The notes under the pieces were generated by a model. That model had not been told where the DNA came from, did not search any database, and saw only the letters and a program-made list of their open reading frames with translations. The position numbers and the translations under genes were made by a program. From NCBI GenBank assembly GCA_964451355.1, contig CAYVIE010000034.1, positions 1 to 22,868 of the forward strand: a DNA stretch of 22,868 nucleotides. The letters run 5' to 3'. Position 1 is the stretch's first letter; the number at the start of each line of letters is the position of its first letter. Below are positions 1 through 22,868 of this stretch, piece by piece. This DNA comes from an uncultured Desulfobacteraceae bacterium (GTDB lineage: Bacteria > Desulfobacterota > Desulfobacteria > Desulfobacterales > Desulfosalsimonadaceae).

Positions 1-855
1 GACCTGAAATCAGGCGCAATGCCCGCCAGGGAAAAACATAAGCTTACTGTATGTGTAAGCATCCCGCCCCAGAAATTCCTGGCAGACCGAATCGGAGGCG
101 AACGCGTGAAAGTCTCAGTGCTTGTAAAACCCGGAACAAGTCCCCACATGTTCGAACCCAGGCCCAGCCAGATGAAAACAATAGCGCAAACGGATATCTA
201 TATCGCAGCAGGGATCGAGTTTGAAAACATATGGCTTGACCGCTTCGTATCGACCAATCCCGGTATGCTGATCATAAGATCATATGCAGGAATAGAAAAA
301 CGCCCCATTGACAGGCAAGGTGGCTTTGGCCGCCTGATGCATAAAAAGGGCAAAGACCCGCACATATGGCTCTCACCGCCTTTACTGATAATCCAGGCAA
401 GAAACATCATGAGAGGCTTTGTCAAGGCGGATCCCGCTGGAATCGACATCTATTTGAAAAACTACCTCCAGCTTGTAGAAGAGCTTGCAAAACTGGATAC
501 AAAGATAGCAAAACGCCTGCACCATTTGAGGAACAGGGCTTTTATCACCGATCACCCGGCATGGGGCTATTTTGCCGATGCATACGGACTTGTCCAGGTT
601 CCCATTGAACATGAGGGGAAAGAGCCAAAGCCCTCATCGATACGCTCGCTCATTGAGACGGCCGGAAAAAGAAGGATCAGGACTATAATCATCAATCCCA
701 TGCATCCCTCGAAATTTACGGATACCATTGCAAAAGCTGTCTCTGCGCGCGTGTTTCCCATAGATCCCCTTGGATATGATATTGAAAAGACGATCCTTTC
801 CGCTGCGGATGCAATCCTGGAATCCCGAGGCGGACGGAACGGAGCAAAACCATGA
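1..855 (+). CDS. Metal (Zn/Mn-type) ABC transporter periplasmic substrate-binding protein, ZnuA/TroA family; probably 5'-truncated by the window edge
   Basis: The ORF is listed as 19..855, but the frame stays open back to base 1 and no signal peptide follows M19. The DPHIWLSP motif is typical of cluster-9 metal-binding proteins. The stop overlaps the start of the ATPase gene (ATGA at 852-855). Confidence 0.8.
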   Translation, partial: DLKSGAMPAREKHKLTVCVSIPPQKFLADRIGGERVKVSVLVKPGTSPHMFEPRPSQMKTIAQTDIYIAAGIEFENIWLDRFVSTNPGMLIIRSYAGIEKRPIDRQGGFGRLMHKKGKDPHIWLSPPLLIIQARNIMRGFVKADPAGIDIYLKNYLQLVEELAKLDTKIAKRLHHLRNRAFITDHPAWGYFADAYGLVQVPIEHEGKEPKPSSIRSLIETAGKRRIRTIIINPMHPSKFTDTIAKAVSARVFPIDPLGYDIEKTILSAADAILESRGGRNGAKP

Positions 856-1646
856 AAAACGGAAACAGTCCCGTCATATCGGTTAAAAACGTAACTTTTT
901 CATACAACCGGACACCTGTTCTGATCGATGTCAGCCTTGATGTATTTGCCGGTGATTTCCTGGCGGTGATCGGCCCCAACGGAGGGGGCAAATCAACTCT
1001 TTTAAAACTTATCATGGGACTGTATTCCCCGCAAAGGGGTGAAATCACGGTTCTGGGCAGCCGCCCGAAAAAAAGTGCGCCAAGGATAGGTTACGTGCCG
1101 CAGAATACAACAATAAACCCATCTTTCCCCGTGACCGTGATGGACGTGGTGCTCATGGGCCGCTTGGGCAAAAAAAAACGGAACCGTGTGACCCGGGCTG
1201 ACCGCGAGGCCGCAATGAAAGCCCTCAGTCTCGTCGGGATGGACGGGCTTGCAAACAGAAAAACAGGCGATCTCTCGGGAGGGCAGCAGGAAAGAGTATT
1301 TATCGCAAGGGCGCTTGCAACAGACGCCGAGATACTTATCCTGGATGAACCGACTGCAAGCATAGACTCTGAAGGAAGGTGTGAGCTTTTAGCCCTCCTG
1401 GGAAGGTTGAACAAGGACAAGACCATTATTCTTGTCACGCATGACATCATGTTTTTATCCGTTCATGTCACAGCGGTCGCATGCGTGAACAGGACGCTGC
1501 ACTATCACCCCAGGCCCGAAATAACACATGCGATGATAGAAATGGGCTACCCATGCCCGGTAGAGATGATTGCACACGGTGTCCCCCACCGGGTTCTAGC
1601 GGATCACAAAAACAGCCAGCCGGCAAAAAACAGGGACAAACGATAA
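852..1646 (+). CDS. Metal ABC transporter ATP-binding protein (ZnuC-like)
   Basis: Walker A GPNGGGKST, ABC signature LSGGQQERV and Walker B ILILDEP are present. It is translationally coupled to both flanking genes. Confidence 0.9.
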   Translation: MKNGNSPVISVKNVTFSYNRTPVLIDVSLDVFAGDFLAVIGPNGGGKSTLLKLIMGLYSPQRGEITVLGSRPKKSAPRIGYVPQNTTINPSFPVTVMDVVLMGRLGKKKRNRVTRADREAAMKALSLVGMDGLANRKTGDLSGGQQERVFIARALATDAEILILDEPTASIDSEGRCELLALLGRLNKDKTIILVTHDIMFLSVHVTAVACVNRTLHYHPRPEITHAMIEMGYPCPVEMIAHGVPHRVLADHKNSQPAKNRDKR

Positions 1647-1647
1647 C

Positions 1648-2472
1648 ATGTCACAACTTTTCGCTTTCGAATTCATGCGCCATGCAATGGCCGCCGCGCT
1701 ACTTTCAGGAATAATCTGCGGCGTTATAGGAACATTCGTTGTAGTAAACAGGATGGTCTTTCTTGCTGGAGGGATCGCCCATGCAGCATACGGCGGAGTC
1801 GGGATAGCGCTTTATTTCGGCATATCGTTTATCGCCGGAACCATAGGGACGGCCCTGGCGGCCGCCTGGATAATGACCGCCGCATTCCTTGCACGGCCGG
1901 CCAGATCAGACACGGTGATCGGCGTCATCTGGGCGGCGGGCATGGCCCTGGGAATAATACTTGTAGACCTTACACCCGGCTACCACCCGGACCTCATGGC
2001 CTATCTCTTCGGTTCGATTCTCTCCGTGACCGCGTCCGATCTCTATGCCGCGGCATTCATCACCGGCGCCGTCATCTGCATGACCCATTTCTTTTACAGG
2101 GATCTTCTGGCGGTCTCCTATGACCCTGAATTTGCACAATTAAGAGGGGTTCCGGTGAAGCGCACCTATTTTCTGCTTTTCTCCATGACCGCCTTGTCCG
2201 TGGTCCTTATTACAAGGATAACCGGTCTGATCCTCGTCATAGCCCTTATTTCCATACCGCCGGCCATAGCGGAGAGATTCTCGAAATCCCTACCATCAAT
2301 GATGGTCATATCCGCCATTCTTGCGATCTTCTTCAACATGACCGGTCTGTATATCTCATACCGCTTCGACATAACTTCTGGCGCCGCAGTGACCCTTGCC
2401 GCCTGTATCGCATATACCATGGTCATGATATCCTCGAAATTAGGATGGCCCCAAACAGGGGCTGAGCGCTGA
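1648..2472 (+). CDS. Metal ABC transporter permease (ZnuB-like)
   Basis: 274 aa, strongly hydrophobic and multi-pass. It starts 2 nt after the ATPase stop. Length and position fit ZnuB/TroCD-type permeases. Confidence 0.85.
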   Translation: MSQLFAFEFMRHAMAAALLSGIICGVIGTFVVVNRMVFLAGGIAHAAYGGVGIALYFGISFIAGTIGTALAAAWIMTAAFLARPARSDTVIGVIWAAGMALGIILVDLTPGYHPDLMAYLFGSILSVTASDLYAAAFITGAVICMTHFFYRDLLAVSYDPEFAQLRGVPVKRTYFLLFSMTALSVVLITRITGLILVIALISIPPAIAERFSKSLPSMMVISAILAIFFNMTGLYISYRFDITSGAAVTLAACIAYTMVMISSKLGWPQTGAER

Positions 2473-2532
2473 TAACCGCTCCTGATTCCTGCATCCCACC
2501 TGTCTGTTTTTTTAATTTTTATTTGATTTTTT

Positions 2533-3078
2533 TTGATATATATTTTTGATTCATCAGATAAAAGATTACCCTCCATTAACTCAGGGTGTAGAAAAGTGGT
2601 TTTTTACAGACTCAGGCCTTTGGCCGCTTTGTTTATTATTATCTGCCTTGTTCTGCTTCAAGGCTGCTCGGGTATAAGCATTAAACAACAAGGGGAACCG
2701 TTGCCCGGATCCGCGCCCGAAGCATGGATCGCCGTGTACAGGGGGCCCCTTGACCATCTCAAGGCGTTGCGTGCCGGCCAATGCCCTATGTACCCGTCTT
2801 GCTCGGGTTACGCCAGAGAGGCTATATCAAGATACGGCCCCCTTTGGGGCTGGTTTATAACATGCGACAGGCTTATCAGGTGCGGCGGGGATACACTTGA
2901 TTTCGCCCCCAAAGTTCCAGTTAACGGAAAGTGGAAGTATTATGATCCCCTGAGCGCGAATGCTTTCTGGTTTGATGGCCAGGATGCATTCGCTGCGGGC
3001 GGCAACAGTACTGAAACTGATGCTCCGGAGGTACAATGGCTATTGAAGAAACAACATACAGGCCCAAACACCCGGTAA
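2533..3078 (+). CDS. YidD-domain (membrane protein insertion efficiency factor-like) protein with N-terminal signal/anchor and C-terminal extension
   Basis: CPMYPSCSGYAREAISRYGPLWGWFITCDRLIRCGGD matches my recollection of the YidD signature (C-x-F/Y-x-P-S/T-C-S-x-Y...R-C). A hydrophobic segment ends in LLQGCSG, a possible lipobox. The start is uncertain; an alternative GTG lies at 2596. The 3' end overlaps icmF by 43 nt. Confidence 0.6.
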   Translation: MIYIFDSSDKRLPSINSGCRKVVFYRLRPLAALFIIICLVLLQGCSGISIKQQGEPLPGSAPEAWIAVYRGPLDHLKALRAGQCPMYPSCSGYAREAISRYGPLWGWFITCDRLIRCGGDTLDFAPKVPVNGKWKYYDPLSANAFWFDGQDAFAAGGNSTETDAPEVQWLLKKQHTGPNTR

Positions 3079-6000
3079 GGGTGGTGACGGCAACAGCCCT
3101 TTTTGACGGACATGACGCATCCATAAACATAATCAGGAGGATTCTCCAGGATAGCGGCGCCGAGGTGATTCACCTGGGACACAACCGCAGTGTCGCAGAA
3201 ATTGTAAAAGCTGCCATTGAGGAAGATGTCCAGGGGGTTGCCGTATCAAGCTACCAGGGCGGGCACATGGAATTTTTCACTTACCTGCGACGGCTTCTCA
3301 ATGAAAGGGGTGGAAGCCATATCAGGATCTTTGGCGGCGGCGGTGGAGTGATCGTTCCCGACGAAATAGAGGCCTTGGAGTCATCAGGCATCACAAAGAT
3401 ATATTCCCCCGAAGACGGCGAGCGGATGGGGCTTTCCGGCATGATCAGCCACATGCTGGAGCATATGGACTTTTCCACCACGCAGGTATCACTCCCTGAC
3501 CCAGCCGGACTGTCGACCCGGCGGCCCGATATAACCGGAAGGCTTATTTCATATGCGGAACAAAAAACAACAGGTGCCCAAAACGGGACAACGGATAATC
3601 TTCTTGACAGGATCAGGGAGAAATCCAGGGAAAGGGAGATTCCTGTCATCGGAATCACAGGAACAGGTGGTGCCGGCAAGTCTTCACTGACCGATGAAAT
3701 CATCCTGAGATTCCGCTATGACGCCCCTGATTTAGCCATTGGCATAATATGCTGCGACCCGTCCAGGAAGAAGACAGGAGGCGCGCTTCTTGGCGACAGG
3801 ATCAGGATGAACGCCATTGATGCGGAAAACCTGTTTGTAAGGAGCATGGCAGTGAGGAGGGATTCCCTCGAACTGCCTGCGGCGCTGCCGGACGCGCTTT
3901 CAGTGCTAAAAGCCGCCGGCTACGACCTGGTGATCGTGGAAACCGCGGGTATCGGCCAGGGCGCGTCAAACATACTCGATCTTTCAGATATATCCATATA
4001 CGTGATGACGCCGGAGTTCGGCGCGGCCTCCCAGCTCGAGAAGATAGACATGCTGGACTTTGCCGATCTTGTGGCTGTAAACAAGTTTGACAGGGAGGGA
4101 AGCGAGGATGCTTTAAGGGAGATCGCAAAACAGGTACAAAGAAACCGCAAGGCTTTTGATACCCCTCCAGGAGACATGCCGGTCTTCGGAACAATAGCGT
4201 CCAGGTTCAATGATGACGGGGTCACAGCTCTTTATCACGGGCTATGCGACCTTCTGCACAAAAAGTGCGGGCTCCGGATAGAATCCATGCTTGCAAGAAA
4301 AGATATTCGGCATTCCACGGACAAGACAATCATAATCCCTCCCAGGAGAAAACGCTACCTTGCAGAGGTGGCGGAAACAATCCGCTCATACCACGAAGAG
4401 ACTAAAAAACAGGCCGAAAACCTCCGGGCGGCATGGCACGTAAAAGAGGCTGCTTCCGCGATATGCGGGAAAGAGATCGATAAGATTCCGGTCCCGGAGG
4501 CCATGGAGATGTTCGAAAAGGCGAAAAGGGAAGCCGAGTCCCTTGTAACACCCGAGACAAGAAGCCTGATGGAGCAATGGGAAGCGATCCGCGAGAACTA
4601 TTCGAATGATTCATACACGTACCAGGTCAGGGACAAGAAGGTCACGGTCAAGCTTTTCACCGAGTCCCTTTCCGGCACGATGATACCGAAGGTGGCACTT
4701 CCCGATTTCAAGGATCCCGGCGCCATATACACCTGGATGCGCAAGGAGAACATTCCCGGGCGTTTTCCTTTCACCGCGGGAGTATTTCCCTTCAAGCGCA
4801 CAGACGAGGATCCCACGAGGATGTTTGCTGGAGAAGGCGATCCGGCAAGAACAAACCGCCGTTTCAGGCTGCTCTCCGCGGAAAGCAGGGCAAAGCGCCT
4901 CTCAACCGCCTTTGATTCGGTCACCCTTTACGGGTGCGACCCGGACAGGCGGCCAGACATCTACGGCAAGGTGGGCACATCGGGAGTGAGCGTATGCAGC
5001 CTCGACGACATGAAGATCCTGTATTCAGGGTTCGACCTTGCATCTCCTGACACATCAGTCTCCATGACCATAAACGGTCCCGCCCCTATGATCCTTGCCA
5101 TGTTTTTGAATACCGCCATTGACCAGCAGGTTGAAAAATTCTCAAGGGAAAAAAGCAGGATGCCGGACCCTGGCGAGGCCCGGAAGATACGCGCGCATGT
5201 CCTGCAAAACATCCGTGGAACCGTGCAGGCCGATATACTAAAGGAGGACCAGGGACAGAACACCTGCATATTCTCCATAGACTTCGCCTTGAAAATGATG
5301 GCCGATATCCAGGAATTTTTCATAGAACACAACATGAAGAACTTCTATTCCATATCGGTTTCAGGCTACCACATAGCAGAAGCCGGTGCCAACCCGGTAA
5401 CACAGCTCTCCTTTACACTGGCAAACGGGTTCACCTATGTGGAGTACTACCTTGCCCGGGGTATGCACATAGACGACTTTGCCCCGAACCTCTCTTTTTT
5501 CTTCTCTTCCGGGATGGACCCGGAATACAGCGTGATCGGGCGTGTGGCCAGAAGAATCTGGGCCATAGCCATGAAAGAGAGATACCGCGCCAGTGACAGG
5601 TCGCAGATGCTCAAGTACCATATCCAGACTTCCGGGCGTTCCCTTCATGCCCAGGAAATCCAGTTCAATGACATAAGGACAACACTGCAGGCGCTCTATG
5701 CTATTTACGATAACTGCAATTCCCTGCACACCAATGCATACGATGAAGCTGTCACCACTCCCACCGAAGAATCGGTGCGCCGGTCGCTTGCCATACAGCT
5801 CATAATAAACAGGGAGCTGGGCCTTGCAAAAAACGAAAATCCGCTCCAGGGTTCATTCATAATCAGGACGCTGACCGACCTGGTTGAAGAGGCCGTCATA
5901 GCCGAATTCGACAGGATAGCAGAAAGAGGCGGTGTTTTCGCGGCAATGGAACGGGGTTACCAGAGGAGCAGGATACAGGAAGAATCCCTGTACTATGAAT

Positions 6001-6320
6001 ATCTCAAGCACACAGGCAAGCTCCCGATCATAGGGGTAAACACCTTCAAGAATCCTGCGAAGAATTCCATGCAGGAGATACGCGGCCTGGAACTTGCCCG
6101 CGCAACAAAGGAGGAAATCGAATCCCAGATCAGACGCAGGGATGAATTCATGGCAAGAAACAAGGACAAGTCTCAGGCAGCATTGGAAAGACTCAAGCAG
6201 ACAGCAATATCGGGAGGAAACATATTCGCCGAGCTCATGGGTACTGTCCGCTACTGTACTCTTGGCCAGATAACAAACGCCCTGTATGAAGTCGGCGGCA
6301 GGTACAGAAGAAACATGTGA
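3036..6320 (+). CDS. icmF: Fused isobutyryl-CoA mutase IcmF (B12-binding domain + MeaB-like G-protein chaperone + acyl-CoA mutase catalytic domain)
   Basis: 1094 aa. The N-terminus VVTATALFDGHDASINIIRRILQ carries the DxHxxG cobalamin-binding motif. The middle has a GITGTGGAGKSS P-loop with NKFD. The C-terminal roughly 530 aa is a methylmalonyl-CoA-mutase-like barrel. A GGAGG RBS lies 5 nt upstream of the ATG. Confidence 0.92.
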   Translation: MAIEETTYRPKHPVRVVTATALFDGHDASINIIRRILQDSGAEVIHLGHNRSVAEIVKAAIEEDVQGVAVSSYQGGHMEFFTYLRRLLNERGGSHIRIFGGGGGVIVPDEIEALESSGITKIYSPEDGERMGLSGMISHMLEHMDFSTTQVSLPDPAGLSTRRPDITGRLISYAEQKTTGAQNGTTDNLLDRIREKSREREIPVIGITGTGGAGKSSLTDEIILRFRYDAPDLAIGIICCDPSRKKTGGALLGDRIRMNAIDAENLFVRSMAVRRDSLELPAALPDALSVLKAAGYDLVIVETAGIGQGASNILDLSDISIYVMTPEFGAASQLEKIDMLDFADLVAVNKFDREGSEDALREIAKQVQRNRKAFDTPPGDMPVFGTIASRFNDDGVTALYHGLCDLLHKKCGLRIESMLARKDIRHSTDKTIIIPPRRKRYLAEVAETIRSYHEETKKQAENLRAAWHVKEAASAICGKEIDKIPVPEAMEMFEKAKREAESLVTPETRSLMEQWEAIRENYSNDSYTYQVRDKKVTVKLFTESLSGTMIPKVALPDFKDPGAIYTWMRKENIPGRFPFTAGVFPFKRTDEDPTRMFAGEGDPARTNRRFRLLSAESRAKRLSTAFDSVTLYGCDPDRRPDIYGKVGTSGVSVCSLDDMKILYSGFDLASPDTSVSMTINGPAPMILAMFLNTAIDQQVEKFSREKSRMPDPGEARKIRAHVLQNIRGTVQADILKEDQGQNTCIFSIDFALKMMADIQEFFIEHNMKNFYSISVSGYHIAEAGANPVTQLSFTLANGFTYVEYYLARGMHIDDFAPNLSFFFSSGMDPEYSVIGRVARRIWAIAMKERYRASDRSQMLKYHIQTSGRSLHAQEIQFNDIRTTLQALYAIYDNCNSLHTNAYDEAVTTPTEESVRRSLAIQLIINRELGLAKNENPLQGSFIIRTLTDLVEEAVIAEFDRIAERGGVFAAMERGYQRSRIQEESLYYEYLKHTGKLPIIGVNTFKNPAKNSMQEIRGLELARATKEEIESQIRRRDEFMARNKDKSQAALERLKQTAISGGNIFAELMGTVRYCTLGQITNALYEVGGRYRRNM

Positions 6321-6370
6321 TTTTTGTCTCGAGAATTTCTTGTGAGATCAAAATAAACCAAGGAGAGACC

Positions 6371-7558
<1,188 letters not shown>

Positions 7559-7591
7559 ATCAGCAGACATTCGCCCGCACACCAGATAAGC

Positions 7592-7630
7592 GCCGGCAAC
7601 TGTTCGATAATATATCGGGCGGTTGCCGGC
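7592..7630 (+). terminator. GC-rich hairpin after the thiolase gene (gccggcaac / gttgccggc, 9-bp stem) without a T-tract
   Basis: The inverted repeat was read directly. An inner cgata/tatcg pairing is also possible. No U-run follows on either strand, so terminator function is doubtful. Confidence 0.25.
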
Positions 7631-7710
7631 AAAGCAGGCGGCGTGCGGCCAAACGCTCACTAATTCAGCCAATATGCCGGCCTGAAATCACCAAGACCGG
7701 TTTTACAGGG

Positions 7711-7732
7711 AATAAACCCTTGCACCCAAGGG
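7711..7732 (-). terminator. Candidate intrinsic terminator of the paraoxonase-like gene
   Basis: On the minus strand CCCTTG-GGTG-CAAGGG is followed by TTTATT. It begins 5 nt after the TAA stop at 7738-7740. Confidence 0.4.
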
Positions 7733-7737
7733 GCTGA

Positions 7738-8796
7738 TTACCATCCGATACCCGGCGGAATAGTACAAACAAGGAGATAACCGTCAAACACCTGCCCGAC
7801 CACGAGTATCCTGCCAACGCCGACAGCTGTGGATGCTGCTGAAAAAAATTTCCCTGGATCCGCGAAGACCGGCGTTTTATCGTAATATTCCGGCCTGATG
7901 AAAAAGACGACCGAGGGGGATTGTTCTGCCGGATCCTTTGCATGCCGCATGAAAGCCAGGTCATCGAAATGAGCGGCCACAAAGAAACCGTCTGCATAGG
8001 GCATAATGTTGTCCACCCCCTTGATCCTTGCTATCTCCTTGGGTTCTCCAAGGCTTCCATCATTGTTTCGCGGAAACTCCAGGATCCTGTTTCCCAGGGT
8101 TTCAGCCACGTATACCCTGTCAGGGCGGGCAAGTATACCGTTTGCAAAGCAGAGCCCTTGGGCTACAAAGGTCCAGGTTTTTTTGAGCGGATCATACCTG
8201 CTTACCTGGGATCTGCTCCTTTTCAGGTAAAGGTCCCAGTTGCTCTTGAAATCGTTTGTCAGGTAGATCTCGCCGTTGTCAAGCACGGAAAGATCATTGG
8301 GCGACCATAAACATACCTTGTCTTCGAGGAGGTCCATAAACACAAGGGAGTTGTTTTCCACCTTGTATATGCCGACGGCATTTTCACTTCGCTCGTTGTG
8401 ATCATAGGGATCATGAAGTATTACATACAAGAGTATATCGCCGGTTTCAGCCTTCCTTATGTCGATGCCGTGAGGCCGGAAGGCCTTGAGGCGCTGCGGC
8501 TCGTTATGTCTTTCAAAAATACCGGTTTCCCCTGTGGAGACCACGTAATAGCGTATATCCCCGCAGGCACCTGGAATGCACCTTTCCAAGCACGAGAGAA
8601 TTATCCTCTCGGGTGTATGCCACCTGTCCACTGCGAGATCCTCAGGACCCGGCCCTATCTCCACCCTGCGGCAGGCAAGCGGCTCGGCTGTAAGCGGGAG
8701 CCTTTCCCGAAGACCGCAACCAGATTGAATCAAAATCAGAAATATCAAGAATAGAATGGATATAGCGGTTCCCAGTGCCGTTTGTCTATTATCCAT
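7738..8796 (-). CDS. Paraoxonase/arylesterase (PON)-like six-bladed beta-propeller protein, secreted or lipid-anchored
   Basis: GEIYLTNDFKSNWDLYLKRS...VAQGLCFANGI resembles my recollection of the mammalian PON1 segment ...YGTNDHYF..YL.SWEMYLG...VAEGFDFANGI. The N-terminal hydrophobic signal ends in IQSGCG. A GGGGAGGG RBS lies 3-4 nt upstream. Confidence 0.6.
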   Translation of the reverse strand: MDNRQTALGTAISILFLIFLILIQSGCGLRERLPLTAEPLACRRVEIGPGPEDLAVDRWHTPERIILSCLERCIPGACGDIRYYVVSTGETGIFERHNEPQRLKAFRPHGIDIRKAETGDILLYVILHDPYDHNERSENAVGIYKVENNSLVFMDLLEDKVCLWSPNDLSVLDNGEIYLTNDFKSNWDLYLKRSRSQVSRYDPLKKTWTFVAQGLCFANGILARPDRVYVAETLGNRILEFPRNNDGSLGEPKEIARIKGVDNIMPYADGFFVAAHFDDLAFMRHAKDPAEQSPSVVFFIRPEYYDKTPVFADPGKFFSAASTAVGVGRILVVGQVFDGYLLVCTIPPGIGW

Positions 8797-8839
8797 ACGC
8801 CCTCCCCTGGATGTTTATGCTGGTTATACTCGTAAACTT

Positions 8840-10228
8840 CTATCCATTCTCCTTGCCCGGCCGCATGATGCCGTATTTTTTCATCCGCTTCCATATGGTG
8901 ACCCTGCTTACGCCCAGGCGTTTGGCAGCCTTTGTCTGATTCCATCCCACGGATTCAAGGACACCCAAAAGCTCCTCTTTTTCATCAATCCGGTTGCCGG
9001 ATACAGGAAAAGCCGTTAAAGTGGCTTTTACCCGTTTTTTATCCCTGCCCCCCAGCTTTGGGGGAAGATGCGCTGTATCTATACTTCCGCCAGGACAAAG
9101 AACAAATGCATATTCGATAACGTTTCTTAGCTCCCGGATGTTTCCCGGCCACGGGTATTCTATCAAAAGATCCATGGCGGCCGGGGTTACGCCCAGAATC
9201 TTCTTGCCGGTGTTCCTGGAGCCCTGCTTGATGAAATGCTGAACCAGAAGTGGGATATCCTCTTTACGGTCAGCCAGCCTTGGAAGAAGTAACGGGAAAA
9301 CATTTATCCTGAAATAAAGATCCTCCCGGAACTTTCCCTCGCTGACAAGCGCCTCAATGTCCCGGTTGGTCGCGGAAACAATCCTGACATCAATGGGAAT
9401 GGGGCGGTGATCGCCTACCCTTTCGATGATCTTGTCCTCCAGGACCCTCAACAGCTTGACTTGCGTGCCGGGAGGGATATCGCCTATCTCGTCTAAAAAA
9501 ATCGTCCCCTCGTTAGCCGCCTCAAACCTGCCTATTCTTGTTCGATCCGCGCCAGTGAAGGCTCCTTTAACATGGCCGAAAAGTTCACTTTCAAGCAGAT
9601 TTTCATTCAGTGCGGCGCAGTTTACCTTAATGAAAGGCTTATCCTTCCTGGGACCTGCTTCATGTATTGCTCTTGCCGCCATCTCCTTGCCGGTCCCGCT
9701 CTCTCCAAGTATCATAACAGGAGCATCGGACTGGGCGACATTGGTGATCAGCTCGAACAGCTGTTGCATCACCGGGGTTTTCCCAACAATCCCATGGAAA
9801 CCCTCATCAAGGAAATAGGATTGTCTCAACTCTTGTATCAATCTCTGCTGGCGGACAACCTGCGAGATATCCGTAAGGATCTCAACAGCCCCAATAATCT
9901 CGCCCCGACTGTTCTTCAGCACTCTCGAGGTTTTGAGTATATGCACTGTCTTACGATCTTTGGTGGTTATGAGACATCTTTTATCCTTTACATAACCTAC
10001 TGAAAACATCTTACACCACTTTTCACCTGAAGACTCCCCGAAAAATTTACAGCCTGTGCAGTTGAGAATACGACATGTTCTGCCCACGAGTTCCTCCTGG
10101 CTATAGCCAGTGAGCGCCTCGGCCGCCGGGTTTGCCGCAACGATTCTGCCAGAAGTGTTAACAACGATAAGGCCGTCGTGCAATGTATCTAAGATAGCCT
10201 TCCAGTGCTTTGAAATCTCCATAAACAA
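8840..10228 (-). CDS. Sigma-54-dependent transcriptional activator (PAS sensor + AAA+ + Fis-type HTH), no receiver domain
   Basis: Walker A GESGTGKE, the GAFTGA sigma-54 contact loop, Walker B FLDEIGD and a C-terminal HTH (AAKRLGVSRVTIWKRMKKYGI) are present. The N-terminal PAS carries a C-x4-C-x2-C-x11-C-x12-C cluster. The start is either TTG at 10228 or ATG at 10222. Confidence 0.9.
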   Translation of the reverse strand: MFMEISKHWKAILDTLHDGLIVVNTSGRIVAANPAAEALTGYSQEELVGRTCRILNCTGCKFFGESSGEKWCKMFSVGYVKDKRCLITTKDRKTVHILKTSRVLKNSRGEIIGAVEILTDISQVVRQQRLIQELRQSYFLDEGFHGIVGKTPVMQQLFELITNVAQSDAPVMILGESGTGKEMAARAIHEAGPRKDKPFIKVNCAALNENLLESELFGHVKGAFTGADRTRIGRFEAANEGTIFLDEIGDIPPGTQVKLLRVLEDKIIERVGDHRPIPIDVRIVSATNRDIEALVSEGKFREDLYFRINVFPLLLPRLADRKEDIPLLVQHFIKQGSRNTGKKILGVTPAAMDLLIEYPWPGNIRELRNVIEYAFVLCPGGSIDTAHLPPKLGGRDKKRVKATLTAFPVSGNRIDEKEELLGVLESVGWNQTKAAKRLGVSRVTIWKRMKKYGIMRPGKENG

Positions 10229-10344
10229 ACATGCTCCCTCTTTTTACTTCTTGTCCGGGTTGCTTACATCCTGAATCTGTAACGGTATTTTATTGTCGCG
10301 ATGGTGGACTTGAAAAAAGTTCATAGTGCTTAGCACCCAGCTAT

Positions 10345-10372
10345 TTAATTAATACCCCTAAATTAATACCCC
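10345..10372. repeat. Tandem 14-bp direct repeat (ttaattaatacccc / taaattaatacccc)
   Basis: Read directly; 13 of 14 positions are identical. It lies in the divergent control region about 120 bp upstream of the activator gene. Confidence 0.7.
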
Positions 10373-10378
10373 GGGTAC

Positions 10379-10405
10379 TGTTAACACTTTATGTCAAAGT
10401 TAACA
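10379..10405. promoter_or_regulatory. Inverted repeat TGTTAAC-N13-GTTAACA (candidate regulator binding site)
   Basis: The 7-bp arms are perfect and were read directly. It sits in the divergent intergenic region. No binding protein is known. Confidence 0.3.
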
Positions 10406-10475
10406 AACTGTTTACATTGTTTGCGCAAGCAAAGCAAGCCCAAGATTGCATAAACATTAAACGCACCATAATGAT

Positions 10476-10662
10476 GACGGCTCCGTAAAAAGTCCGTCTG
10501 CTGCGTTGCGCTTCGCCGGAAAGCGGCTCAACGTACTTTTAGTACGCCTCGCCTTTTCCGGCTCGCGACGCCTTGCATACAGAGCTTTTTACGAAGCCGT
10601 CGCATGAATTTTTGATAGGGTTGAATCTTTTTCTCAGTATCAAAATTTCGACTTTTTACGAG
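10476..10662. repeat. Nested imperfect palindromic repeat element (126-bp palindrome centred near 10539, plus a 61-bp tail); a dispersed repeat with a second copy at the window end
   Basis: Outer arms gacggctccgtaaaaag (10476-10492) and ctttttacgaagccgtc (10585-10601) match at 16 of 17 positions. Inner arms are gccggaaa (10515-10522) and tttccggc (10555-10562). The core is cgtac-tttta-gtacg (10532-10546). Positions 10582-10662 recur inverted at 22787-22868. Confidence 0.8.
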
Positions 10663-10687
10663 ACGGGGGAGGGCTCCCCCTCCCCCG

Positions 10688-10710
10688 CCATTTGAAATGA
10701 ATTCAAATGG
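10688..10710. promoter_or_regulatory. Perfect palindrome ccatttgaa-atgaa-ttcaaatgg; candidate upstream activator sequence for the sigma-54 activator
   Basis: The 9-bp arms were read directly. The centre lies about 98 bp upstream of the -12 element, a typical enhancer distance. Binding is not demonstrated. Confidence 0.35.
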
Positions 10711-10782
10711 TTCCACCCCCACACCCGGCCGGGGCTGAACCGGCCCAAAAATGGTAAGACGCCAGTGAATCATCGACACCGA

Positions 10783-10798
10783 TGGCATGATCTTTGCT
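10783..10798 (+). promoter_or_regulatory. Sigma-54 (-24/-12) promoter TGGCATGATCTTTGCT
   Basis: It matches the consensus TGGCAC-N5-TTGCW with one mismatch and has exact GG-N10-GC spacing. It lies 141 bp upstream of the outer-membrane protein ATG and is divergent from a sigma-54 activator gene. Confidence 0.75.
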
Positions 10799-10821
10799 AT
10801 CGAATATTAAAACAAAATTTC

Positions 10822-10844
10822 CTGAGTCGGAATTCAGTTTTTTT
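10822..10844 (+). terminator. Weak terminator-like hairpin plus T7 in the predicted 5' UTR
   Basis: ctgagt-cgga-attcag forms a 6-bp stem (one G:U pair) with a tetraloop, followed by ttttttt. It would sit roughly +13 to +36 of the predicted sigma-54 transcript. Confidence 0.3.
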
Positions 10845-10938
10845 CGATTGACAATACAAGATGTTGTTTTCGCAGGCGGCCATACTGAGGGAACAAGGCC
10901 GTTTGAAATGATCATCAACTAACACAAGGGAGGCTGGA

Positions 10939-12630
10939 ATGAATTTTTTAAAAAAATTTTTTCTATGGGGCTTATGCGCCCTGGTGCTTTCATGGCCCGC
11001 GGGAAAATCGATGGCAGCAGATGACATCGACGCCCTTAAGGAACAGATCCGTATTCTACAAAAAAAAGTGGAAAAACTGGAAAAGAATAACTCATGGAAC
11101 ACGGATGACATAGAGGATCTGTCAGGTAGGCTGGACAAGGCCGAGATGCATACGGCCACTGACAAGATTTCATTCGGGCTTGACTTCCGCACCAGAGCGG
11201 ACTCGATTCATTACAACGATATCCGCATAGCGCCACAGACTTTCACGGCCGCATTCTTTACTCCGTCCGCCATGGGCGGATTCAATGGCGCAACCCTGCC
11301 GGACATACAGGCCGCCATAGGGGCGATGGTGGCGGGTGGAATGGTGCCGGATGCTGAAAAATATGATGCTGATAACGACATAATATTCACCAATAAGCTT
11401 CGTCTCGAAATGTATGCAAGACTGAACTCACAGTTGAATTTCCAGGGACGCCTTGCCGCGTACAAGGTCTTCGGAGACAGCACCACTGTCAAGTTCAACC
11501 AGGGAAGCCTTGGGGATGTCACTTTCGACGGCACAACCTCGAGCCTCCCGCACGGAGACACGATCCACCTGGAACGCGCATACTTTGTCTACAAGTCCCA
11601 GATAGGCGATGTTCCTTATCATATATCTGTGGGCCGCAGGCCAGCAACAGACGGCCCCCCTCTTGAATACAGGGAATACAGCCTTGTGGGCGGTTCACCC
11701 CTTGCAACGATCATCAACTGGCAGTTCGACGGCGCATCACTGGGATTCAACCTGGAAGACGTAACCGGCATCCCGGGCGCGAGTTTCAAGCTCTGCTACG
11801 GGGTCGGCTATGAAAACGACTGGGGCAACTACACGTCTTTGGATTACGGCGGCGCTAACATAAAAGATGTCCATCTGTTCGGGTTTATAACAAAATTATA
11901 CGATGATGGTGAATCCACCAGCATAATGCTGAATTATGCACATGCATGGGATATCACCGATGGCTTCACAGGCGAGACAGTGATGCCTTTCATCGTGTCA
12001 AAACAGGATACAAACGGTGACGGCATTGACGAATATTATTTCGAGGCCAACACCGGTTCTTTTGTTTCGAGGATCGAGCCTACAGAAAATATCGGAGACT
12101 GGGACGCCGCATCACTTTTGATCCGGTCGAAAATCTCGACATCCACTGAGCCTGTTGACTGGTTCATTGCCGGATCCTGGACTCATACCAACCCATCCAA
12201 TATTTCAAAAAATCCCTTCTATGAAATTATGGGAATGGGCCTGCTCTCATCCAATGGAGAGCTGGAAGACCACGACGGCTACAGTGTTTATGCGGGCGTG
12301 ATCCTTCCCATGCCGGCATCTGGCCGTCTCGGCCTTGAATACAACTGGGGGTCCAAGTACTGGTTCAATTTCACAGGCGCAGAGGATTCACTTATCGCGA
12401 GCAAGCTCGCTGTAAGGGGTCAGGTATACGAGGCATACTATATACAGCCTGTGTTCGGCCGCAATTTTTTTGTAAAGGCGGGAACCCAGTTTTATGATTA
12501 CAAGTACACCGGAAGTGGTAATCCCCTGGGAGAACCTGTCAAGATTTCCGATGTAACGGCGCTAGACTCCATCAACCCGGTTATAGATGAAGTCTGGAAC
12601 TATTATCTTTCCGCAACCATGCGGTTCTAA
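10939..12630 (+). CDS. Outer-membrane beta-barrel protein with N-terminal coiled coil (possibly DUF3373-like)
   Basis: The signal peptide ends ...GKSMA/ADD. A heptad-like segment IDALKEQIRILQKKVEKLEKN follows. The body is aromatic- and Gly-rich with alternating residues, and the C-terminus ...YYLSATMRF ends in Phe, an OMP signature. A GGGAGG RBS is present. Confidence 0.7.
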   Translation: MNFLKKFFLWGLCALVLSWPAGKSMAADDIDALKEQIRILQKKVEKLEKNNSWNTDDIEDLSGRLDKAEMHTATDKISFGLDFRTRADSIHYNDIRIAPQTFTAAFFTPSAMGGFNGATLPDIQAAIGAMVAGGMVPDAEKYDADNDIIFTNKLRLEMYARLNSQLNFQGRLAAYKVFGDSTTVKFNQGSLGDVTFDGTTSSLPHGDTIHLERAYFVYKSQIGDVPYHISVGRRPATDGPPLEYREYSLVGGSPLATIINWQFDGASLGFNLEDVTGIPGASFKLCYGVGYENDWGNYTSLDYGGANIKDVHLFGFITKLYDDGESTSIMLNYAHAWDITDGFTGETVMPFIVSKQDTNGDGIDEYYFEANTGSFVSRIEPTENIGDWDAASLLIRSKISTSTEPVDWFIAGSWTHTNPSNISKNPFYEIMGMGLLSSNGELEDHDGYSVYAGVILPMPASGRLGLEYNWGSKYWFNFTGAEDSLIASKLAVRGQVYEAYYIQPVFGRNFFVKAGTQFYDYKYTGSGNPLGEPVKISDVTALDSINPVIDEVWNYYLSATMRF

Positions 12631-12653
12631 CACTGACCGCTGGATTATATATA

Positions 12654-12680
12654 AGGGGCAGGGATTTTTCTCCTGCCCCT
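12654..12680 (+). other. Intercistronic GC hairpin (aggggcagg / cctgcccct, 9-bp stem, 9-nt loop) between the OMP gene and yeeE
   Basis: Read directly. It starts 24 nt after the OMP stop. No T-tract follows, so it is more likely an mRNA stabiliser or partial attenuator than a full terminator. Confidence 0.5.
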
Positions 12681-12729
12681 CACTCTGACAGGGAACAAAA
12701 ATAATCATAATTAAATTGAAGAAACGATT

Positions 12730-13926
12730 ATGAAGGCATTACAAACCATAACTGAAGCCATAAAGACGGAACTGAAAAAGGCTTATGATACAGCCTTCGG
12801 GCGCACTTGGCCGGTGGTGACCGCAGGAATCCTGATCTCTGTCGTGGCTATATTCATGTTTTTATGGAACAGCCCGTGGGGTATAGCAGGAGGTTACAGA
12901 AGCTGGGGAGATTGGTTACTGTATCTTTCAGGGCTATCAGATAGCAAACCGCTATTCAAGCCATGGCAGCACCCCCTTTCAGTCTCCAACTTCGGCATCA
13001 TACTCGGTGCCTTGTCATCAGCTCTTATTGCCAGAGAATTTGCCATAAGAAAAGCACCTGCATGGGAATATGCCAAGGGAGCGGCCGGAGGAATCCTGAT
13101 GGGTATCGGGGCGGTTCTGGCTTCAGGCTGCAATGTGGGAGGTTTTTATTCGGCGATCGGGGTATTCTCGGCAGGAGGTTACGCCATGATGATCGGCCTG
13201 GGGGCTGGTGCATACCTGGGCCTGAAGTATCTTTTATGGGAAATGGAACACATTCCACAAAAAGCAATGAATGCCCCTGAGAAAAAAGGAAAATTGATGC
13301 AGGTTATGACCCGGATCGAACCATATTTCGGGGCGGTAATTATTTTTGCCGTTGTCATGGCTTTTTATGCATCGAGTTCCGATGAAAACTCGAAAACAGG
13401 GGGGCTATTGTTTTTTGGACTCCTTATCGGTCTTGTTATGCACAGAAGCAGGTTCTGCTTTGCCAGGGCTTTCCGCGAACCGCTCATGACAGGTGAATCA
13501 GACATGGTAAAGGCTGTCGCCGCAAGCCTCCTTATCTACGGTGCCGGCTCAGCCGTTATCAAGTGGAACTGGATGCAACCGCCTGAAATGGGAGTCTATC
13601 ATCCTTTCTGGGCCGGAAGCCTGTTTGGCGGACTGATATTCGGATTCGGTATGCTCCTGGCAGGAGGCTGCGCTTCGAGCACCTTGTGGCGGGCTGCTGA
13701 AGGACAGACCAAGCTCATGCTGACCCTGGCCTGCTTTGCAATAACAGACTCTGTTACACACAGGTTCATTACGGCTTATAACCTGAAAGAAAAACTCGGA
13801 ACCCCGTATTTTCTCCCCGATATTTTGGGGTGGAGTATCGCCGTGCCACTTCTTGTAGCAGTTATTTCTCTCTGGGTCATATGGGCTGACTGGAACGAGG
13901 AAACAGAACGCTTTGTGCTCTTTTAA
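12730..13926 (+). CDS. yeeE: YeeE/YedE family inner-membrane sulfur-compound (thiosulfate-type) transporter
   Basis: 398 aa polytopic protein with duplicated Gly-rich motifs bearing Cys (ASGCNVGG, AGGCASSTLW) and a third Cys in SRFCFARAF. It is immediately followed by a TusA/YeeD-type gene. Confidence 0.85.
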   Translation: MKALQTITEAIKTELKKAYDTAFGRTWPVVTAGILISVVAIFMFLWNSPWGIAGGYRSWGDWLLYLSGLSDSKPLFKPWQHPLSVSNFGIILGALSSALIAREFAIRKAPAWEYAKGAAGGILMGIGAVLASGCNVGGFYSAIGVFSAGGYAMMIGLGAGAYLGLKYLLWEMEHIPQKAMNAPEKKGKLMQVMTRIEPYFGAVIIFAVVMAFYASSSDENSKTGGLLFFGLLIGLVMHRSRFCFARAFREPLMTGESDMVKAVAASLLIYGAGSAVIKWNWMQPPEMGVYHPFWAGSLFGGLIFGFGMLLAGGCASSTLWRAAEGQTKLMLTLACFAITDSVTHRFITAYNLKEKLGTPYFLPDILGWSIAVPLLVAVISLWVIWADWNEETERFVLF

Positions 13927-13957
13927 CATAAAATTAAATTAACGAAAGGAAGAAACA

Positions 13958-14194
13958 ATGACAATCAAAGCAGATGAAACTCTTGACTTGAGAGGATTGA
14001 GCTGTCCCATGCCCATGCTCAAGACAAAAAAGAAGTTAAAGGGCATGGCAAAAGGGCAGATTCTGGAAGTATGGGGCACCGATCCTGGTTCAAAAAACGA
14101 CATACCAAACTTTGTGAAAAAATCCGGGGATGAACTCCTTGCTATGGAAGATCATCCAGACGGGTACACGCGCTACCTGATCAAGAAAGGATGA
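13958..14194 (+). CDS. tusA: TusA/SirA-family sulfur carrier protein
   Basis: 78 aa. LDLRGLSCPMPMLKTKKKL contains the CPxP active-site motif. The C-terminus YTRYLIKKG parallels my recollection of E. coli TusA (YRYLIRKGG). Confidence 0.92.
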   Translation: MTIKADETLDLRGLSCPMPMLKTKKKLKGMAKGQILEVWGTDPGSKNDIPNFVKKSGDELLAMEDHPDGYTRYLIKKG

Positions 14195-14250
14195 TGTTTT
14201 TAAACCATAGGTGACAATACATAAAAAACCATCTGCAGGGTGCAAGGATC

Positions 14251-14538
14251 ATGAAAAAAATCGCAGTTGTTATAAGAGATCCGCAACAACAGTACGAAGG
14301 CCTGAGGGTCAGTCTCGGAGCTTTACTTGACGAGGTTGAAGTGGAGATGTTCGTCCTCAATCATGAAATAGCTAATATGGACGAAGCATACAGGGACAAC
14401 ATGGAATTTCTTGATGAAATGGAGGGCAAACGTTTTTCAAACAATCCTGTAAATGTTGAAAAATATGGATTCACCTGGGCATCTGTCGGGGATATCGGTA
14501 AAAGGCTGGCCCGGGCTGATATAGTCATACCTTTCTGA
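14251..14538 (+). CDS. Small DsrE-fold protein, TusC/DsrF-like, Cys-free
   Basis: 95 aa. The N-terminus MKKIAVVI...EGLRVSLGALL and C-terminus LARADIVIPF parallel my recollection of E. coli TusC (MKRIAFVF...EGLDALLA ... LANYDVILRF). It contains no cysteine. Confidence 0.6.
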   Translation: MKKIAVVIRDPQQQYEGLRVSLGALLDEVEVEMFVLNHEIANMDEAYRDNMEFLDEMEGKRFSNNPVNVEKYGFTWASVGDIGKRLARADIVIPF

Positions 14539-14553
14539 TGAGTGAGGTGGATA

Positions 14554-14730
14554 ATGAAAGTTTTGCATCTGCTAAGATCTAAACCTGATGAGACAGTTGA
14601 GCGTCTCATAGAGGCCATGTCCGATGAGACGACTGAGACAACTGTTCTCCCACTTTTCGAAGGTGAGATCGACTGGTTGCGCCTCGTGGACGATATTTTT
14701 GCACACGACAAGGTAGTGTGCTGGTGGTGA
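14554..14730 (+). CDS. Very small TusB/DsrH-like protein
   Basis: 58 aa from the ATG at 14554, which has a GAGGTGG RBS; the ORF track uses a GTG at 14542. MKVLHLLRS... and the C-terminus IDWLRLVDDIFAHDKVVCWW parallel my recollection of E. coli TusB (MLHTLHRS ... IDYTDFVRLTVKHPSQMAW). Confidence 0.55.
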   Translation: MKVLHLLRSKPDETVERLIEAMSDETTETTVLPLFEGEIDWLRLVDDIFAHDKVVCWW

Positions 14731-14742
14731 AAGGAGATTCAA

Positions 14743-15048
14743 ATGGAAAAAACCCTGGGTATTTTAGTAGGGACAGACAAATTTCTAGACTGGGTTATCG
14801 CGGTTACCGATGCAGCTTTCCAAAAAGGTATAAAGGTTGAGATTTTTTTCACCGGCGCCGGGGTTAAGCTGACCCAGGATGCGGCCTTCGTGAATCTTGT
14901 CGGCAAGGCAAAGCTTTCAGTATGCGATGTCAGCTTCAGGGCTTATGGATTTTCCGGCGATGTTCCCGGGGTTGGTTTCAAGGACTTTGCAACGCAGGCG
15001 AGAAACGCGGAGATGATAAACAGGTGCGACAGATACCTTGTTTTCTGA
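14743..15048 (+). CDS. Small DsrE/TusD-like sulfurtransferase subunit with conserved cysteines
   Basis: 101 aa. LSVCDVSFRAYGF parallels the TusD active site LNICVAAALRRGV, and the C-terminus RCDRYLVF parallels TCDRVVQF (both E. coli sequences recalled from memory). An AAGGAG RBS is present. Confidence 0.7.
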   Translation: MEKTLGILVGTDKFLDWVIAVTDAAFQKGIKVEIFFTGAGVKLTQDAAFVNLVGKAKLSVCDVSFRAYGFSGDVPGVGFKDFATQARNAEMINRCDRYLVF

Positions 15049-15081
15049 ATACGCATTTAACCTTGATGTTACGTGAGTCCG

Positions 15082-15103
15082 GCTAATTATAGCTAATTAT
15101 AAT
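15082..15103 (+). promoter_or_regulatory. Tandem gctaattata x2 ending in a perfect TATAAT hexamer (possible internal promoter)
   Basis: Read directly in the AT-rich 142-nt gap between the dsrE-like gene and the cytochrome genes. No good -35 element lies at 17-bp spacing. Confidence 0.25.
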
Positions 15104-15190
15104 AGAATATTTCTTATGGGGATATATCATTATCCTTCATGGATTCCAGGAGAATTAAAATTGTAACAAATTGTTATGGAGGGAAACATA

Positions 15191-15520
15191 ATGAAAAAGA
15201 CATTGGTATTGCTGCTGTCTCTGACTTTAATGGTAGTTTTTGTAGGAACTGGTATCGCCTTTGATAAGAAAGGAAACGAAAAAAAAGGTAAATACTACTT
15301 CAGGAAAAACTGCAGGGTATGCCACCAGGCAGGCAAAAGCGCTCCCCCATTGAGTCCCAACAGCAAGACCCAGGCCCAGTGGGAACGCGCTTTTGAGAAG
15401 CATGAACGCCTCGAGTGCGCGGATGAATGGAAAAAACTTTCCGAAGACAAGTTAAACGATATCCTTACCTACCTGTATAACCATGCTTTCGATTCTCCAT
15501 CGCCGGCCACCTGCGGGTAA
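15191..15520 (+). CDS. Periplasmic monoheme c-type cytochrome
   Basis: Signal peptide MKKTLVLLLSLTLMVVFVGTGIAF and a single CRVCH heme motif. The ATG at 15191 follows a GGAGGG RBS; the ORF track starts at 15176. Confidence 0.8.
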   Translation: MKKTLVLLLSLTLMVVFVGTGIAFDKKGNEKKGKYYFRKNCRVCHQAGKSAPPLSPNSKTQAQWERAFEKHERLECADEWKKLSEDKLNDILTYLYNHAFDSPSPATCG

Positions 15521-15537
15521 ATAACAATAATAATATC

Positions 15538-15586
15538 ATGCATCTTTCCGAAAACAGGATCCATCATGCTTTTCGGAAAGATGCAT
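15538..15586 (+). other. Perfect 17-bp inverted repeat (atgcatctttccgaaaa / ttttcggaaagatgcat) with a 15-nt loop between the two cytochrome genes
   Basis: Read directly. It starts 18 nt after the monoheme cytochrome stop. No T-tract follows. Confidence 0.6.
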
Positions 15587-15662
15587 CCAGATGTTTAAAC
15601 TTAAACAGCAACCATAACATTGCAATATATATCGTCGATAGGGGGACAAGGAGGAAAAGCTG

Positions 15663-17285
15663 TTGGCACTAAAAAAGATCAAACCAATTGAATTGTTATG
15701 CCTTGTTATTGCCGGTTGTATTATCTTTTTGGGGTCATTTAGGTCCAGCATGGCAGAAGAAAAGACTCCTCCCGGCAAAACAATGGCAGACCAATCGCAA
15801 CTGTATGCTACAAAATGGAATACTGTGGATCACACCAAACTGGAAGCCCTGAAAGGCCCTTTTAACAGTGGCGAGGACATCACAAAAGCATGCCTGTCAT
15901 GCCACACAAAGGCCCAACACCAGTTTTTGCATGCTATCCACTGGACATGGCAATCGCCGTTCAAGAACTCAAAGGACTATGGCAAGGCCGGATATTCCAT
16001 AAATAATTTTTGTATCTCATCTAATAAAATGCATGACCAAGAATGCAACACCTGTCACATCGGGTGGGACGCGAAAAAAGATGGAATAAACTGCCTGAAA
16101 TGCCACAGCCAGGCCGATATTGATTGGTACGCCCAGCTCAAGGATTACAAGGAATTCATGGAGATGGGCGAAACAGAGCTGGCAGATGAAATCATGGCAG
16201 ATATCTTAAAAAATGTGGGCAAAATCGGCCTGCCGGAAAGACGCAATTGTGGTGAATGTCATTTCAACGGCGGCGGTGGAGAGGGTGTCAAGCATGGTGA
16301 TCTCGATGCATCCCTTATCAACCCAAAAAGAACATTGGATGTTCATATGGGGGTTGACGGCCAGAATTTCAGATGCACCCGCTGCCATACCACGGTTGAG
16401 CACATGATTGCAGGCCGTGTATATTCAACGCCCGCCACGAAAAAGCACCTGAGCCTGGTTCAAAACGATCTGGCCCCCAAGATAACATGCGAGGCTTGTC
16501 ATACGGCAACCCCGCACAACGACGTTAAACTAAACGATCATACCGACAAGGTTGCGTGCCAGAGCTGTCACATACCGACATTCGCCCGCGCACATGCGAC
16601 CCAGATGTGGTGGGACTGGTCCACAGCCGGAAAAACCAGGGATGGAAAGAAATACCAGGAAAAGGGAGCTTTCGGCAGGCCTGTCTACAAATCAATCAAG
16701 GGTGACTTCAGGTGGGAAAAGAATGTCGTGCCCGAGTATTTCTGGTATAATGGCTCTATAGAGTCGATAACCGCAAAGGAAATCATCGACCCATCCAGGC
16801 AGCCTATCTGGATCAGCCGCCCCGTAGGAAGCCGTGATGACCCAGAGTCCCGGATCTATCCATTCAAGATTCATTACGCAAAACAGCCCTATGACATGGA
16901 GAATAATATATTTGTCACACCGCTTCTTTCCGAGGAAAACAACGGCTTCTGGGAAACACTCGACTGGCAGGATTCTGTTTCCAGGGGCATGGAAATCATG
17001 GGGCTTCCCTACTCTGGCAAGATAGGATTCGTGGAAACCAACTATGTATTTCCCATCACGCACATGGTCGCACCCAAGGAAGACGCTCTGTCTTGCAATG
17101 CATGCCACTCAAGAGAGCATGGCAGGCTTTCGAAGCTGACAGGCTTTTATATGCCTCGCAGGGACCGCTTTCTTTTTCTGGACAGAGCTGGATGGGGGCT
17201 TGCAGCCGGAGCGCTTCTTGTTGTGCTCCTGCACGCCTTGGGAAGGATCTTTTCCTCGGCCATGAGGAAAAGCAAGGAGGATTGA
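15663..17285 (+). CDS. Octaheme c-type cytochrome, tetrathionate reductase (Otr) family-like, with N-terminal signal/anchor and C-terminal TM helix
   Basis: Eight CxxCH motifs at C77, C128, C144, C196, C238, C276, C299 and C478. The N-terminal DHTKLEAL...ITKACLSCHT...HWTW resembles my recollection of Shewanella Otr. There is no CxxCK or long-spacer heme motif. The TTG start follows an AAGGAGGA RBS. The C-terminal hydrophobic helix is GWGLAAGALLVVLLHALGRIF. Confidence 0.8.
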   Translation: MALKKIKPIELLCLVIAGCIIFLGSFRSSMAEEKTPPGKTMADQSQLYATKWNTVDHTKLEALKGPFNSGEDITKACLSCHTKAQHQFLHAIHWTWQSPFKNSKDYGKAGYSINNFCISSNKMHDQECNTCHIGWDAKKDGINCLKCHSQADIDWYAQLKDYKEFMEMGETELADEIMADILKNVGKIGLPERRNCGECHFNGGGGEGVKHGDLDASLINPKRTLDVHMGVDGQNFRCTRCHTTVEHMIAGRVYSTPATKKHLSLVQNDLAPKITCEACHTATPHNDVKLNDHTDKVACQSCHIPTFARAHATQMWWDWSTAGKTRDGKKYQEKGAFGRPVYKSIKGDFRWEKNVVPEYFWYNGSIESITAKEIIDPSRQPIWISRPVGSRDDPESRIYPFKIHYAKQPYDMENNIFVTPLLSEENNGFWETLDWQDSVSRGMEIMGLPYSGKIGFVETNYVFPITHMVAPKEDALSCNACHSREHGRLSKLTGFYMPRRDRFLFLDRAGWGLAAGALLVVLLHALGRIFSSAMRKSKED

Positions 17286-17287
17286 TC

Positions 17288-17950
17288 ATGGCAGAAAACA
17301 ACAACACTAAACTGATATATCTATATACACGTTACGAGCGCCTGTGGCACTGGCTTCAGATGGTTCTGATAGCCGTGTTGATGCTCACCGGCCTTGAAAT
17401 ACACGGTGTATTCGAATTTTTCGGATACCAAAAAGCTGTCAGTCTACATAATACAGTGGGAATTACATGGCTAATCGCCTTTTTCTTCTTTGTATTCTGG
17501 CTTTTTACCACCGGGGAATGGAAGCAGTATATCCCGACCACGAAAAGGCTCTTTTCCATGATCCGATATTATTCCTACGGAATATTCCGCGGTGAACCGC
17601 ATCCGTTTCCGAAGCGGAAAGAAGCGAAGCACAATCCGCTGCAAAGGCTTACGTATCTTGCCGTGGCCGCAGCGCTTCTCCCCTTGCAGATGATAACCGG
17701 CTTCTTGTACTGGGGATACAACAGCTGGGATGCGTGGGGAATAAAATCACTAACACTGGGCATGGTAGCTTTTGCCCATACCGCGCTTGCTTTTGCCATT
17801 CTGGTCTTTGTTATCATCCATGTCTACATGACAACAACTGGACACACTGTGTTCGCCCATATCAAATCCATGATCACCGGATACGAGGAGGTCGAGGCAA
17901 GCCATTATGCCCAGGAAATCTCCATCGTGAAACCCGAAGAATCACGTTGA
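17288..17950 (+). CDS. Membrane di-heme cytochrome b (Ni/Fe-hydrogenase/PhsC/FdnI-type quinol-interacting subunit)
   Basis: 220 aa from the ATG at 17288, which has an AAGGAGGA RBS and lies 2 nt after the octaheme stop. It has multiple TM helices with His residues in them (RLWHWLQ, LEIHG, SLHNTVG, FAHTALAFAILVFVIIHVYM). The ORF-track start at 17093 overlaps the upstream gene. Confidence 0.85.
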   Translation: MAENNNTKLIYLYTRYERLWHWLQMVLIAVLMLTGLEIHGVFEFFGYQKAVSLHNTVGITWLIAFFFFVFWLFTTGEWKQYIPTTKRLFSMIRYYSYGIFRGEPHPFPKRKEAKHNPLQRLTYLAVAAALLPLQMITGFLYWGYNSWDAWGIKSLTLGMVAFAHTALAFAILVFVIIHVYMTTTGHTVFAHIKSMITGYEEVEASHYAQEISIVKPEESR

Positions 17951-17978
17951 ATCTGATTAAAACCGGCTCTCCCCCCTG

Positions 17979-18026
17979 CGGGGGATTCCACTTCTGCATT
18001 ACAAAACGGAATCCCCCGTTTTTTTT
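17979..18026 (+). terminator. Rho-independent terminator closing the sulfur/cytochrome cluster
   Basis: An 11-bp stem cgggggattcc / ggaatcccccg with an 18-nt loop is followed by T8. It sits between convergent genes. Confidence 0.8.
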
Positions 18027-18036
18027 ATCACCGGAC

Positions 18037-19914
18037 TCAATAACTGCCGAGGATCTTGAAATATTCGGTGTTCTTTTTCAGTTCATCGATGACCGGGGCG
18101 AATTCCCTGGAGGTCACATCCCCCTCGAGGTCGACATAAAACATGTATTCCCATGGTTTGCCGTGGATGGGCCTGGATTCCAGTTTCACCAGGTTTATGC
18201 CGTGCTTCGCAAATATCTGAAGCGTCGCAAAAAGCGCGCCCGGCCGGTTTCCGGTAGAGTATATCAATGAGGATTTTCGTTTCGTACAATCTTCTATTGG
18301 TTCTGTACCTATAACAACGAATCGGGTATAATTTCTGGGATTTGTCTCTATGCTGGCCTCTATGATCTGCATACCGTGGATATCGGCCGCATCTTTTCCA
18401 GCAATAGCTGCTGCTGATTTATCACCTGCCTCCTTTACATGCAATACCGCCCTTGCTGTATCCGGCATGAAATGGAGCTCCCATTCACTATGAGAGTCTA
18501 GAAATCTCCTGCACTGGGAAAAAACCTGCGGATGCGAGTAAACATGGCGGATATCGCCGACCTTGGCACCCGGCAGGCCGATGAGATTATGCTCCACCCT
18601 CAAAAGTATTTCACCCACAATCTTGAGATCGAATTCGAGCAGGAGATCATAGTTTTCGTGGACGCTCCCTGCAAGCGAGTTCTCCAAGGGGACAATGCCG
18701 AAATCCACCGCTCCGCCAGCCACAGCATCAAACAGATCCCTGAACGTCTCCACCGGGTAAGGCTCGACCTGATCACCGAAAAACTGGCGGCACGCCTTGT
18801 AACTGAAACTTCCAACCTCGCCGAGGAAAGCGGCCTGGCGCGCCTTGCCTCCCGCCGCTTTCGCCATCTTACCCACAGCCTTTGCTTTATCTAAGTATCC
18901 GAAATCGAGCTGCTTTTCCACGACAGGGGCGATCACGTAAATATCGCGCATCAGCCGGCCGAACTGCTCGGGATAAAGGCTTTGGGCCCCGTCTGACAAG
19001 GCGTGATCCGGGTCGTGATGCACTTCGATCATGAGGCCGTCCGCACCTGCGGCTACAGCAGCTCTTGCCATCGGACTGACCTTTTCCCTGATGCCTGTTG
19101 CATGACTTGGGTCAATGATCACCGGCAAATGAGTAAGATTCTTGATAACAGGAATCGCGGACAGATCGAGTGTGTTTCTTGTATATGGTTCAAAGGTCCG
19201 GATGCCGCGTTCACACAGAATCACCTGGTCGTTGCCCTCGGATAGTATGTATTCAGCGGACATGAGCCATTCCTCGATGGTGGCGGACAGGCCGCGCTTG
19301 AGTATCACCGGTTTTCCGAGCCGGCCCACGCACTTTAGAAGCTCGAAGTTCTGCATGTTGCGCGCGCCGACCTGGAGGATATCGACATATTTCATGACGA
19401 GATCGGCCTGGGACGGTGACGTTATCTCTGTAACAACGGGCATGCCATAAGTTTCCCTGACCTCGGCCAGTAGCTTGAGGCCCTCTTCCCCAAGACCCTG
19501 GAAGGAATATGGAGATGTCCTGGGCTTGAAAGCCCCTCCCCTGAAAATGACGGCACCGTAACGCCTCACCTCCCTTGCTATAGCCATGACCTGTTCGCGG
19601 TTTTCAACTGCGCAAGGGCCGGCGATCACAACCAACCTGTCACCCCCCACGACCACGTCACCCACATTCACCCTGGTTCCATCGGGATGCATCTGCCTGC
19701 TGGCCAGCTTGTAGGCGGTTTTCAAAGGGACGATCTTTGCAACCCCAGGAAGTGAAGCAAAAAATGATTCAGGCTTTCCAGCATTACTTGTTGTCCCTAT
19801 CACATGCTGCCCGGCATCATATAACTCCCTGAATATGCACCCTGCCTCCCTCAGAATTGACAGGATCTTGTTTTTCTGCTGAGGGGTTGCGTCCGGTTCC
19901 AATACGATCAACAT
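18037..19914 (-). CDS. Bifunctional DAHP synthase (type I-beta with N-terminal ferredoxin-like regulatory domain) fused to prephenate dehydratase plus ACT domain
   Basis: The N-terminal roughly 340 aa aligns by eye with my recollection of Thermotoga-type DAHPS (IAGPCAVE...[17 protein letters not shown]...LKRG...CERGIRTFE...DPSH). The C-terminal roughly 280 aa has PDT motifs ([24 protein letters not shown]) and an ACT-like end (LVKLESRP). Confidence 0.9.
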
Positions 19915-19964
19915 GGCCTTCTCCTTTGATTCGTTTTCTTTTTTTTAACGACTACAGCACAAAC

Positions 19965-20035
19965 AAAAAAACCCCGGGTCCCCGGGGCCTTAAAAAAAGA
20001 AACCCCGGGAGACCTTTTTCTGTCCACCCGGGGTT
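19965..20035 (-). terminator. Tandem attenuator hairpins (T1 and T2) in the leader of the DAHPS-PDT gene
   Basis: On the minus-strand RNA, T1 is AACCCCGGG-N17-CCCGGGGUU followed by UCUUUUUUU. T2 is (GG)CCCCGG-GGAC-CCGGGG(UU) followed by UUUUUUU. The CCCGGGG/CCCCGGG segments are mutually complementary and allow alternative pairings. Confidence 0.65.
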
Positions 20036-20061
20036 ATTCTTTGTCAGAAAATTTGCGGGAA

Positions 20062-20142
20062 CTACGCCACCGGATGGACGCCCCTAAAAAAGAAGCGCCC
20101 AAAAAACCAGAAAAAACCGGTCCGGTGATCAATTATATTCAT
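20062..20142 (-). CDS. Phe-rich leader peptide (26 aa) MNIIDHRTGFFWFFGRFFFRGVHPVA
   Basis: I translated it by hand on the minus strand: ATG at 20142-20140 and TAG at 20064-20062. It has 7 Phe and 1 Trp in 26 codons, clustered at codons 10-19. An AAGGA lies 7 nt upstream. It sits 148 nt upstream of the Phe-pathway gene and is followed by the terminator hairpins. Confidence 0.65.
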   Translation of the reverse strand: MNIIDHRTGFFWFFGRFFFRGVHPVA

Positions 20143-20188
20143 TCGCCATTCCTTTGGTAATAAATATCTCAGCAATAAGCAGCAAGAT

Positions 20189-20214
20189 ATTTTGGTATTC
20201 TATTTTGGTATTCT
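20189..20214. repeat. Perfect tandem 13-bp repeat (attttggtattct x2) in the AT-rich divergent control region
   Basis: Read directly. It lies between the leader ORF (minus strand) and plsC (plus strand). Confidence 0.7.
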
Positions 20215-20519
20215 ATATCGATTCTTCAAATACTTTATTAAGCCAGATATTGCTTATTTCCAGATTTATTTGTTTACATAAGACTAGGCCTTTGTCAAGT
20301 CGGATTCTAAAAAAATCATATTGTCTGGCGGCAACCGCCCTTATCAGGCGGCTAAATCATCTGCGATCCCGCCGCCTGTCAAGGTATCAACCGGCTTAGT
20401 GCGGAAGCAAGCATTTTGCTCTACTTGCATTATGAATTCTTTTGCGTTAGCAATGATATATTCCTGCTGAAATGATTGGGGAAACAGGTCTAAAAAAATT
20501 CTTTCAGGGGGTTTTCCGC

Positions 20520-21308
20520 ATGAAAAACAAGTTGATATCAGTAGCTTGGTTTGCTTTTGTCGGAACGACTTCTGTCTTGTTTTTTCTTATCGCCCTGCTC
20601 ATCAGGGTAACGACATGGCCGTTTGATCCCAGGCTGGTCATTTTACAGCAATTTACATGTTTCTGGGCGTCACTCTATACCTGGATAGTACCTGCATGGA
20701 AAATCAGAATCGAAGGAAAAGAAAAGTACAGGCGTGATGCGACCTATGTCATTGTGTCGAATCATCAGTCGCTTCTCGACATACTCGTTCTTTTCAATCT
20801 CTTTTTTCATTACAAGATAGTTTCAAAAATCGAAATCTTCAAGGTACCCCTCATCGGATGGAACATGACTCTGAACCACTATATAAAACTGATCAGGGGC
20901 GACAAGCAGAGCATAAAACAGATGATGAAAGACTGCATGGAGGCCCTTGCCCAGGGGAACTCGATCTTGATTTTTCCTGAAGGAACAAGGTCAAAAGACG
21001 GCCGGATCAAGAAGTTCAAACCAGGCGCTTTTATTCTTGCAAAAGATATGAAAGTCCCCATCCTGCCCATAGTAATCTCCGGCACAAACAAAGCCTTGCC
21101 AAAACACAGCCTTCAGTTCCAGGGATCCCATGAAATAAAGGTAAAAATCCTGGACGAAATCCCTTATGAAAAATTCAGGGACCTGTCAGTGGACGAGACT
21201 TCTGAAATGGTCAGGTCGATAATGATCAAAACCTTGGCCGAGCTAGATCCTGAACTTTATTCGAATCAAAACGACGAGCCGGACAAAGAAAAAGAGGCCG
21301 CAGCATAA
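20520..21308 (+). CDS. plsC: 1-acyl-sn-glycerol-3-phosphate acyltransferase (PlsC family)
   Basis: The acyltransferase motifs NHQSLLD (HxxxxD) and FPEGTRS are present, with an N-terminal TM segment. The ATG at 20520 has an AGGGGG RBS; the ORF-track ATG at 20472 has none. Confidence 0.85.
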   Translation: MKNKLISVAWFAFVGTTSVLFFLIALLIRVTTWPFDPRLVILQQFTCFWASLYTWIVPAWKIRIEGKEKYRRDATYVIVSNHQSLLDILVLFNLFFHYKIVSKIEIFKVPLIGWNMTLNHYIKLIRGDKQSIKQMMKDCMEALAQGNSILIFPEGTRSKDGRIKKFKPGAFILAKDMKVPILPIVISGTNKALPKHSLQFQGSHEIKVKILDEIPYEKFRDLSVDETSEMVRSIMIKTLAELDPELYSNQNDEPDKEKEAAA

Positions 21309-21321
21309 ACAAGCTGCGGCC
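21296..21321. terminator. Hairpin ggccgcagc / gctgcggcc spanning the plsC stop; probable terminator for the convergent minus-strand HTH gene
   Basis: The 9-bp perfect stem has an 8-nt loop. A T-rich tail (TCTTTTTCTTTG) follows only on the minus strand. Confidence 0.45.
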
Positions 21322-21335
21322 CTTGGCCGGCCTGT

Positions 21336-21539
21336 CTATATCTCCAGCTGCTTCAACTCGCCTGCATCCACTCCGTATAATCCGGCGAGTCTTTCTATCT
21401 GCCCGGGGGTCGGAACCCTTATCCCCTTTTCAAGTTCAGAATAACGCGACTGAGGAATACCAACCTTTTTGGCCACATCCTTGGTGCTAAGACTCTTTGC
21501 TGTCCTAAGTTCCCTTAATCTTTCACCGAAACGAACCAT
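21336..21539 (-). CDS. XRE-family helix-turn-helix transcriptional regulator (67 aa)
   Basis: FGERLRELRTAKSLSTKDVAKKVGIPQSRYSELEKG is a canonical HTH_3/Cro-C1 pattern. A GGAGG RBS lies 8 nt upstream. Confidence 0.8.
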   Translation of the reverse strand: MVRFGERLRELRTAKSLSTKDVAKKVGIPQSRYSELEKGIRVPTPGQIERLAGLYGVDAGELKQLEI

Positions 21540-21717
21540 GTTCCATGCCTCCAGTCTTTATCGAAATCAGCGTCAACTCTTTATAACCAACCTGAAAATC
21601 AGAGATGCCAATATATCAATACGATGATTTTTGCAATCTAGCAAAAATAAACCTCGCAGCCGACAGCACCCCTTGCCTGCTGCATGGCGAAACCTGCCGC
21701 AGCCAAAAGGCATCGAT

Positions 21718-22524
21718 TCAAAGCATGCGATTCAATCTTCCTGTCTGGTAACCTTCCAGATCGAGGGTGACAAAGAGAAAGCCAAGTTCGCGTATCTTTT
21801 GAACTACCATCATTCTTGTGGATTCATTCATTATGTCATTAAATCGATCCCGGGATATCTCGATTTTGGCTGTTTCCCCGAAGTGACGCACCCTGCAAAC
21901 ATGAAATCCCAGCTCGTGAAGATAATCTTCAGCCATGGCGACCTGTTGCAGTCTCGTGGGTGAGATGATTGTACCGTATGGTATCCGAGACGCAAGGCAT
22001 GCGTCGGACGGTCTGTCCCAGAACGGATATCCCATGCGTCTTGATAGTTCCCTTATATCATTTTTACAAAAACCTGCGTCTGCAAGAGGAGCGCTGACAC
22101 CAAGCTCCTGTGCCGCCAGTATCCCCGGCCTGTAATCACTTGTATCATCGAGGTTTACAGCATGGACAAGCCGCATGAAACCGGCCTTGCGCACGGCATC
22201 AATCAGGGCGGAAAAAACTATTTTCTTGCAGTGATAACACCTCGTGGAACTATTTTCAGCGAACCTTTCGTCAGAAAGTGGATCGACCTCAACCACCACA
22301 TGGGAAACACCTAATAATTCCGCTGTCCTGCAGGCATACTCGGTTTCAGAGGATTTGAATATCGCTCCTGATGCTGTGACTGCCAGCACATTACCTTTCA
22401 GGGCCTCATTGACGGCGGCAAGGAGAAAAGAACTGTCCGTGCCCCCGGAAAAAGCAACTGCACAAGGTCCGTCTCTACGCAACCTGTCATGGAGAGTATT
22501 ATATTTCTTCAATAGCGGATCCAT
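21718..22524 (-). CDS. larE: LarE-type PP-loop ATP-dependent sulfur transferase (ATP-utilising enzyme of the PP-loop superfamily)
   Basis: The PP-loop is AVAFSGGTDSS. C96-x2-C99 (RCYHCKK) and C176 in PSDACLASR match the LarE-family cysteine pattern. It is 268 aa. Confidence 0.75.
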   Translation of the reverse strand: MDPLLKKYNTLHDRLRRDGPCAVAFSGGTDSSFLLAAVNEALKGNVLAVTASGAIFKSSETEYACRTAELLGVSHVVVEVDPLSDERFAENSSTRCYHCKKIVFSALIDAVRKAGFMRLVHAVNLDDTSDYRPGILAAQELGVSAPLADAGFCKNDIRELSRRMGYPFWDRPSDACLASRIPYGTIISPTRLQQVAMAEDYLHELGFHVCRVRHFGETAKIEISRDRFNDIMNESTRMMVVQKIRELGFLFVTLDLEGYQTGRLNRML

Positions 22525-22786
22525 AATTATAACATTACTTGACCATTGTTGATGGACTTTACCGTGAAAACACCTCAGAGGCCGGGGAGAAATAAAGACC
22601 TCTTTTCATGCCCGGGGGCGATTGCCACTAATCATGAAAGTTTACGAGTCCATCATTGTTATTGATATTTACAACCACAAAACCGATTCATCTATATTCA
22701 TACTCAGCCAGAAAAAACGGCTTATCCAGCCCTGCCCCGCCGATTAAAACTGATTCAAATATTTCCATCCACCTCATTATTGATAT

Positions 22787-22868
22787 ACTCGTAAAAAATC
22801 GAAATTTTGATACTAAGAAAAAGATTCAACCCTATCAAAAATTCATGCGACGGCTTCGTAAAAAGCTC
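22787..22868. repeat. Second, inverted partial copy of the 10476-10662 repeat element, truncated by the window end
   Basis: The reverse complement of 22787-22868 aligns to 10582-10662 with 2 substitutions and one 1-nt homopolymer indel (82 versus 81 nt). Confidence 0.85.

Follow-up and report, generated by a model that had tools for sequence, protein, structure and literature searches.

The locus described here is best explained as a sigma-54-dependent, modular operon that dissimilates an inorganic sulfur compound with an S-S bond, with quinol electrons driving the proposed periplasmic reduction of this compound and its sulfur being taken into the cell and handed on in the direction of DsrC; we give this reading a probability of roughly one half, with tetrathionate and polysulfide as the leading substrate candidates. 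We favor it because the layout is conserved, a PhsA-like enzyme is interchangeable with the octaheme cytochrome, the recurrent neighbors belong to sulfur rather than nitrogen metabolism, the active-site residues of Otr are kept, and the promoter and upstream activator site are conserved. The parts of the locus are known and their combination is undescribed in the literature that we searched, where we found no report linking YTD or DsrEFH type II (DsrEFH-II) with Otr or DUF3373, and none of an Otr-cytochrome b pair, a pore and a divergent PAS/sigma-54 activator joined to YTD. This agrees with the original prediction, which knew of no system coupling YTD to an octaheme reductase and an outer-membrane channel. 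With the recurring layout, the function of two debated modules of the sulfur cycle can be put to a concrete test.

The window, that is the whole stretch of DNA analyzed, is 22.9 kb long and represents all that is available of the host genome. Its source is a sulfate-reducer-type bacterium. The features discussed below are:

8840-10228, minus strand: activator with PAS, sigma-54 AAA+ and HTH_8 domains, divergent to the operon; GAFTGA at residue 222
10379-10416, no strand assigned: candidate activator-binding site (UAS), three GTTAAC-type repeats (TGTTAACA, AGTTAACA, TGTTTACA)
10783-10798, plus strand: predicted sigma-54 -24/-12 promoter TGGCATGATCTTTGCT, near-consensus, 140 nt 5' of the first ATG
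10939-12630, plus strand: DUF3373 outer-membrane beta-barrel, putative porin, TCDB 1.B.62 (PF11853, E 5e-126)
12654-12680, plus strand: hairpin 3' of the pore gene, G+C-rich, without a U-run (region -24 kcal/mol, z -3.2)
12730-13926, plus strand: YedE/YeeE-family inner-membrane sulfur permease, about 8-9 TM (PF04143 Sulf_transp, E 3e-52)
13958-14194, plus strand: TusA/YeeD-type sulfur carrier (PF01206, E 3.5e-26), Cys16 in a C-P-x-P motif
14251-14538, plus strand: 95-aa conserved protein, putative DsrF-like subunit of DsrEFH type II (from synteny)
14554-14730, plus strand: 58-aa conserved protein ending in CWW, putative DsrH-like subunit of DsrEFH type II (from synteny)
14743-15048, plus strand: DsrE type II subunit, 101 aa (PF02635, 24.2 bits against a cut-off of 22.7, E 4e-5)
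15191-15520, plus strand: small periplasmic class-I cytochrome-c-like protein (Cytochrome_CBB3-type match, E 5e-7)
15539-15585, plus strand: hairpin 3' of the small cytochrome gene, 17-bp perfect stem, without a clear U-run
15663-17285, plus strand: Otr-family octaheme cytochrome c (TIGR04315, 511 bits against 375), eight CxxCH
17288-17950, plus strand: four-TM cytochrome b, PhsC-like quinol-interacting subunit (PF01292 Ni_hydr_CYTB, E 7e-30)
17978-18027, plus strand: intrinsic terminator, 12-bp G+C stem (17978-18019) followed by U8

Gene order and transcription signals

Nine co-directional plus-strand ORFs called on the window span 10939-17950, and their coordinates reproduce exactly the intergenic gaps given in the original prediction (99, 31, 56, 15, 12, 142, 142 and 2 nt). 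The starts at 14554 and 15191 match the N-termini of orthologues. The proposed near-consensus promoter stands on three grounds: TGGCATGATCTTTGCT is the sole match in the window to TGGCAC-N5-TTGCW at ≤1 mismatch, it is suitably positioned, and counterpart -24/-12 elements lie 5' of the orthologous operons in L004, L005, L006, L008, L010, L011, L012, L167 and L169. The weight falls on position and conservation, because matches with two mismatches are no more frequent in the window than expected by chance. The strong terminator placed at the end of the run was likewise recovered (stem region 17978-18019, -29.2 kcal/mol, z -4.8).

Within the run, the hairpin behind the pore gene is possibly a partial terminator or an mRNA stabilizer, and the one behind the small cytochrome gene lies in a region of -34.4 kcal/mol (z -3.6). 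Given the two 142-nt gaps with strong hairpins, the cytochrome genes could differ in expression level or be expressed separately; in relatives, the gaps around these genes are short (42-56 nt), which favors co-transcription.

The divergent activator (Sigma54_activat, E 4e-72, with PAS_9 and HTH_8 matches) carries five conserved cysteines in its PAS domain, spaced C-x4-C-x2-C-x12-C-x11-C across the 12 orthologues compared, and orthologues with 51-69% identity are divergent to Otr loci in Desulfobacterota. An additional copy of TGTTAACA occurs at 10156-10163. In orthologous loci the GTTAAC-type repeats concentrate in the activator-operon intergenic region, which holds, for instance, 4 of the 7 sites in L005 (21.6 kb) and 4 of 5 in L012. 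As far as comparison of these loci goes, the activator, the candidate GTTAAC-repeat binding region and the predicted -24/-12 promoter are conserved together with the operon. A repeat of about 300 nt lies between the UAS and the promoter in the source genome; we counted it against the preferred explanation.

Proteins of the operon

Profile searches upheld the family assignments made earlier for the DUF3373, YeeE, TusA, 101-aa DsrE, cytochrome c, Otr and cytochrome b proteins. The DUF3373 protein combines a signal peptide with a predicted N-terminal helix and ends in Phe. AlphaFold2 models it (pLDDT 70, pTM 0.71) as a barrel with about 18-20 strands, for which Foldseek gives AlgE, OprB, OmpM1 and OmpF as the best PDB matches. 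The family is listed among putative 18-strand porins (PMC4827864).

The permease aligns with PDB 6LEO at E 2e-18, the two halves being in swapped order, and is colinear with the YedE/FdhT model NF033796 (130 bits, below cut-off). Its Cys134, Cys243 and Cys314 are the counterparts of the three essential cysteines of S. thermophila YeeE. Thiosulfate uptake by YeeE requires its TusA-like partner, according to work cited in PMC13047784. The adjacent carrier matches TusA (3LVJ) and YeeD (8K1R) in the PDB. Of the three small proteins that follow, the 101-aa DsrE has Cys61 in an SVCDVSFR motif, invariant in 35 homologues, and an AF2 model (pLDDT 94) closest in the PDB to the DsrE/DsrF-like structures 2QS7 and 3PNX (TM 0.72). 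The 95-aa protein falls below the cut-off of the DsrE model PF02635 (E 0.022), the 58-aa protein had no family match in profile searches, and neither gave a DsrE-fold match in PDB profile searches or with hhalign. Their DsrE fold is predicted from synteny and from published models of the corresponding proteins: the 58-aa protein is conserved in 10 lineages, and in 10 lineages the 95-aa gene always adjoins the 58-aa and 101-aa genes.

The YedE-TusA-DsrE-like set had been recognized as the YTD cluster, correctly, and described as having no settled function. The latter statement is outdated: characterization in 2026 showed the three small proteins to be a sulfur transferase, DsrEFH type II, which passes sulfur to DsrC in vitro (PMC13293266). 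Thiosulfate gave no persulfidation of recombinant TusA, DsrEFH-II and DsrC from a cable bacterium (PMC13293266), which argues against thiosulfate as the relayed species.

The next product was called a monoheme cytochrome. It does have a single CxxCH, with no Met in its mature part, but this name misses a conserved C-terminal cysteine tail (...DSPSPATCG): Cys76 and the penultimate Cys108 are invariant, and the L006 and L088 orthologues have lost the heme motif while keeping the tail. In Rhodocyclaceae this family adjoins YeeE and rhodanese.

The octaheme cytochrome, read from a TTG start with GGAGG 8 nt upstream, is Otr-like as proposed: 1SP3 is its only PDB relative (E 8e-95), and it groups with the Otr family and not with nitrite or hydroxylamine enzymes. 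Lys108 and Cys117 are the equivalents of Lys56 and Cys64 in 1SP3, both kept. At position 117, 153 of 174 relatives have Cys and 17 have an in-frame stop, and direct inspection found 3 further TGA codons; this alternation of cysteine and selenocysteine fits thiol- or selenol-based S-S chemistry. A signal sequence lies at the N-terminus, and residues 503-521 form a C-terminal TM helix that was absent from the original prediction. The cytochrome b gene starts 2 nt past the Otr stop and adjoins Otr in 78 of 80 genome loci; among NCBIfam models it scores best against the thiosulfate reductase cytochrome b subunit (121 bits, below cut-off). By these gene and protein predictions, the octaheme enzyme is membrane-anchored and translationally coupled to a PhsC-like cytochrome b.

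Conservation and modularity

The proposed nine-gene module recurs, which is the outcome that the original prediction needed from related genomes: at least two further lineages, L005 (Otr identity 63%) and L171-176 (16 contigs), have the full layout, from outer-membrane protein and YTD through cytochrome c, Otr and cytochrome b with the divergent activator. L088, whose contig is cut upstream, has YTD, cytochrome c, Otr (53% identity) and cytochrome b. As a fixed unit the module did not stand, since variants drop YeeE-TusA (L004/L007, L008 and L167/168 keep DsrEFH-II, cytochrome c and Otr-cytochrome b) or the whole relay (L002 and L090, with outer-membrane protein, cytochrome c and Otr), or swap Otr-cytochrome b for a PhsABC-like molybdoenzyme with the rest of the operon intact (L169). 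In L004 a PhsA-like enzyme (524 bits against the PhsA model) is inserted together with 4Fe-4S, NrfD and TorD-like genes. L181 has YTD and cytochrome c with no reductase, L177-180 have DsrEFH-II alone, and in L010-L012, L016-17 and L094 the activator is directly divergent to Otr-cytochrome b. That modules are found apart in L002, L090, L181 and L177-180 makes their coupling facultative.

Judged from these neighborhoods, the locus is modular rather than a fixed nine-gene unit. The activator with Otr-cytochrome b is its widespread core and the pore and small cytochrome are additions in one Desulfobacterales clade, YeeE-TusA and DsrEFH-II are variable inserts, and a PhsABC-like enzyme can join or replace Otr-cytochrome b. 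Among further neighbors, TauE lies downstream in L169 and in L171-176, Desulfobacula phenolica has a triple-rhodanese protein and DsrE near Otr, and rhodanese, DUF302, redoxin and DsbD occur beside proteobacterial Otr-cytochrome b. In Rhodocyclaceae an independent operon of cytochrome c (with the Cys tail), YeeE and rhodanese lies beside Otr-cytochrome b. The 160 Otr loci examined had no nitrogen-cycle gene nearby.

Alternative readings and proposed mechanism

The separate occurrence of each module (L010-L012, L016-17 and L094; L002 and L090; L177-181) and the long hairpin-containing gaps flanking the cytochrome genes in the window are what would be expected of two independent systems sharing a neighborhood and a regulator, with Otr-cytochrome b as a stand-alone respiratory or detoxifying reductase, YeeE-TusA-DsrEFH-II as a separate sulfur-trafficking unit, and neither substrate nor product passing from one to the other. 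We consider this unlikely: the relay sits inside the Otr operon, between pore and small cytochrome, rather than beside it, and persists to 53% Otr identity; Betaproteobacteria show an independent association of YeeE/rhodanese with Otr-cytochrome b; and the swap to a Phs-like sulfur reductase leaves the remaining operon intact. An oxidative direction seems more doubtful still. Here the relay would feed a reversed Dsr pathway, with Otr-cytochrome b as an electron outlet to nitrite or hydroxylamine (sulfur oxidation with ammonification) or running backwards as a periplasmic thiosulfate oxidase. The discoverers of DsrEFH-II do take it to indicate a capacity for sulfur oxidation (PMC13293266), Shewanella Otr reduces nitrite and hydroxylamine in vitro, its physiological role being unsettled (PMC10949509), and Thermosulfurimonas dismutans, with Otr-cytochrome b and without an obvious NrfA, ammonifies nitrate using S0 (PMC4911364). 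Yet it is rhodanese, YeeE, DsrE and Phs-like genes that recur at the 160 Otr loci, a PhsA-like enzyme is interchangeable with Otr, an invariant Cys/Sec close to the catalytic heme is consistent with S-S chemistry, and menaquinone is a thermodynamically unfavorable acceptor for oxidizing thiosulfate to tetrathionate (argument in PMC9751629).

A role in selenium handling is very improbable; in that case selenium would be taken up or trafficked by a YedE/YedF-like pair, and the multiheme enzyme would act as a reductase of selenite or of a different selenium oxyanion. The permease is colinear with a "selenium metabolism" model and the TusA protein matches YedF models, but all selenium-specific models score far under their cut-offs (130 against 350, 56 against 200 and 50 against 79). 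Some Otr relatives are selenoproteins (PMC13188914), and the Geobacter pentaheme selenoenzyme MccSep, whose system includes a porin and a rhodanese, also reduces selenite (PMC13510729); against this, the relay is a DsrC-directed sulfur transferase, the variable partners are a Phs-like enzyme, rhodaneses and TauE, and a selD/selA/selB context is absent from the window.

For dissimilation of an S-S-bonded compound, we propose that the operon is turned on when the activator detects a sulfur or redox signal through its Cys-rich PAS domain, and that the DUF3373 pore lets the anionic substrate in. Otr-cytochrome b would then use menaquinol electrons for reductive S-S cleavage at the Lys-ligated heme, aided by the invariant Cys (selenocysteine in some relatives). 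YeeE would receive thiosulfate or sulfane sulfur, perhaps with the C-terminal Cys of the small cytochrome as carrier, and the sulfur, once across the inner membrane, would go through TusA and DsrEFH type II to a putative host DsrC. From there it might undergo oxidation, as the oxidative branch of a disproportionation in which electrons go back to the quinone pool, or reduction by a putative host DsrAB. The operon would then hold both a quinol-consuming periplasmic reductase and a feeder of the cytoplasmic Dsr pathway; in the model proposed for Desulfurivibrio dismutans, the menaquinone pool is similarly fed by Dsr and drained by a periplasmic Psr (PMC12142623). In sediment microcosms, tetrathionate raised otr transcripts (PMC8528874).

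Operon layout and conservation across relatives

ORF calls recovered exactly the nine co-directional genes originally predicted, at 10939-17950 on the plus strand with gaps of 99, 31, 56, 15, 12, 142, 142 and 2 nt, and profile searches bore out the families assigned to their products. They encode, in order, a DUF3373 pore, a YeeE permease, TusA, proteins of 95, 58 and 101 amino acids, a small cytochrome, the octaheme cytochrome c Otr and a cytochrome b. The window also contains ZnuABC, IcmF-like fused mutase, thiolase and DAHP synthase/prephenate dehydratase genes, which are unrelated to the operon. The 1094-aa mutase fusion (3036-6320) joins B12-binding, MeaB GTPase and methylmalonyl-CoA-mutase-type domains, and the thiolase gene comes next.

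Features of the window and of family members in relative loci
8840-10228, minus strand: divergent activator gene, PAS + sigma-54 AAA+ + HTH_8 (profile search)
10379-10416, strand not given: GTTAAC-type repeats in a tight cluster beside the activator gene, candidate activator-binding site
10783-10798, plus strand: sigma-54 -24/-12 promoter TGGCATGATCTTTGCT, the only match to the consensus in the window with at most one mismatch
12730-15048, plus strand: the five YTD genes (ORF calls and profile searches)
15191-15520, plus strand: small cytochrome; family members in L006 9484-9834, L088 2678-3019, L042 8396-8797 (minus strand) and L081 13543-13944 (minus strand)
15663-17285, plus strand: Otr; Cys117 codon at about 16011-16013, TGA in relatives L015-L032, L091, L095, L097, L098 and L100
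17288-17950, plus strand: cytochrome b

The window was compared with 160 loci around Otr, of which species-representative genomes and metagenomes supplied 80 each, and with a further 15 around close homologues of the 101-aa protein; ten window proteins served to score every locus. Clusters of spurious antisense ORFs (2, 3, 21, 24) and Sec-interrupted Otr fragments (cluster 7) were excluded from the neighbour clustering. The Otr and cytochrome b genes were adjacent in 78 of the 80 genome loci. Among Desulfobacterota, a PAS/sigma-54 activator gene lies divergent to this pair (L006, L010-12, L016-17, L094), and one clade with Otr at least 60% identical places DUF3373 and small cytochrome genes between activator and Otr. 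The gene-neighbourhood check proposed along with the operon had a positive outcome, as the full nine-gene layout recurs in L005 and in L171-176. Judged by its nearest relatives, the host would be Desulfobacterales-like.

Gene content of the window and its relatives
Window; L005; L171-176 (one lineage, 16 contigs): full nine genes
L088: YTD + cytochrome c + Otr + cytochrome b; contig cut upstream, Otr just 53% identical
L004/L007, L008, L167/168: DsrEFH type II (DsrEFH-II, the three small proteins) without YeeE-TusA
L002, L090: no relay
L004: PhsA-like molybdoenzyme with 4Fe-4S, NrfD and TorD-like genes between small cytochrome and Otr
L169: PhsA-like enzyme type in place of Otr-cytochrome b
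L177-180: close DsrEFH-II homologues alone
L181: DsrEFH-II with YeeE-TusA and small cytochrome only

The five YTD genes also occur together in L005, L088, L169, L170, L171-176 and L181. In a small and non-random sample, the DsrE subfamily was linked to a periplasmic quinol-dependent reductase, pore and activator in 8 of 10 lineages. Cultured relatives such as Desulfobacula phenolica and Desulfoluna spongiiphila carry related Otr loci without the pore/YTD operon; in the former, a triple-rhodanese protein and a heme-less small-cytochrome homologue occupy the slot 5' of Otr and a DsrE gene adjoins the activator.

Around proteobacterial Otr-cytochrome b pairs, the neighbours are DUF302 (19 loci), redoxin (21), rhodanese (9 + 6), DsbD-like and cytochrome bd genes, and the neighbour clustering of these loci contained no nitrogen-cycle genes. 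In Rhodocyclaceae (L042, L081), an operon encoding a Cys-tail cytochrome, a YeeE-like permease and a multi-rhodanese protein, in that order, converges on Otr-cytochrome b. Otr, cytochrome b, the small Cys-tail cytochrome and YeeE have therefore been joined at least twice.

Pore, sulfur relay and Cys-tail cytochrome

The pore protein matches PF11853 (DUF3373) at E 5e-126 in the profile search. Its AF2 model, of moderate confidence (pLDDT 70), is a barrel of ~18-20 strands with 214 PDB matches at E <= 1e-3, the best-ranked being outer-membrane barrels (AlgE, OprB, OmpM1, OmpF). Pfam membership and the modelled outer-membrane beta-barrel fold place it in DUF3373/TCDB 1.B.62, which is catalogued as a putative porin family (PMC4827864). 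A DUF3373 protein is among the abundant proteins of Dissulfuribacter thermophilus during thiosulfate disproportionation, and the same paper leaves the outer-membrane route of thiosulfate unidentified (PMC13490349). The DUF3373 pore is a candidate outer-membrane route for sulfur anions.

The permease (Sulf_transp PF04143, E 3e-52) carries Cys134, Cys243 and Cys314 in GCNxG, RxCF and GGCAS motifs, which correspond to the three essential cysteines of S. thermophila YeeE. It shares with the YeeE/YeeD system (TsuA/TsuB; PDB 6LEO, 8K1R) the Sulf_transp fold family, these cysteines and a TusA-family gene that follows. Unlike S. thermophila YeeE, its halves are swapped in order (residues 227-333 align with chain 6-110, residues 27-150 with chain 192-309), it is colinear with the YedE/FdhT model, and it falls below the NCBIfam TsuA cut-offs. 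We rejected an identity as the TsuA/YeeE thiosulfate transporter equivalog on these scores (NF052577 111 vs 400 bits, NF041049 77 vs 645 bits, both partial alignments).

TusA (E 3.5e-26) has its Cys16 in a CPxP motif. Of the three mini-proteins originally predicted to have a DsrE fold, only the 101-aa protein could be confirmed to have it: it scores just over the Pfam cut-off for the DsrE family, its AF2 model (pLDDT 94) has DsrE/DsrF-like top PDB matches, and its Cys61, invariant in 35 homologues, is the counterpart of Cys67 in the known DsrEFH-II of Electronema. For the other two, no fold support was found, the 95-aa protein giving a sub-threshold DsrE match (E 0.022) and the 58-aa protein no family match. 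PDB profile searches with the 101-, 95- and 58-aa proteins found no relative and hhalign detected no mutual similarity among them; the putative assignment of the 95- and 58-aa proteins as DsrF-like and DsrH-like rests on synteny.

The identification of a YTD cluster was correct, as yeeE/yedE, tusA, one dsrE-like gene plus two small genes are syntenic at 12730-15048. Its description as a cluster without an assigned function is in part outdated: the DsrE-like protein and the two hypothetical proteins have been identified as DsrEFH type II, a sulfur transferase with DsrC as its in vitro acceptor (PMC13293266). DsrEFH-II is present in 985 genomes, usually in synteny with tusA and yeeE (PMC13293266; PMC13047784), while its heterotrimer/hexamer assembly and transfer to DsrC were established with Electronema proteins only (PMC13293266). 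Whether it serves oxidation via a reversed Dsr pathway or disproportionation is debated. The window shares with the described clusters (Umezawa et al. 2020; Plum-Jensen et al. 2026, PMC13293266; PMC13047784) the five genes, the TusA CPxP cysteine, a dsrE-like gene with a conserved cysteine and a Desulfobacterota host. Unlike those clusters, its five genes lie inside a larger sigma-54 operon, flanked by the DUF3373 pore on one side and by the small cytochrome, Otr and cytochrome b on the other, the dsrE-like gene is the last of the three small genes, and relatives keep these three in the operon without yeeE-tusA. The YTD/DsrEFH-II literature that we searched made no link to Otr, octaheme cytochromes or DUF3373.

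The small cytochrome is a class-I cytochrome c whose mature part contains no Met. Twelve orthologues have in common Cys76 and a ...DSPSPATCG tail with Cys108 as its penultimate residue. In the orthologues of L006 and L088 the CxxCH motif is without its first Cys and its His, and its second Cys remains, as do Cys76 and the tail. The wider family was sampled with 131 short representatives, of which 93 carry a Cys at one of the four C-terminal positions and 41 have no CxxCH. The conserved feature of this protein is therefore the Cys tail, not the heme. The family hallmark is a C-terminal ...DS(P/D)xPxxC-x tail, typically ...DSPxPAKCK or ...DSDQPETCG in the wider family. SoxY bears a C-terminal Cys arm and acts as a swinging-arm sulfur carrier; by analogy, the small cytochrome may be a periplasmic sulfur carrier.

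Otr-cytochrome b and the proposed function

The window octaheme protein has eight CxxCH motifs and scores 511 bits against TIGR04315, tetrathionate reductase family octaheme cytochrome c (cut-off 375). Shewanella oneidensis Otr (1SP3) is its sole PDB relative at E <= 0.01 (E 8e-95), and its Lys108 and Cys117 align with Lys56, the catalytic-heme ligand, and Cys64 of 1SP3. An identity as an ONR/HAO/NrfA-type nitrogen enzyme was rejected, with no such PDB match at E <= 0.01 and no nitrogen-cycle neighbours. The protein ends in a C-terminal TM helix common to most relatives and absent from the solved Shewanella chain, for which the alignment stops at query residue 484. This helix, and the fact that the cytochrome b gene starts 2 nt further on, point to a membrane-bound quinol-oxidising complex. 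The cytochrome b is a four-TM Ni_hydr_CYTB protein (105 bits vs 30 for the Pfam model); the thiosulfate-reductase subunit PhsC is its best named match, below the cut-off (NF011582 121 vs 204 bits), and it is best described as a PhsC-like family member. An Otr gene beside a cytochrome b gene has been noted earlier in Thermosulfurimonas dismutans (PMC4911364). What differs from Shewanella Otr is the C-terminal TM anchor and an operon with pore, importer, relay and a dedicated PAS/sigma-54 activator.

Of 174 relatives, 153 have Cys at the Cys117 position and 17 an in-frame stop codon. Those stops that were inspected directly proved to be TGA, as did the codon in three further loci misaligned by tblastn (~20 in total), in Desulfohalobiaceae, Desulfonatronovibrio, Thermodesulfatator and others. 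The TGA presumably encodes selenocysteine, and a selenoproteome review already lists selenocysteine forms of the Otr family (PMC13188914). An invariant Cys/Sec beside the catalytic heme would fit nucleophilic attack on an S-S bond, for which a Geobacter pentaheme selenoenzyme offers a recent precedent with polysulfide (PMC13510729). That system, MccSep/ExtHIJKL, likewise combines a multiheme periplasmic cytochrome and a Cys/Sec nucleophile with a porin and a rhodanese; it differs in its Cys-ligated heme among five, as against a Lys-ligated heme among eight here, and a YeeE/TusA/DsrEFH relay such as that of the window is unreported for it. Whether Otr acts physiologically on tetrathionate or on nitrite/hydroxylamine is regarded as unsettled (PMC10949509), and otr transcripts rose after tetrathionate addition to sediment microcosms (PMC8528874).

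At roughly even odds (about 0.5), we read the locus as a module under sigma-54 control that serves the dissimilation of a sulfur compound with an S-S bond. The compound would enter through the DUF3373 pore and be reduced with menaquinol by Otr-cytochrome b, or by a Phs-like enzyme in some relatives; the product would be imported by YeeE and passed from TusA to DsrEFH-II and DsrC. What the loci show is gene content, its conservation, regulatory signals and active-site residues; the substrate, direction and sulfur hand-over in this scheme are inferred. Both modules and the pore stand under one activator, and Otr is exchanged for Phs/Psr-like enzymes in relatives, which argues that these Otr enzymes act on sulfur compounds; the same gene context argues that the relay is supplied from the periplasm, with sulfur that was generated or captured there. 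In vitro, thiosulfate did not persulfidate TusA, DsrEFH-II and DsrC of cable bacteria (PMC13293266), which speaks against a thiosulfate version of this scheme and makes sulfane sulfur from the cleavage of polysulfide or tetrathionate the likelier cargo.

It is unlikely that the modules are co-regulated and mechanistically independent; some relatives do carry DsrEFH-II homologues alone or Otr with no relay, against which stand the recurrent union of relay, reductase and pore and the replacement of one reductase by another in the same slot. Quite improbable, in our judgement, is an oxidative role, with Otr as a nitrite/hydroxylamine outlet or a reversed thiosulfate oxidase: nitrite and hydroxylamine are discussed as Otr substrates and a reversed Dsr pathway for DsrEFH-II, and, against this role, rhodanese, YeeE and Phs-like genes recur near Otr. 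Selenium handling, which the original prediction had kept as an alternative, is very improbable; the rest of the probability is assigned to no reading. The permease resembles YedE/FdhT in domain order, and scores against selenium YedE/FdhT and YedF models led us to reject that identity (NF033796 130 vs 350, TIGR04112 56 vs 200 and NF008242 50 vs 79 bits).

Within the S-S dissimilation reading, the operon matches the disproportionation logic proposed for Desulfurivibrio dismutans, in which Dsr supplies the menaquinone pool and Psr draws it down (PMC12142623), since it combines a quinol-consuming periplasmic reductase with a feeder of the Dsr pathway. Wolinella Psr/Sud is a polysulfide reductase with a periplasmic sulfur carrier. 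The PsrABC/PhsABC arrangement shares with the scheme proposed for the window a periplasmic quinol-dependent S-S reductase beside sulfur transferases and cytoplasmic Dsr, and in L004 and L169 the corresponding place in the operon is taken by a PhsA-like enzyme; in contrast, the window has as catalytic subunit a multiheme cytochrome anchored by cytochrome b, where those systems have a molybdoenzyme with NrfD. A further, doubtful step would make the small cytochrome an unrecognised carrier family that picks up sulfane/thiosulfonate sulfur at Otr or Phs and hands it to YeeE, and the operon a self-contained disproportionation unit. Part of the S-S compound would then be reduced in the periplasm with quinol, and the other part imported from the cytochrome c Cys through YeeE, TusA and DsrEFH-II to DsrC and oxidised, regenerating quinol.

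Every component family is already known, the core relay as DsrEFH type II; the conserved modular union of this relay with an Otr-cytochrome b or Phs-like reductase, pore, Cys-tail cytochrome and PAS/sigma-54 regulon appears undescribed. The locus touches two open questions, the substrate of Otr and the role and sulfur supply of YTD/DsrEFH-II, and offers a defined regulon with an inducer to seek and a small C-terminal-Cys protein family as putative periplasmic carrier.

Regulatory signals and flanking genes

The near-consensus -24/-12 promoter claimed ahead of the operon was confirmed at 10783-10798. Two-mismatch matches to the sigma-54 consensus occur in the window in chance numbers, so that a consensus match is by itself no evidence and the weight rests on conservation: counterparts lie 5' of the orthologous operons in L004, L005, L006, L008, L010, L011, L012, L167 and L169. 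In each of these loci a cluster of GTTAAC-type repeats, a candidate activator-binding site, adjoins the activator gene; in L005 (21.6 kb), 4 of 7 such sites fall inside 60 nt. The repeats are ~370 nt from the promoter in the window vs ~80-170 nt in relatives. Between them lies a repeat-like element of ~300 nt (10440-10740), of which 81 nt (10582-10662) recur inverted at 22788-22868 with 97.5% identity. Within the element lies an inverted repeat (10476-10601), and 39 nt match L002; it may be a small Desulfobacterales repeat, dispersed or mobile. An Rfam search of the window gave no match, so no riboswitch or known RNA accounts for the long gaps or the upstream repeat.

The strong terminator expected at the operon end is there, as a 12-bp stem with U8 directly after it (-29 kcal/mol, z -4.8). 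The pore gene (z -3.2) and the small cytochrome gene (z -3.6) each have a strong hairpin behind them that lacks a U-run, and these two hairpins could modulate expression inside the operon. A scan with sigma-70 and terminator consensus patterns gave counts at chance and no convincing internal promoter. The gaps flanking the cytochrome genes are only 42-56 nt in relatives, which favours co-transcription as the ancestral state; on our reading the window operon would be expressed as a single transcript.

The activator has the predicted features of a sigma-54 enhancer-binding protein: AAA+ interaction domain, GAFTGA motif, HTH, a GG-N10-GC promoter and upstream sites. Five cysteines in its PAS domain (residues 52-98, C-x4-C-x2-C-x12-C-x11-C), conserved in eleven orthologues as well, suggest an Fe-S cluster or a thiol/persulfide switch. 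This pattern was absent from the nearest PDB PAS domains (FixL and LOV types), no solved domain with it being found, and our literature search on sigma-54/PAS regulators of tetrathionate genes in Desulfobacterota found nothing relevant. FisR is a sulfide/sulfane-responsive sigma-54 activator with regulatory Cys residues that controls sulfur-metabolism genes. The window activator resembles FisR-type proteins as a Cys-bearing sigma-54 enhancer-binding protein in a sulfur-gene setting but differs in its PAS sensor with the five-Cys pattern.

Beyond the terminator, the window has a convergent DAHP synthase gene and no FmdE or TauE/SafE genes. In four lineages an FmdE-domain gene, often fused to or before MoCF_biosynth, lies 3' of the operon, and in two a TauE/SafE (sulfite-exporter family) gene lies just 3' of it.

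FmdE/TauE-type downstream genes in relative loci
L004: 12782-14424
L005: 12435-14066
L167: 12244-13056
L169: 14873-16507 and 18056-18306
L171: 14387-15310

L171-L174, members of a lineage in which all nine genes share the window's layout, have a further sigma-54 activator of response-regulator type 3' of cytochrome b (~12218-13570 in L171), followed by Usp and TauE genes.

Follow-up and report, generated by a model that had tools for sequence, protein, structure and literature searches.

The window analysed here is a stretch of 22,868 nucleotides from an uncultured Desulfobacteraceae bacterium (GenBank assembly GCA_964451355.1, contig CAYVIE010000034.1), and five co-directional genes span positions 12730–15048 of its + strand. 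The first encodes a YeeE/YedE-family sulfur-compound transporter (12730..13926; 398 aa; Pfam PF04143, 178 bits) and the second the sulfur carrier TusA (13958..14194; 78 aa; Pfam PF01206, 91 bits), with Cys16 in a CPMP motif. They are followed, after 56 nt, by a 95-aa ORF (14251..14538), after a further 15 nt by a 58-aa ORF (14554..14730), and after 12 nt by a 101-aa ORF (14743..15048). An earlier note, made by reading the letters of this DNA, had described these three small ORFs as a miniaturised and permuted TusBCD/DsrEFH-like trio, and all three are present on the + strand at the lengths it gave. The 58-aa ORF is counted from its ATG at 14554, which is preceded by the Shine-Dalgarno sequence GAGGTGG. 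The longest listed version of this ORF begins at a GTG at 14542 (62 aa), and that GTG lies inside the Shine-Dalgarno site. Among 79 homologues, 78 have the matching ATG and one has a TTG.

The 101-aa protein scores 24.2 bits against the Pfam DsrE/F family, above the cut-off of 22.7, and a DsrE/F-like fold is assigned to it from this score. With 15.4 bits, the 95-aa protein stays below the same cut-off. Its AlphaFold2 model (pLDDT 97.2) has a DsrE/F fold; the best Foldseek match in the PDB is YchN (1jx7, E 8.5e-6, TMq 0.78), and the DsrE-like structures 3pnx, 2pd2 and 2qs7 are also matched (TMq 0.69–0.78 overall). The HMM of this predicted dsrF family matches the second gene of loci with the order E-F-H. 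For the 58-aa protein, neither Pfam (E ≤ 1) nor NCBIfam returned a match, PF04077 DsrH included. Its AlphaFold2 model is a predicted beta-alpha-beta-alpha-beta fold (pLDDT 93.5), for which Foldseek found nothing significant, the best hits (E 0.09) being unrelated Rossmann-like pieces. The DsrE/DsrH-like folds expected in the earlier note are borne out in the model of the 95-aa protein, and the link of the 58-aa one to DsrH comes from sequence profiles (below).

The distribution of cysteines is as that note had described it. The 95-aa protein is free of them, C56 is the single one in the 58-aa protein, and two, C61 and C95, occur in the 101-aa protein. Cys61, the predicted sulfur-binding residue at the catalytic position of DsrE, is the same in each of the 140 trios that were aligned, whichever gene order they have. 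On the other hand, Cys95 of DsrE is variable across the trios, and the position of C56 in the 58-aa protein is occupied by either Cys or Ser.

Has a trio of this kind been seen before? It is an already known kind, published twice in 2026. In March, the corresponding cable-bacteria proteins were independently modelled as a DsrEFH-like double trimer (PMC13047784), and in May, Plum-Jensen et al. (ISME J, PMC13293266) named the trio DsrEFH type II. As cited in the latter paper, the yeeE-tusA-dsrE-like-chp-chp arrangement of sulfur disproportionators had earlier received the name YTD cluster. The type II subunits of Electronema aureum GS co-purify 1:1:1; persulfidated TusA loads DsrE alone and does not load its Cys67Ser variant, and the abstract gives Cys67 as the active sulfur-transfer residue (PMC13293266). 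Onward transfer of the sulfur to DsrC is part of the model in the same paper, which counted 985 genomes with type II genes, most of them (73.9%) also carrying a reductive-type dsrAB, and reported the DsrE cysteine as kept in 99.3% of the type II sets. The experiments that the earlier note had proposed are those reported there for E. aureum.

The window trio very probably constitutes the dsrF, dsrH and dsrE genes of a DsrEFH type II sulfur transferase and belongs to a sub-clade with the rotated order F-H-E. With HMMs built from the window families, E, F and H turn up in 62 other Desulfobacterota loci, again next to tusA and yeeE. Furthermore, Table S5 of PMC13293266 lists Desulfocicer vacuolatum DSM 3385 and Desulfosarcina widdelii PP31 as 'YeeE-TusA-DsrEFH type II', and each of these isolates has a single DsrE-II locus (L050 and L065). 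Both loci fall in the window's clade, have the F-H-E order, and encode a DsrE that is 64–66% identical to that of the window. The link to PMC13293266 rests on these isolates because the published E. aureum dsrE mutagenesis primer sequence had no match in the fetched loci. The window's genome, a Desulfobacterales genome of the sulfate-reducer type, carries dsrA and dsrB followed by dsrD, as well as dsrC, and gave zero matches to PF04077 DsrH across its whole length. Compared with homologues in the E-F-H order, the window proteins are 30–55% (E), 15–61% (F) and 30–53% (H) identical.

The window trio resembles the E. aureum system in having three small subunits with tusA and yeeE as neighbouring genes, a conserved Cys in DsrE only, a DsrH (~57–63 aa) that is invisible to Pfam DsrH, and, in the genome, a reductive-type dsrAB with dsrD plus dsrC. 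It differs in gene order (F-H-E vs. E-F-H), in the position of the cysteine (61 vs. 67), and in the genes for a DUF3373 protein, a cytochrome c and an octahaem cytochrome that often lie beside the trio in the window's clade. In addition, DsrE has 101 aa in the window vs. ~110 aa in those E-F-H-order homologues that have an ICADSY-type Cys motif. The E. aureum system is the one characterised biochemically. By analogy with this homologue, a 1:1:1 trimer and the transfer of sulfur from TusA to DsrE would be expected at the window's locus, and the model in PMC13293266 points to a transfer from DsrE to DsrC. The earlier note's DsrEFH-type relay with TusA draws its support from the same homologue and from the membership of the window trio in that family. 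The miniaturisation that it stressed is nothing special: H has 56–63 aa and E 100–112 aa in both gene orders, and the small subunit size is the type II norm, with no local reduction. Its figure of 20–40% shortening is nevertheless correct, since E. coli TusC, TusB and TusD have 119, 95 and 128 aa.

How might such a relay work? YeeE would import a sulfur compound, perhaps thiosulfate or polysulfide, over the inner membrane, and its sulfane sulfur would be taken up by Cys16 of TusA. TusA would then hand the sulfur to Cys61 of the 101-aa DsrE, which would be scaffolded by the 95-aa DsrF, itself Cys-free, and the 58-aa DsrH in a trimer of ~29 kDa (1:1:1). From DsrE, the sulfur would pass to DsrC and into the DsrMK/DsrAB system. 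The flux might run in the direction of sulfur oxidation or disproportionation, with the reductive-type DsrAB operating in reverse.

The physiological role of type II is a point on which the two papers disagree: it was proposed in 2026 as the missing sulfur transferase for sulfur oxidation or disproportionation via reductive DsrAB, and PMC13047784 favours a role in thiosulfate use or disproportionation. Could the same relay serve another job, namely thiosulfate or sulfur disproportionation or thiosulfate use, and not sulfide oxidation? The complex would then accept sulfur species from thiosulfate uptake and decomposition by YeeE and YeeD (TusA). We regard this as a real possibility, though one we lean away from. 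In Desulfolithobacter, the five YTD proteins are reported to be more abundant during thiosulfate disproportionation. In the window, an Otr-like octahaem cytochrome adjoins the cluster, and YeeE matches the NCBIfam thiosulfate transporter TsuA/YeeE models, although below threshold, as it also does the YedE/FdhT model (130 bits, cut-off 350). On the other hand, type II occurs in only 25 of 63 cultured disproportionators, with no correlation to the substrate used, and the in vitro transfers began from polysulfide-loaded proteins (PMC13293266); a separate thiosulfate persulfidation test is referred to there as Fig. S7. Furthermore, most isolates of the window's clade are described as plain sulfate reducers (Table S5 of PMC13293266).

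Do the type II proteins share descent with the canonical, type I DsrEFH, or do they only resemble it? Common descent is left open or disputed in PMC13293266 and PMC13047784, and the latter suggests that the trio is an analogue. If the subunits had an independent origin, the names F and H would express nothing but resemblance in shape. Several observations are consistent with a purely structural analogue that is neither orthologous nor homologous to DsrEFH. Identity to type I is below 25–30%, the cable-bacteria F and H fail to align properly with canonical F and H (PMC13293266, PMC13047784), Pfam misses H and scores F below threshold, and when the family profiles were aligned to E. coli TusB, TusC and TusD as single sequences, hhalign returned no significant match. 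Sequence searches of PDB chains with the 101-aa protein and with the E and H family profiles yielded only a non-significant match of the 101-aa query to the DsrH of 2HY5 (E 0.54).

We nevertheless consider an independent origin improbable. The E protein lies above the Pfam DsrE cut-off, and the profile of the 58-aa family aligned to a canonical DsrH profile (ten PF04077 DsrH proteins plus TusB) with an hhalign score of 27.5 (P 5e-5). The controls against the same target scored far lower, with a maximum of 14.8 for 20 column shuffles, 11.6 for the reversed profile, and 13.6 and 10.9 for the E and F profiles, respectively. The alignment paired residues 35–57 of the 58-aa protein with TusB 73–95. 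These are the columns of the C-terminal parallel that the earlier note had drawn for its H-like protein. Only this parallel reappears, against the canonical profile, whereas the note's E. coli termini found no significant counterpart when single Tus proteins were the target. By themselves, the E. coli parallels are no evidence.

A further argument against independent origin comes from locus L158 (genome G048 of the phylum sample), in which an E102-F114-H86 set lies beside a canonical-looking E117-F116-H90-TusA set. The HMMs of the window families match E102, F114 and H86 with 34, 17 and 46.5 bits, respectively, and all three also lie above the cut-off for Pfam DsrE or DsrH, H86 reaching 32.4 bits against PF04077. 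The two ends of H86 (residues 1–29 and 66–86) align to the HMM of the 58-aa family and enclose 36 extra residues. Given these intermediates and the hhalign score, type II DsrH looks like canonical DsrH minus ~36 internal residues. At the level of sequence profiles, the profile–profile alignment and the 86-aa intermediate link the 58-aa family to canonical DsrH, and the L158 proteins support a shared descent of the two types, type II being a true, reduced homologue.

Read as a homologue, the window trio would share with Allochromatium vinosum's type I DsrEFH (PDB 2HY5) the fold family, a heterotrimeric build in which DsrE has the active Cys, and a relay logic that leads from TusA through DsrE to DsrC. 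Unlike in A. vinosum, the window subunits are 20–40% smaller and their gene order is rotated. The canonical H/B subunit has ~95–102 aa and matches PF04077, whereas the 58-aa DsrH of the window has no such match and lacks both the ~36-residue internal stretch and Cys20, a residue that A. vinosum DsrH needs and type II DsrH does not have (PMC13047784). Furthermore, the window trio is tied to reductive and not, as type I is, to oxidative dsrAB.

The trio could also be read as a TusBCD-type relay for tRNA 2-thiouridine synthesis, outside dissimilatory sulfur metabolism. The E. coli TusA–TusBCD–TusE system belongs to the same fold family and has the same TusA partner, and DsrC is a homologue of TusE. 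The window trio may accordingly resemble TusBCD (PDB 2D1P) in its architecture, its TusA donor and the single active Cys in the D/E subunit, although TusD, TusC and TusB, with 128, 119 and 95 aa, are larger than the window's E, F and H (101, 95 and 58 aa) and show no significant direct sequence match to them. A role in tRNA thiolation is very improbable, however: E. coli tusBCD lies beside rpsL, whereas the type II trio adjoins yeeE or tusA in most loci and translation genes in none, and in the window's clade it is linked to cytochromes. The distribution of type II also tracks genomes with reductive dsrAB (PMC13293266).

Finally, could the 58-aa reading frame be open by accident, or could an antisense 116-aa ORF (14361–14711, − strand) be the real gene? 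There is next to no chance of either. The 58-aa ORF is short, has no Pfam match and counts 26 called clusters vs. 340–478 for its neighbours, but its length and start are conserved, 79 of 80 related loci keep it intact (54–59 aa; tblastn, best 80 matches), its median dN/dS is 0.27, and its product has a confidently predicted fold. The antisense frame had a median stop-free run of 87 codons, and runs of at least 100 codons occurred in just 22 of 75 loci. The median dN/dS is 0.08 for dsrF and 0.12 for dsrE, and codon position 3 is the most variable in each of the three genes. All three genes are real and under purifying selection, and the 58-aa ORF is conserved as a coding sequence, as the reading in the earlier note demanded.

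The same note had warned that the 58-aa gene is easily missed, and the databases agree. They hold 478 homologues of the 101-aa protein, nearly all of exactly 101 aa, and 340 of the 95-aa protein, nearly all of exactly 95 aa, but only 26 called homologues (clusters) of the 58-aa protein. A profile search of 1.8 billion representatives (E ≤ 0.001), on the other hand, gave 443 members of its family, mostly of 55–58 aa. This gap between the copies called and those present is consistent with gene callers missing the short ORF.

The order of the three genes separates the type II loci into two sets. In the window and its clade, 78 complete loci in total, it is without exception F-H-E; the 62 other complete Desulfobacterota loci all have E-F-H. 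One scan, through its best 80 matches, supplied most of the F-H-E rows, and the E-F-H rows were drawn from an even sample of the phylum. In a tree of concatenated E, F and H, the F-H-E set forms one clade with no exceptions and a support of 0.996; loci with incomplete trios were excluded from both the counts and the tree. The F-H-E order is rotated from E-F-H and is specific to one clade, not to one genome. The permuted order reported in the earlier note is therefore right for the window and its clade but not for the 62 E-F-H loci, while the conservation of subunit lengths that it had asked after was found.

The characterised cable-bacteria operon has the order E-F-H, which is no stated part of the family definition, and in its constructs the tags sat N-terminally on DsrE or C-terminally on DsrH (PMC13293266). 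E also comes first in Desulfobulbaceae, where DsrE-2 (GF1_30710) comes after TusA. We found no mention of the rotated F-H-E order in the main text of PMC13293266; its Table S5 contains one odd case, 'DsrHFEE'. The F-H-E clade includes Desulfobacterales records such as Desulfonema, Desulfosarcina, Desulfocicer and Desulfobacula, together with records labelled Desulfonatronovibrio, Desulfonatronospira, Desulfohalobiaceae and Desulfovermiculus. Annotation pipelines would miss or mislabel this clade, centred on the Desulfobacterales, if they are built for E-F-H or discard ORFs shorter than 60 aa.

What surrounds the rotated trio? Within the clade, yeeE lies upstream in 57 of 78 loci and tusA directly upstream in 63 of 78. 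Farther upstream in the window is a gene for a DUF3373 outer-membrane protein (10939..12630, +; 563 aa; Pfam PF11853, 421 bits), which was found upstream in 17 of the 38 F-H-E loci with sufficient flank, the flanks of the E-F-H loci all being too short to compare. Downstream, a monohaem cytochrome c (15176..15520, +; 114 aa; Pfam PF13442; one CxxCH) directly follows the trio. Counting only loci with sufficient flank, it does so in 38 of 76 F-H-E vs. 0 of 56 E-F-H loci. Next come an octahaem cytochrome c (15663..17285, +; 540 aa; Pfam PF11783 and PF14522; eight CxxCH), present in 15 of 67 F-H-E loci with sufficient downstream flank, and a cytochrome b561-type membrane subunit (17288..17950, +; Pfam PF01292, 103 bits), whose ATG lies 2 nt past the octahaem stop behind the Shine-Dalgarno sequence AAGGAGG. 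The outer-membrane and cytochrome gene content and its clade-specific linkage to the trio are thereby confirmed. Four loci have the outer-membrane gene immediately before dsrF, with neither yeeE nor tusA in between, which suggests that the tie of the trio to the outer-membrane/cytochrome module can exceed its tie to YeeE and TusA.

Regulatory signals around these genes were also sought. Scans of the window for sigma-70 promoters and terminators were both at chance level, and a terminator-like hairpin lies at 18003–18022. A candidate sigma-54 promoter site at 10783–10797 has one mismatch, and the two such sites in the window equal the number expected from shuffled sequence. A PAS/sigma-54 activator gene is present in the window in divergent orientation.

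Could the F-H-E clade be a functionally distinct type II variant, with the relay embedded in an envelope-spanning operon? We consider this rather unlikely, though worth stating for what it would imply. Such an operon would comprise the DUF3373 barrel, YeeE, TusA, DsrFHE, the cytochrome c, the Otr-like octahaem cytochrome and the cytochrome b, and would possibly be under sigma-54 control. It would link the cytoplasmic relay into Dsr directly with the periplasmic conversion of a sulfur compound, for example tetrathionate, thiosulfate or polysulfide.

The window reveals no new principle, and the system in it could be recovered by a sequence-only reading. What can be used further are the clade with the rotated order, the link to outer-membrane and cytochrome genes, and the intermediates that argue for a true, reduced homology to DsrEFH. 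If type II is the missing sulfur transferase, it would change how the genomes of sulfate reducers are read.

In the window, the dsrF, dsrH and dsrE genes lie within a set of nine co-directional genes (10939–17950), which encode, in order, a DUF3373 outer-membrane protein, YeeE, TusA, DsrF, DsrH, DsrE, a monohaem cytochrome c, an octahaem cytochrome with eight CxxCH motifs and a cytochrome b561. A sigma-54-like −24/−12 site with one mismatch (10783–10797) precedes the DUF3373 gene by about 140 nt and is at chance level within the window by count alone; it neighbors a divergent PAS/sigma-54 activator gene on the minus strand (8840–10228). Elsewhere in the window's own genome, the match to the dsrA model (G000:C13:26110–27425) is split into two overlapping pieces in different frames (positions 1–352 and 305–402), which hints at a frameshift or a misassembly close to the gene's 3′ end.

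Among loci with enough flanking sequence, a cytochrome c gene follows the trio in 38 of the 76 with the window's rotated F-H-E order and in none of the 56 with the E-F-H order. The DUF3373 gene leads directly into dsrF-dsrH-dsrE and then a cytochrome c gene in four loci (L009, L025, L030 and L046), with yeeE and tusA missing between the DUF3373 gene and dsrF.

A conserved gene of ~160 aa, matching no Pfam family, separates dsrH from dsrE (F-H-X-E) in 18 of 80 F-H-E loci; it is absent from the window. Two examples are L050:3509–3991 and L033:2245–2751, and its carriers include Desulfocicer vacuolatum and records of the Desulfohalobiaceae/Desulfonatronovibrio type. Across the F-H-E clade, nine loci (L042, L044, L062, L064, L069, L075, L081, L082 and L085) are labeled Desulfonatronovibrio, Desulfonatronospira, Desulfohalobiaceae, Desulfovermiculus or Desulfovibrionales, a different class from the Desulfobacterales majority, and the F-H-E trio may therefore have been transferred between classes.

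Could the canonical (type I) and type II forms be connected? Genomes G048 (L158:140–2410) and G002 each carry two tandem DsrEFH sets on the same strand. One set is type-II-like (E102-F114-H86) and the other, followed by TusA, is canonical-looking (E117-F116-H90). Because H86 carries the motifs of the 58-aa type II DsrH family at its N- and C-termini and has a canonical middle, it is, at the level of sequence, a bridge linking type I with type II.

Follow-up and report, generated by a model that had tools for sequence, protein, structure and literature searches.

Does a phenylalanine-rich mini-ORF upstream of a gene for phenylalanine synthesis mark a transcription attenuator in a sulfate-reducer lineage, and can one such ORF govern both of the terminators that follow it? 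These questions are raised by the minus strand of a 22,868-nucleotide stretch of DNA from an uncultured Desulfobacteraceae bacterium (the window, by which we mean the whole stretch analyzed). The original prediction for this locus, made from the letters alone, proposed a Phe-codon attenuator in which RNA segments downstream from the Phe codons pair either as 1:2 and 3:4, giving read-through, or as 2:3 (terminator T1) and 4:5 (terminator T2), giving termination. Classical leader-peptide attenuation is best documented in gamma-proteobacteria. The conservation, the covariation and the folding of ribosome-masked transcripts that we describe here back this proposal, and they make it very probable that a ribosome-mediated transcription attenuator, sensing Phe-tRNA(Phe), controls the downstream DAHP synthase-prephenate dehydratase fusion gene. 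With less assurance, we lean toward the reading that a single leader peptide governs two successive terminators by way of five helices, arranged as a relay, that exclude one another.

A Phe-rich leader ORF precedes a DAHP synthase-prephenate dehydratase fusion gene

The gene downstream from the leader was proposed to encode DAHP synthase joined to prephenate dehydratase, and Pfam bears this out with DAHP_synth_1 (1.7e-85), PDT (2e-62) and ACT (6.7e-10) domains; no chorismate mutase domain was found in the product with Pfam. The gene makes the first enzyme of the common aromatic pathway together with an enzyme of the Phe branch, and its Phe leader indicates that in these organisms the DAHP synthase-PDT fusion serves as the Phe-specific entry point into that pathway. 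Next downstream, and convergent with it, is a cytochrome b gene on the plus strand, and the fusion gene is apparently monocistronic. The features of the locus are collected in Table 1.

Table 1. Features of the leader region and the fusion gene, in window coordinates
Feature	Position	Strand	Basis or remark
DAHP synthase-prephenate dehydratase-ACT fusion gene, 625 aa	18037..19914	minus	Pfam
Possible -35 box, TTGACA	20292..20297	minus	uncertain, inferred from the promoter layout of relatives
AAGGA, Shine-Dalgarno-like, 7 nt 5' of the leader ATG	20150..20154	minus	sequence inspection
Leader ORF, 26 codons plus stop, MNIIDHRTGFFWFFGRFFFRGVHPVA	20142-20062	minus	translation
Upstream regulatory codons 10-14 (F F W F F)	20101..20115	minus	translation
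Core regulatory codons 17-19, UUC UUU UUU (FFF)	20086..20094	minus	translation; family core RFFF
Segment A, GGGCGCUUCU, 5' arm of leader hairpin	20091..20100	minus	A:B folding and conservation
Segment B, AGGGGCGUCC, 3' arm of leader hairpin	20076..20085	minus	folding, family pairing, RNAalifold
Segment 1, GUCCAUCCGG, antiterminator strand, inside codons 22-25	20070..20079	minus	10 bp with segment 2
Segment 2, AACCCCGGGUGGAC, partner of segment 1 or segment 3	20022..20035	minus	folding and family pairing
Segment 3, GUCUCCCGGGGUU	20013-20001	minus	forms terminator T1 with segment 2
T1 U-tract, UCUUUUUUU	20000-19992	minus	directly after segment 3
Segment 4, GGCCCCGGGG, 5' arm of T2, alternative partner of segment 3	19980..19989	minus	folding and family pairing
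Segment 5, ACCCGGGGUU (19979-19970), plus U7 run ending at 19965	19965..19979	minus	T2 with segment 4

Re-translation of the leader ORF gave the same peptide that had been proposed, with seven Phe and one Trp in codons 10-19, and the AAGGA ribosome-binding site assigned to it is present. Judged by its sequence, this is a short translatable ORF with a start codon and a ribosome-binding site, and its clustered codons specify the amino acid that the regulated pathway produces. It is the only mini-ORF on either strand of the 22.9 kb window with at least six Phe in nine codons.

At most related loci, the sequence cTTGACA occurs about 55-62 nt upstream of the leader ATG and is followed by a -10-like hexamer 17 nt further on. 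The sole perfect TTGACA of the window lies ~150 nt upstream of the ATG and is followed after 16 nt by a weak hexamer, TAAACA, such that the 5' untranslated region may be ~90 nt longer here than in the relatives. A promoter scan returned a single match on the minus strand (TTACCA-17-TATAAT, 20160-20132), compared to 1.7 expected from shuffled sequences. We rejected this match as probably due to chance, since it overlaps the leader ATG and a transcript begun there would start within the ORF.

The leader RNA is predicted to contain six segments

Two GC-rich hairpins, each followed by a U-run, lie between the leader ORF and the structural gene, as intrinsic terminators T1 and T2 would. The region folded better than 200 of 200 shuffled sequences (z=-3.1), and a terminator scan called T2 at 19991-19968. 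On re-inspection, segments 1 to 5, T1, T2 and the U7 run all agreed in coordinates and sequence with those in the original prediction, and we reproduced the 10-bp pairing claimed for segments 1 and 2 (-20.0 kcal/mol). The predicted energies of the remaining helices are -21.8 kcal/mol for T1 (2:3), -17.8 kcal/mol for 3:4 and -14.3 kcal/mol for T2 (4:5).

The five-segment layout was correct in all five placements but overlooked a sixth segment, which forms a 5' hairpin, A:B (20100-20076; -14.5 kcal/mol). This hairpin encloses Phe codons 17-19, which extend from the 3' end of segment A into the loop, and its loop is 6 nt shorter in the window than in the family consensus. Segments B and 1 overlap by 4 nt (GUCC), and the leader stop codon is 6 nt past the end of segment 1. 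The leader RNA would thus consist of segments A, B/1, 2, 3, 4 and 5; with A:B included, the design is, in the folding model, a six-segment his-like chain in which the ribosome-free default is termination.

The arms of T1 and T2 are near-repeats (CCCCGGG, CCCGGGG), with segment 2 resembling segment 4 and segment 3 resembling segment 5. In the minimum-energy fold of the full-length RNA, segment 2 was paired with segment 5 around 3:4, and the U-runs were paired with A-rich spacers. Because the four terminator arms are near-repeats, this fold is misleading as a guide; we set it aside and used truncated transcripts with ribosome masks instead.

The element defines a family with covariation in all five helices

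We examined related loci from the Desulfobacterales and Syntrophobacteraceae, mostly from metagenome-assembled genomes (MAGs), in which a fusion gene has at least 300 nt of upstream sequence (n=61). A whole-protein profile scan of genome contigs picked up generic DAHP synthase patterns, with close relatives making up 4 of the 80 matches listed, and a second alignment, restricted to the clade-specific domain junction, was used for the metagenome scan. A covariance model (R1) was built from 51 other members, with the window left out. The element was found by covariance model in 58 of the 61 clade loci, and the model had no match in 76 DAHP synthase loci of other lineages. Model R1 matched the window at 20100-19962 on the minus strand with 86 bits (E=5e-17), over the full model length and as a single copy directly upstream of the DAHP synthase-PDT fusion gene, which makes the window a member of the family. 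Additional matches came from loci outside the training set (L004, L159 and L161-L164). A conserved Phe-rich mini-ORF with covarying stems upstream of orthologues, which had been put forward as one way to check the prediction, is therefore found at 58 of 61 related loci, and the element is no chance feature.

All five helices were at least 95% paired in 52 sequences and showed compensatory changes in each, with each covarying pair resting on 2 to about 5 independent events among these related sequences. The termination set was 96.1% paired with 11 pairs changed on both sides, which none of 500 shuffles equaled, compared to 32-56% paired with slid partners; the antitermination set was 96.7% paired with five pairs changed on both sides, compared to 23-68% with slid partners. 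RNAalifold independently predicted A:B, T1 and T2. Among individual helices, A:B was 95% paired across the 52 sequences (pair 33/53 is C-G in 44 and U-A in seven, with at least two independent events), 1:2 was 98.5% paired (pair 60/109 is C-G in 24, U-G in 17 and U-A in 11), T1 was 95.7% paired (pair 109/132 is G-C in 41 and A-U in 11), 3:4 was 95% paired, and T2 was 98% paired with four covarying pairs. Columns 60, 109 and 132, which belong to segments 1, 2 and 3, co-vary in two clades. The antiterminator helices are thus mutually exclusive with the terminators, share strands with them, and covary in both 1:2 and 3:4.

The similarity of the terminator arms suggests a simpler reading, a classical single-terminator attenuator in which the leader controls T1 alone, T2 serves as an unregulated back-up or is left over from a duplication, and 3:4 pairing follows from sequence similarity. 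Near-repeat arms cross-pair automatically, segment 2 does so even with segment 5 in the full-length fold, and some 3:4 complementarity is expected regardless. However, an unregulated T2, which has 9-11 GC-rich pairs and U7-8 at every locus, would block expression permanently. Moreover, column 133 in segment 3 tracks column 171 in segment 4 (C-G in 27 sequences, U-A in 18 from several separate clades, U-G in five and a mismatch in two) rather than its T1 partner, column 108, which is invariably G. In L004, C-to-U and G-to-A changes are concordant in all four arms. Finally, 40 of 52 loci have at least five U within 8 nt after T1, and in the other 12 this tract is weak or missing, whereas the U-run after T2 is kept in all loci, the few low counts being sequences trimmed at the alignment end. 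At those 12 loci, T2 could be controlled only via 3:4. We therefore consider control of T1 alone unlikely. The relay through both terminators, which we hold somewhat more likely than not, would include a middle hairpin that shifts across lineages between a terminator and, as in the 12 loci without its U-tract, a pure anti-antiterminator.

Constraints on the leader peptide and its reading frame

Homologous mini-ORFs ending in ..GRFFFxFRSVHPVV and a stop codon occur at 57 loci. The RFFF core is nearly universal in the family, with S, C or W variants in a few members. RNA structure outranks leader peptide identity in these sequences, as illustrated by a synonymous CGC-to-CGU change in segment A that is matched by an AGC-to-AAC change (Ser to Asn) in segment B.

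This pattern bears on whether the mini-ORF, with terminators of its own, yields a small hydrophobic peptide that has a function, or whether the terminated leader works in trans as a small RNA, such that the element is not, or not solely, a cis attenuator. Attenuator products with trans roles are documented for Sinorhizobium, rnTrpL and peTrpL (PMC7298713, PMC7968998), and the conservation is unusually high for a leader, although the fusion proteins of the family are only 58-76% identical. Yet the amino acid replacements (Ser to Asn; His to Arg, Tyr or Cys; Pro to Leu) track compensatory changes in the RNA, the final two positions of the peptide differ freely among family members, and the element is always immediately 5' of the same gene on the same strand; the need to code and to form two alternative pairings per segment suffices to explain the conservation. 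We regard such a peptide or RNA function as very unlikely, and a trans role would in any case supplement cis attenuation without excluding it. An arrest-peptide-type function of the C-terminus (..FRSVHPVV) as the main constraint was likewise rejected, since substitutions follow RNA compensation and the last two residues are free to vary.

The positions of the start and stop of the ORF are conserved. At 40 loci the distance from an in-frame ATG to the stop is exactly 27 codons, despite variable N-terminal residues, while no ATG position in either of the other frames occurs in more than four loci. Of 53 family leaders, 31 (58%) have a Shine-Dalgarno-like tetramer between -16 and -4, compared to 10% of control positions. 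Phe makes up 21% of residues in the eight codons before the conserved core and ~3% in the remaining N-terminal codons. Upstream of the core, we counted 87 Phe codons in frame, compared to 54 and 62 in the other two frames, a modest excess in a stretch that is U-rich. These comparisons establish the sequence elements and their conservation, covariation in each of the five helices, and conserved positions for the start and stop codons of the ORF.

A translation-independent switch (a riboswitch, a T-box-like or a protein-binding leader) with the Phe-rich ORF as a by-product of U-rich loops is scarcely credible, even though conservation is strongest in nucleotides and stems, with peptide residues changing to keep pairing, and even though T-box leaders at two Firmicutes loci show that control by RNA alone exists elsewhere for the same fusion gene, because the ATG keeps its distance from the stop across unconserved intervening sequence, Shine-Dalgarno-like motifs are enriched upstream of it, the stop codon is positioned just past segment 1, no Rfam family matches, T-box included, and no conserved unpaired region resembling a ligand pocket occurs outside the alternative stems.

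A stalled ribosome is predicted to block both terminators

We modeled ribosome occupancy by folding truncated transcripts with masks at F17, F18 or the stop codon, as had been suggested along with the attenuator proposal, and the outcome in the model was as that proposal expected. With a mask at F17 or F18, the minimum-energy fold was 1:2 once segment 2 had emerged, and 1:2 plus 3:4 once segment 4 had emerged; with a mask at the stop codon, T1 formed. Thus, in the folding model the antiterminator strand is available when the ribosome stalls at the Phe codons and hidden when the ribosome stands at the stop codon. The spacer between the stop codon and segment 2 has a family median of 17 nt, so a ribosome at the stop codon leaves segment 2 uncovered. 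By the same geometry, placing the ribosomal A site at F19 would in the window be enough for the ribosome to overlie part of segment 1. Just after segment 3 emerges, T1 (-21.8 kcal/mol) has a slight edge in stability over 1:2 (-20.0 kcal/mol), so that read-through requires the kinetic assumption that 1:2 forms before T1.

From these results we infer ribosome stalling, a folding order and a response to phenylalanine as follows. In the termination state, the leader RNA would form hairpins A:B, 2:3 (T1 with its U-tract) and 4:5 (T2 with U7); RNA polymerase would halt at T1, and polymerases that escape T1 would halt at T2. If no ribosome is on the leader, A:B would occupy part of segment 1, resulting in termination. 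If Phe-tRNA is plentiful, the ribosome would reach the stop codon and mask segment 1, also resulting in termination. If Phe-tRNA is scarce, the ribosome would stall at FFF or at the Phe codons just upstream, sitting on segment A and leaving segment 1 exposed. Segment 1 would then capture segment 2 on its emergence, blocking T1, and the freed segment 3 would pair with segment 4, blocking T2 and allowing the polymerase to enter the gene.

Comparison with known regulatory leaders

The most obvious counterpart is the E. coli pheL-pheA attenuator, in which consecutive Phe codons likewise occur in a short leader ORF, the antiterminator and the terminator exclude each other, the stop codon lets the terminating ribosome mask the antiterminator strand, and prephenate dehydratase is encoded downstream. 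The pheL peptide has 15 codons, compared to about 27 in the window family. In contrast to these likenesses, we detected no homology in sequence or structure, with no Rfam leader match at E<=10 on the minus strand; the E. coli gene is a chorismate mutase-PDT rather than a DAHP synthase-PDT-ACT fusion, and E. coli uses four segments and one terminator, whereas the window element has six segments and two terminators. An enterobacterial group of such leaders ends in UUC_CCC_UGA (PMC3082878), whereas the window family ends in ..VHPVV and a stop. In the trp leader, helix 1:2 is the counterpart of hairpin A:B of the window.

Architecturally, the closest likeness is to the his attenuator of Salmonella and E. 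coli, whose six segments pair as A:B, C:D and E:F versus B:C and D:E. In both systems, termination involves three serial hairpins and read-through two staggered alternative helices, the regulatory codons lie in the first hairpin, and one stalled ribosome relays its effect along the chain of pairings; the window family has A:B, 2:3 and 4:5 as the hairpins and 1:2 and 3:4 as their alternatives, each of these five helices being conserved. The likeness is architectural only, as the regulatory codons of the window specify Phe and its gene belongs to the aromatic pathway. In addition, the middle hairpin of the window family, unlike that of his, is followed by a U-tract in 40 of 52 loci, which would make 2:3 both a terminator and the element that frees T2 to form.

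At gathering thresholds, Rfam 15 had no match in the window, nor in 13 related loci. When the threshold was relaxed to E<=10, leader families matched the window only through the His and Thr models, on the wrong strand and with 13-14 bits (His_leader at 14 bits). Other weak matches in this permissive search were terminator-driven (e.g., Burkholderia sRNA models and PyrR), and we read the weak matches as a generic likeness of a hairpin plus U-run. The T-box leaders that precede the same DAHP synthase-PDT fusion in Firmicutes (L078, L079) also act by termination and antitermination, but a T-box senses uncharged tRNA directly and without a leader peptide; the T-box model had no match in the window, while the same search method finds the T-boxes in L078 and L079.

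Two serial intrinsic terminators before one operon also occur in the Desulfovibrio thiSGHFE operon, which has two THI elements in tandem as riboswitch-terminator units (Rodionov et al. 2004, PMC545781). Each of those terminators has its own sensor, whereas in the window element a single sensor, the leader ORF, is proposed for both.

The original prediction held that attenuators are poorly documented in this lineage. Neither the literature that we searched nor Rfam 15 yielded a description of this family, of its structure or of its design with two terminators, in keeping with that statement, but the statement was somewhat overstated: a possible pheL in Desulfobacterium autotrophicum is mentioned in one sentence (Gurvich et al. 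2011, PMC3082878). That one-line mention was all we found on attenuators of delta-proteobacteria or sulfate reducers, or on attenuators with tandem terminators. By this description, D. autotrophicum, of the same bacterial order, would have a Phe-codon leader ORF upstream of a pheA-type gene; the paper adds no structure, family or comparative analysis, and the likeness is one of description only.

Implications for regulation in the Desulfobacterota

On sequence evidence, the mechanism of the element is known; its sequence family is new, with modest architectural variation. Since the mechanism is a textbook one, the result is solid and useful to specialists rather than surprising. It extends classical attenuation to a large, well-supported family in the Desulfobacterota, with at least 58 loci in at least the Desulfobacterales and Syntrophobacteraceae, and it assigns regulation to an otherwise unannotated 5' region; Rfam lacks the Phe-leader family, and the annotation of these genomes does not include it.

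We also observed Trp-codon leaders in the same bacteria that have two terminators as well (L100, L137). The two-terminator layout may thus be a general rule of design in the clade rather than an isolated case. These sibling Trp leaders and the Firmicutes T-box upstream of the same gene illustrate how different RNA devices serve the same regulatory problem across lineages. If the relay reading is true, the repressed state would have the combined tightness of two terminators set by one sensor, and the family would offer a natural example, with one sensor and two serial terminators, for the evolution of tight attenuation and for the design of synthetic attenuators.

A candidate Phe attenuator upstream of the DAHP synthase-PDT-ACT gene

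Sequence comparison and folding support the original prediction of a Phe leader-peptide transcription attenuator. As had been claimed, codons 10-19 of the minus-strand leader ORF, when translated, include 7 Phe and 1 Trp, and an AAGGA precedes the ORF. The AAGGA lies 7 nt upstream of the ATG, and the ORF is the only mini-ORF on either strand of the window with at least 6 Phe in 9 codons. The downstream gene (19914-18037) encodes a 625-aa protein with DAHP_synth_1, PDT and ACT domains, and appears monocistronic, since a convergent cytochrome b gene comes next. The leader region folds better than 200/200 dinucleotide shuffles (z=-3.1), and T2 (helix 4:5) was called by a terminator scan of the window. 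Segments 1 to 5 all lie where they had been placed (Table), but hairpin A:B had been overlooked, so that there are six segments (A, B/1, 2, 3, 4, 5). A:B shares four bases with segment 1 and has Phe codons 17-19 within its 5' arm and loop; it corresponds to helix 1:2 in the trp leader, with the Phe codons placed in the 5' strand of the first hairpin. The consensus A:B loop has 6 nt (Ser-Phe codons) more than that of the window and of the related loci L004 and L131; because the window loop is without these 6 nt, a ribosome at the Phe codon in position 19 (F19) would start covering segment 1.

The perfect TTGACA box, the single one in the window, lies ~150 nt from the leader ATG, compared to ~55-62 nt for the conserved cTTGACA of relatives, which suggests a ~90-nt insertion or a different promoter. 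A tandem direct repeat lies between box and ATG.

Table. Features of the window and of compared loci (upstream regions of DAHP synthase or fusion genes)
Locus	Feature	Position	Strand	Sequence or basis
Window	TTGACA box	20297-20292	minus	
Window	tandem direct repeat	20216-20191	minus	ATAGAATACCAAA x2
Window	leader ORF	20142-20062	minus	MNIIDHRTGFFWFFGRFFFRGVHPVA, stop
Window	hairpin A:B	20100-20091 with 20085-20076	minus	GGGCGCUUCU with AGGGGCGUCC; folding, -14.5 kcal/mol
Window	segment 1	20079-20070	minus	GUCCAUCCGG
Window	segment 2	20035-20022	minus	AACCCCGGGUGGAC
Window	segment 3	20013-20001	minus	GUCUCCCGGGGUU, then UCUUUUUUU
Window	segment 4	19989-19980	minus	GGCCCCGGGG
Window	segment 5	19979-19970	minus	ACCCGGGGUU; U7 run ends 19965
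L079	T-box leader	2701-2949	plus	128 bits
L078	T-box leader	2540-2827	plus	94 bits
L100	Trp leader	~1020-880	minus	MRIYWWWWSAALEVCPPG, stop
L137	Trp leader	~1061-870	minus	MEGVFTRARVFFWCWWWNAGVRGCAARIRAD, stop
L096	weaker model match	734-872	minus	
L098	weaker model match	982-1120	minus	
L089	weaker model match	1039-1177	minus	
L024	Trp-rich mini-ORF	~2767-2851		MIGLQRIESLVWRWWWNAALGELATAI, stop
L043	Phe/Tyr mini-ORF	-153 to -96 from DAHP synthase start		
L077	Phe/Tyr mini-ORF	-142 to -85 from DAHP synthase start		
L075	Phe/Tyr mini-ORF	-466 to -400 from DAHP synthase start		
L068	Phe/Tyr mini-ORF	-549 to -465 from DAHP synthase start		

The element defines a family in related genomes

Homologues of the fusion protein number in the thousands, and the nearest (70-76% identity) carry the labels Desulfosalsimonadaceae, Desulfobacteraceae, Desulfobacterales or Thermodesulfobacteriota. 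Among the 80 genome-scan matches listed, four were close loci, L001-L004 (Desulfobacteraceae, Desulfobacterales, Syntrophobacteraceae), and a metagenome scan seeded with the clade-specific domain junction of the protein gave 80 further loci. Mini-ORFs ending in GRFFFxFRSVHPVV and a stop codon precede the fusion gene in 57 loci. A covariance model built from 51 family sequences, with the window left out, matched the window over its full length in a single copy (86 bits, E=5e-17) and detected the element in 58 of the 61 clade loci with at least 300 nt of upstream sequence each; matches outside the training set included L004, L159 and the Desulfosalsimonadaceae MAG loci L161 and L162. There was no match in the other 76 listed genome-scan loci (DAHP synthase or fusion loci, mostly of other phyla). 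The closest relative, L163, has a divergent acyltransferase gene in common with the window.

Three clade loci with the fusion gene (L081, L112 and L133) yielded no leader element; there the upstream coding region reaches the gene start, and the fusion may therefore be co-transcribed with the preceding gene. In seven others (L001, L129, L116, L110, L146, L096, L136) the gene starts 300-470 nt past the leader stop, and the extra DNA after T2 consists of palindromic or tandem repeat units (for example, GACGGCTTCGCAAAAAGTCCGATT as an inverted pair in L129, CCCCCTTTGAGAAAGGGGGG in tandem in L116, and repeated TTTCGTG in both L110 and L146); these resemble insertions of small mobile or repeat elements 3' of the attenuator.

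The leader ORF is probably translated

An in-frame ATG stands exactly 27 codons upstream of the stop in 40 loci, compared to at most 4 loci at any one position of the two other frames. Of 54 distinct leader ORFs, 35 are 27 codons long and 47 fall within 25-28 codons. The first ~12 residues show no conservation despite this fixed length, which might reflect when ribosomes load relative to pausing of the polymerase. An SD-like tetramer lies ahead of the start in 58% of leaders, versus 10% of control positions. Phe accounts for 21% of the eight codons preceding the core, versus ~3% of the remaining N-terminus, and Phe codons show a modest in-frame excess (87 versus 54 and 62) in this U-rich stretch. 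The stop codon always falls a few nt past segment 1, with a median spacer of 17 nt to segment 2. A purely peptide-level or trans-acting function may exist as an extra role, but is superfluous for explaining the conservation. The fixed positions of the ATG and the stop, together with the SD-like motifs, make a switch that operates independently of translation unlikely.

Both pairing sets covary

Covarying stems were seen for both pairing sets in the 52-sequence alignment. The termination set (A:B, 2:3, 4:5) was 96.1% paired with 11 pairs changed on both sides, values reached by 0/500 shuffles, and pairing fell to 32-56% when partners were slid by 1-3 columns; the antitermination set (1:2, 3:4) was 96.7% paired with five such pairs, and fell to 23-68% on sliding. 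RNAalifold predicted A:B, T1 (helix 2:3) and T2 without an input structure. The A:B pair 33/53 is C-G in 44 and U-A in 7 sequences (at least two events), such that a synonymous CGC to CGU (Arg) change in segment A is accompanied in segment B by AGC to AAC, which replaces Ser by Asn; thus, RNA pairing outranks peptide identity. Columns 60, 109 and 132 (segments 1, 2 and 3) changed jointly in two clades (60/109: C-G 24, U-G 17, U-A 11; 109/132: G-C 41, A-U 11), and in L004 concerted C to U and G to A changes run across all four terminator arms. The best evidence in the alignment for selection on 3:4 pairing comes from column 133 (segment 3), which is U in 23 sequences while its T1 partner, column 108, is invariably G; it instead tracks column 171 in the 5' arm of T2 (U-A 18, C-G 27, U-G 5, mismatch 2). 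On a tree built from the proteins, 8 changes fall in column 133 and 6 in column 171.

The U-run after T2 is kept in every one of the 52 loci, and a U-tract after T1 (at least 5 U in 8 nt) in 40, being weak or gone in 12. In these 12, helix 2:3 can exert its effect solely through segment 3, by freeing it or holding it back, and the signal must therefore pass to T2 via 3:4. That T2 is simply an unregulated terminator is unlikely, since it would silence the fusion gene and would leave both the 133/171 covariation and the loci without a T1 U-tract unexplained. The his attenuator is a six-segment chain; the arrangement here is thus his-like, except that the middle hairpin usually doubles as a terminator.

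A model for switching

The stalling and switching mechanism is inferred from geometry. Helix energies in the window are -14.5 (A:B), -20.0 (1:2), -21.8 (T1), -17.8 (3:4) and -14.3 (T2) kcal/mol. We folded truncated emergence states of the leader with a ribosome mask extending 9 nt past the A-site codon. With the A site at F14, F17 or F18, 1:2 is the minimum-energy fold once segment 2 is out, and at F17 or F18 this fold comprises both 1:2 and 3:4 when segment 4 is out as well; a ribosome at the stop codon covers segment 1 and T1 forms. Thus modelled, an empty leader would form A:B and then T1, stalling at F17/F18 would let 1:2 and 3:4 replace T1 and T2, and a ribosome at the stop codon would mask segment 1 and favour T1. 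When segment 3 has just emerged, T1 is slightly favoured thermodynamically over 1:2; therefore, as with classical attenuators, read-through depends on 1:2 being the earlier helix to form.

Other aromatic leaders and relation to known systems

Trp-codon leader peptides divergent from the Phe leader occur in L100 and L137, each followed by two tandem hairpin-plus-U-run terminators, and the two-terminator design may be general in the clade; weaker model matches of this kind lie in L096, L098 and L089 (Table). In L100, an ORF starting MKENNHFPTREAFLELAETSNLIP follows, which resembles anthranilate synthase. L024, from a Desulfobacterales MAG, has a Trp-rich mini-ORF, likewise of 27 codons, 234 to 150 nt upstream of the start of a stand-alone DAHP synthase paralogue, and a terminator (GGCCGTGGCC...GGTCACGGCCTTTTTT) also precedes this gene, which suggests isoenzyme-specific attenuators, Phe for the fusion and Trp for the paralogue. 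Phe/Tyr-rich mini-ORFs (e.g., MKKVFNYYFYNFYFFRPY, MKLNGFYFYGYYFFEPIS) also precede stand-alone DAHP synthase genes in MAGs of Clostridia, KSB1 and Anaerolineae; an Rfam search at those of L043, L077, L075 and L068 gave no match, and they may encode leader peptides for aromatic amino acids in lineages that would be expected to use T-boxes. In two Firmicutes MAGs (L078, L079), the same DAHP synthase-PDT fusion is immediately preceded by a T-box leader, a different RNA device on the same gene.

Neither the window element nor 13 related loci matched any family in Rfam 15; the element is therefore not homologous to the curated leader families (His, Leu, Thr, Trp and others), and it is not a T-box. 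It resembles E. coli pheL-pheA as a Phe attenuator by function, but differs in preceding a DAHP synthase-PDT fusion, in its peptide of ~27 codons, and in its six segments and two terminators. Amino-acid attenuators have been considered probably of gamma-proteobacterial origin (Sun et al. 2013; PMC3766115), and amino-acid leader peptides go unmentioned in a delta-proteobacterial regulon reconstruction (Rodionov et al. 2004; PMC545781). A possible pheL has been mentioned in Desulfobacterium autotrophicum (Gurvich et al. 2011; PMC3082878), and a Phe leader in Desulfobacterales is therefore not entirely new, which tempers the claim of novelty. As judged from sequence and modelling, the mechanism is a known one; the sequence family in which it occurs is new and well supported, and uses a variant with a relay through two terminators.
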